Positions 1 through 64,000 of a stretch of 64,000 nt of DNA are shown here, piece by piece (within the stretch, counting starts at the first letter, position 1; each line of letters opens with the position of its first letter). The DNA is taken from positions 1 through 64,000 of the forward strand of contig CAZFHY010000015.1 in NCBI GenBank assembly GCA_964519305.1, in the 5' to 3' direction. A program made the position numbers and the translations under genes. This stretch comes from Candidatus Undinarchaeota archaeon. Its GTDB lineage: Archaea; SpSt-1190; JASMDC01. The notes beneath the pieces were generated by a model. The model was not told the DNA's origin, searched no databases, and was given only the letters and a program-made list of their open reading frames with translations.

Positions 1-1776
<1,776 letters not shown>

Positions 1777-1825
1777 TGGGTCCATTTTTATGCTTTGGTC
1801 CCCCTTCCTGGGGAGGACGCGAACC

Positions 1826-3418
1826 ATGGCCAGCCACAGCACCGTGAAAGGTGATGGACGTGGGGGCACGACTGCCCTCCTCCTGCTCGCTCTGTTCATG
1901 ATCGTGTCTGCAGTCTGTGCGGTGGATGACGTGCGGATGTTCGTTGAGCTCACGGCCCGCGGGTACGAACCAGCACCAGAGCACACGCTGCTGGAGAAAG
2001 TGGAACTGGACTTCCACGTGGTGGAGATCGAGAGCAACTGGACCCTGCGGTGCGGGCTCATCGATCCATTGGGAGAACCATACGCACTGTGCCCGGGGGA
2101 CCATGCCGATCCCCCCGTGTGCGATGAACAGCCGCCTACGACCGTGGCAGGCCTTACCGTGCGTATCACACTGGACCGCTCGTTCTATGACTGGGTCCCC
2201 GGGATGTACCGGCTCGACTGTGTCCCTAACGAAGTGGGGAGTTTTTCCCAGCGCCTGAGCGTACAGTTCCAGGTACGTGAGGGTGAGGCCACACCTGAAC
2301 CCACTCCGGAGCCGACCCCCGAACCTACACCTGACAGGACCGGTGTCATAACACCAGTACCACCGAAGACGACCCTGTCACCCACCCCCGTCTCGTCCAC
2401 ACCCACCCCCGAACCGTCCGTAGGGGCCAGCCCCGAGCCGCTGCCGGTCCCACCTGACGACAAAGGGCTAGTGTGTGGCGACCGCATCTGCGAGAAAGGG
2501 GAGGACACTTTCACATGCTGTAGCGATTGTGGATGCAACGGGGACCTAGTCTGTCTTTCCGGCACCTGCGTGAAGCCCACCGACGAGGTAGCGGTCCGTC
2601 CCTGTGGCGGCGGTCAACCCTGCGCGAACATCGGTAGCGTCAAGATGTCCATGGAGAACATACTCCGCACCCGGCTTGAGGTCGCAAACGAGATGGCGCT
2701 ACTGGAAACACAGGGCTACCGTATTACGAGGCCCCACTCGGTCCATCCCTTCACCGGATACCGCTTCAGGGTTCTGGCGGTGCAAGGGAGCGAGCAGGTG
2801 ATAATCGAGGGCGACATCGACGCAGCGACCGGTAACATAGTCTCCTACCATGTGATAGGTGAGCGTGAGCCCACAATAGTGCTCCCGGGGTGGACGAGCG
2901 TGTTAGCCCTCGCTCTAGTAGTGTTCGCCGCCAGCTACGTATTCCTGGCTTCGACACGGTCACCCGTCTACGGCGGAGCTGCCCCAAAGGTACCTCAGGA
3001 CGTGGCCGAAGCGGAGATGGAGACCCTGAGCGAGCTCGGTTCCGTCCCTCAGATAGAACGCCATCGACGTATCGGTGCGGCCTCTGAGGCATCTGATGAT
3101 CGTCCCCGGTCTGAGGTGCTGCGTTCCGACGTGCCCGAGGACTGGTCCGAGGACATATCATGGCACCGCCACCGGACCGTTGCTCGTCATCGTGAGGAAG
3201 CGCTCCGTATAATCGATAGGCTTGCCCCCGAGGCGCTCATACCTCATGAGGACCCTCTGGCGATCGATGACAGGGATAATCTCCCTCCCGAGGATGGCGG
3301 GCCGCCACCGCGTCCTGCGGGCGAGCTTCCCCCGGCGCGTCGAACCAAGCCCGTGCCCAAGGAGGGCGTCACCGAAGAGGATGAGGAGCTCATAGATTCC
3401 TGGCTCGACGACGAGTAG
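1826..3418 (+). CDS. Membrane-anchored surface protein, partial paralog of the upstream gene
   Basis: GGAGG before ATG 1826; signal peptide; TPEP repeats; CGDRICEKGEDTFTCCSDCGC motif; TM; long cytoplasmic tail. Confidence 0.8.
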   Translation: MASHSTVKGDGRGGTTALLLLALFMIVSAVCAVDDVRMFVELTARGYEPAPEHTLLEKVELDFHVVEIESNWTLRCGLIDPLGEPYALCPGDHADPPVCDEQPPTTVAGLTVRITLDRSFYDWVPGMYRLDCVPNEVGSFSQRLSVQFQVREGEATPEPTPEPTPEPTPDRTGVITPVPPKTTLSPTPVSSTPTPEPSVGASPEPLPVPPDDKGLVCGDRICEKGEDTFTCCSDCGCNGDLVCLSGTCVKPTDEVAVRPCGGGQPCANIGSVKMSMENILRTRLEVANEMALLETQGYRITRPHSVHPFTGYRFRVLAVQGSEQVIIEGDIDAATGNIVSYHVIGEREPTIVLPGWTSVLALALVVFAASYVFLASTRSPVYGGAAPKVPQDVAEAEMETLSELGSVPQIERHRRIGAASEASDDRPRSEVLRSDVPEDWSEDISWHRHRTVARHREEALRIIDRLAPEALIPHEDPLAIDDRDNLPPEDGGPPPRPAGELPPARRTKPVPKEGVTEEDEELIDSWLDDE

Positions 3419-3456
3419 GGTCGCATTTTTATTGCTAGAGCGCCCTGCATGTCATC

Positions 3457-4812
3457 ATGGCGCGACCGAGGGTACTGCTGGTCTACCCGTCCTCGTTCCG
3501 TTCCGAGGGCTGGGGGGGCGCTGTCCTTCCCACCAAGACCCATATGGTTGCGCTCTATTCCGCAGTGAGCGGGGTCGCGGAGTGCGATGTCCTTGATCTT
3601 GAGGTGGAGATAGGCCGACCCTCCAACATGCGTGAGGAAGCTGCGTTCGCTCTGGAGGCCCGGCACCTTATGGAGGAGCGGACCTTCGACGTGCTTGCCG
3701 TGTCCTGCTGGACGTCTCTTTCCTACCGGGCGACCAAGTGCGTTCTGGATATCGCGGCGATCGTCCGGCCAAAAGCGCTCACTATCGTGGGGGGATACCA
3801 TGCGACCGCCCGTCCTGAGGACTTCGAAGGGATGGCGGATATTGTCGTCACGGGTGAGGGCGAGTCGGCCCTAGTGAACGCGGTCAAGGAACTACCCAAA
3901 CGGGGAAAGGGCACACGTGTAGTAGCGGGCAGGCCCTCGACTATGGAATCTGCCCCGGAGCTCGACTGGGAAGGGTATCCGTACCTCGTCCGCGGATGGC
4001 CCGTGGGTTTGTACTTGTCACGGGGATGCCCATTCTCTTGCTCATTCTGCATGGAAGGCGTGAAGGGCGACCATCGTGCTCTCCCCGTCGATGAGGCATT
4101 GCGCCTGGTCGCACGTACCGTGGAGGTAGTGGACCCGTCCCAGCTGCGGTTCTCCGATGCATGCTTCGGTGCGTCCCCGTCATGGCGTCGCGACTTCCTA
4201 CGTGGGCTCGTGGACCTGGGCGCAGGGACCGAGTACTGGGCCGAGACGCGTGCCGACCTGATCGATGGTGCGGACGCTGCTCTCATGGCGAAGCTCGACA
4301 TGCGGGTCGACATAGGTCTGGACGCGGCCTCACCTGAAATGCTCGGGATCATGGCCAAGTGCGCCGATCCCTCCACCTATCTGGACACGTACGCTGCAGC
4401 GGACGCCGCGCTGGACGAGCATGACGTACCACACACCACCTACCTTCTCTTCAACCATCCCGGCGAGAGCCGACAGACGGTGACCGAGACGCTCTCCTTC
4501 ATGGAGCGGCTCGTGGACGGGAAGGACGCGACGGCCGGGTGGATAGCAGCCCAATCCTACGCCTTCTTTCCCGGGAGTCTCGTGGACCGTGAACTGACCC
4601 GGTTCGAGCGACGGTACGGCACGCGGGTGCTCAATCCGCGTTGGTGGACCATGGAGGGCCCGCTCGTGGAGCTCGCCAGCAGGGTGATCCCCAGTCGCCA
4701 TCTGACTCTGTCCGGCAGGAACTTCTGGAAGGCGGGGATGCGTCGACTCCAGCGCAAGCTCGAGGGCATCATGAGCGATGAGGCCCGCAGCGCGGTCGGC
4801 GTCAAGGTGTGA
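3457..4812 (+). CDS. Cobalamin-binding (class B-type) radical SAM protein
   Basis: N-terminal B12-binding-like domain (IVGGYHAT, VVTGEGE); SRGCPFSCSFC CxxxCxxC motif; PGE and FFPGS motifs. Confidence 0.9.
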   Translation: MARPRVLLVYPSSFRSEGWGGAVLPTKTHMVALYSAVSGVAECDVLDLEVEIGRPSNMREEAAFALEARHLMEERTFDVLAVSCWTSLSYRATKCVLDIAAIVRPKALTIVGGYHATARPEDFEGMADIVVTGEGESALVNAVKELPKRGKGTRVVAGRPSTMESAPELDWEGYPYLVRGWPVGLYLSRGCPFSCSFCMEGVKGDHRALPVDEALRLVARTVEVVDPSQLRFSDACFGASPSWRRDFLRGLVDLGAGTEYWAETRADLIDGADAALMAKLDMRVDIGLDAASPEMLGIMAKCADPSTYLDTYAAADAALDEHDVPHTTYLLFNHPGESRQTVTETLSFMERLVDGKDATAGWIAAQSYAFFPGSLVDRELTRFERRYGTRVLNPRWWTMEGPLVELASRVIPSRHLTLSGRNFWKAGMRRLQRKLEGIMSDEARSAVGVKV

Positions 4813-4814
4813 GC

Positions 4815-6611
4815 TCACCGGCTCAGTGAGAATGTACCGTATCCATGGAGGAGTCCCCGTGGTTCAGCGGACAGCGCGTACACCTGGATACCATAGGTCC
4901 CGGCCGTATCAGTGATGGTGAGGTTGTAGTCAGTGGCGTATGCCAGACGTGAGAACACCACATCTCCCGTCTCTATTGTATCCTTGTCGGTGAAGTAATG
5001 TGTTTCCACCTTCTGCGTCATTGTCTCCAGATGGGGCACGACGAGTGTCGTGGATGTGCCGTCCGGTCTGAGGAGAACCAGCAGGATACAGGGATCATTA
5101 GAAGTATAGGATGGGAACGTGCACTCCTGCGGCCACTTGTCGGTGACGTACGGAGGCATGATTATGTTGATGTGGACGGTGCGGTTGGTGCCGTAGTCGT
5201 AGATTGTCTCGTCGGTGGTGACGTTGATGATGTTCCGGGATACTGGACGGACGATCTTGATACGGGTGTGGTACTTATCGTCTATGCCCAGTACGTGCTT
5301 GAGCTCTTGGTAGCTATCGATGGACTGGAGCTCCTTGAACCGGACGATCGAGGTATGGTTCAGTGTGCGGCCTTTATCGGTAGTGAACCCGAAGCTCTCG
5401 GGGATCTCGTTCCGTGCCAGCCAGTGGGCCTGTTCCAACGTCTCCATGACGACCGCCAGGATTCTATCCTCCGTCCCCTCCCCTCCGGTGAGGATCGAGG
5501 TGTCGTCCGGTGGCTTGAGCGTGATATCGTCGAAGTACAGGAAGGTGGAACCCTCCCACTTGTCACGCTCGACATCGGTGAGGTTGATGTTGAATGCCGT
5601 GAGGTGGATGGGCGGATGTCCGCTCGAGATGCCGAGCCGTTCGTGTGCAGCGTCCTCGAGGTTCAGGTGCACATGCCGCCATACACCCGTATCGTTGGCA
5701 TCGAGCTCGTACAGCTCGAGCGTGTCCTGGTAGAGGTTCGAGTCATACCTGAAGATATAGGTGAAGTTGAACGGATTGTCCGCCCCGGTCACCTTGTAGT
5801 AGAGGTCGAGATATGGATGGGTGTTGAGCAGGTAGTTCATACCGGTCCTACCTGCAGTGAGGTAGTCTGTGGCGTTCTCTGCAGTCCAGGTCACGGATAC
5901 GATCTGTGACACCTGACCTATCTTCACATCGATTGTGGAGAGGGCATAGTCGAACGTCCGCCCCTTACCGGTCAGCGAGCCGGTCGGGGCCCTGGCGATA
6001 ATATCGAGGTCATCCGCAAGCCCGCGCTTCGCTGTGTCCTTCTCAGTGTTCACGATGTACTTTTCCACCGGGACGACGTTCTTACGCCGGTCGAAGTAGA
6101 GGTGTACGACCGCTGAGCGTAGGTCACCCAGGAACACCTTGAAGTGGATTTCGTCCGCTATGTCCAAAACATCATTATTACCCGGATTGAACTTGATCAG
6201 CTTGTTGGACATGTAGCTGCGCTCGTACACCTGGAGGGTGTTGAAGTCGATGACGCTTATGTCGATGCCGGAGTTGTTGAGCTGGAGGCCCGTAATGTTA
6301 ACCCAGCGATGGCTCGAGCGCTCGCCACCATGGTCGGTTATGTTCAACAGCACTCGTGTGTCCAGGTCCTTGTTCCACCACTGGACATACCCCGCTTCCT
6401 CGGTGAGGAGCTGGAGGGCCGCGCGTCGCGCCATCATGGTGTTAGTGTAGAAGCGGGAGTCGTCGACCCGGGGGAGGAGCGTCTGGACCAGCAGTACGAG
6501 AACTGACACGAAAACGAACAGGAAGAGAGCGAAGGAGAGGAAGTACTCCACGATGAAGCCCTGGCCACGACTGTGCGCGAGCAGCCGGGAACGAAAGGTA
6601 CCTCTTCCCAC
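4815..6611 (-). CDS. Large pilin-like/secreted protein with class III-type signal peptide
   Basis: GTG at 6611 lies about 25 nt below a TATA (TTAAAAAG on the minus strand, 6633-6640). RGQ-GFIVE followed by a hydrophobic helix; beta-rich body with many N-x-S/T sites. Confidence 0.7.
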   Translation of the reverse strand: MGRGTFRSRLLAHSRGQGFIVEYFLSFALFLFVFVSVLVLLVQTLLPRVDDSRFYTNTMMARRAALQLLTEEAGYVQWWNKDLDTRVLLNITDHGGERSSHRWVNITGLQLNNSGIDISVIDFNTLQVYERSYMSNKLIKFNPGNNDVLDIADEIHFKVFLGDLRSAVVHLYFDRRKNVVPVEKYIVNTEKDTAKRGLADDLDIIARAPTGSLTGKGRTFDYALSTIDVKIGQVSQIVSVTWTAENATDYLTAGRTGMNYLLNTHPYLDLYYKVTGADNPFNFTYIFRYDSNLYQDTLELYELDANDTGVWRHVHLNLEDAAHERLGISSGHPPIHLTAFNINLTDVERDKWEGSTFLYFDDITLKPPDDTSILTGGEGTEDRILAVVMETLEQAHWLARNEIPESFGFTTDKGRTLNHTSIVRFKELQSIDSYQELKHVLGIDDKYHTRIKIVRPVSRNIINVTTDETIYDYGTNRTVHINIIMPPYVTDKWPQECTFPSYTSNDPCILLVLLRPDGTSTTLVVPHLETMTQKVETHYFTDKDTIETGDVVFSRLAYATDYNLTITDTAGTYGIQVYALSAEPRGLLHGYGTFSLSR

Positions 6612-6630
6612 AAAGGAATAGTGTCCGTGG

Positions 6631-6682
6631 TACTTTTTAACGGTATCGAGTGCGGACATGTCGTCCGACGAAACCTTTATGT
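6631..6682. promoter_or_regulatory. Divergent archaeal promoter pair (TATA boxes)
   Basis: TACTTTTTAA (minus-strand TATA) and GAAACCTTTAT (BRE/TATA), each about 25 nt from the respective start codon. Confidence 0.55.
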
Positions 6683-6705
6683 GTCCTCAGTGTACAGTTA
6701 TTCTT

Positions 6706-9129
6706 ATGGGGCTGCGCCGTCCAGTGGTGCTCGTCGCCCTCATTCTCCTACTCGCCTCCGCGGGTATCTATACGCCCATCACCATTCCGAAGTACACAAA
6801 GCCCCATACGGCCCCGGTCCACTTGTGCGGTACCTCGTGCGGAACGGAGGATTGGTTTTCGAGCACTCCTTTCTATTTTGGAGCAGTCCCGTTCGCCATC
6901 GGCAAGGACGCCGACGGGTACGATGTAGTGGCAGCGGGGCATGATGCCGCAGATAAGGTCCGCATCCCTGGAGACGGTACTATCCTTAAGAAGGCCCGGC
7001 GTATCCATTTCCTCCTCACGGGAGCCCATAGCGATTGCGAGCAGAAGATGACGCTGAGGCTCCAGTACGAGGGGGGGACCAGCGAAGATGTCGACCTCGA
7101 GGTTCCTGATAAGTCCTCCGGATGTGAGGACATCGCGATATTCTATGGTCAGGCCTTGGACTGGTTCGTCTACGCCCGCTCCGTGGTGAATCCTGAACCG
7201 GACAAGAACATAATCGCGCTCGAGTTCATCAACGAGCTCGAGGGATTCGGTCCACAGATAATCCTCATCGCCATCACCTTCGAGCATGGAGAGGCGGACG
7301 ATGATAAAGAGAGCTGTGAGGCCATGGTCGGAACAAATCACTGGGCCGTGGGCGCAGGTGAACGACAAGCGGCGTATATCTATCTCTACTATGAGAACTC
7401 GGAAGCAGAGAGTACGAGCAACCTAGCCGATGTTAGCGAGGCGGTCCTAGTAAATCCTGGCTTCGAGAACACTGAAGCGTGCCTGGAGGAAGATCCCGAG
7501 GGCTGGACGCAGTTTTCCGCGGGTGCTTCAAACGATTGTTGGGAAGTGGAGACGTCCCGGGTGAAAAGTGGTTCAAAGGCGTTCGGTAACTCATATGGGT
7601 GTAATGAGGTCTGTGACGACGATGAAGGCAATGCCGGCGTCTGGCCTAACATATATGCTCGTCAGGACATCAACCTACCTGCTAGTGGTCAGTACAGGGT
7701 GAAGGCAGGCTACTATTTCACAGGTGAGACGTTCGACGGCTCGGAGTGTACTAAATATGCTCTTGGTGAGGACGATTCGCGCCCCCACCTATTCGCTTTG
7801 GACAGTGGCGGGGGCCAGCTAGCTGAGCACAAGGGACCTTCCTTCTCGGACCTCGGGGAGGTGCTCTCTATGGGGACCTGGGCTTACCAGGACGTCGAGT
7901 GGAGCACTCCGAAGAATACCAAGTCCGTGAGACTCCAGATTGACGGTCTAGATGGTAACAATGGCTGCCAGTCCAGCGACACATATGACGGAGGGAACGC
8001 AGGAGGGTACATCGATGATGTTCTTGTGTTCGTCCGGAAGCTACCCAGTGAAGAACCCCTTATCGTACTCGGAGGTGCGGAGGATGCGGATTGGTGGCAT
8101 TCTGATTGGGCTCAGCGCCTTGCAATAGGAATAGTCTCTGACGAAGCCCTTGAGGATCATCAGGTGAAGGTCGTCCTCGATACAGCGGCCATTATCAATG
8201 CAGGTCAAATGAACGAGGACTGCTCTGACATAAGGTTCACAACGGATGATGGGACCGTGCTACCGCATTGGGTAGAGACGGATTGTAACTCCGCAAAGAC
8301 CGTGGTTTGGGTGCGGGTCCCAACGGTCCCTGAGGCTGACTATATCGACGCCACTTGTTGCGGTGACGATAGCGGAGAGGACCGAGTAGCACGACGCTGC
8401 CAGTCCGGGTGTGTGTCCGATCCTGAAGAGATAGCATGCTGTGACGATCCGAATGACTGCGTGTTCGACGAATGCGTGGTCCTCGCTTCTGAGAACGAGT
8501 GCAAGTCGGACGATTGCACCTGGAATTCGGGCCGCACACCTCCATGCTATGGACGACCCCGGTGCTACGGTATCAGCGATGAACGGGACCTCATGGGGGA
8601 CGGTACACAGGAATATTGCGAGTGGGGGGTCTGGAAGGAACGGTTCGAGGTCATGTACGAAGCCGGAGTTGTCAATGAACCGCGTCACATTGTCCAACAC
8701 ATCACCCGTGGTGGTGGATCCATCTACCTGAAGGTACGCAACCAGCTCGGTTCCGGAAAGAAGATCACTAACATGAACTTCTCTGTGACCGGGATGCTCC
8801 AGGACATGAGTCCCAAGTTCTTCACGAGCGAGGGGGACCGTGTGTGGAACGAGAGGACCAACTCCCTTCGTGAGTTCGCTGACTTGGCATCGATCACGGT
8901 CACTTTGCGATATGACATCCCCTCCTTCAATGATCTGCTCGTCAATCAGTTCAAGGGAGGCATAGTCATCGTAGCCGACGAGCTCCCACCGGTGTACCTT
9001 CCCGTGACAATCTACGTGAACTATACCAATGTGAGGGTCGACGACCTCAATCGAAAAGACATCCATGCCCTCATGAGCTTCTCCATGGGCTCGATCAAGG
9101 TATCCGGTGGCTACCGGACGGATGAATAA
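6706..9129 (+). CDS. Secreted multidomain protein with DUF2341-like domain and CCGDD Cys module
   Basis: Signal peptide; NPGFE...W carbohydrate-binding-like domain; WWHSDW...GQMNEDCSDIRF...LPHWVE...VWVRVP (DUF2341-like); CCGDD module at about 8356-8640. Confidence 0.75.
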   Translation: MGLRRPVVLVALILLLASAGIYTPITIPKYTKPHTAPVHLCGTSCGTEDWFSSTPFYFGAVPFAIGKDADGYDVVAAGHDAADKVRIPGDGTILKKARRIHFLLTGAHSDCEQKMTLRLQYEGGTSEDVDLEVPDKSSGCEDIAIFYGQALDWFVYARSVVNPEPDKNIIALEFINELEGFGPQIILIAITFEHGEADDDKESCEAMVGTNHWAVGAGERQAAYIYLYYENSEAESTSNLADVSEAVLVNPGFENTEACLEEDPEGWTQFSAGASNDCWEVETSRVKSGSKAFGNSYGCNEVCDDDEGNAGVWPNIYARQDINLPASGQYRVKAGYYFTGETFDGSECTKYALGEDDSRPHLFALDSGGGQLAEHKGPSFSDLGEVLSMGTWAYQDVEWSTPKNTKSVRLQIDGLDGNNGCQSSDTYDGGNAGGYIDDVLVFVRKLPSEEPLIVLGGAEDADWWHSDWAQRLAIGIVSDEALEDHQVKVVLDTAAIINAGQMNEDCSDIRFTTDDGTVLPHWVETDCNSAKTVVWVRVPTVPEADYIDATCCGDDSGEDRVARRCQSGCVSDPEEIACCDDPNDCVFDECVVLASENECKSDDCTWNSGRTPPCYGRPRCYGISDERDLMGDGTQEYCEWGVWKERFEVMYEAGVVNEPRHIVQHITRGGGSIYLKVRNQLGSGKKITNMNFSVTGMLQDMSPKFFTSEGDRVWNERTNSLREFADLASITVTLRYDIPSFNDLLVNQFKGGIVIVADELPPVYLPVTIYVNYTNVRVDDLNRKDIHALMSFSMGSIKVSGGYRTDE

Positions 9130-9201
9130 GAATCAGGTTCCTATCCTTCGAGTGCGATAACGCTCTGACGATCCAAATGGTTTTTTCTTAGAATAAGGGA
9201 C

Positions 9202-9227
9202 GGGACGCCCGGGGTTCCGGGCGTCCC
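9202..9227. terminator. Perfect 11-bp GC hairpin between convergent genes
   Basis: GGGACGCCCGG-ggtt-CCGGGCGTCCC; T6 tract at 9181-9186. Confidence 0.6.
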
Positions 9228-9243
9228 TCACTATTTCGAGTTT

Positions 9244-9597
9244 CTACTTCTTGCCCTTCTTGGCGGGCTTCTTCTTAGGAGCAGCTTTCTTCTTAGGCTT
9301 CTCCTCTTCCTTTTCTTCTTCTTCCTCTTCGGTCTCCTCTTCTTCCTCGTCCTCTTCTTCTTCTTCCTCTTCGGTCTCCTCTTCTTCCTCAGCCTCTTCC
9401 TTTTCTTCTTCTTCTTCAAGCTCCTCCTCTTCGCGGAACAGCCTGATCACAACGTAGAACAGGAGGATATATCCGATGACTATCACTGGCTTGTTCAGCT
9501 TGCTGATACCAAACAGCACCGTAATGACGCCGAGTATGAACACGAGATAGACGAACGTCATGCTCTGGACGAACCCCTGGTTATCATCATCTTCCAT
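9244..9597 (-). CDS. Small 2-TM protein with poly-Glu tract and Lys-rich tail
   Basis: ATG 9597 lies below TATA TTTTTAAAAC (9631-9640); two hydrophobic helices, about 45 mostly Glu residues, then KPKKKAAPKKKPAKKGKK. Confidence 0.75.
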   Translation of the reverse strand: MEDDDNQGFVQSMTFVYLVFILGVITVLFGISKLNKPVIVIGYILLFYVVIRLFREEEELEEEEEKEEAEEEEETEEEEEEEDEEEEETEEEEEEKEEEKPKKKAAPKKKPAKKGKK

Positions 9598-9719
9598 TCG
9601 TAAGCACCGTGGCAAGCTGTAGCCGGTATGGTTTTAAAAATTGTTCCCAAGGCGCCGCTGTCAGGACGATCGGTCAACCGCCCGACAGATTTAAAACGTA
9701 TATCAGAGAAACCGTGACC

Positions 9720-10742
9720 ATGGTCACCGTCTCAGTCCCCGGAAAGGTACACCTCATCGGTGAGCATGCGGTCGTGTACGGGAAACCAGCCATAATTGCT
9801 GCAGTTGACCGACGTGTCACCATCAATGTCGAGCCCGCTGATCGTGTGCAGATCACCGACCATCAGATGGATTCCGAGCTGGACTGGTCAGTGGACGAGT
9901 GCCTTATCGCAGGCCGGCGCGCGGACAAACTGTGGGAGTCGGGCAAGGACGCTGGTAACTTCACCGAACTCTTCCAGTTCACAAAGGGTGACGCCTTCAA
10001 GCGCGCGGCCATAGGCACATTCATGAACGAGCTCGGCGTGAGCAACGGCTGTGCGCTCACAATTGATTCTTCTATCCCACTTGGCTCCGGGCTCGGCTCC
10101 TCATCGGCGCTCTCCGTCGCACTCGCAGCGGCGGTAGCGGAGATTAACGGGCAGTCCGTGCCCCGCGAAGAGATCAACCGACTCGCTTACCTAGCTGAGC
10201 GGTACAAGCATGGCCACCCCTCGGGAGGGGACAACACAGCTTGTTGCTACGGTGGCTTGGTGTGGTTCCGGAAGGACACACCCGAGAACGTCATCCGCTC
10301 GCTCAAGGAGGAGGTGCCTTACAGCCTAGAGGATTTCGTGCTAGTGTACATAAAGGAGCCCGAGCGGACCACAGGGGAGCTTGTAGCGCACGTGCGCGGC
10401 CTGGATCCGGGCGTGCGCGATCCTTTAATGGACGATATCAGCGAGGCAACCCACAAGATGCGAACAGCCCTCAAGGAGCGTGATGTCAGATCTGTGGCCG
10501 GGCTCATCGACCGTGCCTGGGATAATCTGGCCGGACTGGGGCTCAGCGTGCCCGAGGCAGATGAGCTCATCTCCCGTATCCGTGCTGCTGGTGGGGCCGC
10601 TAAGCTCTGCGGCGCCTGTGGTGGCGGGATCATGCTGGCCCACTCGAGCGACCGAGCACGGCTCGACAAGGTAATCAAGGACGCAGGGTACGAGCCCTGG
10701 AAAACCGACCTGGGTGTCGAGGGGCTAAAGATCGAGCTATGA
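9720..10742 (+). CDS. mvk: Mevalonate kinase
   Basis: PGKVHLIGEHAVVYG, PLGSGLGSSSA, HGHPSGGD and GAAKLCGACGGG GHMP motifs; TATA ATTTAAAA about 25 nt upstream; operon context. Confidence 0.92.
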   Translation: MVTVSVPGKVHLIGEHAVVYGKPAIIAAVDRRVTINVEPADRVQITDHQMDSELDWSVDECLIAGRRADKLWESGKDAGNFTELFQFTKGDAFKRAAIGTFMNELGVSNGCALTIDSSIPLGSGLGSSSALSVALAAAVAEINGQSVPREEINRLAYLAERYKHGHPSGGDNTACCYGGLVWFRKDTPENVIRSLKEEVPYSLEDFVLVYIKEPERTTGELVAHVRGLDPGVRDPLMDDISEATHKMRTALKERDVRSVAGLIDRAWDNLAGLGLSVPEADELISRIRAAGGAAKLCGACGGGIMLAHSSDRARLDKVIKDAGYEPWKTDLGVEGLKIEL

Positions 10743-10796
10743 GGTCCGGGACAGCGGACCACAAGCCTTTAAAGAACTCACCGTCGTACTGACCGT

Positions 10797-11354
10797 ATGG
10801 CCATGAGGATCGTCGTGTGCATCACCGGAGCCTCCGGGGCCGTTCTGGGCGTCCGACTTCTTGAGGAGCTGCGCGCTCGCGATGTGGAGACACATGCGGT
10901 CGTTTCCGCTGCCGGGAACGGTATACTTGCTCACGAGCTGCCCGATGTTATAGTGGAGGCAGACCACGTCCACGATCCCGACGACCTGGCTGCACCAATC
11001 GCATCGAGCACGTATCCGGTCGATGCTGTGGTGGTCGCACCGTGCTCCGCAAAGACGCTGTCGGCGGTGGCCAACGACTACGAGCATAATCTGGTGGTCC
11101 GAGCTGTGTCCTGCTGCCTCAAGCAGGAGCGGCCGGTCATACTCATACCCCGGGAGACGCCGTACACCCTGGCCTACATAGAGAACCTGCGCAAGGCCAA
11201 GCTCAACGGGTGCACGATCCTGCCTCCGAACGTGGCCTATTACACACGACCGGGGACGGTGGAGGATGTCACCGACTTCTTCATCGGCCGGGTGTTGGAC
11301 CTGCTCGGGCTCGAGCACACGCTCTACAAACGATGGGAAGGGATGACATCATGA
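10797..11354 (+). CDS. ubiX: Flavin prenyltransferase UbiX
   Basis: ITGASG, APIASS, APCSAKTL, RETP, PP..YYTRP and W-G C-terminal motifs. Confidence 0.93.
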   Translation: MAMRIVVCITGASGAVLGVRLLEELRARDVETHAVVSAAGNGILAHELPDVIVEADHVHDPDDLAAPIASSTYPVDAVVVAPCSAKTLSAVANDYEHNLVVRAVSCCLKQERPVILIPRETPYTLAYIENLRKAKLNGCTILPPNVAYYTRPGTVEDVTDFFIGRVLDLLGLEHTLYKRWEGMTS

Positions 11355-12658
11355 AGCTGCGAACGTTCCTGGACCGGCTCGAGGAAGAGGGCAAGCTCAC
11401 GCGCATCTCGCGTGAGGTGTCCCACGAGTACGAGGTCGCTAACGTGCTCCACGCTAATGGCGAACGACCAACGCTATTCGAACGGGTGAGCGGGTTCGAT
11501 ATGCCCGTGTTCGGTGGTATCGTCTCCTCGCGCGAGCTCGTAGCGGAGGGACTGGGCACGACCCGGGAGGACATCCTACCCCGATTAGTGTCGGCATTGC
11601 GCGATCCACGCCCCCCGTCGACCGTGAAGGACGCTCCCTGTCAGGATGTGATCATCAGGGAGCCGGACCTCGATACGCTCCCCTTCCTCTTCCACCTACG
11701 CGGTGACGGCGGGCGGTATACGACCACATCCATCTGCATAATCAAGGACCCCGATACCGGTAGGAACGCCAGCTATCATCGCCTCATGCAGCGGGACCGG
11801 GGCCGGTTCACTGCTCGCCTCATCCCTCAGCGTCAGACGCGCAACACCTGGGAGAAGGCAACAGGAGACATCGAGGTCGCAGTATGCCTTGGTAGTTCAA
11901 CGGCGATGCTGATCGCCGCATCCCTGGGTCCGCCCTCCGGTGTTGACGAGCTGTCGGTGGCCAACGCCCTTGAGGAGATGCCGGTCGTGAAGTGCGTCAC
12001 CAAGGACCTGGAGGTGCCAGCGCACACGGAGATCGTGCTGGAGGGGCGCATCACCCGTGATAGAGATGACGAAGGCCCCTTCGTCGACCTTACCGAGACC
12101 CGGGATATCCAGCGACAGGAGCCTGTGCTGGTGGTGGACTGCATCACCCATCGAAGGGATCCCCTCTACCAGTGCCTCCTTCCCGGCAGGCTCGAGCACA
12201 AGACCCTCATGGGGATGCCCAAGGAGCCGACCATCTACGAGGCGGTCTCGAAAGTGGCCGATTGCCGGAACGTGTTCGTCACCCCGGGTGGCGGTTCATG
12301 GCTCCACGGTGTTGTACAGATAAGCAAGAAGCGTCCGGACGATGGAGTGAAGGCCATCCACGCGGCTTTCGAAGGCCACCGGTCCATGAAGCACGTGCTC
12401 GTGGTGGACGCTGACGTTGACATCTACGATCCAGACGCTCTTGAGTGGGCGCTTGCCACGCGGTTCCAGGCGCACCGTGACGCGGTCATCCTTCCCGACC
12501 AGCCCTCCAGCTCACTGGACCCCAGCGCGGACCACACGCGCGGGAAGAAGGCGCTCGCTACCAAAGTGGGGCTTGACGCCACGATCCCCGAGGGCGTGGA
12601 CCCGGCCCACTACGAGCGAGTGCGGTACAAGGACATAGACATGGCGGACTACCGATGA
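11351..12658 (+). CDS. ubiD: UbiD-family decarboxylase (probable trans-anhydromevalonate 5-phosphate decarboxylase)
   Basis: EIVLEG, EGPFVD, VVDADVDIYD, EWALATR, SSLDPS and KVGLDAT motifs; ATGA overlap with ubiX; mevalonate cluster context. Confidence 0.92.
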   Translation: MKLRTFLDRLEEEGKLTRISREVSHEYEVANVLHANGERPTLFERVSGFDMPVFGGIVSSRELVAEGLGTTREDILPRLVSALRDPRPPSTVKDAPCQDVIIREPDLDTLPFLFHLRGDGGRYTTTSICIIKDPDTGRNASYHRLMQRDRGRFTARLIPQRQTRNTWEKATGDIEVAVCLGSSTAMLIAASLGPPSGVDELSVANALEEMPVVKCVTKDLEVPAHTEIVLEGRITRDRDDEGPFVDLTETRDIQRQEPVLVVDCITHRRDPLYQCLLPGRLEHKTLMGMPKEPTIYEAVSKVADCRNVFVTPGGGSWLHGVVQISKKRPDDGVKAIHAAFEGHRSMKHVLVVDADVDIYDPDALEWALATRFQAHRDAVILPDQPSSSLDPSADHTRGKKALATKVGLDATIPEGVDPAHYERVRYKDIDMADYR

Positions 12659-12948
12659 CCCTCACCTGGCTCAAGAAGCGAGAGATGGGCGATGACCTTT
12701 TGCTCCTGCTCGGGGGCGGTGCGACCCACATAGGGTGTGTGGCCGTGTGCGAGCCTGGAAAGGAGCCGCGTACCATAGCACTTGAGGGCCATAAGGAGGA
12801 CGTGGTGGCCGCACCCCTGGCGCAGGCCGTCGCGGAACGTACCGGACGCCGTGTGGCGGTCGTGGCGGGCATCCACTACGACGAGATCAGCCCAGAACAG
12901 ATCCAGCAGGTAATAGACGAATGCAAGGAGTACGAGGTGAGCGCATGA
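12655..12948 (+). CDS. lpdD: LpdD-like prenylated-FMN binding/chaperone protein
   Basis: 97 aa; GG..HIG, GHKE and AGIH.D motifs match LpdD as I recall it; coupled between ubiD and acnX. Confidence 0.7.
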   Translation: MTLTWLKKREMGDDLLLLLGGGATHIGCVAVCEPGKEPRTIALEGHKEDVVAAPLAQAVAERTGRRVAVVAGIHYDEISPEQIQQVIDECKEYEVSA

Positions 12949-14150
12949 ACCTGACAAACGACGAGCAGGCCATGCTCGATGGCGAGCAGGGCCCGGGTGT
13001 ACAGAAGGCCATGGAGATCGTTGTGGCCCTGGGTACCATCTATGGTGCGGAGAAGCTGGTACCTGTATCCAGCGTCCAGGTCTCCGGCGTTTCCTACAAG
13101 AACCTCGGCGAGGCCGGGATCGAGTTCCTCACGGAGTGGGCGGACGCTGGTGCTCGTGTGCGCGTGCCTACAACTCTTAATCCCGCAGGTATGGACCTAT
13201 CCAGGTGGAAGGAGCTCGGATTCCCTGCCGACTTCGCCCGTCGACAGCAGGAGGTAATCGCTGCTTTCGGTCGCATGGGGATAGAACCCACCTGTACATG
13301 CACTCCCTACTTGACCGGTAATCTCCCCGACTTCGGTGACAACATTGCCTGGGGGGAGAGTTCGGCCGTTTCGTACGCCAACTCGGTCATCGGGGCCCGG
13401 ACGAACCGCGAGGGTGGTCCTTCGGCACTTGCAGCCGCCATATCCGGTCGGACCGCTGCTTTCGGTTTCCATCTGGACAAGAACAGGGCGGCCACCCACC
13501 GTATCGATGTGGCCTGTCCCGTTGAGAACGTGGCCGACTTCGGGGCGCTGGGGTGCCTGGTGGGCCGGACGGTCCAGAACCGTGTGCCGTACTTCGTCGG
13601 GATCCGACCCAAGGGCATGGAGGAGCTCAAGGCATTGGGTGCTGCCATGGCAGCGACCGGGGCCGTGGCGCTCTATCACATCGAGGACGTTACTCCGGAG
13701 GCCCGTCTCCGCGACATCCAGGGCGACGATATAGAGACCGTGACAATCGAGTCTCTTGACGAGGTGTATGAAGGTCTTAACGGCGATGATAACTCTGTGG
13801 ATTTCGTGAGCATCGGCTGCCCTCATGCCTCGCTCAATGAACTGCAGAATGTGGCCGGCCTCATCGGTGACCGCAAGCTCACAGCGGCTCTTTGGGTCAC
13901 AACTTCACGTCAGGTCCGTGCAGAGGCCGAGCGCTTGGGGCTCATTGCTCACATCGAGGATGTCGGTGGTCATGTGGTCAGCGACACCTGTCTTGTCGTC
14001 GCTCCTGTCGAACATTTCGGGTTCAGGACACTGGCCACGAACTCGGGGAAAGGTGCCACCTATGCCCCGGGACACTGCGGGCTCAACGTTCGCTATGGCT
14101 CTATTGAACAGTGCATCGAAGCGGCCGTCAACGGGAGGTGGGAGGAGTGA
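12945..14150 (+). CDS. acnX: Phosphomevalonate dehydratase large subunit (aconitase X catalytic domain)
   Basis: VSGVSYKNLG, TTLNPAG, TCTCTPY, WGESSA, GARTNREG and IGCPHAS motifs. Confidence 0.93.
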   Translation: MNLTNDEQAMLDGEQGPGVQKAMEIVVALGTIYGAEKLVPVSSVQVSGVSYKNLGEAGIEFLTEWADAGARVRVPTTLNPAGMDLSRWKELGFPADFARRQQEVIAAFGRMGIEPTCTCTPYLTGNLPDFGDNIAWGESSAVSYANSVIGARTNREGGPSALAAAISGRTAAFGFHLDKNRAATHRIDVACPVENVADFGALGCLVGRTVQNRVPYFVGIRPKGMEELKALGAAMAATGAVALYHIEDVTPEARLRDIQGDDIETVTIESLDEVYEGLNGDDNSVDFVSIGCPHASLNELQNVAGLIGDRKLTAALWVTTSRQVRAEAERLGLIAHIEDVGGHVVSDTCLVVAPVEHFGFRTLATNSGKGATYAPGHCGLNVRYGSIEQCIEAAVNGRWEE

Positions 14151-14530
14151 AGGCGCGCATCATAAGGAGGGGAAATACTGGGGGCAAGGCCCTCGTCTCG
14201 AGCGAGCCCATCGGGTTCTTCGGTAACGTGGATCCGGACACGGGCATGGTCGTGGAGAAGGGGCATGAGCTAGAGGGTCAGTCGATCGCCGGGACTGTGC
14301 TGGTCTTCCCCACTGGTAAAGGGAGCACCGTCGGTTCCTATACGCTCTACCGCCTCAAGAAGAACGGCAAGGCACCATTGGCCATCATCTGCTCTGAGAG
14401 CGAACCCATAGTTGCCGTAGGGGCCATCATCGCCGACATACCCATGGTGGACCGGGTGGACATATCCACTATCAGCACGGGTGATCAGGTCACCGTGGAC
14501 GGCGATGAGGTGACAGTTGGGTCGTCATGA
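14147..14530 (+). CDS. Phosphomevalonate dehydratase small subunit (aconitase X swivel domain, DUF126-like)
   Basis: GHELEGQSIAG.VLVFPTGKGSTVGSY motif; GTGA overlap with GGAGG SD. Confidence 0.92.
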   Translation: MKARIIRRGNTGGKALVSSEPIGFFGNVDPDTGMVVEKGHELEGQSIAGTVLVFPTGKGSTVGSYTLYRLKKNGKAPLAIICSESEPIVAVGAIIADIPMVDRVDISTISTGDQVTVDGDEVTVGSS

Positions 14531-14542
14531 GCCCTATACGGG

Positions 14543-15592
14543 CTACGTCCGTTGCTCAAGCCACTCACGGGTCCGTCCCGTGAGCACCAGTGGCCGGTCC
14601 ATCAGCTCTTCACGGGATGATGCACCGCACAGGAGCATGGCCGCTCGTGTTTCGTCGATGAGCGTTGTCAGGTAACTTCGGGCACCGTCCACGCCACCGT
14701 CCATGTACGCACGGAGCACGGGTAGAGCGACACCGACCGCCGTAGCTCCCAAGCGTAACGACTTGACCACGTCGATGCCTGTACGTACGCCGCCGGTAGC
14801 AATGACTGGTAGGTCGCAGGCCGAGCGCACCTCGGCAACGCTGATTGGCGTGGGTAGGCCCCAACGCCAGAACGTCTTGGCCAGCCGGTTGTCCGTGTCG
14901 CGGTAGTGCTCGACGGCCACCCATGAGGTGCCACCTACACCACCAACATCGATACCGGCAACACCGGCCTCGGCGAGCTGTGTTGCGGTCCCGCGGGAGA
15001 TACCGCACCCGGTCTCCTTGGCGATCACGGGGGTGTCAAGCTCGGTGCACAGCCGCGCCAGCGCGGCCTCGCCGCCCTTGAACGAACGGTCCCCTTCGGG
15101 TTGTGTCATCTCGTGGGCAGGATTGAGGTGGACGCACAGCGCGTCGGCACCGATCCCCTCGATGGCTTGCAGGGCTTCCTTGGCACCCCACCCTGCCACG
15201 AACTGCACTAGTCCGAGGTTCCCCAGGAGCAGGATGTCCGGAGCAACATCCCTGACCTCGAAGGTCCGGGTTGTGCTTGGCTGCTCCACCATGATGCGCT
15301 GGCTCCCGAGGCCCATGCCGAGCCCCAGCTCCTGGGCTAGGGTCGCCAGGTCACGGTTGATACGTCGTGCCTCGTCGGTCCCGCCGGTCATGGCAGCGAT
15401 GATGATGGGAGCGGATAACCGACGCCCATAGAGCTCTACGGAGCAATCAACGCTATCGGTGTCTACGTCCGTGAGCGCGTCATGGACGAGGGAGATATCG
15501 GCCCACGGGTCGTATCCTGCCTCCACGTCCTCCTTCCAGCACACACGGATATGGTCCGCCTTCCTTTGCTCGATGATGGTGGGTTCGCTCAT
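14543..15592 (-). CDS. fni: Type 2 isopentenyl-diphosphate delta-isomerase
   Basis: RKADH, AMTGG, GSQR, HLN...E..QPEGD, KETGCG, GGTSW and TGGVR motifs. Confidence 0.95.
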   Translation of the reverse strand: MSEPTIIEQRKADHIRVCWKEDVEAGYDPWADISLVHDALTDVDTDSVDCSVELYGRRLSAPIIIAAMTGGTDEARRINRDLATLAQELGLGMGLGSQRIMVEQPSTTRTFEVRDVAPDILLLGNLGLVQFVAGWGAKEALQAIEGIGADALCVHLNPAHEMTQPEGDRSFKGGEAALARLCTELDTPVIAKETGCGISRGTATQLAEAGVAGIDVGGVGGTSWVAVEHYRDTDNRLAKTFWRWGLPTPISVAEVRSACDLPVIATGGVRTGIDVVKSLRLGATAVGVALPVLRAYMDGGVDGARSYLTTLIDETRAAMLLCGASSREELMDRPLVLTGRTREWLEQRT

Positions 15593-16374
15593 GTGATCAC
15601 CGGGATGAATGTTCCTTCTTCGGTGGACCCGCCAAGGGCCCGTTCCAGCGCTCCGGGGGCGTTCGCGTCGATGACAAGCGACTCCACCCCTGTCCGTGCT
15701 AACGGGAGCAGTTCGTCCAGCTTGCCTCGCATTCCGCCAGTGACATCGGACGCCACCGAGCCACCAGCCTCAACACTGGCCAGTGTATCCGGGGTGAGTA
15801 CGTCGATGCGACGGGCGCCCTTGTCAGTGCGTGGGTCCGCGGTGTACACGCCGTCCACGTCGGAGCATAGTACAGCTCGTTCGATACCGAGGCGGGGGGC
15901 GAGGTACGCCAGGAGCTGGTCACCTGACACAATTGCAAAGCCCTGTTCCCGGTCCTGTACGACGTCACCGAAGAGCACGGGGGTCATCCCCCCCTCGACC
16001 AGGAAGCGCACGGGTTCCTCATCAAAAGCCACGATCCGTCCGTTCTCGAGAGTGCACACGGTCGCCGGTGGGACGGCCACGGCAGGGATGCCGGCTTTCA
16101 ATAGCCCGTCCATCACAGCAGCGTTGAGCCGCTCCATAGCGCGGTGGATGTGGGAGAACGCCTCGCGGGACTTAGACCCGTCCAGTGCTCCAGATGTCAT
16201 ACCGTGCTCGGTCGCAGCAGCGTGCCCAAAGGAGCCGCCACCATGGACCACGAGGCACTGCTCTCCGGATGTGGCCAGTTCTTGGGCGAGTCGTGCGATA
16301 ACGTCCTCACGGGCGATGTACGCCCGGTCCTTGGGAGCGATGGCCGAGCCACCCAGCTTGACGGCGTACTTCAC
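15589..16374 (-). CDS. ipk: Isopentenyl phosphate kinase
   Basis: KLGGS, VHGGGSFGH, PVLFGD, SGD, DVDGV and DVTGGMRGKL motifs; adjacent to fni. Confidence 0.93.
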   Translation of the reverse strand: MKYAVKLGGSAIAPKDRAYIAREDVIARLAQELATSGEQCLVVHGGGSFGHAAATEHGMTSGALDGSKSREAFSHIHRAMERLNAAVMDGLLKAGIPAVAVPPATVCTLENGRIVAFDEEPVRFLVEGGMTPVLFGDVVQDREQGFAIVSGDQLLAYLAPRLGIERAVLCSDVDGVYTADPRTDKGARRIDVLTPDTLASVEAGGSVASDVTGGMRGKLDELLPLARTGVESLVIDANAPGALERALGGSTEEGTFIPVIT

Positions 16375-16964
16375 GCTCGCGCCCCCAGGAACTTCTTGAT
16401 ATCGTTGAGCGTTTGCTGGGCGAGCTGGAGCCTGAAGGTCTTCCGCTCACCCCAGTCGTGAGCCTCTATGACCGCGATATCTGTGTGGATGTTACGTGTC
16501 AGGACGGTCAGCCGCTCCATTCGCTCACGCAGGGCGCTCTGCCCGGGATCGTGCACAGTCTCCAGGTCCGAGAGCCTCGTTCGTGATGTGCGCAATGAAC
16601 GGCGTAGTTCGTCCAGATGCTCGCGGTCCTTGCTTAGCTGGATAAGGATGGACGTCTCTTTGTCGGGCATGTCCTCAGTACCGGGCTCTCGCATTGAGCG
16701 GAGCACCTCATTGGTCTGTTCCATGCGTTCGCGGCTCTTCCGCTCCTGGCCTGACCGGACATCGATCTCCCTGCGGAGGTGCTTCATCTCTCTTTCGAGT
16801 GACCGGAGCTTGTTCCGCAGATGCTCTGCCTCTTTGATGACACTATGACATTCATCGCACGATGACGAGAGGGCGTCCCACGCCACCTGGGCAGGATCCC
16901 CAGGATGGTCACGGTCCTCGGTGGACGGGCCGTCCGATACGGCCATCTCACGGTCCTCCTTCAC
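16371..16964 (-). CDS. Hypothetical coiled-coil protein (CxxC near N-terminus)
   Basis: Heptad-like charged helices; GTGA overlap with ipk; GGAGG SD. Confidence 0.65.
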   Translation of the reverse strand: MKEDREMAVSDGPSTEDRDHPGDPAQVAWDALSSSCDECHSVIKEAEHLRNKLRSLEREMKHLRREIDVRSGQERKSRERMEQTNEVLRSMREPGTEDMPDKETSILIQLSKDREHLDELRRSLRTSRTRLSDLETVHDPGQSALRERMERLTVLTRNIHTDIAVIEAHDWGERKTFRLQLAQQTLNDIKKFLGARA

Positions 16965-17202
16965 GCCCGATATTGAGTTCGACCTTCTTCAGCTCTCCTA
17001 ACATGCCGAACACGATGACCACTATAAGGATCGTGAAGGGCTCCACAGCCATTGACAGGCCCTTGCCTCCGGCGATATCCTGCATGGCCAGGTCGCGGAT
17101 GATGTACACGGCGATGATCAATGTCACTGCGATAAGGAAGAGGAACATGATGGACCGTCCGCCGTGCTTGACGACTGCACCGTTAGCCTTTCCTGACGTC
17201 AT
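16948..17202 (-). CDS. Small 2-TM hypothetical protein
   Basis: Two hydrophobic helices; overlaps both neighbours. Confidence 0.65.
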   Translation of the reverse strand: MTSGKANGAVVKHGGRSIMFLFLIAVTLIIAVYIIRDLAMQDIAGGKGLSMAVEPFTILIVVIVFGMLGELKKVELNIGREGGP

Positions 17203-18439
17203 CCAGAATCACCCCCATATCGGCACGGAAATCCTCGATAGCATCACCAAGCTCATCGGCCTCAGCCGCTTCCCGGGCGAGCCTGAGCAGGAGGAGCCGA
17301 GAGAGCGGACGGGCACCCTCCGCAACCACCACCTTGCCCTCGGATAGTTCGGAGAATAGGTCGTCACGGTACCAGTGGAGGGCGCCGGCCTCATCGCCGA
17401 GCCGCTCCCTGAACCGTGAGAAGAACTGGTAGTAATTTCGTCCCGTGGCGGCGTTGAGCAGTCGGGACATATCATTGAGCCCTGTTTCGAGGCCGGCCAA
17501 TGCCAGCACAATGCATGGTACTCGGCTGGGGACCGAGAGCGCCTCCGCCATCAGCTGACCGGAGAGCCGGACCTCTTGACGGGTTACCTTCTGTGAACCG
17601 AACCGGGTGCGCATATAGGCCAAACGCCGCTCATCCCGTGTGCGGGCCAGTTCCCGGACCGCCTCGATGATCTCCTCCTTCGACGGGGCCCGGCCGGTAT
17701 CCAGCTGGACCAGACGTGAGGCTATGTCCGAGGTGGGGCCACGCAACCGGCTGCGCTGCCAGGCGACGTCCTCCACGGCGGTGATGGACTCGATACCCTC
17801 TGTGGTAGCCCCCGGGGCCGTTCCCAGTCGCACGAGGACAGCGAGCTCGATGGCCACGTACAAGGCCAATGCTAGGAACCACACAACCATCACGAAGAGG
17901 CCAAGATCCCCGATCTGTACGACGGCCAGCTTCCACGCTGTCTCGGTCGTAGGCCCGATCTCCATGACCGGTGTCAGGACGCACGCGAGCATGGCGACAA
18001 CATGTGGCAGGGTGACCCCCAGGTACATGTCATCGCGCTCGTCCTCCTCCAGACGGAGAGCTATGTCCAGGTTATCGACATAGCGGATGGTGGCCAGGGC
18101 GGCGTGGGCCGCCAACAGGAAACAGAGGAAGAACCCAAAGAACGACCGGTCGGCGAAGAGCCCGACAAAGGAGAGCAATCCCACAATGACGTAGAAAAGC
18201 AGGCTCTTGTGTCCTTCCTCGACCAGGAACCCTCCCTTGCCCTCGAAGAGAGCGGCAAGGAACCAAGGGACGATGAGCAGGCCCAACATACCACCGCGGA
18301 TGGCCGCCAGCAGGCCTGTGAGCGCAAGGGTCCCCTCCGCGAACTCGTGGAGGTGGTGCAGGTTGAGAAGGAGGAACGCGGCAGCGCACTGTAGCGTGAG
18401 GATCCATAGGGAGCGCCGCCTAAGGATAAGGCCCCTCAT
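17183..18439 (-). CDS. Polytopic membrane protein with soluble C-terminal domain
   Basis: About 6 TM helices followed by about 200 soluble helical residues; TATA (TTAAATAG) about 25 nt upstream of ATG 18439. Confidence 0.7.
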   Translation of the reverse strand: MRGLILRRRSLWILTLQCAAAFLLLNLHHLHEFAEGTLALTGLLAAIRGGMLGLLIVPWFLAALFEGKGGFLVEEGHKSLLFYVIVGLLSFVGLFADRSFFGFFLCFLLAAHAALATIRYVDNLDIALRLEEDERDDMYLGVTLPHVVAMLACVLTPVMEIGPTTETAWKLAVVQIGDLGLFVMVVWFLALALYVAIELAVLVRLGTAPGATTEGIESITAVEDVAWQRSRLRGPTSDIASRLVQLDTGRAPSKEEIIEAVRELARTRDERRLAYMRTRFGSQKVTRQEVRLSGQLMAEALSVPSRVPCIVLALAGLETGLNDMSRLLNAATGRNYYQFFSRFRERLGDEAGALHWYRDDLFSELSEGKVVVAEGARPLSRLLLLRLAREAAEADELGDAIEDFRADMGVILDDVRKG

Positions 18440-18493
18440 AAACAAGGGCAGCACTAGCAACTATTTAATGATGACGTGCCCGTTCTTCCTATC

Positions 18494-18745
18494 ATGACCG
18501 TAGATGTGGGTGCAGCTCTCATCATCGAACGCGGTATCATCGTCCTGGCATTCCCTGCGATCCTCCTACTCCTCCTGGTTCTGCTCGTGCTCACAACGCC
18601 TCCGGCTGACCCATCGAGTGCTGGCTGGACCCAGCAGCAATCCGCCCAGCCCGCGCCCGCTACGCAGGCGCAGTCCTATTCCTATCCGCAGCAGGGCTAC
18701 GGTTATTACTACGGAGGTGGCCAGAACGGCGGATACCAGCGATAA
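18494..18745 (+). CDS. Small single-TM protein with Q/Y/G-rich tail
   Basis: ATG about 25 nt after TATTTAAT; one TM then QQQSAQ...YSYPQQGYGYYYGGGQ. Confidence 0.55.
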   Translation: MTVDVGAALIIERGIIVLAFPAILLLLLVLLVLTTPPADPSSAGWTQQQSAQPAPATQAQSYSYPQQGYGYYYGGGQNGGYQR

Positions 18746-19745
18746 GGACGATTCTGTCACCAGGAAGGATGAAGCTAAGGTCCGGCCTGAAGAAAAAGGG
18801 AAGACTGCGGACAAGGAGAATGTTAAGACAGGTGACATCCCGCCCGCCCCGCGCCACCATGACGAACCGATGACATGGGATGAGCGTCAGAACCGTGCGC
18901 AGAGCTTGCTCATCATCCTATTCCTCATAGTCCAGATATGTGGTGTGGCCATCGCCTACGCGGTGACCCAGAGCCCGGCCATCCAGATGCACCTCGAGGA
19001 GACACGCCCCGCGTTCATCAGCCCTGACAAGGGCCAGGAGAACACAGTGAACATCGTGGCCATCGGTATCGTCGGTACGGTGTTCCTCATCCTCCTGAAG
19101 AAGTACCTGCGTTTCAAGGTCCGTTACGTGGTCATCGTGGCGGTCTTCGGTTCATGTACCTATCTGGCTGACATCCTGGGCTTCGGCGCCCTGGGTTCTG
19201 TGGTGTTCGGTATAGTTGTGACCGTCCTTCGGGAACGTCTGGACAGCGTCCTCATGCTCAACGCCTCGGTGTTCATATCGGTGCTCGGGTTCGGTGCAAT
19301 CTTCGGCCATTGGGTGGTGCCCGAGCATGCAGTGGTCCTCCTTATCGTCCTCTCAATCTATGATATCATCGGAGTGCTCATCACCCAGCACATCACCTAC
19401 CTGTGGTTCGGTGCCTACAAGTTCGAGAAGATTTGGCGTGATGTTCTGGCATTCGTCGTGCATGTTGATGAATCCGAGATAATCCTTGTGGGTGCCGGTG
19501 ATTTCGGGTTCCCAATGCTCTTCACGTTCTCCGTGACCGAGTTCCTCGTCCAGACCCAGGGCAAGGCTTTCGGGCTGGTCGGCGGGTCCATGGTGGCCAT
19601 CAGCGCCACGCTGGGCTTCGCCTTCCTACAGATCTACGCCATGCGCTCCGAACGGAGCAAGGACACAGGGCTCCCGGGGCTCCCGTTCGTAACCGGTGGC
19701 GGTATAGCGGGATGGCTACTGGCCCGGTTCGTGCTCGGCGTGTAG
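18717..19745 (+). CDS. Presenilin/SPP-family intramembrane aspartyl protease (A22)
   Basis: Multi-TM; catalytic YD (LSIYDIIG) and GxGD (VGAGDFGFP); PAL-like LPGLP. Start codon uncertain. Confidence 0.88.
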   Translation: MARTADTSDKDDSVTRKDEAKVRPEEKGKTADKENVKTGDIPPAPRHHDEPMTWDERQNRAQSLLIILFLIVQICGVAIAYAVTQSPAIQMHLEETRPAFISPDKGQENTVNIVAIGIVGTVFLILLKKYLRFKVRYVVIVAVFGSCTYLADILGFGALGSVVFGIVVTVLRERLDSVLMLNASVFISVLGFGAIFGHWVVPEHAVVLLIVLSIYDIIGVLITQHITYLWFGAYKFEKIWRDVLAFVVHVDESEIILVGAGDFGFPMLFTFSVTEFLVQTQGKAFGLVGGSMVAISATLGFAFLQIYAMRSERSKDTGLPGLPFVTGGGIAGWLLARFVLGV

Positions 19746-19800
19746 GACCTTGTCGGCCCAGGCGTTTTCAATATAAAGTTTCACGGTCCGGATGGGCCCG

Positions 19801-20946
19801 ATGGATCAAGGTGCCTATCCACAACCGCAGCATCAAGCTCAACAATTCCCGCCCGTCTCGGCGCATCCACCCGAGGTCTCCGCGGCACCTCCCAAGGAGC
19901 ACGAGCGGAAAGAAGGATTCATCGACAAGCATCTTCCCAAGATCATCGCCGTCCTGCTCTCCATCGCCACTGTGTTCTCCGGTGTCGTGTCCAACCGGTC
20001 CGACCTGTTGGAGGAGCAGGCCAACGAGATGAAGATCGATATAGACACGCTCGAGCGCACTGCTAAGGCCGAGGAGATGGCGGCCCGACAGTACGCCTCG
20101 TCCATCGACAGCTATCAGAACCAGGTAGTGCTCCTCGGTATCGAGAACGAGAAGATCGAGGCGCTCAAAAAAGGGTACGAGACGGATATCGGGGGCATTA
20201 CTACCCTGTACTACGAGGAGTATGAGCAGGTGAACCAGAGCTACGTCGTCAAGCTCGCGAACGAGACAGAAACGCTCGCGAACCTTGAGAAAATGGCCAA
20301 CACCGCCAAGAAGCAGGTCAACACACAGTCGCAGAAGGTCAAGAAGACCGTGGAGGACCTCTTAGGCGTGGGCGGTGGACGGGGGGTCGTCAAGGAGACC
20401 CTGGGCGAACCCGTCACCATGGAGGCCTTCCTCAAGGTGACGCACGAGGAGAACCTCCTCGACGAGTACAAGGACAAGCAGATCGACCTTCGTCAGGAGA
20501 CCATCCGCAAGCGGGAGGAGATCAGGGGGCTCGAGGACGAGCAGCGGTACGCGCTACGTGAGGTCGAACGCGAGCGTGATGCCGAGATAATGGAGAAGCG
20601 CATCCAGCAGAAGCGTCTGGACGATGATATCACCATGAACAACGCCCAGGTCGAGGAGATCAACAAGCTCATCATCAAGTACCAGGGGATGGACGTCGAG
20701 TCCACACAGAAAGCCGAGACTTCCTACGCACAGACCAATGAGAAGGTCCAGGAGGTCGAGGGATTACGGGAGAAGGCCGACCGCCTGATGCGTGTACCCA
20801 TCCTCGTCAACCTTGTCCTGTTCCTGCTCGGTTTCGCGGGCAACTCTGACAAGAAGTTCTTCAAGATAGTGTTCACCATAATCGGCGTTGTCGCGCTGGG
20901 TGTCTCAGGATTCTACTTCCTGCGCATACTGCGGGCACCGATCTGA
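19801..20946 (+). CDS. Membrane protein with long coiled-coil (1 N-terminal TM, 2 C-terminal TM)
   Basis: TATA ATATAAAG about 25 nt upstream; TM, about 270-aa E/K/Q-rich helical region, TM hairpin. Confidence 0.8.
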   Translation: MDQGAYPQPQHQAQQFPPVSAHPPEVSAAPPKEHERKEGFIDKHLPKIIAVLLSIATVFSGVVSNRSDLLEEQANEMKIDIDTLERTAKAEEMAARQYASSIDSYQNQVVLLGIENEKIEALKKGYETDIGGITTLYYEEYEQVNQSYVVKLANETETLANLEKMANTAKKQVNTQSQKVKKTVEDLLGVGGGRGVVKETLGEPVTMEAFLKVTHEENLLDEYKDKQIDLRQETIRKREEIRGLEDEQRYALREVERERDAEIMEKRIQQKRLDDDITMNNAQVEEINKLIIKYQGMDVESTQKAETSYAQTNEKVQEVEGLREKADRLMRVPILVNLVLFLLGFAGNSDKKFFKIVFTIIGVVALGVSGFYFLRILRAPI

Positions 20947-21022
20947 TCGCGGAGGGAACGGCCGGGGCGGATCGCAGAACCCCACCTCTACCTTTATCTC
21001 TCTTTAGGGCCCGTACAGACCC

Positions 21023-21667
21023 GTGGACCTCGCAGCTCTCCCGGCCGCTTTGTACACAATAGTGCTCGCCCTCGCAGCAGGTCAGGACCTGCGCACCGGC
21101 GAGATCGAAGAGCGCGTGCTTCGTGGGCTCGTGCTCGCGGGCGTCGTGGGCGCACTGGTCCACTCCTGGGGCCAGGCCATGGTCCAGGTCCCCGTTCTGG
21201 TGGGTGTCGTTGCGCTCCTTCTAAACCGTGGTGGATGGATGGGCGGGGCTGACCTTACGGCCCTGGTCGCCCTCGCTGTCGCGGTACCGATCCATCCTGT
21301 CCCCGGATACAGCACTCCTCTGCCGTTCCCCGTGAGCGTGTTCATGCTGGCGCTGTTGCTCTCCACGGGATGGCTGGCAGTGCGGGGAGCGATTGGCGTG
21401 ATGCGGTCCGGGCGATGGCTGCGGGCATTCGCCATCACCGCGGGCGTGGCCGTGGTGCTGTGGTCCTCCTACGGATCATGGGACCTGCTGCTGCTGCTGG
21501 ACCTGCTGCTGCTGGCGCTGCTGGTACAGTACCTGGGGCGTCTGGCGGAGCATGGGGGCGCACCCGATCCATGGTCCGAGGTGAGGTTCCTCCCCATGGT
21601 GCTGACATCGCTCCTGCTCCACCTGGTCGGTGGCGACCCGCTCGGTTGGATATTTAAGGTTATTTGA
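21023..21667 (+). CDS. Prepilin/preflagellin peptidase (A24, FlaK/PibD-like)
   Basis: QDLRTGEI first Asp motif, MGGADL second Asp motif, C-terminal FLP; highly hydrophobic. Confidence 0.8.
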   Translation: MDLAALPAALYTIVLALAAGQDLRTGEIEERVLRGLVLAGVVGALVHSWGQAMVQVPVLVGVVALLLNRGGWMGGADLTALVALAVAVPIHPVPGYSTPLPFPVSVFMLALLLSTGWLAVRGAIGVMRSGRWLRAFAITAGVAVVLWSSYGSWDLLLLLDLLLLALLVQYLGRLAEHGGAPDPWSEVRFLPMVLTSLLLHLVGGDPLGWIFKVI

Positions 21668-21681
21668 CCCCCTTCATCCCG

Positions 21682-22812
21682 ATGAGCAAGTTCATGAACT
21701 GCCTGACCATCGGTATCGGGCAGGCAGGGAACCTTGCCGTCAACAACCTCTACGCCTCGGGAGCATCCTCGGACGTGGAGGCGACGGTGAAGAAGGCTAC
21801 CGGCGAGCTCTTCGACTACTTCCGTCCGATCCTCGTCAACACCGACGAGACCGACCTGGCTCAGGCCAAGAACATCAGTAAGAACAACAAGATACACGTC
21901 TCCGCCCACGGTGCCGGAGGCAAGTTCGAGTGGGGAAAGCGCATCGCTAGGGCCCACGAGGACATCCTCTTCCAGCGCATCCGGGCGCTCACCGTTGAGC
22001 AGGGATTCAAACCTAACTTCGTGTTCCTCATCCACTCCCTGGGCGGTGGTACGGGGAGCGGGTTCACACCGATAATCGCCGAGATCGCAGAGCGCATCCG
22101 GTACGAGGCGGGGATGGGGGAGAACGAGTTCTCCATCGTGGACGTACCCTTCCTCCCGTTCCGCTATCAGAAGGGCGATATCGAGGATAACATCATTAAT
22201 TGCCTCAACGAGATGCTACGCAAGGTCGATGGCGTGCTAATGGTCGATCTGGAGCACTTCTACGAGCGCATCCCACCTCAGTACAAGAACGATCCCAAGA
22301 ATCCGCTCACCGTTGACAAGTTGCTCGAGGCCGTGGACATGGACGCCATGATGGCCATCCGCCTGCTCACCGTGTTCGGTTCGGGGACGTCCAGCGTCAT
22401 CGAGGGACAGGTGGCGGACGTGGCCGACATCAAGGCCACCATCTCCTCCGGCGCTTTCTCGGTTATCGGAGTGAACAGGACACCTGTGGACGATAAGGGC
22501 AATCCCTCGGTGGGCATCCCTCACTTGGTGCGCGCCACCATGGTGGAGAAGATGAGCGCCAGCTCGGACTTCAAGAAGGCCAACGGTGCCCTCCTCCTCA
22601 TCAAGGGTCCAAAAGCGCCCTCCATTAAGGACATGCGTACCGCCATCGATATAATCCACCAGGAGATTGGCGAGAAGACCGTTCGCGAGGCCTATGCGAT
22701 CATCCCCAACGCGGATAAGTACGAAGTAGTGCTGATCCTGGCCGGTGTGGCGCTCACCCGTCTTGAGAAGATCCTCGATGGTGTCGAGGAGCGGAAACAG
22801 GGGGGCGGTTGA
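21682..22812 (+). CDS. Divergent tubulin/FtsZ/CetZ-family GTPase
   Basis: IGIGQAGN (T1), VNTD, GAGG (T3), SLGGGTGSG (T4 signature), LPF, VADVADIK (T7-like). Confidence 0.9.
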   Translation: MSKFMNCLTIGIGQAGNLAVNNLYASGASSDVEATVKKATGELFDYFRPILVNTDETDLAQAKNISKNNKIHVSAHGAGGKFEWGKRIARAHEDILFQRIRALTVEQGFKPNFVFLIHSLGGGTGSGFTPIIAEIAERIRYEAGMGENEFSIVDVPFLPFRYQKGDIEDNIINCLNEMLRKVDGVLMVDLEHFYERIPPQYKNDPKNPLTVDKLLEAVDMDAMMAIRLLTVFGSGTSSVIEGQVADVADIKATISSGAFSVIGVNRTPVDDKGNPSVGIPHLVRATMVEKMSASSDFKKANGALLLIKGPKAPSIKDMRTAIDIIHQEIGEKTVREAYAIIPNADKYEVVLILAGVALTRLEKILDGVEERKQGGG

Positions 22813-24090
22813 GTGTTCGACGTGGATCTGGGCGGGATCGATCCGTTGATGCTCTTCCCTGTCATCACGCTTTCACTTGCACTAATAGGTTACGTGCTCA
22901 TCAAGCTGTTCGGTGGGAAGAAGCCGGCGGTAGGTGCGCAGAGCGCTCCGTCAGGTCTCCAGGCATCGGAGCTCATCGACGCCTGGGGCACAACCACGGC
23001 GCCGGATAACGTCTACCAGGCCACCGCTCCTGATGAGATTACGGGGAAGAGGGCGGACTTCGGGGACAAGACCCGCCTCAAGCGCGCCCTGCTAGGACCG
23101 CTGGCCGTGATGGTGTACGACCTGCTCTCAAAGGACTTCCTGAGGAGCTACCACAACAAGGTCGAGGTCGGGTATACCAAGGTGTACCCTGGGGAGAAGG
23201 AGATCGAGGTAGTCCCTCCCCGCTTCATCGGTGAGGACTTCCTGATCTTTGCGCTGGTTGGCGGTATTATCGTGTGCGCCATGGCGCTGGGTGTGGGCTA
23301 CATGTTCCAGGGCGGTATACTGGCCATGGGTTTCGCGGCTATCGTGGGCTTCGGGTTCGGGTTCAGCATGGTGTTCCTCATGCCCCTATTCACCTTCGAG
23401 CGGCGCAAGGACGAGATCGAGGCACACCTCCCTGACGTGCTCGAACAGCTGTCGACCATGTCCGGAATGAAGAACATGGACGAGATAATACGATACCTAG
23501 CCGAGACCCGGCTTGGTGCCGTGTCCGAAGAGTTCGCCATCGGTAACCATATTCTACGCCGCAACCTCAATCTCAACCTCGCACTCGATCGCATCCGCGA
23601 GCGCTCCGAGTCCAAGACCGTAGGGCGTGTGCTCAACCTCCTCAACGAGGGCGCCAGGCGCGGTGTGGACGTCTCTGACGCGGCCAAGAAGATGGCCGAG
23701 AGCATGCGTAACAAGCATATGATCCTGAGGGAGCGCTCGGCATCGCTCTCCCTGCAGCGCTATACCCTGCTATCGGCAGCTGCCTTACTCGTACCCCTTA
23801 TCCTCGGTATCGTATGGGGCATATCCCAGTCCCTCTCAGGATTCGGTAGTGGCGATGCTCTGGCAGGTTCGGGCATCAAGTTCGATCCGAAGAAGGCAGA
23901 GCTGGTGCTCATGACCGTGCGTCAGGTGTTCGGTATCTACGTGGTGATCCATGCTGTCGAGGCGTCGTTCTCAGTGGCCAGACAGGAGGGCGATGTGAAG
24001 CGGGCGGTCATCTATCTGGCGCCATTGGCCGCGATCTCGTACCTTGTGTTCGACAATGTCTGCGACCTGGCAGCGACCATGTTCGTGTGA
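22813..24090 (+). CDS. Type II secretion F / TadC-like pilus platform membrane protein
   Basis: RRKDEIEAHLPDVL...G.....I..LA...LGAVSEEF...AL..I.ER..S...R...LL.EG..RG T2SSF pattern; 3 C-terminal TMs. Confidence 0.85.
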   Translation: MFDVDLGGIDPLMLFPVITLSLALIGYVLIKLFGGKKPAVGAQSAPSGLQASELIDAWGTTTAPDNVYQATAPDEITGKRADFGDKTRLKRALLGPLAVMVYDLLSKDFLRSYHNKVEVGYTKVYPGEKEIEVVPPRFIGEDFLIFALVGGIIVCAMALGVGYMFQGGILAMGFAAIVGFGFGFSMVFLMPLFTFERRKDEIEAHLPDVLEQLSTMSGMKNMDEIIRYLAETRLGAVSEEFAIGNHILRRNLNLNLALDRIRERSESKTVGRVLNLLNEGARRGVDVSDAAKKMAESMRNKHMILRERSASLSLQRYTLLSAAALLVPLILGIVWGISQSLSGFGSGDALAGSGIKFDPKKAELVLMTVRQVFGIYVVIHAVEASFSVARQEGDVKRAVIYLAPLAAISYLVFDNVCDLAATMFV

Positions 24091-24149
24091 ACCCGGGCCC
24101 CGACCCACGGTTTTATATGCTCTAGCCGCCATATCAATCCAAGATAGCG

Positions 24150-25310
24150 ATGGCGCTCTCCACGCTAGCCCTGCTCGTGTTGGCCGTCACGCCAGGCCTC
24201 TATCTCCTCTGGTACTTCTACAAGAAGGACGAGTACGAGCCCGAGCCCATGGACCTTGTCATGAAGACCTTCGTGGCAGGCGCCGTGATGGTGTTCCCAG
24301 CTGCCATGCTCGAGTCATGGCTCATGGTGGGACCATTCCTGGTCACGGAGGGGGCCTCATGGGTGTTCGTGTTCATCGCCTCGTTCTTCATAATCGGACC
24401 TGTGGAGGAGTACTTCAAGCTCCGGGCCGTGATGAGGACCGCTTTCGACTCGCCTGAGTTCAACGAGCCCATGGACGGGGTAGTGTACTGCTCCGCTGCC
24501 TCACTTGGATTCGCCAGCCTTGAGAACATATTCTACGTCGTGGGCACGGGGAGCGTCTGGGTGGGTCTCGCCCGCGCCGTGCTCTCGGTCCCCGGTCACG
24601 CCTTCATGGGCGTTCTCATGGGGTACTGGGTCGGCAAGGCAAAGATGGAGCCCGAGAACAAGGACAAGTACATCACTATAGGTTTCGTGCTCGCGACCGT
24701 GCTCCACGGGATCTACGACTTCTTCATCCTTGCGGAGCCCAATCCGGTGTTCCTCCTGTTCTTCCTCTATATCTTCATGGGGACCCTTGTCAAGAAGGGT
24801 AAGGAGGCCATCGAGGAGCACAGCGGCAACTCGCCCTTCCGGGCAGAGCTCGGGATAACTGAGGAGAAGAAGATACCGAGAGTGACCGACCGACAGGCCA
24901 GGTATCAGACTTGGCAGGAGTCGGTGAAGCCTACTCCCGCACGCAGGGCGGTCCTGCGCCCCACAACGGCCCCCGTTTCCGGCCCTTCCCTCGATGAGTG
25001 GGGGGACCCACAGTTCTGCACGTCCTGTGGTAAGAACATCGAAGGCGATCGCGAGTACGTGGAGTGTGACGAGTGCGGGGCAGCAGTGTGCGAGCAATGC
25101 GCCATCCTCGCCGATGACCGGGACCTCTGCAAGGCCTGCGCGAGCGAGCCCGCGAACTGCGGCCAGTGCCGACGCGACATCCGTAACGACCGCGAGTACG
25201 CGGTCTGCGACTGGTGCTCAAAACCTCTGTGTGCGAAATGCGCCGTTTCGGATGGCCACACTGACCTCTGTCGTGACTGTTCCGGCTCCCTCGGATTCGT
25301 AGTAGGATAG
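24150..25310 (+). CDS. prsW: PrsW-family intramembrane protease fused to two 8-Cys Zn-finger repeats
   Basis: DEYEPEP, EEYFK, GFASLEN, HAFM and HGIYD motifs; two C-terminal CxxC-x12-CxxC-x4-CxxC-x9-CxxC units. Confidence 0.88.
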   Translation: MALSTLALLVLAVTPGLYLLWYFYKKDEYEPEPMDLVMKTFVAGAVMVFPAAMLESWLMVGPFLVTEGASWVFVFIASFFIIGPVEEYFKLRAVMRTAFDSPEFNEPMDGVVYCSAASLGFASLENIFYVVGTGSVWVGLARAVLSVPGHAFMGVLMGYWVGKAKMEPENKDKYITIGFVLATVLHGIYDFFILAEPNPVFLLFFLYIFMGTLVKKGKEAIEEHSGNSPFRAELGITEEKKIPRVTDRQARYQTWQESVKPTPARRAVLRPTTAPVSGPSLDEWGDPQFCTSCGKNIEGDREYVECDECGAAVCEQCAILADDRDLCKACASEPANCGQCRRDIRNDREYAVCDWCSKPLCAKCAVSDGHTDLCRDCSGSLGFVVG

Positions 25311-25427
25311 CTTTCGGTTTTTTAGGGCGGCTCCCCGACCATCTTGTTCCCCTTTAAGAGCGCCCGGAGACAGAATAATAGTATCGTTTGGGGAATTATC
25401 CCAGAGAGAAAAAACAGAAAGGTGACA

Positions 25428-25808
25428 ATGATGGAAATACAAGGGAACCAGGTACCGGAACTGGCGACCGTGTTCCCCGTTGAAGCCAGTGAGCTTACGG
25501 CTGCCACGTTGCCAATCCTTGATAGCGAGCGTGACCAATACCACATCCAGCATGAACGGAACTGTTCTGTTTGCGGATGTCCATTGGAAGAAGAATGGGA
25601 ATATCTCCCGTGCGACGCCTGCGGCGCCATTGTGTGCAGCGAGTGCATCTCAAAGGCAGACGGCCACCGCATATGCCCTGTGTGCACGAGCGAGCTCGAA
25701 CCGTGGACAGAGCTAGGTTCCGGCATCACGGGTGTCGAGGCCGACGCCACTTGGGAGGACGAACTGGCGGGATGTAATTTGGAAGGGCTCCCCAGAGCCT
25801 TCACATAG
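25428..25808 (+). CDS. Small stand-alone 8-Cys Zn-finger protein
   Basis: GGTGA SD; CSVC..CDAC..CSEC..CPVC with the same spacing as the PrsW tail repeats. Confidence 0.7.
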   Translation: MMEIQGNQVPELATVFPVEASELTAATLPILDSERDQYHIQHERNCSVCGCPLEEEWEYLPCDACGAIVCSECISKADGHRICPVCTSELEPWTELGSGITGVEADATWEDELAGCNLEGLPRAFT

Positions 25809-25878
25809 CCTTTTCACGAACAACGCCCCATGGAAAGGTTTATGAGGTCGTCCCAGGCCCCAGCTTGAACAGGGAACC

Positions 25879-26631
25879 ATGGAACGTCTCGTGCTCGTCG
25901 GCAGCGATCATACGACCAACGTCTATAACTCCGTCATGGATCTACTGGAGCGGGAGCGGCCCGATGCCATCACCTTGGAGTATGATGTGGACTCCGGGTG
26001 CCTAGACTCGGTCCTTGGTATGACCGACGAGGAGCTGGATATCCTCGACCATATGCAGCAGCTGGACTTCCGCACCCAGACGCGCGAGATGGGCGAGCTT
26101 TCCCTCCAGCTGCCCTTCGATAACTACGATTCCGGGAGCGAGCTGTACGCGGGCATCGTGTACGCCCTGCGCACCGGCACCCCCATATTCCTCATCGACT
26201 ACGGGCCGCGCTGGGAGCTGTCCCATGAGCTGGACCTCACCACCCCCGAGGGCCGGGCCGAGGTGCTCGATCCCACTCTCGAACCGCGTCCGCCGCCAAC
26301 GTATCGCGGTCCGAACAAGGAGCCGCTGGACGAGGGCAAGTATTACCACGTGTTCGGGATGTACCGGTTCGGTACCCTGGACGACGCGGATGTGTTCGAC
26401 GATGTTCCCGGAGAGCGCAAGGACGTATCGGTCCGCAACCACTACATGGCCCAGGCACTTGAGAGGGTATACGACCGGACCCAGGCCTCCACTATCGTCC
26501 ACATCGGCGGGAGCGGTCACTACGAACCGACGGTATGCCTGCCCCTCCAGGACATGGTCGCCCCGGGGGAGATGGGGATCAGGACACTCGCTGCCGGCGA
26601 CCTGGTCGTGAACGAGCCCTATTCCGGATAG
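25879..26631 (+). CDS. TraB/GumN/Tiki-like metalloprotein
   Basis: LVGSDH, RPDAITLE, RNHYMA and HIGGSGH match the TraB-family motif order. Confidence 0.6.
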   Translation: MERLVLVGSDHTTNVYNSVMDLLERERPDAITLEYDVDSGCLDSVLGMTDEELDILDHMQQLDFRTQTREMGELSLQLPFDNYDSGSELYAGIVYALRTGTPIFLIDYGPRWELSHELDLTTPEGRAEVLDPTLEPRPPPTYRGPNKEPLDEGKYYHVFGMYRFGTLDDADVFDDVPGERKDVSVRNHYMAQALERVYDRTQASTIVHIGGSGHYEPTVCLPLQDMVAPGEMGIRTLAAGDLVVNEPYSG

Positions 26632-26695
26632 AGGTCCGTACAACCTATACGAAAGGTTGATAAATCAACACGGACCGATTATTAGTAGAGTGCCT

Positions 26696-26773
26696 ATGGA
26701 GAATGCATCGCTGCGAACGATCGTGGCTACGCTCACCTCCAGCTTCGGCACTACGACTTGGTTCGGCTTCTGA
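26696..26773 (+). CDS. Putative Thr-rich leader peptide MENASLRTIVATLTSSFGTTTWFGF
   Basis: 25-codon uORF with 6 Thr (including TTT), about 30 nt after a BRE/TATA-like GAAAGGTTGATAAA and directly upstream of aspartate kinase. Confidence 0.45.
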   Translation: MENASLRTIVATLTSSFGTTTWFGF

Positions 26774-26805
26774 GGGACCCACTCCCGCTCCCGGGTAGTG
26801 GTCCC
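26774..26805 (+). promoter_or_regulatory. GC-rich hairpin immediately after the uORF stop (attenuator-like)
   Basis: GGGAC-c-CACT-CCCG-ctcc-CGGG-t-AGTG-GTCCC, 13 bp with two bulges. Confidence 0.45.
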
Positions 26806-26861
26806 CGACCGTTTACTCAGGAGCGTGACATCCCTGCCGAACGAAGACAGAGGTGGAACGC

Positions 26862-28208
26862 ATGGAAGAAGAAAGGACCCCGGACGAGATCGCGCAACAC
26901 GCAGATGTACGAATCCCCGATAGCTGGGACGGGTCCTTTACAACTACGGTCGTGCTCAAGATCGGCGGCTCCTGTCTCGCTGACGGACCGTCCATCAGGA
27001 TGGTCGTGGACCGGATCGCCGAGATCAAGGCCCGGGGCATCACCCCCGTCATCGTCGTCAGTGCGCTCAAAGGTATGACCGACGCGCTCCTCGACGTGGC
27101 CCTGAACGCCAATGGAGGACATGATCCGCGGCTCGTGGACCGGATCGTGGCCGAGGGTGAGCAGCTGAGCGCCCGCATATTACAGACCGCATGTGAGAGC
27201 GCCGGTGTTCCGGCACGCGCCGTGCTCCTGGCCGATCCGGTGTTCCCCGTGGTCACTGATGACCGACACGGCCGCGCGAGACCACTGCTAGATGAGACCG
27301 AGCGGCGTTCACAAGCGGTGCTGGGGCCTCTCCTGGCCGGCGGTCAAGTGCCCATCGTCCCTGGTTTCGTGGGCATGACCATGGCCGGCGAGATCACGAC
27401 CCTGGGCAGGGGCGGCTCGGATACGACCGCGGTGCTCCTGGGCAGGGCATTGCATGCTTGCGAGATAGTCCTGGTCAAGGACGTGCCCGGTGTCTGCTCT
27501 GCTGACGCACGGACCGTCGATGACGTAAGAACGCTCCCTGAGATGAGCGTCGATGAGGCTGCAGAGCTCGCTGCACACGGTGGAGAAGTGATCTGTCCCG
27601 GATCTCTGACATACAAACCGGCCGATGTGCCTGTACGTGTCGTGGGTCTCGATGCACCCGATCTGCTGGCCGGTGGGACTCTCATCACAGGTGAGCTGCG
27701 GAGCGAGGTACGAGTGGACATAATCGATGGGGAACTTGCCGCAGTGACCGTTGTCGGAAAGGGTGTCGGGAACGAGCGGGGACTGCTCGGGCGGTGCACT
27801 GGAGCATTGGCTGACGTCGGTATCGATGTGGTCGCCGTATCCACATCCGGGATGTCGCTTTGCCTCTATCTGGACCCGGATAGCGTGGATGCGGCCACAC
27901 AGGCCTTGCACCACGTGGTGCTCGAAGAAAATCGACAATCCTCGGTGACCGCTCGGTCAGGTCTAGTTTCCCTATCGGTCACTGGACTGGATGTCGGGCG
28001 GGGTGCTATCGGCGCTATAGATACTGCGCTCGCACGTGAAGGTATCGAGGTAGTCGATATCGCCACTCGACCCTCGCACGCATCTGTGGTCGTGGACGCC
28101 AGGGATGCCGAGCGGGCCCGGGAGTCTCTAGCAGGAGCGTTCGCGAACAACGGACCACGGACAGCTCTTCTCGTGCCACGTCCGGCGGCCGGACCTATCC
28201 CGTCGTGA
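26862..28208 (+). CDS. lysC: Aspartate kinase with C-terminal ACT domains
   Basis: VLKIGGS, VVSALKGMTD, GEQLSA, TTLGRGGSDTTA and KDVPGV..ADAR motifs; ACT repeats; GAGGTG SD. Confidence 0.93.
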   Translation: MEEERTPDEIAQHADVRIPDSWDGSFTTTVVLKIGGSCLADGPSIRMVVDRIAEIKARGITPVIVVSALKGMTDALLDVALNANGGHDPRLVDRIVAEGEQLSARILQTACESAGVPARAVLLADPVFPVVTDDRHGRARPLLDETERRSQAVLGPLLAGGQVPIVPGFVGMTMAGEITTLGRGGSDTTAVLLGRALHACEIVLVKDVPGVCSADARTVDDVRTLPEMSVDEAAELAAHGGEVICPGSLTYKPADVPVRVVGLDAPDLLAGGTLITGELRSEVRVDIIDGELAAVTVVGKGVGNERGLLGRCTGALADVGIDVVAVSTSGMSLCLYLDPDSVDAATQALHHVVLEENRQSSVTARSGLVSLSVTGLDVGRGAIGAIDTALAREGIEVVDIATRPSHASVVVDARDAERARESLAGAFANNGPRTALLVPRPAAGPIPS

Positions 28209-28217
28209 TGGGATTGT

Positions 28218-28694
28218 CTAGCATAGGGGGAGGAGGTGCTCTACCTCTTCCCTCTTCTCCGCGGCCTCGAGAAGGAGCCTGGCGAGCTTGCGCTTCTCAT
28301 CGAAGTACACTTCCATGGCTGTACTCTCTCCGTAGAGCTCGTATAGCATAGTATCCCTGCCTGCGGGGCAACCTCTTCTACGCATACAGCAGTAAGCTAG
28401 CGATCCGAAGCAGACCTCGTCGCAGTCCCACTTCCGCTCATGTGAGAACGCGTCCTTGATACTGACGAACTCAAGCTGTGACAAGCCGATACGGGAGAGG
28501 AGAGCGTCGCGTCGGCACTTGTCTGCGAACATCAGAGGATGTCCCGGTTTGCAGCAGAAAGTGAGCCCGCGGGCGTCTCCGCCCATGCACACGGGAACTG
28601 GAGCGCGCTCCCATCCGGGCACGTCCCGGAGCTTCGAGGGATCCGGTCCACCATCGTCGACCTTTGCTACATGATCATTCCCCACGGCAATCAT
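28218..28694 (-). CDS. Cys-rich protein resembling methanogenesis marker 9 domain
   Basis: W..AP.PVCMGGDARGLTFCC....C.RD..L..IGLS..EF..IK...CFGSLAYCC...C...RD...Y...K..LA pattern. Confidence 0.7.
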   Translation of the reverse strand: MIAVGNDHVAKVDDGGPDPSKLRDVPGWERAPVPVCMGGDARGLTFCCKPGHPLMFADKCRRDALLSRIGLSQLEFVSIKDAFSHERKWDCDEVCFGSLAYCCMRRRGCPAGRDTMLYELYGESTAMEVYFDEKRKLARLLLEAAEKREEVEHLLPLC

Positions 28695-28841
28695 CCCGAT
28701 CTCGTCCGGTGGACATCCGTAAAGAAAGGACTAAACGCTTTTATTACGAAGCCGGAAGCTCCGGGATAGGAAACACTCGGTTAGATACCACACATCCTGC
28801 GGACCGTCGTAAAGCTCGTTAAGCAGGACCCTTCAGTGGCT

Positions 28842-29720
28842 TCACCCGACTACAAGCACAATCCCGACAACGGTGACGATCACACCGGCGAACAGCCGTG
28901 CGGTAACACGCTCACCAAGGGTGAGGGCGATGAGAGCGGTGAATATCGGGCTGGCTGCAGTGATGGAGGAGATGACGCTCCCCCGTTCGATCGCGAGCCC
29001 CTTGTACATGAGCAGTGTGCCCAGCGCTGTACCGAAGAACCCGCCCGCGCTCATGTAGACAATGTTGCTGCGGTCCAACCGGGACCCGAGCCCTCGCAAC
29101 CGTCCCGTCGCGGCGTTCATCACGGTAAGACATAGGAACGCACCGGTGAGCTGGCCGAGGTTAAGCAGTTCGGGAGGCACGGATACGATCAACGTTTTGA
29201 AGATGGCGATACCGATCCCCCATCCGGCAGCGGTACCGAGGGGGATGAACACGCCACGACCGTACCACGGGCCGACCTCGGATTCAGTGCCATCATCACC
29301 TCTGGCGGTGGATACGAGGTACACGCCCGCCGTGACCAGAGCGATGCCCGTAACGATTGGTGCCGAGACCGGTTCCCTCAGGAAGAGCAGGACGAAGATG
29401 GGGTACACGGAGCTGATGGTGGCGGCACGAGCGGGACCGATGAGCTGGATGCCCTTGATGAGAAGGGTGTCGGCCGCTCCGAAATGGAGCCCGCCAACGC
29501 CGAGCATGATGGCTATCAGAGGGAACGTGAGGGTGCTCAGTGCATCGGCCGCAGGGGAGAGCATGACATATGTGGTGAACACCACGAGGGGTGCTGCCAG
29601 ACGCACGAGATTGGCCAATGACGGAGGCAGGTCACGGGAGCCACGCTCGTAGAGCACAGGTGCCAGTCCGAAGCATACACAGGCGGCGAACCCGTACAAG
29701 ATACCCTCGGTACCGACCAT
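28842..29720 (-). CDS. EamA/DMT family transporter
   Basis: About 10 TM in two EamA repeats; SVYP.F...L.E and SPIFTAL...LGE motifs. Confidence 0.9.
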   Translation of the reverse strand: MVGTEGILYGFAACVCFGLAPVLYERGSRDLPPSLANLVRLAAPLVVFTTYVMLSPAADALSTLTFPLIAIMLGVGGLHFGAADTLLIKGIQLIGPARAATISSVYPIFVLLFLREPVSAPIVTGIALVTAGVYLVSTARGDDGTESEVGPWYGRGVFIPLGTAAGWGIGIAIFKTLIVSVPPELLNLGQLTGAFLCLTVMNAATGRLRGLGSRLDRSNIVYMSAGGFFGTALGTLLMYKGLAIERGSVISSITAASPIFTALIALTLGERVTARLFAGVIVTVVGIVLVVG

Positions 29721-29780
29721 GGGGTGTGCCTCGACCGTCGCCAACAGAGGACGTTCTCTTAAAAACCTAGGGCTCAGGCT

Positions 29781-31571
29781 TTAGCACTTGTCGTCGTGCG
29801 CTGCCACGGGAACGTAGGTCTCGCCGATCCGTTCCATGAGGAGGGGCTGGACGATGATATCGCGGTCTGGGTTCTCCCCCGGAACTATCTCTTCCAAAGA
29901 GGCGGCAACCTGGATCATGTGCGTGGGTGAGCCCGCTTCATCCCGCGATGGTCGGGCTATGCGCAGGTAGCGGCCCGGTTCCGCCCTTCTGATGGAGTAC
30001 CGGCCTTCCTCGTCGGCGATGGCGTGGAGCAGTGGTCCCGGTCCCAGGGGCGCGAACAGCACCTCTACGTAGCGGTCCGGTGTGCCCTTTACATATCCAA
30101 GGGGCTCACGGTCACGCTCCTCCACCCGCCGTTCTGTTGTGCACAGGACGGTCCGATTGAGGTACACGCGTCCGGCCATGCTACCGAATGACTGCATGGT
30201 CACAGTCTCGCTAAGCGTCTCGTGGATGTTCCGCTCGAACGTTGTCCGCGCCAGTCCCGTTGGCTCTGTCGAGCCGATAGTGATGGTGTGAACGCCGCAG
30301 GGTACTCCGTCCTTGGTAAGCCGCCCTTCAGAATATGGATAGGAGCAGGCGTCCACGTTCACGCTACCTGCTTGCGAGCCCTGGAGCGTGATATCGAGAG
30401 CGCAGGGTCCGGCGCAGGGATCGTCGATCTCGGTGGGAAGACCATGGTCCTCCTTTATCGTGACGTTCTCCCCTACCAGGAGGGGCCGCATGTAGAGCAC
30501 CAGCTCAAGAGGTTGTGATAGGTCCGTGCCCGATGCACCCACCACTTGCGTGGCCTTGTTCAGGTCCCGGAGCACAAGACGGACAGGGAAATCGACGTTA
30601 TAGGTGACGGTGTAACTGCCCATACACTGATCGCTGGCCATATCCGTCAGTGGCATGGCGGATGGGACGAGATAGACCTTCTTTTTACTCTCATAGTCAT
30701 CCACTCCGACGTTTGCGATCATTGTGAAGTTAACGGCCAGTTCCGTCAGCGAGTGGTCCCACTCCAGCGATGCATCGGGGAGCCCTTCGTTGGCCAGCGC
30801 CATGGCACGGGCCACGGCCAGGCGTACGTTGTCGCGCACAGGCCCGATCAGCTGGTCGCGCTCTCGGAGCACGGTCCGGGAACTGCAGGGTACGGTCCCG
30901 GACACCATCCCGGGCGGTGACGGTACACGCTCGTCGTTGATTAGCCCGGTGAGCAGAGTGCCCTCCATTGTCCTGTTCTGGTCATAGGCGTGGAGGAACG
31001 TGCGGGCGGTATTGATTAGCAGCCCCAGCCTTAGGGAGTATGCGTGGGATACCGACGCCGTCTCACGCGCCACGGCTTCCTTCCCGGCGACCGTGTAGGG
31101 CATGTCCAGCTCGACCTCGAGCTCCTCCGAAGCGATACGTGTAGTTACAGTGGGCGCCCCCACTTCAACACCGATACCAAGGTCCATCGTGGCCAAGGCG
31201 TCGCCTACCAGCGCTTCCACCCGTCGTGCGAGCATGGCTTCGACGGCTTCCACGGTCGGTAGATTGACCACGGCTCCACGATAGAATAGATAGGGCACAC
31301 CGTTCACGCTCTGACGCGGCGCCATCCCTGTGGGGAATCCACCATGGGCCGCGATCTCGAGCGCCGACTCGGCGACCGCCTCGTCCAGCACGTTGGCCAC
31401 CATGGCCTGGACATCGATGAGCGTGTCGCGAGTCACTTCGGTCTCCTGACGCTCGACCCTTGTGTCCCGGTCGACCTCCGTCCCACGCGACATCATGTAC
31501 ATGGTCATGATGATGACCAGCGCCACCGCTGCTAGGCCGATCATCATCATCTGCCCCCGTCGTCGTCTCAT
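29781..31571 (-). CDS. Large pilin-like protein with class III signal peptide
   Basis: MRRRRGQ-MMMIGLAAVALVII N-terminus; C-terminal beta-sandwich-like region. Confidence 0.7.
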   Translation of the reverse strand: MRRRRGQMMMIGLAAVALVIIMTMYMMSRGTEVDRDTRVERQETEVTRDTLIDVQAMVANVLDEAVAESALEIAAHGGFPTGMAPRQSVNGVPYLFYRGAVVNLPTVEAVEAMLARRVEALVGDALATMDLGIGVEVGAPTVTTRIASEELEVELDMPYTVAGKEAVARETASVSHAYSLRLGLLINTARTFLHAYDQNRTMEGTLLTGLINDERVPSPPGMVSGTVPCSSRTVLRERDQLIGPVRDNVRLAVARAMALANEGLPDASLEWDHSLTELAVNFTMIANVGVDDYESKKKVYLVPSAMPLTDMASDQCMGSYTVTYNVDFPVRLVLRDLNKATQVVGASGTDLSQPLELVLYMRPLLVGENVTIKEDHGLPTEIDDPCAGPCALDITLQGSQAGSVNVDACSYPYSEGRLTKDGVPCGVHTITIGSTEPTGLARTTFERNIHETLSETVTMQSFGSMAGRVYLNRTVLCTTERRVEERDREPLGYVKGTPDRYVEVLFAPLGPGPLLHAIADEEGRYSIRRAEPGRYLRIARPSRDEAGSPTHMIQVAASLEEIVPGENPDRDIIVQPLLMERIGETYVPVAAHDDKC

Positions 31572-34315
31572 GGGCCTCCCCCCTGCTCGTTGCTCCAGTT
31601 GCCAGGATTCCCTTCCGTCATCACGGGGACGCTGTCGGAGAGGGCGCCTCCCGGGCCGTCCATGGACACAACGAGCTCGATGGAGCTCCCTTCGGTCGCC
31701 GGACCGGGCGGCAGACGCGCCCGCGAGAGGTGGAGCTTCACACCCTCATCGGTGCTGACGATGTGAGACAGTGCAGCGGTGATATCGGTACCGCCCATGG
31801 TCACGGTGAAGTCGTCCTGGGTGACCATCGCCTGTGACGTAATTGAGAGGTGGATGTCCATGGAGAACCCGACGGACATCAGGAGGTGGAACAGTGGTCG
31901 GTCTGCGCTCCCAGGGCTGATATGGGATATGTGCATGGCTGCGGGCGCCTCGTCCACAACGTCGAGGAGGACGCGAGCGGACCCCCTGCGCCCCAGCGAG
32001 ATGATCTCGAGCAGCATATAGTTCGAGCGCGGGGGCGAGGTGCTCTGGAAGGTGGCCACCACGCTCCAGGTACCCGCGTCCGGATTGTACGTGGCCGCCA
32101 CGGCGTCCGGCCGCAGCTCCTCTAGGGAGAGGATGAGGTCCTCGGGCTTGAGGTCGCCCACAGGCTCGCCAGCGCTGTTGCGGACCGCGAGCTCCAAACG
32201 GAGGGCCACACCCAGATTGAGGTCGGCGGCATCGATGCGGCCGGGCGAGGCGCGCAGCACCTCGATGGTGAGCTCCCGTGAGTCCGATGGGTAGAGCACG
32301 GACACGGACCGTCGCACGGCTGCCATATTATCGCGATGGTAGACCTCCATCACCGCATCGTACGTGCCCGGTGGCAGACGGCCTTCCACGGGTAGCGATA
32401 GCTGCCACGTGGTACCGGAAACGTCCACCGTTGCGTTCTGTGGTGCCAGGAAGCCCACCCGTCCCCGTGCGCCGACATCGACAGCGGCGGAGGTGTCCAG
32501 AGGGTCCCCTTCACGACGCAGGATGCCGCTCCACACGATATTGGCACCTTCAAGCACGGACGAAGCGTCGATCTCGCGGGGCTCAACCTCGCGGGCGTCG
32601 AACTCCAGCACTGTCGCGATGCATCCCTCGGGAGTGCAGGTCTGACCGGGATCACAAGGGGAGACTGGGCCTTTCTCGTCAAGGCAAACGCAGTAGCCGT
32701 CGCACACCTCGCCGGGGCCGATGCAGCCGAACACCTCGCTCCCACGTCGTGCCGTGCACGAGCCAGGGACCTGGACTATGATATACGGCGAACGGGTAGG
32801 TTCCGGTCGGCACCCGTCGGGTGTGCACTGGTCCGTGGGTTGGCAGGCGTCAAGGGGCTCGCCCCCTTCATCGAAGCACAGACAAATTGGGATGGACACC
32901 GACGAGGGTGAGCACTGCTGGCCGTTCCCTATGCACGGTAATGGTTCGCTATCCACAGAGAAAGAGCCGCGGGGGCACAATGACTCCATGGGCGAACGGA
33001 TGATGGGCTGCCATTCCCGGACCTCTATGGCCCGTGAAGCCATCCCTGTCAGCCTCCCGTGAGCGTACACCCGGGTCTGGACCACGTAGGTGCCCGCTTC
33101 GATCGTCTCGTCGAGTTTGAGCTCTCTTTCCCCGCACCCGTCCTCCCGGAGCACCTCAGCAAGCTCGTCGTCCAGTATGACGGTCTCGCATGCCTCACCG
33201 CTGCTCTGGATATTGACCACGAGCTCCTCACCCGGACGGTAGTCCTCCCTGTCGGTCACGATATCGGCAGGCTCGGCCGCCAGCCCTTCGAGCGTGACGG
33301 GCAACGCTACTCCGGCGCTCCCCTCAGAGGTCTTCGCGGTGACCTGAAGGAGGTACCGACCCGGATTCCACGCCGTTGAGGTCCCAAGGGCGATGCGCGT
33401 GCAGTTCTCGAACACCGCATGTGCCATCTCGCCGGTCCCCGGCAGCACCAGCGACACCGCGCACATCTCGAGTTCGTCATCCGACGCGACCACGGGCATC
33501 ACCGGTTCGCCCAGACGCACTACTAGCGCGTCAAGGGTGACGTTGAATGGGAACTGGGGCTCACCGACCCTGATGTCCGTCCGGGCAACCCCCGCGTCAC
33601 CGCCACCGAGCACGACCATCGCGACAGTGTAGGTTCCGGGCCTCAGCATAGGGGGGACGCCCAGGAAGAACGGTTCGCATCCCGGTGCGTCGGCGATGAC
33701 CAGCGGATCGTCGTCGCGGAAGAGGGCGCCGATGCACAGTGTGCCCGCTGCGGCGGGGAAGGCCACGGCGTCGCCGGCAACGAATGGACCTTCGGGCAGG
33801 ACTATGTCCGTGTTGGTGGTATCCTTTCGCAGCTTGAAACTGCTCGAGACCGGTGCGTCACGGAGGTCGGTAACGACCGTCTCGTGGGTCGGATAGCGGA
33901 GGAGCAGTTCCCTGCGAACGGCCGTGATGGCGGGCGAGAGGACGTACTGGAGCGGCTTGTGCTCGAGATTGAACGACACAGATACCTTACTGTCGCCGAG
34001 CTCAAGATCGTCGATGGAGAGCCCGCTCGGGGATACGACCGTGAAAACGACCTGACGCCGGGGCTCGTCGATGGCCGCAGTGCACGTGAGGGCCGAGGAG
34101 AGGACGGTGCATCGCCTCTCAAGCACGTCCTGCTGAGGGAGAGGACCCTCGTCACTGAACGAGTACGTGAGCGTGACGGTCGTGAGGGCCAGCGATGCCA
34201 CGTCCACTTCCTCCACGAGCGAGGGTATGGTGGCGCTTATGGCCGGTACCAGGAGGAGCCAGATGCAGAGCAAGAGCACGGGTACGCGCATCGTCAGGGT
34301 CGGTTCAGTGTCCAT
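31568..34315 (-). CDS. Secreted multidomain protein (Ig-like and Cys-rich repeats)
   Basis: GGAGGGAG SD before ATG 34315; signal peptide; TDREDY.PGE Ig-like motif; two CIG.G..C...C.C.DE.G...C.P...CTP.GC repeats. Confidence 0.75.
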   Translation of the reverse strand: MDTEPTLTMRVPVLLLCIWLLLVPAISATIPSLVEEVDVASLALTTVTLTYSFSDEGPLPQQDVLERRCTVLSSALTCTAAIDEPRRQVVFTVVSPSGLSIDDLELGDSKVSVSFNLEHKPLQYVLSPAITAVRRELLLRYPTHETVVTDLRDAPVSSSFKLRKDTTNTDIVLPEGPFVAGDAVAFPAAAGTLCIGALFRDDDPLVIADAPGCEPFFLGVPPMLRPGTYTVAMVVLGGGDAGVARTDIRVGEPQFPFNVTLDALVVRLGEPVMPVVASDDELEMCAVSLVLPGTGEMAHAVFENCTRIALGTSTAWNPGRYLLQVTAKTSEGSAGVALPVTLEGLAAEPADIVTDREDYRPGEELVVNIQSSGEACETVILDDELAEVLREDGCGERELKLDETIEAGTYVVQTRVYAHGRLTGMASRAIEVREWQPIIRSPMESLCPRGSFSVDSEPLPCIGNGQQCSPSSVSIPICLCFDEGGEPLDACQPTDQCTPDGCRPEPTRSPYIIVQVPGSCTARRGSEVFGCIGPGEVCDGYCVCLDEKGPVSPCDPGQTCTPEGCIATVLEFDAREVEPREIDASSVLEGANIVWSGILRREGDPLDTSAAVDVGARGRVGFLAPQNATVDVSGTTWQLSLPVEGRLPPGTYDAVMEVYHRDNMAAVRRSVSVLYPSDSRELTIEVLRASPGRIDAADLNLGVALRLELAVRNSAGEPVGDLKPEDLILSLEELRPDAVAATYNPDAGTWSVVATFQSTSPPRSNYMLLEIISLGRRGSARVLLDVVDEAPAAMHISHISPGSADRPLFHLLMSVGFSMDIHLSITSQAMVTQDDFTVTMGGTDITAALSHIVSTDEGVKLHLSRARLPPGPATEGSSIELVVSMDGPGGALSDSVPVMTEGNPGNWSNEQGGGP

Positions 34316-34329
34316 CAGCTCTCCCTCCT

Positions 34330-37300
34330 TTATGTGATAGCGCACCCGCATGCGCAGTTCTCCTGTACCAGTTCGCAGGTTCGTGGGCTGAGACGGAACC
34401 GACATGTGGGAAGGCACTCCTCGCATACGACCTCACGGGTGCAGTTGCTGGTAGTGATGACCGTGGCGATGCGTCCCTCCTCCCCATCGAGGCTGATCAG
34501 GCCGACCTCGAGCTCGGCGAACGGATGGGCCGCGGGATCGACCAGTCTGTCGAGCCATGGACCGGCCCCGGGAGGAGAGGCCGATACCAGGAGCCTGTAG
34601 CGCTCACCAGCTACGGGGGTGAACGGAGGTGTCTCGAAGAGGCTGACCGCTTTGGGATCGAGGGTCAGATCCGGTTCCTGGACCTTCTCATCGAGGAAGG
34701 TCCCACTGTCGTCCACGGGCCGGAGGAGCAGCTCGCCTGTGAATGCCACGGGCTCGGGATTGCCCAGTTCGACATGACCCTTCACCGGTTCGGGTCGGTA
34801 GAGCCGGCTCGTGCGCACGCCCCGGGCGTCGGTGAAGTAGGCGTCTCTGAGAAGCAGTGATGGCCGGGCCACCTCCAGATAAGCGTGAGGGTAAAGGGAG
34901 GCCAGATGCGCCAGGTCCTCGCGGCACCATGATGTGAGGGAGCGGCCTGCGCACTCATTGAGCACCTCACCCTGCGATTGGAAGGTCGTTGTGAGGACGG
35001 AACCGTTAATGTCATGGAGCTCGGCACGCAGCGAGAGCACTTGTCCCGCCATCTCGTTCGTGATGTTGATTACGGGGGTCCTTATTGTATGGGCGCCGGG
35101 CTGGTCGATGGTCACTTCAATCAGCGAACCGTTCACAGGACCGTCGTTGTGCATTACGGTGAGATTGCCTGTGAGCGGGAACACGGTGGTCACGAGCGTC
35201 ACCTCACCCAAGGCGGTGGTCCCCGGGTAGGAGCGCGTGGTCCGCTCGCCCTGAGGTGTGACGAAGTGGACGTTGACGACCGTGAGGTTGTCCATGATGA
35301 ACACACCGTGGATGTCCCCCCTGTCGTAACCGAGCAGTTCTCCGTTGAACCGGACATCTGCAAAGGGGGCGAGAGTCAGGTTAGTGAAGCGAGCGTCCAC
35401 ACGGAACGGCTGGACTGGGATCACCCGCTCGGCGTCGGGTCGTAGAGAGCCGAGCCTGAGACCGGTGGCGACAGAGTGCTTGTACTCGTCACACGAGCAC
35501 GGGCACGTTTCACCGCGAACGCATGGAGGACATGTACAGTTGACCTGGACTTGGAACGCGAGAGACACGTTCCCGGAAACGGTCAGGAGCCCCTGGTTGC
35601 GCACACGGACGCTCGCGCGCAGCATCTCTCCCACGTACATGGCGCGCACCGGTTCCTCGCCGCGTAGGAAGGCCACCTCGACCTCGAGGTCGGGAGCGAG
35701 GGCGTGGCACATGCGCTGACACACCTCGGTGGAGTTCACTGCAAGACAACGCCCCATACAGTCCTTGATCGGTTCCTCGAGCTCCTCCTCCTCGGGGTTC
35801 TCTTCTTCCTCCTCCCCCTCATCCTCGATGGGAGCGTTCCTGCACTTGTCCACGCACCGCGCCTGGAGAGTACCGTTAGCGGGGAACTCCTCGAGACAGG
35901 CGATCTCACAGGTGAGCCCCTGGTCGATGCACTCCTGGGTTGCGGGCAGCTCCTCGAAGCCGTTGAAGCAGCACCATCCCGTGTCCGAGGAGGCGGTCTG
36001 GCACCGCTCGAAGTACGGTGCTGGGATGCCCTTGGCGTCGGGGACGCACTCATCGGTCCCGTTGGCCATCATGCTCGTGTAGTTCAGTGCCATGGTGACG
36101 TTGAACGTCCGGGCACAGCAGGCGAGAACAAGACGTCCGCTCTCCCGGGGCTCTGCTTCGCACGGGACATTGGTGGTGTGCCATGTGAGACCCTCCTCGC
36201 ACACGCACACGCCAGCCTGGGCATGGCAGTGGGACGCGGATGCACCGTGACAACGTCGGCACACCGAGGCACAGTCCATTCCCGGAGTAGTGTAGGTCAG
36301 GCAGGTACCGTCCTTTATGAACAGGCGTTCGGGATCCACGGTGGCCAGGACGTCCACGACCTCCTTCGCCGCGTTCTGGTAGACGTCGAGATTGGCGACC
36401 TCGATGTCCAATGGCAGGGCCGTTGCACGGCATGCCCCGCACTCGCCAGGCGGGCATGCATCGGGATATTCCTCTGGTGTCACCACGCGTCGCTGCGTCT
36501 CGTCGGTGTCGTTCCCCTCGGTACCGACTGGCGGTTTTCGCACGGCAGCGAGGAGCACGTACTTCCAGTCGCCAGCGTCTATATGGTTGGTAGTGACGTC
36601 GGTCACCTGTCCGTCCCAGGCATAGAACATCACCGTCGTCGGCTTGACTTGTCGGTTGACGAACACGACTATGTCCCCCTCGCCGTTCCCGTCGAAGTCC
36701 CCCCCGAGCATGAAGAACGGTACCTTGGTCTTGCACTGGTCCTCCAGGGAGCCGCAGTCGGCGTCCAGTGTGTCGGCGTTTCGGCGCTCTACCGTGCCGT
36801 CCCACCTGTAGAAGTTGACCTTGCCCTTGGCGGTGCGCACGGCCAACTCGGACTTGCCGTCACCATCGAAGTCGCCGGCGGTAACCACAGGGAAGTACTT
36901 GTCGATGAAATAGTAAGGCCAGGTGCGCTTGTGCTCTTTGAGCTCCCACTTCTTCCCGTCAGCACCCTTGGATGTGACCTTTCCGTTCCATTCGTAGAAC
37001 AGGAGCTTGTCACGCTTGTACACAACTGCAAGCTCGTCGCGACCGTCACCGTCGAAGTCCCCGGCGGTCGTCCCGAATAAGATGTCCCCCTCTTTCTCGA
37101 TCTGAAGGAAAGTGGCGTCCTTGACCTTGTCCCCTCCAGTCCATCGATAGAAGAATACGTGGTCGTCGGTGTGGTAGTTGATGGCCAGCTCGTCCGTACC
37201 GTCGCCGTCGAAGTCGCCAGCGGCCGTCCAGCGGATGTAGGGGTCCCACCCATCCGGCATACCCTCCAAGTACTCGCCAGAGCGCTCGTGGAAAGTGCCG

Positions 37301-39027
37301 TCCCAGCGATAGAACCAGATGTTGTCGTCGGTCTCGAAGTTGATAGCGAGCTCATCGCGGCCGTCGCCATCCACGTCCACGGCGACCATACCGGTGATCC
37401 TCGGCGTGCCCCAGGTCATCGGATCGAGGTGTCCACCCATCTTCTGGTGGACGGCTCCCTTGAACTTGTAGAACTTCACGTGGTCCTTTCTGAGCGAGAT
37501 AAGGGCCATGGTGTCGCCAGCGTCCCCCCCGTTCCCGGAGTTACCACTGCCCCCACCGCCCCCTCCGTTCCCCTCCTCCTCGGATTGAAGGAGGTATGCC
37601 CGTCGGGGCCGCAGGAGCGATTGATCGAGGTCATCGAGCCAGAACGGCTCGGTCATCCCGCTGAGCTCGACCTGTTCGGGTGGATCGGGATCTTCGTACA
37701 CAGGGTTCCCGTTAACCTCCCAGGTCTCACAGCAGTATGTGCAGTCATAGGCCACGCCCGTGTCGCCCTGACCGGGGCACTCCGAATCCCGACAGCCGAG
37801 CCCCGCGTCGTTGAACCCCATCCCGGCCACGAGCCACGCACCGCACGAGGGCATGCAGTTCCCGTCCTCCCAGCTGCAGTGGGGATCGCGACCGTTACAC
37901 TCCTCGGCGGTCTCATGCTTGCACACGCCTTCGGTCCCGTTCCCATCATCACCCGGCCCGGATGACTCGCCCCCCTTACGACCGAAGCACTTGCCGACAG
38001 CGAATCCCTCGCAGTACTCCTTCCATGGACCGTCTCCAGAGAGGAGCACGCCTTCGGCCTTCACACGGTGTCCACCCTTCCCGATGTCCTTGGGGACGGC
38101 GGGATCGGCCAGGACACCGATCATCTTCTTCAAGCGGGTCTGGAACTCGGTGATGTTGAGGCCGGCCGACTTGAACGTGGCATTGACCAGAGCAAGGAGT
38201 CCTTCCACCTCCTCTTTCAAAGGTTCGGTGGCCGTGCCGTTTGTAGTGCCGTTGCGCACCTTGCTCGTCATCTCGTCCATGGCCTGGACGAGCCCGGGGA
38301 GGAGGACCAGGAGGTTGTCCTCAAGGTAGGTGCGGAGCAAGGACGCTTCCTCTGCGAGCTCGCACACGTTCGCCTTGGAGCCGAGAGTGCAGGCGTCGTT
38401 CACCGCGCCCAACAGCCGGGCGCACTCGTACACACGGACCGGCAAGGGAAGACTGGAACGCTGCAGGAAACACGAACCACCGCTCTTGCAGGGGATGCCA
38501 TCACAGATCGGACAGGCCCCGGGTAACACGGTCTGGACACCGCTCCCGCACTGACCGGGGCACGCGGTCTTGGCCGCGTTCGCACAGGCAGAGGGATCAA
38601 CGGTGCCGTTTCCGACATCGGATAATGACCCCCCGCACTGGGAGTATCCCTTGGCGTCGAAGGCGCCCTTGGTGCGCTCACATACTTTACAGTGGGCGTC
38701 CAGGGCGTCCTGAGCGATCGCCAGATCGGTAGCAAGGGCCATGTAGAAGTCGTTGAACCGCCCATACACTTCTCGTCCGGCCTCCAAGTACTCGACGATG
38801 TTCTCGTAATGTCGTGGCTCGCACGAGAGCAGTGACATGTCCAGAGGTTCCACGGTACCCTCGACGGTCACACCCCCGGTGAGCGTGAACGGTGGCACTA
38901 GCACGCACATGTCGGGTGGGATACAACCTCCCGTGGTCGTGTTACTAGTGGCGACCGCAGGGCTCGCAAACACCATAAGGACAATTATTACCGTAAGCAG
39001 GTCGCGGCAACCATCCATGTCTGACAC
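34330..39027 (-). CDS. Large secreted FG-GAP/VCBS-repeat, Cys-rich adhesin-like protein (1565 aa)
   Basis: Signal peptide; five (G)D(F/V)DG(D/N)G.(DE)(L/I) repeats at about 36660-37390; flanking Cys-rich regions; C-terminal Ig-like domains. Confidence 0.85.
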   Translation of the reverse strand: MSDMDGCRDLLTVIIVLMVFASPAVATSNTTTGGCIPPDMCVLVPPFTLTGGVTVEGTVEPLDMSLLSCEPRHYENIVEYLEAGREVYGRFNDFYMALATDLAIAQDALDAHCKVCERTKGAFDAKGYSQCGGSLSDVGNGTVDPSACANAAKTACPGQCGSGVQTVLPGACPICDGIPCKSGGSCFLQRSSLPLPVRVYECARLLGAVNDACTLGSKANVCELAEEASLLRTYLEDNLLVLLPGLVQAMDEMTSKVRNGTTNGTATEPLKEEVEGLLALVNATFKSAGLNITEFQTRLKKMIGVLADPAVPKDIGKGGHRVKAEGVLLSGDGPWKEYCEGFAVGKCFGRKGGESSGPGDDGNGTEGVCKHETAEECNGRDPHCSWEDGNCMPSCGAWLVAGMGFNDAGLGCRDSECPGQGDTGVAYDCTYCCETWEVNGNPVYEDPDPPEQVELSGMTEPFWLDDLDQSLLRPRRAYLLQSEEEGNGGGGGGSGNSGNGGDAGDTMALISLRKDHVKFYKFKGAVHQKMGGHLDPMTWGTPRITGMVAVDVDGDGRDELAINFETDDNIWFYRWDGTFHERSGEYLEGMPDGWDPYIRWTAAGDFDGDGTDELAINYHTDDHVFFYRWTGGDKVKDATFLQIEKEGDILFGTTAGDFDGDGRDELAVVYKRDKLLFYEWNGKVTSKGADGKKWELKEHKRTWPYYFIDKYFPVVTAGDFDGDGKSELAVRTAKGKVNFYRWDGTVERRNADTLDADCGSLEDQCKTKVPFFMLGGDFDGNGEGDIVVFVNRQVKPTTVMFYAWDGQVTDVTTNHIDAGDWKYVLLAAVRKPPVGTEGNDTDETQRRVVTPEEYPDACPPGECGACRATALPLDIEVANLDVYQNAAKEVVDVLATVDPERLFIKDGTCLTYTTPGMDCASVCRRCHGASASHCHAQAGVCVCEEGLTWHTTNVPCEAEPRESGRLVLACCARTFNVTMALNYTSMMANGTDECVPDAKGIPAPYFERCQTASSDTGWCCFNGFEELPATQECIDQGLTCEIACLEEFPANGTLQARCVDKCRNAPIEDEGEEEEENPEEEELEEPIKDCMGRCLAVNSTEVCQRMCHALAPDLEVEVAFLRGEEPVRAMYVGEMLRASVRVRNQGLLTVSGNVSLAFQVQVNCTCPPCVRGETCPCSCDEYKHSVATGLRLGSLRPDAERVIPVQPFRVDARFTNLTLAPFADVRFNGELLGYDRGDIHGVFIMDNLTVVNVHFVTPQGERTTRSYPGTTALGEVTLVTTVFPLTGNLTVMHNDGPVNGSLIEVTIDQPGAHTIRTPVINITNEMAGQVLSLRAELHDINGSVLTTTFQSQGEVLNECAGRSLTSWCREDLAHLASLYPHAYLEVARPSLLLRDAYFTDARGVRTSRLYRPEPVKGHVELGNPEPVAFTGELLLRPVDDSGTFLDEKVQEPDLTLDPKAVSLFETPPFTPVAGERYRLLVSASPPGAGPWLDRLVDPAAHPFAELEVGLISLDGEEGRIATVITTSNCTREVVCEECLPTCRFRLSPRTCELVQENCACGCAIT

Positions 39028-39253
39028 CGTCGGAGAGGCCCACCCATGAGTGAGCTGTTTTGGGTCTGTATCGTCCCAGTTTTATATAATGTTCTTGGAA
39101 CGCCCGTGGGACGGGTGAAACACCCGTTGTTCTTTCGACGCTACTGTATGGGGGAGTTCTGTCCTTTCTGGTCTGATCTGACGGTTATTTCGGCCGGATG
39201 AACGTTCATAGGCAGATAACAACGTGATAGTCATCCACGAACAGGGAGTGCTC

Positions 39254-40243
39254 TCAACCTACGACCAGCACGATACCGATTACCGTGGTCACGACACCGC
39301 CGAACAACCTCAAGCTCGCGGTCTCGCCCAGGGCGATCGATATCAGCGCCGTGAATATCGGGCTTGATGCGGTTATTGAGGAGATAACTCCACCATCGGC
39401 AAGGGCGAGCCCCTTGTATGTGAGGATCGAACCGGCTACCGAGCCCACGACGCCCCCAATGCTGAGCAGGACAAGCCGTCGGCCGCTCAGGAGATCGATG
39501 TTTGATCTCATGTTCTTCGTCATACCGTTGATGACAAGCATAAAGACGAAACCTCCGGCCAGGCGGTAGAGGTTGAGGACCTCGGGACGTACCATGTCGA
39601 CCACGGTCTTGAAGATGGCGATGCCTACCGCCCAGCACACCGCTGCCCCCAGGGAGAGAGCTATGCCCAGTCCGAAATTAGAATGTATGAAGTCATCCTT
39701 CGTCAGGACGGATGTCGTGGCACGAAGGCGTTTGAGCATGTAAGCAGGGCGCAGGGCACGGCCCAGACCGAAACCGTATCGCTGATGCTCTTCAGAAGGT
39801 CGGTAGATCGTCCCCTCCTCGCTGCGTGATGTTGATACCAGGTAGATCCCCATCATCACCAGGGTAATCCCGAGGAGGGTCTGCATCATGATGGACTCGC
39901 CCAGGATGAGCATGACGAAGAGCGGGTACACTGAGCTGATGCTCACAGCCCTGGACACACCGATCGCACCGATCGCCCGTATGAGCAGGGTGTCGGCGAT
40001 AGCGAGATTGACCACGCCGCCCACGAGGATGAGAGCTACATTCGTGTTACTGACGGCAAGCACCTCGCCAGCGAACGGTGACATAGTGACAAGGAGCGCA
40101 AGGACCGTAAGGGGTGCTATCAAGCGCACGAGGCTGGCGAATGGTGACGGTAGGTCCTTGGCACCCCGCTCGAAGAACACAGGGCCCATCGCGAAGCATA
40201 GAGCTGCCCCGAACGCGTAGAATACGCCCTCGCTAAGTGACAT
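39254..40243 (-). CDS. EamA/DMT family transporter (paralog of 28842..29720)
   Basis: Same motifs; near-identical C-terminus ISSITA.SPIFTAL...LGE....RLF.GV...V.GIVLVVG. Confidence 0.9.
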   Translation of the reverse strand: MSLSEGVFYAFGAALCFAMGPVFFERGAKDLPSPFASLVRLIAPLTVLALLVTMSPFAGEVLAVSNTNVALILVGGVVNLAIADTLLIRAIGAIGVSRAVSISSVYPLFVMLILGESIMMQTLLGITLVMMGIYLVSTSRSEEGTIYRPSEEHQRYGFGLGRALRPAYMLKRLRATTSVLTKDDFIHSNFGLGIALSLGAAVCWAVGIAIFKTVVDMVRPEVLNLYRLAGGFVFMLVINGMTKNMRSNIDLLSGRRLVLLSIGGVVGSVAGSILTYKGLALADGGVISSITASSPIFTALISIALGETASLRLFGGVVTTVIGIVLVVG

Positions 40244-40313
40244 AATCCTGCCTCGCAGGTGATGGCAAACATTCAGCGCTACTTAAGGATTGGGTTGGGG
40301 TGAACGGACCGGA

Positions 40314-41969
40314 TTATGCTCCCGAGTAGAGCACATCGCCCGCTTGCTCACCCAGCTCGTCCCGACCGTCATGGTTGTCGTACGCGACCTTACCGTTCAC
40401 GAGCACGTAGTCGATACCCTCCGGGTGCTGGCACGGGTCCTCGAAGGTGGCGGTGTCCTTGAGGTCCTGATAGTCGAAGACAGTGATGTCGGCGCGCTTG
40501 CCTACCTCGATGGAACCGCGCTCTTCCTCTATGCCTAGTGCCTCTGCCGGCCGGTACGTCATCATCTGGACCGCTTCGGGCAAGGTAAGGACACCTTCGT
40601 CACGGGTGTACTTGGCCAGCACGCGGGGGAAGCTCCCATAAAGACGTGGGTGGGGTTTGCCCATGATCAGGCCGTCCGTGGCGATGGTCTGGTAGGGCAG
40701 CTGCATGAACTTGGCCTTGTTCTCCTCGCTCATGGAATGTGCTACCATCGACACGCCCATATCCTCGTCCTTTAGGAGGTCGAACACGTAGTGGAATGCT
40801 TGACGTGATGTCGGATCTATGCCCTTCTCCCGACAGATTTCGGCAACGCTCTTGCCCACATCGCCCTGATATGGGCTGCCGTCGTGGACCGAGGAGACGT
40901 AGATGCCCTCCCATCCCCCGTTCGAGAACTTGTAGAAGTTGTCCCAGTCACAGGGGCCCGGGGCCAGGATGTCGTCGATCATCTGCTCCCGCTGCTGGTC
41001 GTCGGCCAGACGCTTCACCGTCTCCTTCGAGCCACCATCGTGTGCCCAGGGAGGCAGCACTGCACCGAGCATAGTGGACCCAGCGGTGTAGGGGTACATA
41101 TCACTTGTGACGTTCACCCCTTCATCACGGTACTTATCGATGAGCTCGATCATCTCATCGGCCTTGGCCCAGTTTGGCAGACCAGCGGCCTTGAGGTGTG
41201 ATACATGGACATGGACACCGGTCTTCTTACCGACCTCCAGCACTTCCTTGAGTGAATCCACAACGTAATCGCTCTCGTTGCGGATGTGGACCATGAAGAT
41301 ACCGTCGTGCTTGGCGACCGTGGAGCACAGCGCTTCCACCTCCGGTGTGTCGGCATAACACGCGGGCGGGTAGATCAGACCTGTGGAGAGCCCATAGGCG
41401 CCAGATTGTAGAGATTCCTCCAAGACGTCCTGCATCTCTCGAAGCTCATTGGGCGAGGGCTGCTTATCCTCGGCCCCGATGACGTACTCGCGCAAGGTGG
41501 AGTGCCCTACCAACGAGGCCACGTTCGTAGCGGTATGGGCGTCAACGGAATCAAGGTACTCACCGAACTCGTTCCAGGTCCATGCGTTGCGGTCGATGGT
41601 GCCGTTGAGACCGGCCATTTTCTGTACCAATGCGTCCTTGTCGTTCTCTAGGACCGGGGCAACTGAGAGACCATCCTGGCCAGTGACCTGTGTCGTGACG
41701 CCCTGCTTGAGCTTGGGGGCATCACCTCGGTTCAATCCCTCAGGAGAGGGCGAGAACACCATGAGGTCCGAGTGAGAATGCATGTCGATGAATCCCGGGG
41801 CTACGTAGGCGCCATCGGCATCGATGATCCGGTCCGCGGATTGACTGTCCAGGTCGCCGATGGCCGTGATGATGCCGTCCTTGACTGCGACGTCAGCACT
41901 ATAAGGATCGCCACCGCGCCCGTCGACGATGGTACCGTCGCGGATGATCAGGTCGTATTCAGGATCCAT
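40314..41969 (-). CDS. N-acyl-D-amino-acid deacylase (amidohydrolase family)
   Basis: G.IVDG.G, APGFIDMHSHSD, GLSTGLIYPP, HIRNE, SHLK, YPYTAGST and PHPRLYGSFPR motifs. Confidence 0.92.
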   Translation of the reverse strand: MDPEYDLIIRDGTIVDGRGGDPYSADVAVKDGIITAIGDLDSQSADRIIDADGAYVAPGFIDMHSHSDLMVFSPSPEGLNRGDAPKLKQGVTTQVTGQDGLSVAPVLENDKDALVQKMAGLNGTIDRNAWTWNEFGEYLDSVDAHTATNVASLVGHSTLREYVIGAEDKQPSPNELREMQDVLEESLQSGAYGLSTGLIYPPACYADTPEVEALCSTVAKHDGIFMVHIRNESDYVVDSLKEVLEVGKKTGVHVHVSHLKAAGLPNWAKADEMIELIDKYRDEGVNVTSDMYPYTAGSTMLGAVLPPWAHDGGSKETVKRLADDQQREQMIDDILAPGPCDWDNFYKFSNGGWEGIYVSSVHDGSPYQGDVGKSVAEICREKGIDPTSRQAFHYVFDLLKDEDMGVSMVAHSMSEENKAKFMQLPYQTIATDGLIMGKPHPRLYGSFPRVLAKYTRDEGVLTLPEAVQMMTYRPAEALGIEEERGSIEVGKRADITVFDYQDLKDTATFEDPCQHPEGIDYVLVNGKVAYDNHDGRDELGEQAGDVLYSGA

Positions 41970-42022
41970 CCTATTTGTCCAGAGATAAGTGGGGGGAGGA
42001 GGTATATAAACCTTCCCTTTTT

Positions 42023-42054
42023 GTCACTACTCACAAGGAGTAACATATTTATAT
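42023..42054 (+). promoter_or_regulatory. Conserved 24-bp upstream motif plus TATA box (copy 1)
   Basis: GTCACTACTCACAAGGAGTAACAT then TTTATAT; contains TACTC-N5-GAGTA inverted repeat. Confidence 0.6.
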
Positions 42055-42076
42055 CAGTGGTGCCTACAATACTCCG

Positions 42077-42898
42077 TTGGTCTACACCGATGCCGTACAG
42101 TATGTGAAACCCAGTGAGGTCTACGGCTGGGAGCATGGTGATACCTACGACGCCCTTGTCGATGTCGCTAAAGAGGGAAAGTGGGAGGAGTACAATATCC
42201 CTCCCGCCGAAGTCGTGCACTTCCCCAACGGCGTCACCAAGGACCTGCCTAATGTTCATTACGTCATCGTCAACGGCCATCACCGCCATAACGCCGCGAA
42301 GCAGGCAGGCGGGAAATTCCCGGTTCTACCCGTGGACGTAGGGAAGAAGGGGCGCGATGGCTATGCCGAGAGCGCCATGCGCTATCATGGTGGTGGAACG
42401 TACGATTCCAAGTTCAATCCCTACAAACCAATGAAGGACAAGGATCCGGAATGGAATGCGGACGGAGCGCCCACGAAACATATCCTCAAGGAGTCGACCG
42501 AGATCAGCGACTACTGGGATGACATGTTCAAAGTAGATGCCCTGCGAGGCCCGGGGGTCCTGGAGAGCTCGGTCTATGATCTCCTACACGACAAGGCCTA
42601 CAAGCTCGGAAGAAAGAAAGTGGACAAGGTCGACCTTCAGATAGGTAGTTCCGTGTACGACCATGCTGCCAGCGGGAAGTCGACATCATTCGATTATGTG
42701 ACCATATCATATTCGGGCGACAAGGAGCATCCCGACAACATAGATGATCTCCTCGAGCATGGACGGGTAAAGGTGGGCAGCCGTTCTTTCAAGGCGAAGG
42801 ACGTGGCGAGCAAGCCCATCTATGACCTTCTTCCAAAGAAGGCCCGAAAAGAAACACCACACGAGATCGAACTGACGATTAACGTGGACCTCTATTGA
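42077..42898 (+). CDS. ParB/Sulfiredoxin-like N-terminal domain protein (copy 1)
   Basis: IPP..V...YVIVNGHHR.NAA motif; TTG start aligns with the ATG start of the paralog. Confidence 0.75.
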   Translation: MVYTDAVQYVKPSEVYGWEHGDTYDALVDVAKEGKWEEYNIPPAEVVHFPNGVTKDLPNVHYVIVNGHHRHNAAKQAGGKFPVLPVDVGKKGRDGYAESAMRYHGGGTYDSKFNPYKPMKDKDPEWNADGAPTKHILKESTEISDYWDDMFKVDALRGPGVLESSVYDLLHDKAYKLGRKKVDKVDLQIGSSVYDHAASGKSTSFDYVTISYSGDKEHPDNIDDLLEHGRVKVGSRSFKAKDVASKPIYDLLPKKARKETPHEIELTINVDLY

Positions 42899-43100
42899 GG
42901 CTTGCCCTTTCAAGAATTCTCCTGCCTTCTGATATGACCGACTCTCGATACCTTGAGATGGGATATTTCCAGGATTCCTGAGCTGTATAAGACCGTCACG
43001 TTCTATCGATTGATTATGGGGCTTCAGTAGGCGGATTAATATCACGAAAAACAATGGTTTCACGAAGGTGAAACCATCTGGAACAGTAAGTGTGCGACAA

Positions 43101-43131
43101 GTTACCACTCACGAGGAGTAACATTTATATA
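43101..43131 (+). promoter_or_regulatory. Conserved 24-bp upstream motif plus TATA box (copy 2)
   Basis: GTTACCACTCACGAGGAGTAACAT then TTATATA; 21/24 identical to copy 1. Confidence 0.6.
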
Positions 43132-43154
43132 TAGGACGAACTATCGTCGCTTGT

Positions 43155-43559
43155 ATGATCTACGCGGAAGCCATTGAGCATGGTAACCCACTCCTACTAG
43201 AGAACAACATCGCAGACCTCAAGGTAACTGCACAGGAGGATTATTCAGTCAGTGGCAGGACCTATGTAAAGGAGGGTGCCGAGTTCTCCTATGCATCCCT
43301 GCAAAGGTTCTGTCACAAACAGGGTATTGATATGCTGGACTTTGACGACATGCATGCTGTGGACAAGGCAGGTAACGATCTTTACACTGTCAAGGACCGG
43401 GTGTTCGACAAGAGCTATGATCTATGCGCTCAGCCACTTCACGTGAAGGACGGGCACGCCTATGGGACTGCCGTCACCAAGGACACGATCGAAGCCAATC
43501 TCGACCAGGTAGGTGGCTGGGACAACGTCGAGCGTGTCGAGAACTACTTCATGTACTAG
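43155..43559 (+). CDS. Hypothetical protein (134 aa)
   Basis: ATG about 25 nt after a TATA box; leads into the ParB-like paralog. Confidence 0.7.
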   Translation: MIYAEAIEHGNPLLLENNIADLKVTAQEDYSVSGRTYVKEGAEFSYASLQRFCHKQGIDMLDFDDMHAVDKAGNDLYTVKDRVFDKSYDLCAQPLHVKDGHAYGTAVTKDTIEANLDQVGGWDNVERVENYFMY

Positions 43560-43567
43560 GTGTCATC

Positions 43568-44392
43568 ATGACCTACACCGACGCTGTTGTATACGCGAAT
43601 CCCCGTGAAGTACTGGGGTGGGAGCACGATAATACCTACGATGCCCTGGTCGATGTGGCAAAGGAAGAGCGATGGGAGGAGTTGAACATTCCACCCGCTG
43701 AGGTCGTTTACTTCCCTAATGGCGTATCTGAACGCCTTTCTAATGTCCACTATGTCATAGTCAACGGTCACCACCGCCATAATGCTGCAAAGGAGGCAGG
43801 CAAGCCCTTCCCAGTGCTCCCTATCGATGTGGGGGAGGACGGCATGGAACGATACGCCTCCCTCGCCCGCGTCGGCGGTTATGATCCTGAACGTAATACC
43901 TACACCCCCATGGATCCGAAGGTCCCCGAGTGGAACGCCGATGGAACACTGACCACCCACTACCTCAAGGAAACCACGGAAGTAAAAACGCCCACGGATT
44001 GGACGCCTTGGTTCAAGATCAATGCCTTGCGCGGAGCGCAGGTACTGGACGGTACTGTGGACGAGCTGTTGCGCGATCCCGCCTACACATTGGACTCCCA
44101 TCAGGTGGACGCACTCAAGTTCCAGCTCGGAAGTAAGACCTACGACCACGCCAAGAGCTCAGAGTCTACCAGCTATGACTATTTCACCGTCGCCTATGCG
44201 GGTGGAAAAGAGCACCCCGGCTCGTACGAGGAACTCCTGGTCGACGGAGAGATACGTTTCAGCGGTCTCGACGATGAACGCACCTACAAGCTCAGCGAGG
44301 TGCGAGACACTCCCGTCCGGAAGCTTCTAAAAGCGAACCGCAATGACACAGTACACGAAGTGACACTAGCGATAGACGTGGACACCTACTAA
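43568..44392 (+). CDS. ParB/Sulfiredoxin-like N-terminal domain protein (copy 2)
   Basis: Full-length paralog of 42077..42898 (GWEH..TYDALVDVAKE..WEE.NIPPAEVV.FPNGV; VNGHHRHNAAK). Confidence 0.8.
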   Translation: MTYTDAVVYANPREVLGWEHDNTYDALVDVAKEERWEELNIPPAEVVYFPNGVSERLSNVHYVIVNGHHRHNAAKEAGKPFPVLPIDVGEDGMERYASLARVGGYDPERNTYTPMDPKVPEWNADGTLTTHYLKETTEVKTPTDWTPWFKINALRGAQVLDGTVDELLRDPAYTLDSHQVDALKFQLGSKTYDHAKSSESTSYDYFTVAYAGGKEHPGSYEELLVDGEIRFSGLDDERTYKLSEVRDTPVRKLLKANRNDTVHEVTLAIDVDTY

Positions 44393-44440
44393 TCGACCCA
44401 AAACCTAGGTTTAAATACTGACCCTCGGGCGGGCAGCGCC

Positions 44441-45349
44441 ATGACAGGGATCGAGGTCGATGATCTATATTCACAGTTCAACGCCGGCTACGAGCAGCTG
44501 GTTAGCGAGGTCGAAGAGAAAGGCTGGCCCCTCCCTGAAGATCCGGAGCACTACTTCCGGTTGTGCCTTTACAACGGCGACATAGCCATCACGGCGACCC
44601 TTGGCGCAGACGGGCCGCACCACATCGACATCATGACCCGGGCCGAGAACATGGACCGGGCAGGAATCCAGCAGCTCTTCCATATCTATTCCAACCAAAT
44701 CGCCTTCGAGAAGGGCGATTACGTTCGGGACCCATCGTTGTCGCTCTTCGCCCGGAACTTGGATGCAACGGACGAGCGCTTCTACATCGGGCAGGACTCC
44801 CCGCAGCTCAAACACCACATGGAGCAGGTCCGCGTCGCCTGGCAGGGACATGAAGATGACGCTCCCTATGGCATGACTGCGGGAACGGCAACGGCCTTCA
44901 CAACGGCGCTCGAGGTAATCGAAGTCGATTCTGCAGATCTGGAGAACAGGCCACGGCACGAGCGGTGGGGCGCGCAGTACAACCTCCAGCGCGGCACACT
45001 CAAGAACATCACCCATTTCCTCGACGCACAAGATGGCGTCGTATCGGTCGCTCCCGACCTGTACTCCGAAGTCCATGGCCAGGACGTGCAGGGCACATCC
45101 TCCCTGCACCTCGTCCAGACCGTCGGTCGGCGAGGGATACATATCGCTCTCGAACGGCCGAGGGAAGACGAGAACCAGGTCGTAGACCGGAAAAACTTTG
45201 AGCGTGCCCTCGGCGAGCTGGAACAGCTCGGTGTCGACCTCTCGGGGGAATGGGAGGTCACCACCGGCATGGAACATCACGCCTTCAACAAGGAGATTGG
45301 TAGATACTTCGAAAGAGGGTACCTCCTCAAGGAGAAGGGAGCGGTCTGA
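44441..45349 (+). CDS. Hypothetical protein (302 aa)
   Basis: TATA GTTTAAATA about 25 nt upstream; acidic globular composition; no family recognised. Confidence 0.7.
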   Translation: MTGIEVDDLYSQFNAGYEQLVSEVEEKGWPLPEDPEHYFRLCLYNGDIAITATLGADGPHHIDIMTRAENMDRAGIQQLFHIYSNQIAFEKGDYVRDPSLSLFARNLDATDERFYIGQDSPQLKHHMEQVRVAWQGHEDDAPYGMTAGTATAFTTALEVIEVDSADLENRPRHERWGAQYNLQRGTLKNITHFLDAQDGVVSVAPDLYSEVHGQDVQGTSSLHLVQTVGRRGIHIALERPREDENQVVDRKNFERALGELEQLGVDLSGEWEVTTGMEHHAFNKEIGRYFERGYLLKEKGAV

Positions 45350-45350
45350 G

Positions 45351-45854
45351 ATGGTGCTCGAACTATCCATGTCGGACTATGCCGACCTCACGAACGAGAA
45401 CGTCTATGCTGCGATCGAAGCGTCCTACCGCCTGGCCGGTGACGAGAGGGTGATGGTGAAGCTACCGTACGAGCTCAAGGACGCTGAAGGCGAGCAGGAT
45501 GTGCTTGATAGCGTGCACGAGCACTTCAGTGAACGATATGACACCTTGTCGACCTTCCTCGAGGAGGAGACTAAGGGTGAGCGCTTCAAGCGGTACGTCA
45601 CCCACGATATGTGGGTGCCAGAGAACGGGGATTACACAAAGCAGGTCTCGACGGGCATGCTGGGTCTCATCACAGCCGCCACTGCTGCGACGCTGCCCTT
45701 CACATGGGAGCTTCTGCCCATGGTGGGTCTCGCGGGATTCTTCACCGGCGTCGGCGTGGTCAGCCGGTATCAGGAAGCGAAGCAGCGGGACCAGACCAAG
45801 CTGGGCGCGTATCAGGGACTCGCGGAGCTGGACATAGAGTTCGTCTATGGTTAG
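45351..45854 (+). CDS. Hypothetical membrane protein (TM hairpin)
   Basis: ATG 1 nt after the upstream stop; Gly/Ala-rich hydrophobic hairpin near the C-terminus. Confidence 0.7.
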   Translation: MVLELSMSDYADLTNENVYAAIEASYRLAGDERVMVKLPYELKDAEGEQDVLDSVHEHFSERYDTLSTFLEEETKGERFKRYVTHDMWVPENGDYTKQVSTGMLGLITAATAATLPFTWELLPMVGLAGFFTGVGVVSRYQEAKQRDQTKLGAYQGLAELDIEFVYG

Positions 45855-45866
45855 ACCATAGAGCTC

Positions 45867-47609
45867 CTACGGGAACCAAGCGTCTCCGATGACATGATGT
45901 CCTAGGTATCGCCGGATGATGTTCTCCGGACCGAACCTGCGGACGATGCAGCGTATTAGGTCACGGGTCGTGCGTGTGGCCCTAGCATGTTCCATCACCA
46001 GGAATGAGCAGCGGTTGCCGGGGGTGATGGATACATCATGTCCTAGCACTTTCCCTCCGTTCACGGTTGCCATACGGAGCGTCTCTTTGTCGGTGAGCCT
46101 GCACCCCCTGGCAAGGAGCTCCATCTCGCGGAACATGTCGGGGGACGTTACGAAGCTGTTGTCGGTCCCGAGCCCGATCTGGAGCCCGGCATCGAGAAGG
46201 TCCCTGACGGGCGGGAGCTTGTTAGTGAGGGTGAGATTGGAGCGGGGGCACACGATGACTGACATCACGGCGTTTGCCGCGCACGTAGCATGCTTCGGTA
46301 GTGCGTGGGTCATGTGCACAGCGATGTCGACCCCCAGCTCAAGAGCGCGGTCCAACTGGCCGGGTCGGGGGACCTCGAGCACGTGGGCGGACACCGGTTT
46401 ATGAGCGCGGTGGGCTGCCGACACCATATCTGCATCCAAGGTGCCCGGGCTAGCTGCACCCAGACCGTCCGCCTCATTGACGACCGAAGCGAGCTCATCC
46501 GGATTATCGGCACGCCCCATCACGACCATGTTCAACGGCGAATAGGTGGTTGCTTCCCGGGCGAGACGGACGCCTACCAGCCCGCCTTCGCGGAAGTCAG
46601 AGACGACACCGGTCCCCATCCGGACCATCTCCCATGCGGTCTGTCGCATGGAGCTGGCTAACATCCCGGGAGGGGTCTGGGCGAGCAGGCGATGCTTGAG
46701 ACCATCGGGTGGCGCCACGAGCTCTTGGAGCGGGACGCTCTGGCCGATGTCAAGGAAGGCGCTGTCCCCCAGGTGGACGTGTGCGTTGACCATAGAGGGG
46801 ATGATGATGCGGTTCCGTCGGTCACTGGCCACTGGTCCCTCCTCGATCGAGGTGATTACACCATCACGGACCACCACTGCACCCTCCACGGGTTCAAGGT
46901 CGGGGCCCACTAGGGCGACACCTTCCTCGATAAGGTCCTGAGCGGGGACCTGTGCACAGAGGCCCTCGACCATGGAAGAGAACCATGCCTCGCCCTTGGC
47001 AAAAGTAGCATGTCGCGGGTCCCCCATGACACCCGTATTGGACTTGGCGAGGTCCAGGTTCTCGTGCGGTCGGGGGCCCGTGGAGAAGGTATCCCACTGA
47101 GGTGGTGCTGGTTCCACTACTACGGTGCTCAGGTCCGTACCAAAAAGGAAGGCGGCCAGCGATCCCTCGAACTCACCGGCGTGGCAGCATCCGCCCAGGG
47201 ACGAATCCCGCATCGAGTTCACAAGATTACGGTCTACGAGGTGCCATGTGTGGAGGAGCGTCACCCCTTGAAGAGCCTCCAATGCCTTCTTGTTCCCCCC
47301 GTGTCCGTTGATAACAATGATCTGACCTTCAAGTGAGCTCACAAGGTCCTGAATATAGGTGTGAAGCGACTCTGCCGACACTGAGACAGTCCCCGCCCTG
47401 GCACTATGTTCGTGGCTGTCGCCGACTCCCACCGATGGAAGGACCTGCGCCCCTGTACGGTCGGCTACTGCCGACACAAGGCGCTGAGCCACCATCGCGT
47501 CCGTGCCCAAGGGGAGATCGGGGCCGTGACCCTCCAGCGAACCTACTGGGACCAGGAAAGGTCGGACCACGAATCCAGTTCGGGGTGATGCCTCCTCCGA
47601 GGCGTACAT
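45867..47609 (-). CDS. Creatininase-family / amidohydrolase fusion protein
   Basis: N-terminal PVGSLEGHGPDLPLGTD, SHEH, NGHGGN, HAGEFE; C-terminal NAHVHLGD, APPDGLKHRLL, DFREGG, VH.TH, CPRSN, LGTDN. Confidence 0.88.
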   Translation of the reverse strand: MYASEEASPRTGFVVRPFLVPVGSLEGHGPDLPLGTDAMVAQRLVSAVADRTGAQVLPSVGVGDSHEHSARAGTVSVSAESLHTYIQDLVSSLEGQIIVINGHGGNKKALEALQGVTLLHTWHLVDRNLVNSMRDSSLGGCCHAGEFEGSLAAFLFGTDLSTVVVEPAPPQWDTFSTGPRPHENLDLAKSNTGVMGDPRHATFAKGEAWFSSMVEGLCAQVPAQDLIEEGVALVGPDLEPVEGAVVVRDGVITSIEEGPVASDRRNRIIIPSMVNAHVHLGDSAFLDIGQSVPLQELVAPPDGLKHRLLAQTPPGMLASSMRQTAWEMVRMGTGVVSDFREGGLVGVRLAREATTYSPLNMVVMGRADNPDELASVVNEADGLGAASPGTLDADMVSAAHRAHKPVSAHVLEVPRPGQLDRALELGVDIAVHMTHALPKHATCAANAVMSVIVCPRSNLTLTNKLPPVRDLLDAGLQIGLGTDNSFVTSPDMFREMELLARGCRLTDKETLRMATVNGGKVLGHDVSITPGNRCSFLVMEHARATRTTRDLIRCIVRRFGPENIIRRYLGHHVIGDAWFP

Positions 47610-47721
47610 GACTAGTCTATACCGGTCTTTGTTCCGTTATAAAACTTGCATGACCGGGAGCGCGCGCGTCGGGGAGACATTCCCTATATAAAGATTGCAT
47701 GGAAGGGCAACGCGGGCCCAT

Positions 47722-50010
47722 ATGGACACAGTGAAAGTGCGGGCGACGGGAATTTTCCTCTACTCTTTCGGCGCACTCATCTACGAGATAGCATTGATCA
47801 TGCTCCTACCCCTGCTTACTGGCTTCCTGTTCTTCGACCGGGCAGCTTCGCTCTTGGCAGTGGCCTGCTTCTTCATCGGCTCCGGTATCGGAGCCGTCAT
47901 TGGCGCGCGACTGGGCGACCGTTACCTCGGTACTGCCGTTTATGCACAGTTGTTATGTGTGCTCCTCCTTCCGCTCTTGGTCCCTTTCTTTAGTTCGAAC
48001 ATTCCTGATATATCATGCCTCTTTTCAAGTGAATGCATGGGTTCATGGGTTACGCAGGTGAGCGGGGACGCGCGGATATCCAATGCTATATGGGGCGAAG
48101 CTCTTCCGAGCACACCGGGGCCGTTCAGTAGGGAATATTATGGTATGGAGTGGGTGCTGGTCCTGGTCGCTTTCCCGTTCATCAGCGTTGGATATGTGAT
48201 CTCTCGCGTACTTGGGAGAGCATTAAACGACGGGGGACTCGCTAGCATGTACGCCTGGGACCTGGCAGGTGCCTGTCTCGGAGCAGCCCTGTGCGGATAC
48301 CTGATGATCCCTCAGCTCGGAATGGAGCTAACCCTCCTGGTGAGCCTTACCGCGAGCCTGGCAGGCGCCACCATCCTCGATATTGTCCGACCTCGCCCCC
48401 TCCCCGCCCTGATTTGCCTCGTGCTGGCCGCTAACCTCGTTCACATAGGGATCGAGCCCGGTGTTTCCCAGGGATGCCTCGATGAGGGGGACGAGCTCCT
48501 CTTCCGTGGCTGGTCCCCTCTCCAGCGGATCTCCCTCATCCGTTCCCAGAACGCCCACTGGTTCTGCTTCAATGGTGTCCGCTACAGCCTTGTTGCAAGA
48601 GCAGATCCGGGGAACAAAACACTCACCGAGCTCGGTCGGCTCGTATTCCAAGGGCTGCGTCCGCGTACCGTACTAGTGGTGGGTCCGGGCGGAGGGTATA
48701 AGGACGTGTACCAGGCGACGCTCGCCCACGAATCGGACCCTGCCGTGGCCGCTGCAGTGACCGCGGTCGAGGTGGAGCCGCTCATGGTCTCCACCCTCAC
48801 AGGTACGTACTCCCACGTCAATGATGGGCTCTATCTCTCCGATGGCGTCAACGTGATCAATGATGATGGCCGTGCTTTTCTGCAACGACCAGGCGACACC
48901 TACGATCTTGTCCTGTTCTCCAAGGTCACGGACCTGGCCACGTTCCGTTCCTATGTGCTCTCCGAGAATCGCATGTTCTCCATCGAGGGCATCCGACATA
49001 CCCTGTCCAGACTCTCTCCTGACGGGACCGTTGTGGTCGTTCTCACCTCGCGGCACGAGGCACAGGCACGGCGGCTCATCGCCACGGGTAGGGAACTGGG
49101 CGGTGAGCTCTTCCCTGACGGGCGCTGGCAGGACCATGTCAGGCTCCTGCGGCTCCCGGGTGGGGACACCCTCGGAGATGACCTTGTCATCGCTATATCC
49201 CTGAGCCCATCAGCTCTGGGCGTCCTGGACGGAGTCTCCGTGCCCGAGGCGGAGATGGTCGCATGGACCGCCGACATACGTCCCCTTTCCATGGACCAGC
49301 CATTCGCGTACAACGATCCGGTGGACAACATCCCCTCGGGTCTACAGAAGCTTGCGGCCGGAGCAGGCGCTATCATCCTGCTATTCTTGGTTACTGCGGG
49401 ACGTCTGCTGGCCCCGCTTGTCAAGCGACGAGGCCGGGCGTTGAGAGCGCTCCTTGTGTTCCTCATAATGGGGTGCTGGTCAATGACCTTCCAGGGGCTC
49501 TATCTCGCGAAAGCGGGAGAGGTTGTCGGAGTCTCGCTCGTCGCCAAGACCACCGTCATCACAGCATTCCTTCTCTTCGGCGGTATAGGGAGTCTGCTCG
49601 TGCCGCGGATACTTCCGCATCTTCACCTGCTTATCGCCCTTTTGCCTGTCGTGAACGTCCTTGTTCAGTCCTTGCTCCCAAATGCTATCACGCCGATCAT
49701 GAGCCTTCCTTCCCAACTGTTCACCTTGGCACTGTTCATCCTTCCACTTGCCTTGGTCAACGGGATGGTGTTCCCTGGGACGCTCCTGCTCGCGCGTCGG
49801 CTCGAGCCCGAGGTGGATGCTCCATGGGGGTACGCGGCGGATGTTGCCGGTGCCGTTCTCGGGGTGTTCCTCGCTGTCGGGCTGCCCATAACCTACGGGT
49901 ACAGCGCCACTCTGCGGTGGTTCCCATTCGTGGCACTGGTCCCCGCAGCGCTCCTCTACGGACTGGACATCGGGAAGACAGGGAGAGACCGTCTACCTAC
50001 CACACGGTGA
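47722..50010 (+). CDS. Membrane-bound spermidine-synthase-like SAM-dependent protein (TM-SAM-TM)
   Basis: YAWDLAGACLG TM block; VLVVGPGGG..D, AVEVEP, DDGRAFL...YDLV SAM fold; second TM block; TATA CTATATAA upstream. Confidence 0.8.
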   Translation: MDTVKVRATGIFLYSFGALIYEIALIMLLPLLTGFLFFDRAASLLAVACFFIGSGIGAVIGARLGDRYLGTAVYAQLLCVLLLPLLVPFFSSNIPDISCLFSSECMGSWVTQVSGDARISNAIWGEALPSTPGPFSREYYGMEWVLVLVAFPFISVGYVISRVLGRALNDGGLASMYAWDLAGACLGAALCGYLMIPQLGMELTLLVSLTASLAGATILDIVRPRPLPALICLVLAANLVHIGIEPGVSQGCLDEGDELLFRGWSPLQRISLIRSQNAHWFCFNGVRYSLVARADPGNKTLTELGRLVFQGLRPRTVLVVGPGGGYKDVYQATLAHESDPAVAAAVTAVEVEPLMVSTLTGTYSHVNDGLYLSDGVNVINDDGRAFLQRPGDTYDLVLFSKVTDLATFRSYVLSENRMFSIEGIRHTLSRLSPDGTVVVVLTSRHEAQARRLIATGRELGGELFPDGRWQDHVRLLRLPGGDTLGDDLVIAISLSPSALGVLDGVSVPEAEMVAWTADIRPLSMDQPFAYNDPVDNIPSGLQKLAAGAGAIILLFLVTAGRLLAPLVKRRGRALRALLVFLIMGCWSMTFQGLYLAKAGEVVGVSLVAKTTVITAFLLFGGIGSLLVPRILPHLHLLIALLPVVNVLVQSLLPNAITPIMSLPSQLFTLALFILPLALVNGMVFPGTLLLARRLEPEVDAPWGYAADVAGAVLGVFLAVGLPITYGYSATLRWFPFVALVPAALLYGLDIGKTGRDRLPTTR

Positions 50011-53000
50011 TCTCGACGCTGACGAGCTCCTCTTCGTCCTCGTTGACCTCCATGATGGCGAACCGCTTGACCAGCTCCACGTCCCGCCCCAGGGCCGGGA
50101 GGCGCACATAGTAGTCGAGGATCTCGAGCAGCTGAATGCGGCGGATGATCACCGGGATCTCCAATGCCTTGACCTTACCCCCGATCGTACATCGGTCATC
50201 GTTCTGGTCGCGCACATAGATCTCCAGCTTGGACGAATGGGTGCTCTGGAGACCCGGCGGATTGAGGATTATGTTGAAGGTGACCTCCTGCAGCACATCG
50301 AGCGTGGGCGGTGGCACGGGATAGAGCTGTGCCCAGTGTCGCAGGGAGGCTCCCGTCTTGATGGTCAGGCTCGTGAGCCCACCGAGGTTCTTGATACGGA
50401 AATCGACTGAGCACGGTGTGGCATCGATCGATACACACTCCAGCACCGAGGGATGGTACTCGAGCTTCGACTTGCCCTTCATACGCACGAGCACAGTATG
50501 GTTGGCGTGCTTCACCCCGGAGACGATCGAGGCGCGCACGGACCATGCCTTACGCGAGTCCTCACAGCGGTCCGTGTCGGTCCCCTTGTTGTACAGTGGC
50601 TTGCATCCCTTGTCCTTGGTGAGATTGAAGTGACCTGTAGCGTTGGTGTTCACCTTGCAGTTATTGGAGGCCTGCACGACGTTCCCGAACTCGTCGAGCA
50701 CTGAGATTTTGACCTCGCTGAGCGGGAAATTGCTCTCACCCCAGACCTCCATGGCAGCCTGCCCGTCAATGACCTCACCGTTCTTATGCGAGGTTATGAG
50801 GACCTGTGGCATCTCGCCCACAGTGAACGTGTGAAAGGCGAGGTAGGACTGCCCATTGGGCATGACCTTTCCCTCGTTGGGATCCCCTTCAGGGAACACG
50901 TCCTCGGCCCAAAGTTCGACGTGGTAGTCCCCGTAGGCGAGGGTCGTTTCGATTTCGAAGGAGCGTTCTGTCGTCCGCCCTATCTCTACGATGTTGTTCC
51001 TGTCGTACACGATAACGGGATCGTCACCCTTGGCCTTGAGACCTATAGAATCCTTCCCCGGAATGACCATGGACACGTCAGCACCCGCCCGGGTGAAGGT
51101 TATCCCCGTCCCGGAACTATTGGACACCGTAAGCTTGGTGTCATCCCCGTTCTTGACGAACGTAACGATGTCGAGGACCTTCTCGTCGTCATTAACCTCG
51201 AGCTTCCAGTCGTTGATGATCGTAGTAGCACCGAGGGAGATGTCCATGAGGATATCGTCCCCGCTGCGCGTGAGGATCGCCTTGTTCCCCGCATGAGTGA
51301 GCGTCACAACGTTGCCGTTGACCACGATGGAACCCACGCCCACCCAGTCGCCTTGCTCATGCCAGTACCGCAGGTACTCGCGCAGCCCCCACTGGTCATC
51401 GCTGTTGATATCATCCAGACCGCCCCACCCGAAGAGGACCCGTCGCTGGATCCATTCGACCCCGCGGAACGTGACCAGATACCGGCGTAGGTCGAGCTCG
51501 TCATCACCGGGCACCTCGCCCCACCTGAAAAGCTCAGAGCCCACGTTCAGTGAGTACCGGAGCGTATCATTGTCTACATTTTCGCACTTCCAGGTGAGGG
51601 TGGGATTGAGCTCGGTGGTGACGTTGGGGGCAATGTCATAGGGCATGCCGGGTGCATCGTTGGCGCACTTGAAGATCGCATCGGTGACCGTAGATACACC
51701 ACCGTGCGGGTCCTCGCTGAATAGCCGGACGAAGTAGTCCGTGTCGTACGTGAGGGTGGATGTGATGTCCCATGAGGTACCGGTCGTCTCCTCGTCGTTG
51801 ACGACGTCGGAGCCGTAGAGAGCTGACCCAACGAACACGTGGTAAGTGAGAGCATCACCGTCGTAGTCGAACCCCTTGTCCCACTCTATAGTGGGCGAAG
51901 TATCGTGGATTATCTCCGGTCTCAGGTTCGTGGGGGCGTGAGGGTTGGCGTTCACGCAACCGTCGATCATTACGGCGTCTATGCTGCTCCATGCCTCTTC
52001 GGCCTCATCGCTCACTGCCTTCACATCGATGCGGACCTTGTCGATCTTGGACTCGGTCCTCGAGATGGTGGGGCTCCAGTACGGACGTTTCTTGGTATTG
52101 TCAATGCAGTAATCGGCGTGGTCCTTGTTCGAGAACCGCTCGTACTCGTCATCCCCCCAGGCCGCGTCCCACACCTTGTTGGCGCTGTCGGCGTACCATT
52201 TGGGATCAGTGCTGTCGATGGGATGGACGGTGATGTTCGAGATGCGGCCGGGTTCGTAATCGAGAACGATCACGATGCGGTCCAGGTACATGGGAGTGGT
52301 ATAGGAGAGTTCGAGCCAGTCGTGGTCCTTGCGGGTCGAGGGGCGCCACTCCATGTCGGCCTTGGGATCACAATTGGACGGATCGGTCGGATTCGAGTCC
52401 CACTCGAGAGGTTCGTCCTTGGCTGTAGATGCCGCGTGGTTTGCCTTGTAGGAGGACGCTGTAGCGCTCGCAGCCCACTGGGTGGTAGTGGCCGAGCACC
52501 ACGGGACGCCCTCGAACATGCAGACGTGGTCGAAGGTGAGACCTGTCGCGTGGCGGCCCGAGCCGGTGTTTACACAGTCGCCCGTCTCGACCTGGTACCG
52601 CAGCCGCTGTGTGTTCTCGGGTAGGTCCCACGTCTCTTTCACGAAGACCTGGTCTTTCCCTGACAGGCTCGCCCACTGGCCAGTGTGCTTGCCCAGTGTG
52701 CTCCCGCCGCCGTCGTACGCGAACAGGATTATACGGGCATCGTCATTGGCGCAATCCTTGTCCGCGGGTTTTTGGGTGATACCATTGACCCACAGTCGGG
52801 CGATGGCCTGGTAACCCTCGATGGTCGCAGGAACGACCACGTCCTGATGGAACAGGTCCTCGTACACCCCTGTGGCCTTCTGCTGGACGCACTTTGAGCC
52901 TTCATAGCACACGGAACCGCTCACGGTCTGGACGATAGTGCTGGCGGCCGCCCAGTTGTCGGTGCCCTTCTCGAAGTCGGCGTTCTTGACATCGTTGTTG

Positions 53001-53110
53001 TCGTCGCACTCGTCACCGGCCGACATCGCAAGCAGGAGCACGAGGATGAGGATCGCGGCGCGGGCCATCCCCATGGTGCGTCGCCCGTCCCTCTCTACTC
53101 GTCGTCCCAC
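49997..53110 (-). CDS. Large secreted protein (carbohydrate-binding-like, discoidin-like and FN3/Ig-like domains)
   Basis: Signal peptide; NADFE..W; QWAASATASS...DWLELSY; NPHAP.NL.P...W....DYDGDALTY FN3-like repeats. Start is GTG 53110 or ATG 53074. Confidence 0.75.
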   Translation of the reverse strand: MGRRVERDGRRTMGMARAAILILVLLLAMSAGDECDDNNDVKNADFEKGTDNWAAASTIVQTVSGSVCYEGSKCVQQKATGVYEDLFHQDVVVPATIEGYQAIARLWVNGITQKPADKDCANDDARIILFAYDGGGSTLGKHTGQWASLSGKDQVFVKETWDLPENTQRLRYQVETGDCVNTGSGRHATGLTFDHVCMFEGVPWCSATTTQWAASATASSYKANHAASTAKDEPLEWDSNPTDPSNCDPKADMEWRPSTRKDHDWLELSYTTPMYLDRIVIVLDYEPGRISNITVHPIDSTDPKWYADSANKVWDAAWGDDEYERFSNKDHADYCIDNTKKRPYWSPTISRTESKIDKVRIDVKAVSDEAEEAWSSIDAVMIDGCVNANPHAPTNLRPEIIHDTSPTIEWDKGFDYDGDALTYHVFVGSALYGSDVVNDEETTGTSWDITSTLTYDTDYFVRLFSEDPHGGVSTVTDAIFKCANDAPGMPYDIAPNVTTELNPTLTWKCENVDNDTLRYSLNVGSELFRWGEVPGDDELDLRRYLVTFRGVEWIQRRVLFGWGGLDDINSDDQWGLREYLRYWHEQGDWVGVGSIVVNGNVVTLTHAGNKAILTRSGDDILMDISLGATTIINDWKLEVNDDEKVLDIVTFVKNGDDTKLTVSNSSGTGITFTRAGADVSMVIPGKDSIGLKAKGDDPVIVYDRNNIVEIGRTTERSFEIETTLAYGDYHVELWAEDVFPEGDPNEGKVMPNGQSYLAFHTFTVGEMPQVLITSHKNGEVIDGQAAMEVWGESNFPLSEVKISVLDEFGNVVQASNNCKVNTNATGHFNLTKDKGCKPLYNKGTDTDRCEDSRKAWSVRASIVSGVKHANHTVLVRMKGKSKLEYHPSVLECVSIDATPCSVDFRIKNLGGLTSLTIKTGASLRHWAQLYPVPPPTLDVLQEVTFNIILNPPGLQSTHSSKLEIYVRDQNDDRCTIGGKVKALEIPVIIRRIQLLEILDYYVRLPALGRDVELVKRFAIMEVNEDEEELVSVEITVW

Positions 53111-53114
53111 GGGC

Positions 53115-56100
53115 TCACCCCTCACGTCCATCGACGGCAACGGTGCGCCGGCGAGTCCTACGCGCTAGGAACAGGCCTGCCAGGGCCAGCAGGAGCGCGA
53201 TGTCCACTGCGCCAACGCCGGGGGCCGTCGCCATGAAAGCACTACCGCTGGCGTACACGACCCGCACATAGAACTGCTTCTCGTTGAGCCGCTCTAGCGA
53301 GTCCGCGTCCACGACGTAGATCTCGATGAGACCTGCGGCGGTGAGCTTGTAGGGATTGATCTCCACCGGGATGGTCTTCGACTCACCTGGGAATAGGGTG
53401 AACGCCTCCTCATCGAAGGTGGACCACATCTCCTCCTTGTGGAGCTTGAGCACTAGGTTCATCGGCTGTGTCCAGTAATTGGTGACGTGAGCGCCGAGCA
53501 GGAACGTCTCGCCCACGAAGGTCGACATTGTGTTCTCGACGATATCGGCCTTACCGGACATCTTGCGTACCTCGAGCTTGACGAACTTCTCGAAGGAGAA
53601 CACTGTCTGGTAATGGGCGTCGGTGTAGAGCATGCAGATGCCCGTCTCGGGCGCAGGGGTACCCTCGTACTCGCACTGGTCCGGAGCCGCCTCCTGGGTG
53701 CAGAAGTGGCACATGGGCAGAGTGGCGGTGATGGTCATCACCGGTCGCGGCTCGTTGGTGACCAGACCTGAGACGTCGCACAGGAACACACCGGAGCCCT
53801 GGTGCGTGCAGGTCTTCTCGATGTTCTTGTAGGATAGGGTGGCCTGGCACATGTCGCACCGCTCCGGCGCGCCACCGTGCTGCTGGAGATAGGAGGACGT
53901 TATCACGTGGAACGCGATCTTGACGTCCTTCTTGCCACCGGGCAGCGTCTGCTTGCGGACCTTGATGTCCTTGACCGAGATGGCGGGGATGGGGCCGTCC
54001 CTGGGGTGGCACAGCTCGCGTTCGTAGCCGAGCGTCGATGAGAGCATCTGGCACCCGGTCTTGGCACAGGTGTAGTAGCCGCCGTCGATGAGGTCGATCT
54101 GACCCTCGGTCTCGTTGAACAGGGCCTTCTCGTGGTAGTAGCAGTTGAGGGTGGTGACGTTCACGGTGCCCGGGTACGGGCAGTTGCCCTTGAACACGTC
54201 GTCGGACCAGTCGAACCCGTCGTAGGCGTCGTCCCCGTCGTCCTTACAGATGTCCCAGTACTTCTTCTCGTCCTTGTCGAAGGCATAGTAGCATGTATGT
54301 GTGGCGTTGTCCAGGCACCAGCCCTCCGTGGCGACATCGATGCTGATGGGCTTTTCGTCCTTCAGCTCATTGTTGAGGCGGAAGCGCGTGTTGTCGGCGG
54401 AGTTCGCCTTATCCAGCTCGAGCCAGGTACATCGCTGACGGTGACTGGCTTCCTGCGGTTCCACTGGAGCCTGGTGGCAGCCATTGGAGTCGCAGTCAAC
54501 GGCCTTGGACCAGTCGGCGCCGGTCTCCGGGTCCTTCTCGGACCAGAAGTAGCATGTGATCTGGTAGTTCTGCTTTCCGTAGATCTCGTTGTAGCTGTGA
54601 CCCACGATCTCCGTGTCCCCGGCACCGTCGCAGTCCCTGAATTCCTGACTGTCCACACCGAAGAAGTCGTTGTAGTTCGCCGAATCGACACCATTGTAGA
54701 GCTTATTGTCCACCTGGCTCGTCTTGTTGACACCCTTCTCGCAGTAGTGGCAGTAATCACGGCTGTCCGAGTAGTAGTAGAAGTTGTCGTTGTCGCCGTC
54801 GTCACCACAGCACGGCGCCTCGGCATTGGCCCCAGCTTCGTCGTGGAGGCCGCCGTCGCCAAGGTCAGGGTGGTCATTTGGCTCGAACCAAGCGTGCTTG
54901 TTGTACTTGTCCACGTCATAGCTGCGGGCACGCCAGGATAGGCAGTGGCAGGCATTGGCGCTGACATCGCCGCCCTTGTTACCGCCTGTTTCGGCCGAAT
55001 CGTAGCAGGTACCGTTGGACACGCAGTCAGTCTCTCTCGGGCAGCAGGAGAGGTAGTAGTTGTACGTCTTACCGCTGCTGAAGTGGGGTGCGTCCGATGC
55101 TTGCCATGAGCGCACACCTATGTTGTCGCCCGGTACGCGGTGGAGCGAGCCGCCGCCCGTACCTTCCGAGCGGAGGGACCACTCGCTGGCATCATCGCCG
55201 CAGCAGGTGTCCTTCGAATCCGAGCCGCCGTTGTTCACGGAGGTGCCGTACTTGACGTCCCACCAGACGCCCTGGTCCTTGTTCTGGGAACCGGTGGTCG
55301 TGTCAGAGAAGCACCGGGTGTCGCAGTACCGCCAGGCGATGGACGCGTCGTCGCCGCTGCTCTGGCCGGCCACGTCCCGGTTCTTGTCGTTGAGGTTGTC
55401 GAAGTCGACGTAGTACATCTGTGAGTATGCTTTCTCGTTGGAGTTGGGAAGTCCCGTTGGATCGTTGCTCGTTGGCGTGTCGTCGAAGTACCGGTTAGTA
55501 TTGCTCTTGCCTGAGTAGCTGGTGCCGCCCATGGCACGGTTCTCGCCGTAGTACTGCCACAACATCTTGTACTGGTAGCTACCTTCCAGGGTGCACATCT
55601 CGAGCGGGTCGGTCGTGCGGGTGATCGGGTCGTGGTTGGTCGCTGTGGTCGTGACGGTAGTCACCGATATCTTATTGTCCGTAGAGCCGTCGTTGAGCGG
55701 GTAGGTGAAGGTGTAGCTGCACGTCTCCTTGCCGTACTGGGTTGTGTCGATGCGCCAGGTCGTGGGTCCATTGCCGTCGTTGACGCAGGTCATGGCCACG
55801 TTATTGCGGTATTCGGTCCCGTCGGGTTTCTTGAACCCGTAGGTCCCGTCCATGTCGTAGCCGCAGTAGTAGTGGCTCTGGCACGTACCGGAGCGGCAGC
55901 CCTTGCGGTCACCGGTCTTTTCGTCGTCGCAGGAGTTCGGGCAGTTAGCGACCTTGCTGGCCGCGACCCCATTTGCGTCATTGTCACAGCAGTAGGTGAC
56001 ATAGTTGGCCACACCAGGCACGCGATAATCGAACTTGACGTAGCCGTAATACCAACCGCTGACGGTGCAGGTCGTGTACTTCTTCGTGCACTGTGCGTAG

Positions 56101-59100
56101 CACCAGTCACCGCTGGCCTGTGAGTAGAAGTCGCAAGTTAAGGTGTCCATGCCCTTGTCGTACCAGCAGGTGGACTTCTTGTTCGCGTACGCATTGCTGC
56201 ACGTGAGGTCGCCGCAGCTCATGACCGAAGGCTCGCCGGCGTCATCGCCCTTGAGCACCTGTTTGTCCTGGTCCCATAAGTAGACGTAGGGTTTGACCGA
56301 GGCGATGTTCACCCACTGGCCGTCGCGGCAGAACTCCTTGTCCCCGTCACTGTCGATGTCCACGAGGCGCTCACGCACGTAGCACTTGTCATTGAACACA
56401 CAGTCCGTGGCAGCAGGGCAGCAGGCAAGGTCGTCTGTGGACACATCGCACACGCTCTTGGAGCCTCCTGTCACGAGCTCCTCGAGCGTCTCGCACTTAC
56501 GGGCCCACTCGTTGGCATCGTCGCCGCAGCACGTACTGGCGCTCGCAGAGCCGTCGTTGTTCTGGGCGAGAGCGTACCAGCTGCCGTCATTGTACTTGGT
56601 CTTCGTGCCTCCGCCCAGGTTCCACGCCACGCCCGAGTCGCGTGCGCCGGTCGTGGTGTCATCGAAGCACGTGGTCGTGCAGTAGCGGTCGGGATCGGCG
56701 GTCGCGGTGTCGTAGGTGCCGGGATCGCCCGGTGGTGCCTTGTTGACGCTGCCGATGTTGTCGAAGTTGACCTTGTAGATGGCCGTCCAAGCGAACTCCT
56801 CAACACTCGTCTTCGAGCCCTTACCGTCGCACTCACCGTTGAAGAAGAACTTGGACTTCGCTTCGTACTTGCCCTCGCGCTTGCAGTTATCACGCTTGAG
56901 GTCCGTCCAGTCCATCTTGCAGCTTTCGGACGCCATCTCCTTGTTATCGGTACCCTTGCACGTGGACTTGGGACAGTTCAACACCTTCCAACCACCGGTG
57001 AGGTCGGTGCCCGAGTCAGTGTGACGAATCTTGTAGTACCCTGGTGCGCACCAGTAAGCGTTGATAGGCCCGTGCCACTCCGGGGTCACGAGAGGTAGGT
57101 CGTCGCAGGTCTTCCCATTGAAGATGAACTCCGACTTCACAGTGTACTGCCCCGCGGTCTTGCACACGTCATAGTCCCACGTGGGGCAGCTATTGGCAGT
57201 GATCTTCATGATCCTGTTCCCGCTCGCATCCTCCTGGCAGAACTCGTTCGCACCCTTGCCGGGGCAGTCGAGGATCCCGGAGTTGGCCTCCTCACTACCG
57301 CCACCGTGGTACATGCGGTGGCGGACCTGGACCGGCGGCTTGGACGCAAAGCACTTGAAGATCTTGTTGTTCTTGAACGTCTCTGTCGTGGTGTGGAAGC
57401 TCTTCTGGTTACAGTTCTTGCCGTTGTATGTGAAGTCGATCTGTGCCCGGTACCATCCGTCCTCGGTGCACGCGTCGGTGAACTGGGGACTCTCGCAGGT
57501 TTCCACACGTTGTTCACCGCTGCAGGAGGTAAGGCAGCTCGAGGTCTTGTCGAACACGACCTTGTTGCTTGGCGAGTAGATACGGTAACGGACATCGTCC
57601 CGACGCAGCTTCCATACACCGTCCACACACCATTCATTGTATCCGTCACTGTCGGCGTCTAGGTCATAGCCGTTATCGAAGCAGTTCCCTCTTGTGACAC
57701 AATCGTACCGGGCCTTGCAGCAGGCCTTGTTGTCCCAGCTGCAGGCGTTGGTAGTAGCGCTCTTCTCATCATCGCTCGTCTCGCACGTGCGGTACCACTC
57801 GCTTCCGTCATCACCGCAGCATGAGGACGCAGCGGTCTCTCCGCCGATGTTCCAGGCGATCCCGCTGTCATGGGCACCGGTGGTCTTGTCGGCGAAACAG
57901 GTGAGCGAGCAGAAGATTCCGCTGTGACCGTCCCAGTTCACGTTGTATTTGACCTCATCGATGTCCTGGGTCGTCGCTTCCAGCGCGGTACCGTCCCAGT
58001 TCTTGCCAGAGTAGGCCATCCGGCTCACGAAGTGCACATCGCCCTCGTAATCACAGCGTTTGTTCATGCTGCTATGGGTGATGTAGGGGCTGGGATCCCA
58101 TGTGTACGAGCACGGGACCACGAACGATTTGTGAGTTGGATCGTGGGAGAACTGGTCCGTGATGTCGGTACAGGACATGTCCTTCCAGTTGAGGAGCGTT
58201 GTCCCGCCGACGTAGATCTTGATCTTGGCGGTCGTGTCGAGAGCGCATGAGAACACCTGCATCTTGCTGTCCTCGACCCAGCTCTCAGTGTTCGGTAGGG
58301 TATTCCCGTTGACGCATGAATTGCCTTTATGTGAGACCTTGGCCCGGACCGTGTAGAAACCACCGCGCTGCGAGCAGATAGCCTTCTCTGGGACGGAGTA
58401 CGTCTCACAGTCCGACATGTAGGTGCCGCCGTCGCACGACGTGTCGCACTTCTTCTTGGGGCTTGTGTGAGCGACGCTCCCATCGGGATGGTAGACGTAG
58501 TAGTACACCTCGTCATCGATGTCACAGAAGTAGAGATTGGTCTTGCTAAGAGCTGATTTCACGTTCGACGTGGGCATGTTCTGACATTCAGGCCGGTTGT
58601 GCAGGATGTCCACCTCGGCCTGGTACCAGCCGGGGATCTTGCACTCGTTGTAGTCCATCGTACACTCGTGGTACGTCTGCGCTTCATTGCCCGTGCCCGA
58701 GGGGCAGCTGGTCGAACAGATGACGTCGTAGGAGGCGATCTGGCCGACGGTGTAGTGGAAGATGCGGTACTTGGCCTTCTCGGGCAGGTCCTGCCATACG
58801 CCGTCGACGCACTTCTCCTCGGCGTTGTCGCCATCGATGTCACCGACGTAGTTATCGTTGTAGCAGTTACCATAGGCCACGCAGTCGTACCGGGCGCTGC
58901 AGCACGCATTGTTGTCCCCCTTGCAGGCGTTCTTGACAAGCTCGTCGGTCTCGCACTTACGGTACCATTCGTTGTTGTCATCACCACAGCAGGTCGTCGC
59001 CGCGGTCTCCCCGCCGATGTTCCAGGCGACGCCGAAATCATGAGCACCGGTGGTCTTGTCAGGGAAACAGGTCGGTGCTTTGCAGTATATTCCGGAGTGA

Positions 59101-61331
59101 CCGTCCCAGTTGATGTTATAAGGCGTTATATCAAGGTCCTGTGAGGCGTCCTCGAGGGCGGTCCCGTCCCAGTTCTTGCCTGCATAGTGGACGCGGACCT
59201 TGATTTTGTGGTCACCCTCGCGGTTGCACTGGTGCTTGTTCCCGCTGACGGTGACAGTATGGTCTGGATTGGGCGTCCATCCTGAATAGGTGCACGCGGT
59301 GACCTCGCTGTTATCGGTGGGATCGTGCGAGAACTGGTCCGCTGGACAGTCGAGGTACACGCCGTTGACGTAGTAATGGCCACCGACCCAGTACCACACC
59401 TGCATGGTGGTATCCAGACCACAGGAGAACACCTTCTTTTTACTGTCATCGGTCCAGCTGGTGGTGTGGTGGAGGGCGTTACCATCGGTCACGCACGAGC
59501 TGCCCCGGTGGGTCACCTTGGCACGGACGGTGTAGAACCCGCCGCGCTGGTTACAGAGAGCGGCCTCGTCGATCGCGTAGGCCTCGCAGTTGGACATGTA
59601 CGTGCCGCCGTCGCAGGAGATTGCGCAGGCCTTCTCGGCGCTGGTATGTGCGGTTGCCCCGTTGGGATGGTAGACGTAGTAGGTAACCTTGTCGCCGATG
59701 TCCTCCCACACACCGCTCACGCATTTCTCCTGATCGTTATCGCTGTCGCTGTCACCGACCCAGCCGTGGGCAAAGCACTTATTGTGGGCGACGCAGTCGG
59801 TCTGGTGGGAGCAGCAGGCACTGTTGTCGCCATCACATGATTTAGGGTTCTTGCTCTCGTCGGTCTCGCACTTGCGATACCATTCACCACTGTCGTCGCC
59901 ACAGCAAGACGATGCGGCCTTTTCCCCGCCGATGTTCCAGGCGACACCGAAGTCGTGGTTGCCGGTGGTCTTGTCGCTGAAGCACGTGGGCGCCTTACAG
60001 TACACACCGCTCTCTCCGTCCCAGTTGACGTTGAACTTCTTCTCGGTCACCGTCTCTTTTAGATGCGATCCTCCGTGGAGGTTGCTGCCGTCCCAGTTCT
60101 TGCCCGAGTAGGTGAACTCCACCTTTGTGTAGTAGTCGCCCTCGATGCGGCAGTAACGTTTCTGGCTGCTCACGGTCACGAACTCACCCGCGGGAGGCGT
60201 GTAGCCGGCGTAGGTGCAAGAGTGGAGCCCGGCATCGTTCGTACCGGGAGTGGTGGAGATGGGTTGTGGGCAGTCCATCGCCTGCGCGTTGACGAAATAG
60301 GTGCCCCCCACATAGTACCAGATCTTGGCCGATGCGTGGAGCGAGCATGAGAACGATTTGAAGTTAGTATTGTCCACCCAGCTGTCCTTGATGTGGAGCG
60401 CACCGCCGGTCACACAGGAGTTGCCCTTGTGGTCCACATGCACGTTCACGGTGTAGTAGCCGGCCTCGCTGTTGCACAAAGTCGCCTGGTCCACCGAGGT
60501 GGAGGGACAGTCGGAGATGTAGGTCCCGCTGGAGCATGAGACAGGGCATATGATGTCCTTCTTCCATACATAGTTGCTGCTGGACGTCGAGGGAGAGGTT
60601 ACACCCGGCTTATAGACGTAGACAGTGGCCGTGTCCTCGATGTCACAGGTGTAGAGGTCGTGCTTGCTGATGGTGCTCGTACCGCCGCCACTGGTCTTAC
60701 CGTCACACTCTGTGTGGCCGTGGGTGACGTAGGTCTTGGCCTTGTAGACGCCATCGATCTTACAATTTGAAGCCTTCGGATAATCATAGGAGCACTCGCA
60801 GGTGTACTGACAGTCCTGGCTCGTGCACGCGCAGGAACAGTCACATTCCTTGTTGCCTATCGTATCGATGACGGTGTTGCCGCTGTTGATCGAGGAGTGA
60901 AAGATCTCCGCTCTGGCGATATCGCCGACAGTGTACAGGTTGAACGAGCTGGATCCTGACGTCCCGCCACCGGAGCTCTTGCCGTCGCATTCGGCGGTCC
61001 CATAGTTGAAGGTGGCCTTCGCCGTGAGCAGGCCAGGGCTGGTGCGTTTCGTATAATCGACTGTGCACTCGCAGTACCGCTGTGCATTGGCCCCTGTACC
61101 ACCAGGACAGGAGCACGTGCATGCGCCTGTGTTCACAGTGTCGATATGGTTGCCCTGCCAGTCGTAGATCTTGATCTGGGCGGTGTCCGATACGGCCGGC
61201 TGGACCGCTAGGAGCACGAGAACGCCTGCGAGGAGCAGGAGGGCGGCGATGGAGGCAGCGGCGCGCGTAGAGCGAGAACTAACTCTAAAAAAGCCTCCTC
61301 GATCTATGGATGACTGAATAGGATGAACCAA
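53115..61331 (-). CDS. Giant (2738 aa) Cys-rich repetitive surface protein with PGF-CTERM-like anchor
   Basis: Signal peptide; six CCGDD modules within 300-400-aa repeats; DxDxDG loops; C-terminal APGVG-TM-RRTRRR. Confidence 0.88.
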   Translation of the reverse strand: MVHPIQSSIDRGGFFRVSSRSTRAAASIAALLLLAGVLVLLAVQPAVSDTAQIKIYDWQGNHIDTVNTGACTCSCPGGTGANAQRYCECTVDYTKRTSPGLLTAKATFNYGTAECDGKSSGGGTSGSSSFNLYTVGDIARAEIFHSSINSGNTVIDTIGNKECDCSCACTSQDCQYTCECSYDYPKASNCKIDGVYKAKTYVTHGHTECDGKTSGGGTSTISKHDLYTCDIEDTATVYVYKPGVTSPSTSSSNYVWKKDIICPVSCSSGTYISDCPSTSVDQATLCNSEAGYYTVNVHVDHKGNSCVTGGALHIKDSWVDNTNFKSFSCSLHASAKIWYYVGGTYFVNAQAMDCPQPISTTPGTNDAGLHSCTYAGYTPPAGEFVTVSSQKRYCRIEGDYYTKVEFTYSGKNWDGSNLHGGSHLKETVTEKKFNVNWDGESGVYCKAPTCFSDKTTGNHDFGVAWNIGGEKAASSCCGDDSGEWYRKCETDESKNPKSCDGDNSACCSHQTDCVAHNKCFAHGWVGDSDSDNDQEKCVSGVWEDIGDKVTYYVYHPNGATAHTSAEKACAISCDGGTYMSNCEAYAIDEAALCNQRGGFYTVRAKVTHRGSSCVTDGNALHHTTSWTDDSKKKVFSCGLDTTMQVWYWVGGHYYVNGVYLDCPADQFSHDPTDNSEVTACTYSGWTPNPDHTVTVSGNKHQCNREGDHKIKVRVHYAGKNWDGTALEDASQDLDITPYNINWDGHSGIYCKAPTCFPDKTTGAHDFGVAWNIGGETAATTCCGDDNNEWYRKCETDELVKNACKGDNNACCSARYDCVAYGNCYNDNYVGDIDGDNAEEKCVDGVWQDLPEKAKYRIFHYTVGQIASYDVICSTSCPSGTGNEAQTYHECTMDYNECKIPGWYQAEVDILHNRPECQNMPTSNVKSALSKTNLYFCDIDDEVYYYVYHPDGSVAHTSPKKKCDTSCDGGTYMSDCETYSVPEKAICSQRGGFYTVRAKVSHKGNSCVNGNTLPNTESWVEDSKMQVFSCALDTTAKIKIYVGGTTLLNWKDMSCTDITDQFSHDPTHKSFVVPCSYTWDPSPYITHSSMNKRCDYEGDVHFVSRMAYSGKNWDGTALEATTQDIDEVKYNVNWDGHSGIFCSLTCFADKTTGAHDSGIAWNIGGETAASSCCGDDGSEWYRTCETSDDEKSATTNACSWDNKACCKARYDCVTRGNCFDNGYDLDADSDGYNEWCVDGVWKLRRDDVRYRIYSPSNKVVFDKTSSCLTSCSGEQRVETCESPQFTDACTEDGWYRAQIDFTYNGKNCNQKSFHTTTETFKNNKIFKCFASKPPVQVRHRMYHGGGSEEANSGILDCPGKGANEFCQEDASGNRIMKITANSCPTWDYDVCKTAGQYTVKSEFIFNGKTCDDLPLVTPEWHGPINAYWCAPGYYKIRHTDSGTDLTGGWKVLNCPKSTCKGTDNKEMASESCKMDWTDLKRDNCKREGKYEAKSKFFFNGECDGKGSKTSVEEFAWTAIYKVNFDNIGSVNKAPPGDPGTYDTATADPDRYCTTTCFDDTTTGARDSGVAWNLGGGTKTKYNDGSWYALAQNNDGSASASTCCGDDANEWARKCETLEELVTGGSKSVCDVSTDDLACCPAATDCVFNDKCYVRERLVDIDSDGDKEFCRDGQWVNIASVKPYVYLWDQDKQVLKGDDAGEPSVMSCGDLTCSNAYANKKSTCWYDKGMDTLTCDFYSQASGDWCYAQCTKKYTTCTVSGWYYGYVKFDYRVPGVANYVTYCCDNDANGVAASKVANCPNSCDDEKTGDRKGCRSGTCQSHYYCGYDMDGTYGFKKPDGTEYRNNVAMTCVNDGNGPTTWRIDTTQYGKETCSYTFTYPLNDGSTDNKISVTTVTTTATNHDPITRTTDPLEMCTLEGSYQYKMLWQYYGENRAMGGTSYSGKSNTNRYFDDTPTSNDPTGLPNSNEKAYSQMYYVDFDNLNDKNRDVAGQSSGDDASIAWRYCDTRCFSDTTTGSQNKDQGVWWDVKYGTSVNNGGSDSKDTCCGDDASEWSLRSEGTGGGSLHRVPGDNIGVRSWQASDAPHFSSGKTYNYYLSCCPRETDCVSNGTCYDSAETGGNKGGDVSANACHCLSWRARSYDVDKYNKHAWFEPNDHPDLGDGGLHDEAGANAEAPCCGDDGDNDNFYYYSDSRDYCHYCEKGVNKTSQVDNKLYNGVDSANYNDFFGVDSQEFRDCDGAGDTEIVGHSYNEIYGKQNYQITCYFWSEKDPETGADWSKAVDCDSNGCHQAPVEPQEASHRQRCTWLELDKANSADNTRFRLNNELKDEKPISIDVATEGWCLDNATHTCYYAFDKDEKKYWDICKDDGDDAYDGFDWSDDVFKGNCPYPGTVNVTTLNCYYHEKALFNETEGQIDLIDGGYYTCAKTGCQMLSSTLGYERELCHPRDGPIPAISVKDIKVRKQTLPGGKKDVKIAFHVITSSYLQQHGGAPERCDMCQATLSYKNIEKTCTHQGSGVFLCDVSGLVTNEPRPVMTITATLPMCHFCTQEAAPDQCEYEGTPAPETGICMLYTDAHYQTVFSFEKFVKLEVRKMSGKADIVENTMSTFVGETFLLGAHVTNYWTQPMNLVLKLHKEEMWSTFDEEAFTLFPGESKTIPVEINPYKLTAAGLIEIYVVDADSLERLNEKQFYVRVVYASGSAFMATAPGVGAVDIALLLALAGLFLARRTRRRTVAVDGREG

Positions 61332-61463
61332 GTCATCTCCCTTCCAATGCCTCTTCTTTCCTGTAGTTCCTCACTCTAGGACGCCTGTTATGACCACCTC
61401 CGATGGTAAATAACAGATACTACGAACTATAGTATACTAGTCCGCGATGCGATATAAACCTTT

Positions 61464-62369
61464 TTACCCGGGTACGATGCGCACGGTGAGCGCCTTACCG
61501 TCGGCGATGACATCCATGCGCTTGAAGGAGGAAACACCAGAGCTGGGGAGAGCTATACGGAGCAGGTATGTCCCGGGGGATATGCACGTCCCGGGTTCGA
61601 AGGTCAGCCTACCATCGATATCGGTAGATACCGTCTCCTTCGCCAGGGGCTCCGCGTCCAGCCGCGGGAGGATCGAGAGCTCGACATCGGTGTTCGCAAG
61701 CCGCAGTGCTGGTGCCTCGGTGAATCCCTCCACGAAGTACGTACCGTGCAGCGTGGCGGATAGCACGATGCTTGTGCAGCACACATCCTCGTGCTCCTCG
61801 TCATCATCGGTGTCGACCCAGGCACCGTTGTCCGCACCCATGCACCCCGTCTTGCACGAACCACCCACACAGCGGAAGGACGGGGCGCAGTCCGAGCCCG
61901 TCCGGCACGTGCGCCGGCATTCCCCGGCATCGCACCCGAACGGTGAACAGTCCTGGACGGCCACCGCTGCACCGGCACGGCACCGCGAGCCATCATCATC
62001 GTTGGCACAGGAGTATCCTACAGCATAGCGCTCATAACCGTGACAGAGCGTATAGTCCAGGGAGCGGCAGTCCACCCACGTACCCGCACATGTGTTCGCC
62101 TGTGCGATTAGCTCGTACAACCATGGACCCATGCACATGTCATGATAATCGTACCGGATGCAGAAATCCTGATAGCTGCCTTGATGGTCGGTGCAGTATC
62201 CGCTCTGGAGGAGGTCGAACCCATCGGAGTCCTCGCTGTCCGTGCGGCACTGACCTGCGCCTTCCTCGAAGGCGGCGAAGGCGTTCCCTCCCGAGAACAG
62301 CTCGCTGCTCGGTGCACCGAGGGCCAGGCACAGGAGGGCTACCGCCGCGACCGGGTACATTCGCGGCAT
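61464..62369 (-). CDS. Secreted Cys-rich protein
   Basis: ATG about 25 nt below GTTTATAT; signal peptide; C.TDS.DSDG motif; many Cys; C-terminal beta domain. Confidence 0.7.
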   Translation of the reverse strand: MPRMYPVAAVALLCLALGAPSSELFSGGNAFAAFEEGAGQCRTDSEDSDGFDLLQSGYCTDHQGSYQDFCIRYDYHDMCMGPWLYELIAQANTCAGTWVDCRSLDYTLCHGYERYAVGYSCANDDDGSRCRAGAAVAVQDCSPFGCDAGECRRTCRTGSDCAPSFRCVGGSCKTGCMGADNGAWVDTDDDEEHEDVCCTSIVLSATLHGTYFVEGFTEAPALRLANTDVELSILPRLDAEPLAKETVSTDIDGRLTFEPGTCISPGTYLLRIALPSSGVSSFKRMDVIADGKALTVRIVPG

Positions 62370-62422
62370 GATACTATGTACGTAGCGCTCGTGGGATATA
62401 AACCTGCCCCGTGGACGGGGTC

Positions 62423-63004
62423 TCAATCATCCGGTTCGGACACATCGAGGTAGACGTAGAAAGTGCGCGTCTGGAATGCTTCCGTCTTTCCGAGCGCCGT
62501 CCAGTTCACGTCCGCATATAGCCGTTCCAGGTGAAACTGGAAGGTCATCTGTACGTCGTCCAGGGCATCGTCGCTGCCCTTCTCCTTTACGATGATCACC
62601 CGGGAGGAGTTGAGAGGGATCTCCAGGTGGGCTTTCACCACGGTGTCCTCCACGTCGTACGTCGATGTGAGGTGCACCGGGTAACGATAGTTGGTCCCAT
62701 CGGCCTTCCAGTCCGAGACGTATCGCACCTGACCCTCCCAGTCCACAGCAGCGGTCTTCAGGGATGCCTGGAAGAGGATGTCAAGGGCCCGCATGTTACG
62801 CTCGCGATCGAAGTCATCGGATAGCGTGTCCACCGTGTCCACGGCCGAGAGGAGGTTCTCGAACTCGTTGAGCTGACCCAGGGAGATATCGCTCATAGGT
62901 ACATGCCGCTGGGTAATGTACATACCGATCATATGAAGGGACATGATCACCAGCACGCTCGAGACGATGAAGAACTGGCCTCTACGGCTTGTGGTGAGCA
63001 TCAT
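62423..63004 (-). CDS. Pilin-like protein with class III signal peptide
   Basis: RRGQ-FFIVSSVLVIM N-terminus. Confidence 0.7.
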   Translation of the reverse strand: MMLTTSRRGQFFIVSSVLVIMSLHMIGMYITQRHVPMSDISLGQLNEFENLLSAVDTVDTLSDDFDRERNMRALDILFQASLKTAAVDWEGQVRYVSDWKADGTNYRYPVHLTSTYDVEDTVVKAHLEIPLNSSRVIIVKEKGSDDALDDVQMTFQFHLERLYADVNWTALGKTEAFQTRTFYVYLDVSEPDD

Positions 63005-63567
63005 CAGTGTCGACCCCTCAAATGAAGCGCATCGGTAGAGAAATCCGCATAGAAATTAAAGCCGTTCCTTTCGATCGGGAAGGTCCGGACGTGGTGTGTG
63101 GATGAGTTTAGCGTAATGGTCATGCTGTCAGAGGGGATCCCGTAATCCAGGAGTGTGATGTTCCCGCTGTTCAGGACCGTGCGTAGCTGATCGAAGGAGG
63201 GTGTCTCGACGAGGATGTGGAACCGGGTCGATGAAGGGTCCCGCAGGACCTGGACGGGTGCGTGGATGGCACCCGTGATCTTTCCCCAGCTCTGGACTGT
63301 GCCCTTGACCCTGAGGCATTCGTTCGCGGGCATGCTCGCCTCGAAGGACTGCCACGACTCAACCTTGATGTGTACAAGCTGGTTCGGTTTCACAGGGATT
63401 ACCCACTCAGATGGATCGCCCAGGGAGTACCACGAGAGCTCTTCTCCGGTGTCCAGATAGGTGACATTGACGTACTTGAGCTTGTAGAATCCCTGGTTCG
63501 CACCGCCGCCGCTGTTGAGAAGGAGCAGCAGCGCCGCCAGGACCACGAGAACGAGGACGAATCTCAC
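63004..63567 (-). CDS. Secreted/membrane-anchored hypothetical protein
   Basis: N-terminal hydrophobic helix; overlaps both neighbours. Confidence 0.7.
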   Translation of the reverse strand: MRFVLVLVVLAALLLLLNSGGGANQGFYKLKYVNVTYLDTGEELSWYSLGDPSEWVIPVKPNQLVHIKVESWQSFEASMPANECLRVKGTVQSWGKITGAIHAPVQVLRDPSSTRFHILVETPSFDQLRTVLNSGNITLLDYGIPSDSMTITLNSSTHHVRTFPIERNGFNFYADFSTDALHLRGRH

Positions 63568-64000
63568 AGATCCTCAACTCCTATCGTCGTATTGAAGTAG
63601 ATATAGAAGCGCTGGGGCTGGAACGGTTTGAGCTGGGAGACCGTCCATGTGAAGTTGACCTTCCATGAGCTTTCGGGGACGCATTCATTATGGGGCGTCA
63701 TGCTATTAGCGGCAACGATGCCCGATTCGAGGGTGCAGATGACCTTGTATTCGACAGTGTCGCCCCGGGGGCCGTCCGTGCCTTCTTCAACCATCCATAT
63801 CTCTGTCGCGAAGTCGGTCATCAGTGGGAGGGGGATCACCTCGGAGACCAGTACCTCGTCCATAGGATAGTTCGCCACGACCTCTACCGGGATGCGGTAG
63901 GCAAGGGCCTCGGTCGCTGGGACCAGGTTCCAGGATGTGGTCGTTGTGTATGTGATCTCCCCGTTCCAGGAGTATCCTAGCTCGTTGGCAGTGCGTTGCA
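63564..64000 (-). CDS. 5'-partial paralog of the pilin-like protein at 62423..63004
   Basis: Frame open to the window end (QRTANELGYSWNGEITY...AYRIPVEV...VNFTW...FQPQRFYIYFN), matching WEGQVRY...YRYPVHL...VNWT...FQTRTFYVYLD. Confidence 0.7.
   Translation of the reverse strand, partial: QRTANELGYSWNGEITYTTTTSWNLVPATEALAYRIPVEVVANYPMDEVLVSEVIPLPLMTDFATEIWMVEEGTDGPRGDTVEYKVICTLESGIVAANSMTPHNECVPESSWKVNFTWTVSQLKPFQPQRFYIYFNTTIGVEDL

Follow-up and report, generated by a model that had tools for sequence, protein, structure and literature searches.

To our knowledge, no branch of the tubulin superfamily is less well understood than the CetZ proteins, and their repeated adjacency to type IV pilus loci, noted since 2007-2016, has never been explained. 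The reference members are CetZ1 (PDB 4B46) and CetZ2 (4B45) of Haloferax volcanii and the CetZ of Methanosaeta thermophila (3ZID). In the tad arrangement of pilus genes, tadB and tadC follow the ATPase gene. cetZ genes adjoin type IV pilus loci in Thermococci (clade 1 loci) and in Halobacteria (pilB2/pilC2 loci, subclade 4F), and the hypothesis that the polymer serves as a pilus scaffold has already been published (Makarova 2016, PMC4858521; Brown and Duggin 2023, PMC9856176). The window examined here (the whole 64,000-nt stretch analysed, on contig 15 of a Candidatus Undinarchaeota genome) is comparable to the loci described in these papers, where a CetZ-type gene keeps company with platform, ATPase and class III-signal genes. 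It differs from them in that the tubulin is of a deeper clade and from another phylum (the papers' supplementary tables may list further lineages), abuts a platform gene at 0 nt, where the ATPase gene normally sits, and lies in a window without an ATPase and a pilin set, and in that two paralogous tubulin-platform pairs occur in one genome. Hence the CetZ-pilus link and the scaffold idea are already known, and what is new is a deep-branching tubulin clade with a 0-nt platform junction. We favour, at a probability of roughly 55%, the reading that this tubulin is a dedicated cytoplasmic partner of the TadC-like platform protein and that the two form the core of a second, dispersed type IV filament-like machine. 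The features concerned are as follows.

18870..19745, + strand: presenilin/SPP-like intramembrane protease (Pfam SPP, 41.1 bits)
19792..20946, + strand: coiled-coil membrane protein, 384 aa, directly upstream of the A24 gene
20991..20998, + strand: TATA-like CCTTTATC, ~25-32 nt upstream of the A24 GTG, read from the sequence
21023..21667, + strand: A24-family prepilin-peptidase-like intramembrane aspartyl protease, 214 aa (Pfam PF01478)
21682..22812, + strand: tubulin-superfamily GTPase, deep-branching and CetZ-like, 376 aa, soluble (Pfam, AF2, Foldseek, tree)
22813..24090, + strand: single-domain T2SSF/TadC-like polytopic membrane protein, 425 aa (paralogue homology, alignment, hydropathy)
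24150..25310, + strand: PrsW-family intramembrane protease whose C-terminal half is Cys-rich and zinc-ribbon-like (Pfam PrsW, 116 bits)
29781..31571, - strand: 596-aa class III-type signal protein (N-terminus MRRRRGQ, then a hydrophobic stretch)
31568..34426, - strand: 952-aa secreted protein with a signal-peptide-like N-terminus, directly upstream of the class III gene

The row A24-tubulin-T2SSF was verified as three genuine ORFs at the positions given by the first-pass annotation, whose spacings of 14 and 0 nt are borne out by the start and stop codons. The A24-like ORF runs from a GTG to a TGA at 21665-21667 and is followed, after 14 nt, by the tubulin ATG at 21682, a start common to the homologues P0002 and P0003 (N-termini MSKFMNC); the tubulin TGA (22810-22812) is directly followed by the GTG of the T2SSF-like gene at 22813, which is preceded by a GGGGGCGGT stretch. 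The TATA-like CCTTTATC may be the promoter for a leaderless transcript from the A24 GTG. A sigma-70 promoter scan, which is not relevant here, gave chance-level counts.

The tubulin matches Pfam Tubulin (PF00091) at 82.8 bits (cut-off 33) and CetZ_C (PF21011) at 27.4 bits (cut-off 21.6), the latter compared to 43-231 bits in the other 32 positive proteins that were scanned (among them the contig-1 paralogue clade) and to 72-231 bits in the 28 rows of the core CetZ clade. Its AF2 model (pLDDT 91.9, pTM 0.92) has the two-domain tubulin fold, for which Foldseek returned a probability of 1.00 to CetZ, FtsZ, tubulin and TubZ chains (top matches 4b46, 3zid and 4b45); by sequence, the best PDB matches were CetZ 3zid (3.4e-13) and 4b46, and identity to other CetZ-like sequences was 19-27%. 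An FtsZ identity was rejected, given a TIGR00065 ftsZ score of 63.4 bits versus a cut-off of 295.2 and no match to FtsZ_C (PF12327); the genome has three separate FtsZ-type genes besides its CetZ-like tubulins.

The GQAG T1 loop and GGGTGSG motif that had been read from this stretch are present in the sequence and in the clade alignment, where T1 (GIGQAGN) and T4 (GGGTGSG) are conserved. The T7 loop, VADVAD, had been called FtsZ-like for its DVAD, which turns out not to discriminate: the second acidic position is D in 16, E in 10 and A in one of 27 core CetZ-like rows. The acidic residue of T7 completes the next subunit's active site, and polymerisation-coupled GTPase activity depends on it; D246 is kept in at least 90% of 57 rows, and D249 shows no variation within the clade. 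The GTPase domain with CetZ_C, the Q-containing T1 (GxGQxG) and the acidic T7 pair are as in the CetZ family, but T1 closes with N, the FtsZ and tubulin pattern, instead of G-K/R.

In the careful tree, FtsZ rows split from the CetZ side at 100/100 and the window tubulin fell on the CetZ side, its clade grouping with that of the contig-1 paralogue (98/94) and this group in turn branching as sister (94/81) to the remaining 35 rows on that side. The core clade of 28 rows, with sequences of Halogeometricum, Haloplanus, Thermococci, Nitrososphaerales and Bathyarchaeia, does not include the window tubulin, which is hence not placed among canonical CetZs, taken as the clade that the Thermococcales CetZs delimit, following Brown and Duggin 2023 (PMC9856176). 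This placement comes from a tree that has long focal branches (1.0 and 1.7 changes per column) and was built without eukaryotic tubulin, artubulin, OdinTubulin, TubZ, named FtsZ1/FtsZ2 and curated Thermococcales references. Just two of 1.84 billion representatives reached E<=1e-30 in an exhaustive profile search, a word-indexed search with the tubulin gave five matches, and among 16 other genomes of the phylum the protein was present in one, that of a congener. The separate tubulin clade suspected at first pass is therefore upheld, being outside FtsZ and core CetZ in the tree and tiny and lineage-restricted in the profile search. On this sequence evidence, the tubulin is a member of a small lineage-restricted clade branching below all other sampled CetZ-like proteins. 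The host genome is itself atypically large, at 3.6 Mb, in a phylum otherwise of 0.6-1.2 Mb.

The platform protein scored 19.4 bits against Pfam T2SSF (21.8 in a second scan), under the 25.2 cut-off, with weak NCBIfam matches to ArlJ/UpsF. Its T2SSF membership is supported indirectly, by a Pfam-positive contig-1 paralogue (46678-47967; 37.9 bits) to which it is 33% identical (E 5e-49), and by PF00482 in its homologues P0180 and P0181. Hydropathy indicates an N-terminal TM helix, a ~105-aa loop (34-140), two TM helices, the T2SSF domain (~197-315) and three further TM helices. One T2SSF domain followed by TM helices, with an E...LPD motif, is also the layout of TadB/TadC, archaeal PilC, ArlJ and UpsF, and E203 and LPD206-208, at the domain start, are invariant in seven aligned sequences. 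Unlike Tad-type platforms, the protein has the extra N-terminal TM helix and the 105-aa cytoplasmic insert, scores under the Pfam cut-off, and has neither partner subunit nor ATPase nearby. Loop 34-140 is clade-specific: P0178 and P0179 conserve it, the contig-1 paralogue does not.

A protein with these properties might instead have left pilus biogenesis and now tether a CetZ-like filament, in a cell-shape or envelope module without pilus output. We take this reading seriously but consider it unlikely. It would account for the sub-threshold T2SSF score, the clade-specific insert, flanking genes that on both sides are intramembrane proteases and not pilus genes, and a contig 15 without an ATPase or a second platform gene. 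The tubulin, with no hydrophobic segment and a short C-terminus, would also on this reading need an anchor. The resemblance to FtsZ with FtsA, ZipA or SepF, a functional analogy only, is that of a soluble tubulin-fold protein with a candidate anchor gene adjoining, except that the candidate here is a T2SSF protein, and we know of no T2SSF protein that is a tubulin partner. Counted also against the partnership that we favour are the score below the Pfam cut-off and the want of a neighbouring ATPase or second platform gene, and pilus function could have been lost. The invariant, strongly constrained T2SSF core argues against such a departure from pilus biogenesis, as does the paralogous locus on contig 1, where the ancestral context is a full ATPase-platform locus and from whose parts one-to-one orphan paralogues of the ATPase and T2SSF-b would complete a machine.

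At that locus, a ferredoxin-fused T2SSE ATPase gene is followed by T2SSF-a and T2SSF-b, two single-domain T2SSF genes after an ATPase as in tad, and these read divergently from an operon ending in the tubulin paralogue, which lies ~6 kb from T2SSF-a. Since the contig-1 tubulin does not adjoin T2SSF-a, only the window lineage has tubulin and platform gene immediately coupled. The window and contig-1 tubulins are 28-30% identical (E 1e-47), and the window T2SSF-like protein and T2SSF-a 33-36% (E 5e-49); these two are the only genes common to both loci, and T2SSF-a has no further paralogue in the genome beyond the window copy. Each of the four contig-1 parts has exactly one specific paralogue elsewhere in the genome: an orphan ATPase with the same Fer4 fusion (contig 1, 136435-139011; 45.5% identical over 685 aa), an orphan T2SSF-b at 585 kb of contig 1 (29.6% identical), and the tubulin and T2SSF-a counterparts in the window. 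The first-pass annotation had noted no PilB/FlaI ATPase in the window, which holds for all of contig 15, where no T2SSE ATPase was found, all seven matches in the genome being on other contigs. Because the ATPase has a one-to-one orphan paralogue elsewhere, its absence is not a sign of an ATPase-free module, and the window locus is probably part of a dispersed second pilus-like system, its putative ATPase at 136 kb and T2SSF-b at 585 kb of contig 1 and its T2SSF-a and tubulin here. The window pair would then be one half of an old duplication, with the complete arrangement on contig 1.

The tubulin-T2SSF linkage is conserved, as a comparison with a sister species shows. Its loci L007, L009, L015 and L016 keep the 0-nt junction, and all four genes compared (at dS 0.35-0.46) are under purifying selection, strong and nearly equal for the tubulin (dN/dS 0.057) and T2SSF (0.051), which we count for the partnership, and weaker for A24 (0.22) and PrsW (0.19). 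Further out, P0002, a 72%-identical tubulin, occurs on just one Logan contig, 11,677 nt long, and so does P0178, a 59%-identical T2SSF; for P0155 and for P0179 the one contig measures 3,352 nt. From the equal contig sizes we infer that the junction is probably also kept in two 72%-identical relatives. The tubulin might nonetheless exert a general, CetZ1-like control of cell shape, with its place beside the T2SSF gene a matter of co-regulation or a frozen accident. The contig-1 paralogue, in an operon other than that of the T2SSF genes, is in line with this, as is a region prone to rearrangement (cf. the sister species with its 4.8-kb indel); the CetZ-pilus adjacencies in print likewise lack an explanation, and mobile pilus regulons may be behind them (PMC9856176). 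We judge the absence of any direct partnership distinctly unlikely, given a 0-nt junction kept at dS ~0.4, a pairing probably kept at 72% and 59% identity, a pair that has stayed within ~6 kb through a duplication leaving ~30% identity, and the sharing of just these two genes by both loci.

The linkage of the peptidase to the tubulin, also proposed at first pass, did not stand: in the sister species ~4.8 kb with three opposite-strand genes separate A24 from the tubulin, and the contig-1 tubulin/platform locus lacks the peptidase. The A24 protein itself scores 32.2 bits (PF01478, cut-off 26.5), and the genome has three more A24 matches; the protein has no NCBIfam model match and no PDB sequence match. 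Its 214 aa, its 5-6 hydrophobic segments and both acidic motifs are as in PibD/FlaK-type peptidases, and a 5-TM form of archaeal prepilin peptidases has been described (PMC4858521). The motifs are QDLRTGEI with D22 and GGAD with D77, both kept in the 60%-identical P0190. We take these two residues to be the catalytic aspartates. The neighbouring A24 could plausibly supply class III signal cleavage, though its linkage is loose.

Two other putative proteases share its strand. The SPP-like gene, two genes upstream of A24, has an uncertain start codon (18504 or 18870), and its product matches the NCBIfam archaeal presenilin model at 43 bits (cut-off 125). The PrsW gene, 59 nt downstream of the T2SSF-like gene and in the same position in the sister species, encodes a protein scoring 171.7 bits against NCBIfam PrsW (cut-off 225). 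Between SPP and A24, the coiled-coil protein has one N-terminal and two C-terminal hydrophobic segments and no Pfam match; its gene is single-copy in the genome and 88% identical in L016 and L007. With three intramembrane proteases among six same-strand genes (gaps of 46, 76, 14, 0 and 59 nt), the order SPP-CC-A24 ... tubulin-T2SSF-PrsW kept in L016, and at least 17 ~600-aa class III-signal proteins in the genome needing processing, the whole row could be a station for membrane-protein processing or quality control, organised by a tubulin filament, at which A24 cleaves class III signals. This is the least probable of the readings that we weigh: the row is broken by the three opposite-strand genes in the sister species, the contig-1 locus has no paralogue of SPP, coiled-coil, A24 or PrsW, and A24 and PrsW are less constrained (0.19-0.22) than the tubulin-T2SSF pair.

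Class III-type signal peptides, reported earlier for this window, are indeed found, at the N-termini of 29781-31571(-) (MRRRRGQMMMIGLAAVALVII) and 62423-63004(-) (MMLTTSRRGQFFIVSSVLVIM). The former gene lies 5.7 kb from the platform locus, and its 596-aa product, with no Pfam match, has 21 further copies in the genome; R-[GA]-Q followed by a hydrophobic stretch is seen in 16 of the 17 near-full-length copies examined. The adjacent 952-aa family likewise has 21 further copies, mostly adjoining copies of the ~600-aa gene, and only sub-threshold Pfam matches. As the ~600-aa family is so numerous and its contig-1 copy ranks only ninth, proximity to both tubulin loci is weak evidence, and the 596-aa protein is a candidate substrate of an A24 peptidase and a candidate cargo of a type IV filament-like machine.

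For the favoured partnership, we envisage a mechanism modelled on CetZ1 and the archaellum in Haloferax. The tubulin would be a functional polymerising GTPase, co-translated with the TadC-like platform subunit, and its GTP-dependent filaments would form at the cytoplasmic face of the membrane. There they may dock on the platform protein's cytoplasmic parts or be held in place by them, and the filaments would place, cluster or stabilise an assembly machine that handles the abundant ~600-aa class III-signal proteins after cleavage by an A24 peptidase. A bolder version, which we hold to be improbable, makes the CetZ-like GTPase a stoichiometric, platform-bound subunit of a type IV filament machine, whose GTP-driven assembly on the TadC-like protein gates or helps drive export of these proteins; to the ATPase and its regulators it would add a third class of cytoplasmic component. 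In the window copy, the tubulin gene would have replaced the ATPase gene at its place in the genome, directly upstream of the platform gene and in translational coupling with it, and the tubulin may also have assumed part of the ATPase's role.

Altogether, the locus shows the tightest genetic coupling that we could find between a CetZ-type gene and a platform gene, with a 0-nt junction, a pairing that survived an old duplication (~30% identity) and an equally strong constraint on both partners. It names a TadC-like protein as the specific candidate binding partner, turning a vague association into a direct two-protein question, and adds to the CetZ side of the superfamily a deep-branching lineage useful for rooting CetZ evolution.

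Contig 15 is 107,154 nt long within a genome of 42 contigs and 3.63 Mb, and the window is its first 64 kb. By ORF reading and Pfam comparison, the three ORFs at 21023-24090 are exactly as the first-pass annotation described them, with spacings of 14 nt and 0 nt:

21023-21667 (+): A24-like ORF, 214 aa
21682-22812 (+): tubulin-superfamily ORF, 376 aa, starting at ATG 21682, 14 nt past the A24 stop
22813-24090 (+): T2SSF-like ORF, 425 aa, starting at GTG 22813, directly after the tubulin TGA

The tubulin ATG at 21682 was favoured over an alternative in-frame TTG upstream at 21664 because the relatives P0002 and P0003 begin at the same MSKFMNC. Pfam matches were Peptidase_A24 in the 214-aa ORF (32.2 bits; cut-off 26.5), Tubulin (82.8 bits; cut-off 33) and CetZ_C (27.4 bits; cut-off 21.6) in the 376-aa ORF, and T2SSF in the 425-aa ORF at 19.4 bits, under the cut-off of 25.2. 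In NCBIfam, the ftsZ model was the only match to the tubulin, its 63 bits far below the threshold of 295, and the 425-aa protein gave weak ArlJ/UpsF matches. Compared with the sister species (dS 0.35-0.46), these three genes and the PrsW gene that follows are all under purifying selection, with dN/dS of 0.057 (tubulin), 0.051 (T2SSF), 0.22 (A24) and 0.19 (PrsW). Three intramembrane proteases (presenilin/SPP-like, A24 and PrsW) are encoded on one strand within less than 7 kb (18504-25310, +), and between them lie the genes for a coiled-coil membrane protein, the tubulin and the T2SSF-like protein. The C-terminal half encoded by the PrsW gene is rich in Cys, and the next ORF (25344-25808) is 32% identical to it.

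The tubulin-platform junction is conserved: it is again 0 nt, with PrsW next, in the congener G006 and in metagenome contigs carrying the sister-species loci L007, L009, L015 and L016, and the two genes are probably translationally coupled. Indirect evidence makes the pairing probable in more distant relatives too: P0002 (tubulin, 72% identical) and P0178 (T2SSF, 59%) each have one Logan contig on record, 11,677 nt long in both cases, and for P0155, from the P0003 cluster, and P0179 (T2SSF, 57%) the one Logan contig is 3,352 nt long. We infer that a CetZ-like polymer would dock on, or be anchored by, the TadC-like platform protein, and that the platform-bound polymer may organise a type IV filament-like machine. 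Co-regulation of the tubulin and platform genes without physical contact of their products is unlikely. A promoter/terminator scan gave counts no higher than chance.

The peptidase is a looser associate. In the congener and matching metagenome contigs the A24 gene lies ~4.8 kb upstream of the tubulin, and an indel between them (L016:2190-6938) brings in three genes on the opposite strand (179, 920 and 457 aa), none with a Pfam match. The 920-aa product is a polytopic membrane protein; the present genome has 8 matches to it, with identity of up to 40%, and none of them lies at the corresponding window position. Peptidase-tubulin adjacency is therefore not conserved even within the genus, and the linkage initially suggested holds on its tadC-like side but breaks on its peptidase side. 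The sole distant A24 homologue, P0190 (60% identical), is on a 1,334-nt contig that is uninformative on linkage. It is plausible that the A24 gene is a loosely linked partner of the tubulin-platform pair; a protease-centred processing station, in which the neighbouring proteases would be the core, is improbable.

The tubulin of the pair is a real, constrained protein, CetZ-like and belonging to a new, deep clade. Its motifs GIGQAGN, GGGTGSG and VADVAD bear out the GQAG T1 loop, GGGTGSG and DVAD T7 loop first quoted for it, and it is probably GTPase-competent; the description of DVAD as FtsZ-like was not upheld as diagnostic, since 16 of 27 core CetZ-like rows have D as the second acidic residue, 10 have E and one has A. 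By sequence, Methanosaeta thermophila CetZ (3zid, E 3.4e-13) and Haloferax volcanii CetZ1 (4b46, 2.5e-10) are the closest solved relatives, with weaker matches to archaeal FtsZ (2e-9) and alpha-tubulin (8e-5). An AlphaFold model from a 57-sequence alignment, which superseded a poor one from five sequences (pLDDT 54), was confident (pLDDT 91.9, pTM 0.92), and in Foldseek its top matches were CetZ1 and CetZ, with CetZ2 at rank 5, FtsZ structures close behind, and TubZ and tubulin lower (TM by target 0.67 versus 0.77-0.84).

Close relatives are rare. A word-indexed search of 5.8 billion proteins returned five matches: one at 97% identity, two at 72% (P0002 and P0003) and two marginal. Among 1.84 billion cluster representatives searched exhaustively with a profile, 2,446 matched at E<=0.001 but only two at E<=1e-30, one from the window clade and one from the clade of a contig-1 paralogue, and the next match was at 114 bits. 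When 50 of 150 listed profile matches were scanned with Pfam, 33 had CetZ_C, 11 FtsZ_C and six neither; named members of neighbouring clusters are from Halogeometricum and Haloplanus (UniProt 'Tubulin-like protein CetZ'), and others from a Thermococci MAG, Nitrososphaerales and Bathyarchaeia. A genome-collection scan yielded a single further locus, 96% identical, and a metagenome scan two 96%-identical copies plus two copies of the paralogue. Within the phylum-level group the gene is present in 2 of 17 species genomes, those of this organism and its congener.

In the careful tree (IQ-TREE, LG+C20+F+G4 PMSF, 52 rows, 399 columns), FtsZ-type rows, including the three FtsZ genes of this genome, split from the CetZ side with support of 100/100. 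The window clade (window, P0002, P0003) and the paralogue clade were joined at 98/94, and together were sister to all 35 other CetZ-side rows (94/81), among which a 28-row core with the named CetZs had support of 88/89; the placement was identical in two quick trees. From the careful tree only, this genome's third divergent tubulin was excluded, its branch being very long, and the rows also leave aside four fused matches of >520 aa, one 285-aa fragment and all listed matches outside the Pfam-scanned set. The suggestion of an undescribed tubulin clade thus fared well, with placement outside FtsZ (100/100) and outside the named-CetZ core. The protein appears to be CetZ-like but outside canonical CetZ, a position that is not settled because the focal branches are long and the rows are without eukaryotic tubulin, artubulin, OdinTubulin, TubZ and named FtsZ1/FtsZ2.

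A link between such GTPases and type IV pili has precedent. Type IV pilus loci of clade 1 in most Thermococci, and of subclade 4F in Halobacteria, include an FtsZ-family GTPase, arCOG02202 (Makarova et al. 2016, PMC4858521). The arCOG02202 protein corresponds to CetZ2 in Haloferacales and Halobacteriales and to the single CetZ in all Thermococcales analysed, and CetZs have been proposed as possible scaffolds of type IV systems; non-canonical tubulin-superfamily proteins of DPANN are mentioned there in a supplementary table only (Brown and Duggin 2023, PMC9856176). CetZ-like groups whose genomic contexts are unrelated are described in Halobacterota, Asgardarchaeota, Altiarchaeota and Chloroflexota (Santana-Molina et al. 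2023, PMC9871819). For CetZ in Undinarchaeota, PMC11291902 has CetZ in its reference list alone. Both the pairing, in CetZ-pilus loci of Thermococci and Halobacteria, and the scaffold idea were already published, and our reading of the window is partly anticipated.

The window pair has an old paralogous counterpart in a complete locus on contig 1. Six tubulin-superfamily genes occur in the genome: three of FtsZ type, the window gene, the contig-1 paralogue and a divergent contig-8 gene. The contig-1 paralogue (422 aa, 28-30% identical to the window tubulin, E 1e-47; CetZ_C 45 bits) is the last gene of a four-gene minus-strand operon, and divergent from it is a plus-strand operon of three genes, for a T2SSE ATPase that bears a 4Fe-4S domain at its N-terminus, a 425-aa T2SSF (T2SSF-a) and a 300-aa T2SSF (T2SSF-b), an arrangement also present in G006. 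T2SSF-a shares 33-36% identity with the window T2SSF-like protein (E 5e-49), for which BLAST against all ORFs found no second paralogue in the genome. That the platform protein has been reduced to a membrane anchor alone is unlikely; its subthreshold Pfam score would suit such a reduction, and the full ATPase-platform locus around its contig-1 paralogue speaks against it.

Only the tubulin and T2SSF-a are common to the window and contig-1 loci. In genome-wide BLAST, the contig-1 ATPase has one specific paralogue (C1:136435-139011, 45.5% identical across 685 aa and likewise Fer4 plus T2SSE in architecture) and the small T2SSF one (C1:585561-586661, 29.6% identical), both isolated among housekeeping genes. 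Genome totals are seven T2SSE matches (six above cut-off), eight T2SSF and four A24; none of the seven T2SSE matches is on contig 15, which extends to the whole contig the absence of an assembly ATPase reported for the window. This is most simply read as the duplication of a type IV filament-like system and the dispersal of its second copy, with only the tubulin and T2SSF-a still together; the orphan contig-1 paralogues of the ATPase and T2SSF-b may then be the ATPase and second platform subunit of the window pair's machine.

Both Fer4-T2SSE ATPases (L012:13462-15678, C1:44374-46677; L019:8436-10892, C1:136435-139011) carry an N-terminal 4Fe-4S ferredoxin-type domain. Directly upstream of the contig-1 tubulin paralogue and adjoining it is P0224 (323 aa, L012:9339-10310, -), whose N-terminus, NLIGLGTFGATW, is tubulin T1 loop-like; it is without a GGGTGSG T4 loop or a Pfam match, and hhalign against the tubulin alignment gave a probability of only 3% (E 0.014). 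P0224 may be a partner with a degenerate tubulin fold. The third divergent tubulin, on contig 8 (427 aa, L014:5503-6786, +), matches Pfam Tubulin over profile positions 111-186 only and has a branch length of 3.2; its divergent neighbour (L014:3564-5426, -) encodes 620 aa with ubiquitin, Rad60-SLD and OTU1_UBXL Pfam matches.

The class III signal-peptide proteins noted elsewhere in the window are indeed there, one of 596 aa (29781-31571, -) and one of 193 aa (62423-63004, -). The 596-aa gene and its 952-aa upstream neighbour match a pair adjoining the contig-1 tubulin paralogue. Co-duplication of these genes with tubulin/T2SSF was considered and withdrawn: both families have 21 further genome copies, which mostly lie side by side in pairs, often accompanied by giant FG-GAP proteins, and the top matches in genome BLAST come from contig 7 (61% and 55%), with the copies on contig 1 ranking 9th and 6th. 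A rough estimate from ~22 loci in 3.6 Mb gives a chance of ~7% that one lies <6 kb from a given point, and the nearness of class III-signal genes to both tubulin loci is weak evidence for a link. In the 600-aa family, 16 of 17 near-full-length copies open with R-[GA]-Q and then a hydrophobic stretch; A24 peptidases could plausibly process these proteins, and type IV filament-like machines could plausibly take them as cargo.

The cassette (29781-39027, -, in the window) comprises a ~950-aa secreted protein and then a ~600-aa class III-signal protein, after which giant FG-GAP-type proteins often come; it recurs at ~21 other loci (e.g. C7:78573-86817, C9:17875-22487, C1:34130-38850), a large lineage-specific expansion of putative type IV-filament-linked surface proteins. 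Three small consecutive genes (61464-63567, -), none with a Pfam match, lie upstream of a 2,738-aa ORF (53115-61331) on the same strand; the middle one encodes the 193-aa protein, whose classic class III signal peptide, RRGQFFIVSSVLVIM, makes it look like a conventional small pilin. The present genome and G006 measure 3.6-3.8 Mb, compared with 0.6-1.2 Mb in the 15 other species genomes of the phylum-level group; their lineage is either an outlier in genome size and surface-protein content or misplaced. Literature titles on Undinarchaeota genome size included none on a large-genome member.

Altogether, the proposal of a dedicated cytoskeletal polymer for a pilus machine gains from the conserved tubulin-TadC pair and the deep clade, loses its peptidase link, and is in part anticipated in the literature. 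Its chief value lies in singling out a specific tubulin-platform pair that can be put to the test.

What the first reader, a model, noticed from the sequence alone, without database searches (positions are those of the whole stretch)
26641..26862. Candidate Thr-sensing leader peptide and attenuator upstream of an archaeal aspartate kinase
Seen: TATA-like element, then an apparently leaderless 25-codon uORF (MENASLRTIVATLTSSFGTTTWFGF; 6 Thr including three consecutive, 1 Ile), then a 13-bp GC hairpin right after the stop, then SD and aspartate kinase. Known: E. coli thrL is a Thr/Ile-rich leader that attenuates the aspartokinase-led thr operon. Inference: ribosome-mediated attenuation of this kind is poorly documented in archaea. 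The U-tract after the hairpin is weak (GTTTAC), so the mechanism could differ.
Basis: partly seen in the sequence, partly recalled or inferred. Interest (0 to 1): 0.7.

Follow-up and report, generated by a model that had tools for sequence, protein, structure and literature searches.

The report
Ultraconserved switch-like leader before archaeal aspartate kinase
A roughly 200-base stretch in front of an archaeal aspartate kinase gene is almost unchanged between related species, can fold in two competing ways and carries a tiny threonine-rich reading frame, so it is probably a new gene-control element whose trigger is still unknown.

Summary
The 25-codon uORF (26696-26773, six Thr, run ACT ACG ACT at 26750-58), the 13-bp hairpin after its stop, the SD (26850-56) and the aspartate kinase (ATG 26862) are all present.

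New here: the block 26679-26880 is the most conserved 180-nt stretch in 20 kb aligned with the only congener. It shows 3 changes in 183 nt, against 31% change at fourfold sites of the kinase gene. Marine metagenome relatives also keep it.

The leader folds into a 5' hairpin plus two near-isoenergetic, mutually exclusive states. In one (H1+H2) the SD is paired. In the other (Fold B) it is free.

There is no U-tract, so thrL-type transcription termination is not supported. The Thr codons are unlikely by chance: all 6 AC dinucleotides are in frame, and 6 of 20000 shuffles reproduce the pattern. However, thermodynamic models do not give the expected "stall opens the SD" logic.

No homologue was found outside the genus, in Rfam or in the literature searched.

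Best reading: a translational two-state switch read by ribosomes on the Thr uORF (0.4). Main rival: a ligand- or factor-binding leader with an incidental uORF (0.33).

The parts
26658..26667 (+). TATA-like box (GATAAATCAA), the promoter of the leader
   Evidence: ATAAATCAACAC is identical in G001 even though an IS element is inserted directly upstream there. It matches the genome's ATAAA-type box, which peaks 27-30 nt before leaderless ATGs.
26673..26678 (+). Variable spacer between the TATA box and the proximal promoter
   Evidence: 5 of 6 positions differ from G001, while both flanks are identical.
26679..26880 (+). Ultraconserved block: AT-rich proximal promoter element, predicted TSS about 26684-90, the whole leader and the first 19 nt of the kinase CDS
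   Evidence: Only 3 differences from G001 (26720, 26746, 26778) and none between 26779 and 26880. It is the best of 19430 180-nt windows at 98.3% against a mean of 87.3%. Metagenome contig X14 record 11 covers 26767-26909 with 0 differences, while its other pieces differ by about 13%.
26696..26773 (+). uORF of 25 codons plus TGA
   Evidence: 0 of 16 fourfold sites differ from G001. The two changes inside it are Ile to Val and a synonymous Phe change.
26750..26758 (+). Thr run ACT ACG ACT (residues 19-21); ACT is the rarest Thr codon, 10% of Thr codons
26689..26752 (+). 5' hairpin enclosing the uORF start codon; Thr codons 8, 12 and 14 fall in its loops
   Evidence: -25.4 kcal/mol, z = -3.39, 1 of 200 shuffles as stable. 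The two G001 changes in it fall in loops.
26774..26805 (+). H1, the 13-bp GC hairpin directly after the uORF stop
   Evidence: -20.6 kcal/mol, z = -3.55. It is the MFE element while the transcript ends between 26802 and 26838. The G001 change at 26778 turns a C-G pair into U-G.
26823..26861 (+). H2, a hairpin that pairs the SD and the 4 nt before the AUG
   Evidence: -15.3 kcal/mol, z = -2.96. SD bases are 88-98% paired to 26829-36 in the ensemble of 26689-26900.
26757..26846 (+). Fold B, a long irregular hairpin that excludes H1 and H2 and leaves the SD unpaired. Its outer strand is the last codons and the stop of the uORF.
   Evidence: -43.2 kcal/mol, z = -4.03, 0 of 200 shuffles as stable. 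It becomes the MFE once 26844 is transcribed. The MFE then alternates with H1+H2 as the 3' end is extended.
26850..26856 (+). Shine-Dalgarno sequence GAGGTGG of the kinase gene
   Evidence: GGAGG/AGGTG/GGTGA motifs peak 8-15 nt before ATGs in this genome.
26862..28208 (+). Aspartate kinase paralogue (448 aa), monocistronic
   Evidence: The next gene lies on the opposite strand.

Best explanation
The 26658-26880 region is the promoter and a roughly 175-nt cis-regulatory 5' leader of a second, monocistronic aspartate kinase gene in a marine archaeon. The RNA can take two near-isoenergetic, mutually exclusive states. In state A, hairpin H1 forms directly after the uORF, and hairpin H2 then pairs the Shine-Dalgarno sequence and the bases before the AUG, which blocks kinase translation. 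In state B, a long helix joins the last codons and stop of the uORF to the 5' arm of H2 and frees the SD.

I propose that ribosomes translating the near-leaderless, Thr-codon-rich uORF choose between these states by where they sit. That would link kinase translation to the supply of charged tRNA-Thr. This is translational attenuation, not transcription termination.

Shown: the sequence elements, the extreme conservation, the statistical stability of each helix and their mutual exclusion in silico.

Inferred: the TSS, translation of the uORF, Thr as the signal, and the direction of the response. Simple thermodynamic models suggest that a ribosome held on the Thr run or at the stop makes the kinase start less accessible.
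For: Conservation:
- 3 of 183 leader positions differ from G001, against 87 of 278 fourfold sites in the kinase gene.
- The leader is the top 180-nt window of 19430.
- The conserved block is bounded by a diverged 6-nt spacer upstream and by divergence that resumes at 26881 downstream.
- It is kept in other marine relatives. X14 shows 0 differences over 143 nt, against about 13% elsewhere. The k-mer shares of 0.07-0.14 fit one exact block of about this size.
- The leader of the other kinase paralogue diverges visibly more between the two genomes (read from the alignment, not counted).

Structure:
- All four modules are more stable than shuffles, with z from -2.96 to -4.03. The minus strand scores weaker in 3 of 4.
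- H1 forms first in prefix folds. Fold B and H1+H2 then alternate as the MFE.
- The 3 substitutions fall in two loops and turn one C-G pair into U-G.

uORF:
- 6 of 6 AC dinucleotides are in frame, against 3 of 8 downstream of the uORF.
- 6 of 20000 shuffles reproduce the pattern.
- Only 3 of 924 small ORFs of 30 aa or fewer in this genome's upstream regions have at least 6 Thr.
- The uORF stop abuts H1, and its last codons form one strand of Fold B.

Genome context: the genome uses TATA-proximal (leaderless or short-leader) starts and SD-led starts.

Precedent: in mycobacteria, ribosomes stalled in poly-Cys leaderless sORFs control an RBS-sequestering duplex (abstract of 10.1101/834739).
Against: - The uORF AUG is buried in a -25 kcal/mol 5' hairpin and has a predicted 6-12 nt UTR without an SD.
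- Modelled ribosome footprints on Thr19-21 raise the opening energy of the kinase start by 0.3-6.6 kcal/mol in 4 of 4 contexts. They do not lower it. The stop-codon state varies from -1.4 to +5.1.
- 0 of 16 fourfold sites of the uORF vary, so the constraint is on the RNA and not shown to be on the peptide.
- No other cognate leader peptide was seen. 0 of 60 genes downstream of uORFs with runs of other amino acids are matching biosynthesis genes.
- thrB follows glnA after 13 nt, with no room for a leader.
- With three substitutions there is no covariation test.
- The only RNA evidence is one metatranscriptome contig covering 26734-26880, which may be DNA carry-over.
Confidence: 0.4

Rival explanations
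1. The leader is a riboswitch-like or factor-binding RNA. A metabolite (for example Lys, Thr, Met, SAM or aspartate-family intermediates), a protein or a tRNA binds it and tips the H1+H2 / Fold B balance. The uORF is incidental or only secondary.
For: - Near-total nucleotide conservation in stems and loops alike, including every fourfold site of the uORF, is what aptamer cores show and is more than a peptide requires.
- A two-state expression platform around the SD is the usual translational riboswitch design.
- The uORF AUG is sequestered in a stable 5' hairpin.
- Ribosome-position models give no sensible starvation logic.
Against: - No Rfam family reaches even E = 1. The four weak hits score 11.6-17.7 bits against gathering scores of 40-160.
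- The in-frame Thr-codon pattern and the 5'-proximal AUG are improbable by chance, 6 of 20000 shuffles.
- tRNA-Thr shows no special complementarity, ranking 24, 27 and 34 of 38 tRNAs in a crude duplex test.
- No ligand or aptamer architecture can be named.
- The element is known from one genus only.
Confidence: 0.33
2. This is a classical thrL-type transcription attenuator. H1 acts as a terminator, and a ribosome stalled at Thr codons lets an antiterminator form.
For: A Thr-rich uORF is followed at once by a GC hairpin upstream of an aspartate kinase. Bacterial kinase loci found here (L120, L136, L157, L064) do combine Thr-run sORFs with a hairpin plus U-run.
Against: - After H1 comes GACCGTTTAC, with only three T. 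No terminator-like site lies on the + strand.
- Archaeal RNA polymerase is reported to need longer oligo-T tracts (recalled, not checked here).
- No Rfam Thr_leader match.
- The alternative to H1 frees the SD. It does not compete with a terminator.
Confidence: 0.05
3. The uORF encodes a functional 25-aa protein, or the leader is a dual-function or stabilising 5' structure, with no amino-acid sensing.
For: The ORF is intact in both genomes with one conservative change. Small proteins and uORFs are translated in archaea (passages read in PMC7261190 and PMC11456600).
Against: - phmmer against 1.84 billion representatives found only the G001 copy plus two repetitive long proteins.
- No gene caller recorded any ORF here: 0 of 8 exact look-ups.
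- Conservation continues for 88 nt beyond the stop and covers the synonymous sites.
Confidence: 0.1
4. There is no function. The identity reflects recent transfer or gene conversion of the kinase cassette, and the uORF and hairpins are chance features.
For: In G001 the cassette is flanked by insertions, including a TnpB-type IS element directly upstream.
Against: - The kinase gene in the same block has 31% fourfold-site divergence, starting 19 nt into the CDS. The 6-nt spacer just upstream is also diverged.
- The same conservation appears in at least two further metagenomic lineages.
- The structure z-scores and the uORF statistics argue against chance.
Confidence: 0.03

Closest known systems
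E. coli thrL / Thr_leader attenuator of the thrABC operon (Rfam RF00506; details recalled)
   Same: A short upstream ORF rich in Thr codons, a GC hairpin right behind it, and a gene led by an aspartokinase.
   Different: No U-tract terminator and no Rfam match. An archaeal promoter with a near-leaderless uORF. A run of only three Thr and one Ile. The structures act on the SD, not on termination.
Thr-run leader ORFs with terminators upstream of monofunctional aspartate kinases in Anaerolineae/Chloroflexi-type bacteria
   Same: The same gene class downstream, with Thr runs in a small upstream ORF.
   Different: Those have runs of 3-5 Thr and a clear hairpin plus U-run. There is no sequence or CM similarity to this leader.
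Mycobacterial poly-Cys leaderless sORF attenuators (Canestrari et al., bioRxiv 10.1101/834739; abstract read)
   Same: A (near-)leaderless sORF with tandem sensing codons, an RNA duplex that sequesters the RBS of the next gene, translational rather than terminator-based control, and a GC-rich genome rich in leaderless mRNAs.
   Different: There the stalled ribosome blocks the sequestering duplex. Here the modelled stall blocks the anti-sequestering helix. The domain of life and the amino acid differ. That system was tested experimentally; this one is untested.
Lysine riboswitch (L-box) upstream of bacterial lysC
   Same: A long conserved structured leader of an aspartate kinase gene with a two-state expression platform.
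   Different: No match to the Rfam model. No five-way junction was predicted. Lysine riboswitches are not known from archaea (recalled).
ermC-type translational attenuation (recalled)
   Same: A leader peptide plus alternative hairpins, one of which hides the SD of the regulated gene.
   Different: The signal there is a drug-stalled ribosome. The segment order that frees the SD on stalling is not reproduced here.

Membership tests
Leader-peptide transcription attenuator (thrL type) | Short upstream ORF with clustered codons for the pathway's end product | tested here: met
   6 Thr in 25 codons, with a run of 3 at 26750-58. 6 of 20000 shuffles reproduce the pattern.
Leader-peptide transcription attenuator (thrL type) | Intrinsic terminator (GC hairpin plus U-run) between the leader ORF and the gene | tested here: not met
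   Only TTT at 26812-14, 6 nt after H1. No terminator-like site on the + strand.
Leader-peptide transcription attenuator (thrL type) | Antiterminator that excludes the terminator and is favoured by a ribosome stalled on the sensing codons | tested here: inconclusive
   H1 is excluded by Fold B. However, a footprint on Thr19-21 blocks Fold B rather than favouring it.
Leader-peptide transcription attenuator (thrL type) | Match to Rfam Thr_leader | tested here: not met
   Not among the 4 matches at E up to 10.
Leader-peptide transcription attenuator (thrL type) | Expression responds to Thr (and Ile) supply | not testable with these tools
   The organism is uncultured and no suitable RNA data are available.
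sORF-mediated translational attenuation (mycobacterial Cys sORF / ermC type) | Translated sORF at or near the 5' end of the mRNA | tested here: inconclusive
   The TATA box lies 36 nt before the ATG, against 27-30 nt for leaderless genes, giving a predicted UTR of 6-12 nt without an SD. The AUG is paired in a 5' hairpin. There are no Ribo-seq data.
sORF-mediated translational attenuation (mycobacterial Cys sORF / ermC type) | RNA duplex that sequesters the RBS of the downstream gene | tested here: met
   H2 pairs 26850 and 26852-55 of the SD and 26858-61. Energy is -15.3 kcal/mol, z = -2.96, and the bases are 88-98% paired in one ensemble. This is in silico only.
sORF-mediated translational attenuation (mycobacterial Cys sORF / ermC type) | A stalled ribosome frees the RBS | tested here: not met
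   The opening energy of 26848-76 rises by 0.3-6.6 kcal/mol with footprints on Thr19-21 in 4 of 4 contexts. This is an equilibrium model only and does not capture kinetics.
Known riboswitch classes (Rfam 15), including lysine, SAM and T-box | Covariance-model match | tested here: not met
   No match near any gathering score. The best is 17.7 bits against a threshold of 40.
Riboswitch in general | Conserved aptamer supported by covariation across lineages | not testable with these tools
   Only 3 substitutions are known. No homologue was found in 151 genomes by CM, in 188 kinase loci by CM (one chance hit, E = 0.6), or in the 200 held loci by nhmmer.
Riboswitch in general | Expression platform with two exclusive structures around the SD or a terminator | tested here: met
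   H1+H2 against Fold B, in silico.

The most novel reading that the evidence does not exclude
This is the first ribosome-read amino-acid attenuator in Archaea. A near-leaderless Thr-codon uORF sets the fold of its own mRNA and thereby the translation of an aspartate kinase isozyme, with no terminator involved. The logic may be inverted, so that smooth passage through the Thr codons (Thr plentiful) opens the kinase start and stalling closes it. That would fit a second kinase that supplies the Lys/Met branches when Thr inhibits the main enzyme.
Probability: 0.35. Interest if true: 0.85.

Novelty: new variant of a known kind. Interest (0 to 1): 0.62.

Why it matters
Few cis-acting RNA regulators are known in archaea. 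My searches of the held literature found no amino-acid-sensing leader peptide and no riboswitch for the aspartate pathway in archaea (search listings only).

This leader is short and sharply bounded. Its conservation and its two competing folds make clear predictions. It therefore offers a direct way to ask whether archaeal ribosomes, or a ligand, can reprogramme an mRNA leader to control amino-acid biosynthesis. Either answer would add a new class of regulator to the archaeal repertoire.

It also shows that Thr-run leaders upstream of monofunctional aspartate kinases occur in bacteria well beyond the enterobacterial thr operon.

Tried and rejected
- **Rfam:** scan of 26000-27500 at E up to 10 gave only 4 chance-level hits.
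- **tRNA and sigma-70 scans:** nothing relevant.
- **Paralogues of the leader in the own genome:** none. All other BLAST hits had E of 0.35 or more.
- **Orthologous kinases for comparison:**
  - Only G001 among 17 genomes of the class, which is the whole phylum.
  - 2 of 401 sampled archaeal genomes at E up to 1e-70, namely G000 and G001.
  - 0 of 401 genomes of the phylum of G401 at E up to 1e-75.
  - The metagenome and genome contig scans were saturated by distant kinases (46% identity or less) and did not return the 90% or 44-47% relatives seen.
- **Sequence and structure searches with the leader:** nhmmer over the 200 held loci matched only the own and G001 copies. The covariance model R1 found only G000 and G001 among 151 genomes, and one chance hit (E = 0.6) in 188 loci.
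- **uORF as a protein:** 0 of 8 exact look-ups of ORFs in the leader were on record. phmmer found only the G001 copy.
- **tRNA-Thr complementarity:** not special in a crude whole-length duplex test.
- **Other cognate leader peptides in G000:** 0 of 60 candidates. The screen used a crude ORF-based gene set and required runs of at least 3 residues (2 for Trp, 4 for Val, 5 for Leu). Of the 62 candidates, 2 were second uORFs upstream of genes already in the list.
- **Superseded call:** the first accessibility calculation used wrong SD coordinates. replace it.
- **Reads:**
  - Parts of the stretch without cover in X14 and X20 say nothing.
  - The list of differing letters was cut (291 rows not shown), so the exact number of leader differences in X9 and X10 is unknown.
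  - The RNA contig depth cannot show termination or level.
- **Earlier findings of this scan:** not open.
Full report
**What is there.**
- The uORF runs from ATG 26696 to TGA 26771-73 and encodes MENASLRTIVATLTSSFGTTTWFGF. Thr is at residues 8, 12, 14, 19, 20 and 21, and the run is ACT ACG ACT at 26750-58.
- A 13-bp GC hairpin (H1, 26774-26805) starts at the base after the stop.
- Only three T (26812-14) follow the hairpin.
- The SD GAGGTGG lies at 26850-56 and the ATG at 26862.
- The downstream protein is an aspartate kinase: AA_kinase plus ACT domains and TIGR00657 at 260 bits against a cut-off of 208.7.
- The gene is monocistronic. The next ORF lies on the other strand.
- Rfam gives nothing: 4 hits at 11.6-17.7 bits against gathering scores of 40-160. 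The terminator scan finds no site on the + strand of the leader.

**Organism and expression signals.** The genome (G000, 3.63 Mb, 59.6% GC) has archaeal-type signals.
- ATAAA/TATAA-type boxes start 27-30 nt before many ATGs, which marks leaderless mRNAs. GGAGGTGA-type SDs sit 8-15 nt before others.
- The box GATAAATCA at 26658-66 fits this consensus but starts 36 nt before the uORF ATG. I therefore predict a TSS near 26684-90 and a 6-12 nt SD-less 5' UTR. The uORF is nearly leaderless, not strictly leaderless.
- The genome has a second kinase (37% identical). Its leader shows visibly more differences from G001 in the alignment, which I did not count.
- A thr cluster (glnA, thrB, thrC, an ACT protein, hom) has thrB following glnA after 13 nt, with no room for a leader.

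**Conservation.** Only one congener, G001, is held; its kinase is 92% identical.
- The two genomes are syntenic over the 20 kb examined at about 87% identity, with three insertions in G001.
- One insertion is a 1.35-kb TnpB/IS605-type element (OrfB_IS605 2.3e-28) placed directly upstream of the TATA box. This helps mark where the functional unit begins.
- Fourfold-degenerate sites of the kinase gene differ at 87 of 278 (31%). The leader 26679-26861 differs at 3 of 183 (binomial P about 1e-25, or 6e-8 against the mean divergence).
- The conserved block is sharply bounded. Upstream, 5 of 6 bases in the spacer 26673-78 differ. Downstream, differences resume at 26881, 19 nt into the CDS.
- Among 19430 sliding 180-nt windows, 26701-26880 ranks first at 98.3%. 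The mean is 87.3% and the next best is 96.1%.
- None of the 16 fourfold sites inside the uORF varies (P = 0.0025). The constraint is therefore at the RNA level.
- Public runs agree. Eleven DNA runs and one RNA run, outside the eight that may be the source, hold only 5-14% of the sampled words. That is about what one exact block of this size would give.
- When laid, run X14 has a contig over 26767-26909 with 0 differences, while its other pieces differ by about 13%. A metatranscriptome contig (X20) covers 26734-26880 with 4 differences. The RNA contig is only a hint that the leader is transcribed together with the gene start.

**Structure.** Four modules each fold better than shuffles.

| Module | Coordinates | Energy (kcal/mol) | z | Note |
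|---|---|---|---|---|
| 5' hairpin | 26689-26752 | -25.4 | -3.39 | encloses the uORF AUG |
| H1 | 26774-26805 | -20.6 | -3.55 | directly after the uORF stop |
| H2 | 26823-26861 | -15.3 | -2.96 | pairs the SD and the four bases before the AUG |
| Fold B | 26757-26846 | -43.2 | -4.03 | outer strand is the last uORF codons and stop; other strand is the 5' arm of H2 |

- Fold B excludes both H1 and H2 and leaves the SD unpaired.
- The minus strand gives weaker z-scores in 3 of 4 modules.
- In prefix folds, H1 is the MFE while the transcript ends at 26802-26838. Fold B takes over from 26844. With more of the CDS included, the MFE alternates between the two states.
- In the ensemble of 26689-26900 the SD is 88-98% paired in H2. 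With the 3' end at 26960 the MFE is Fold B.
- The three G001 substitutions fall in two loops and turn one C-G pair into U-G in H1. They are compatible with every proposed helix and so discriminate nothing.

**Is the uORF meaningful?**
- All 6 AC dinucleotides within the uORF are in its frame. The 8 downstream of it are spread over the frames, 3 in frame.
- Of 20000 dinucleotide shuffles of the leader, 3310 have an AUG in the first 15 nt and 1335 of those also have a closed ORF of 15-45 codons. Of these, 31 have at least 6 Thr, 19 have TTT and 6 have both.
- In the genome's own upstream regions, 22 of 1329 small ATG ORFs contain TTT. Of the 924 that are 30 aa or shorter, 3 have at least 6 Thr, and this is one of them.
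- These are post hoc figures, but they make coincidence unattractive.
- Against the uORF: its AUG is paired in a stable hairpin, and no SD precedes it.
- No gene caller recorded it (0 of 8 look-ups). The peptide has no relatives beyond G001 among 1.84 billion representatives.
- No other cognate leader peptide turned up in this genome (0 of 60 candidates).

**Mechanism.**
- Transcription attenuation of the thrL kind lacks its defining terminator. The bacterial controls found here show what that looks like. Four of 168 distant kinase loci (L120, L136, L157, L064) carry Thr-run sORFs followed by a hairpin and a U-run. None of these is filed in Rfam.
- Here the architecture points instead to control of translation initiation through H2, with Fold B as the anti-sequestering fold and H1 as the element that decides between them.
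- Because the uORF's last codons and stop form one strand of Fold B and its stop abuts H1, a ribosome on the uORF must influence the choice.
- Equilibrium models with ribosome footprints held single-stranded give a consistent but unexpected trend. Footprints with the A site on Thr19-21 raise the cost of opening 26848-76 by 0.3-6.6 kcal/mol in 4 of 4 3' contexts. Footprints on Thr8 or Thr14 leave it within 0.1-1.3 kcal/mol of the ribosome-free value. The stop-codon state varies from -1.4 to +5.1.
- So either the logic is inverted (stalling closes the kinase start), or the early Thr codons are the sensors, or kinetics dominate, or the ribosome is not the trigger.
- The closest tested precedent is the mycobacterial poly-Cys leaderless sORF, where stalled ribosomes block an RBS-sequestering duplex (abstract of 10.1101/834739).

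**Rivals.**
- A ligand-, protein- or tRNA-binding leader with an incidental uORF explains the base-by-base conservation at least as well. It remains close behind (0.33).
- A crude test found no special complementarity to tRNA-Thr.
- Recent transfer of the cassette does not explain identity that stops 19 nt into a gene with 31% synonymous divergence.

**Novelty.**
- No homologue was found by BLAST in the own genome.
- nhmmer over the 200 loci held at that point matched only the own and G001 copies.
- The covariance model found nothing beyond G000 and G001 in 151 archaeal genomes, and one chance hit (E = 0.6) in 188 kinase loci.
- Literature searches returned uORFs seen by Ribo-seq in Haloferax and Methanosarcina (passages read). 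They returned no archaeal amino-acid-sensing leader or aspartate-pathway riboswitch (search listings). Papers outside the held library could not be searched.

**Verdict.**
- A real, strongly constrained, two-state regulatory leader: about 0.9.
- Read by ribosomes on the Thr uORF: about 0.4.
- thrL-like termination: about 0.05.

Noticed in passing
L120 (sORF from 2309), L136 (from 1979), L157 (from 2216), L064 (from 1526): Anaerolineae/Chloroflexi-type bacterial aspartate kinase loci carry small ORFs with Thr runs of 3-5 (plus further Thr) 219-297 nt upstream of the kinase. Each is followed by a GC hairpin and a U-run. They look like Thr attenuators and have no Rfam family at gathering score.
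   Followed up: partly
L213:154-1500 (G001), corresponding to window 26657/26660: G001 has a 1.35-kb insertion exactly upstream of the leader's TATA box. It encodes a 393-aa TnpB-type protein on the minus strand (OrfB_IS605 2.3e-28, Cas12f1-like TNB, HTH_OrfB_IS605). G001 also has insertions of about 4.8 kb and 0.9 kb elsewhere in the 20 kb compared.
   Followed up: partly
window 28218-28694 (-): A Cys-rich 158-aa ORF convergent with the kinase, with a 9-nt gap between the two stops. It weakly resembles the 'methanogenesis marker 9' domain (70.7 bits, cut-off 96.2) and is 82% identical in G001.
   Followed up: partly
window 26633-26676: A hairpin (GGTCCGT...ACGGACC) follows the stop of the upstream gene and spans the TATA box. 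Its 3' half is not conserved in G001.
   Followed up: partly
window 26930-26950 against 26741-26761: The kinase has a 28-aa N-terminal extension containing SFTTTV, which resembles the uORF's SFGTTTW. The two share the hexamer ACTACG. This is unexplained and may be chance.
   Followed up: no
G000:C28:11565-16556 (-), held as L206: A tight cluster of glnA, thrB, thrC, an ACT-domain protein and hom. thrB starts 13 nt after glnA.
   Followed up: partly
G000:C9:30738-31781; G000:C5:103825-105252: MtrH and the ACS/CODH beta subunit (CdhC) are present. This suggests methyl-transfer or Wood-Ljungdahl metabolism in a 3.6-Mb archaeon whose 15 phylum-mates outside its own genus have genomes of 0.6-1.2 Mb.
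   Followed up: no
L136:4862-5058: A SAM riboswitch (72.3 bits, gathering score 44.4) lies downstream of the kinase gene in a Chloroflexi genome.
   Followed up: no
window 25879-26631 (+) and 25344-25808 (+): The upstream ORFs of 250 aa and 154 aa have no Pfam family. The 250-aa ORF also has no NCBIfam family. The 154-aa one is rich in CxxC motifs.
   Followed up: no
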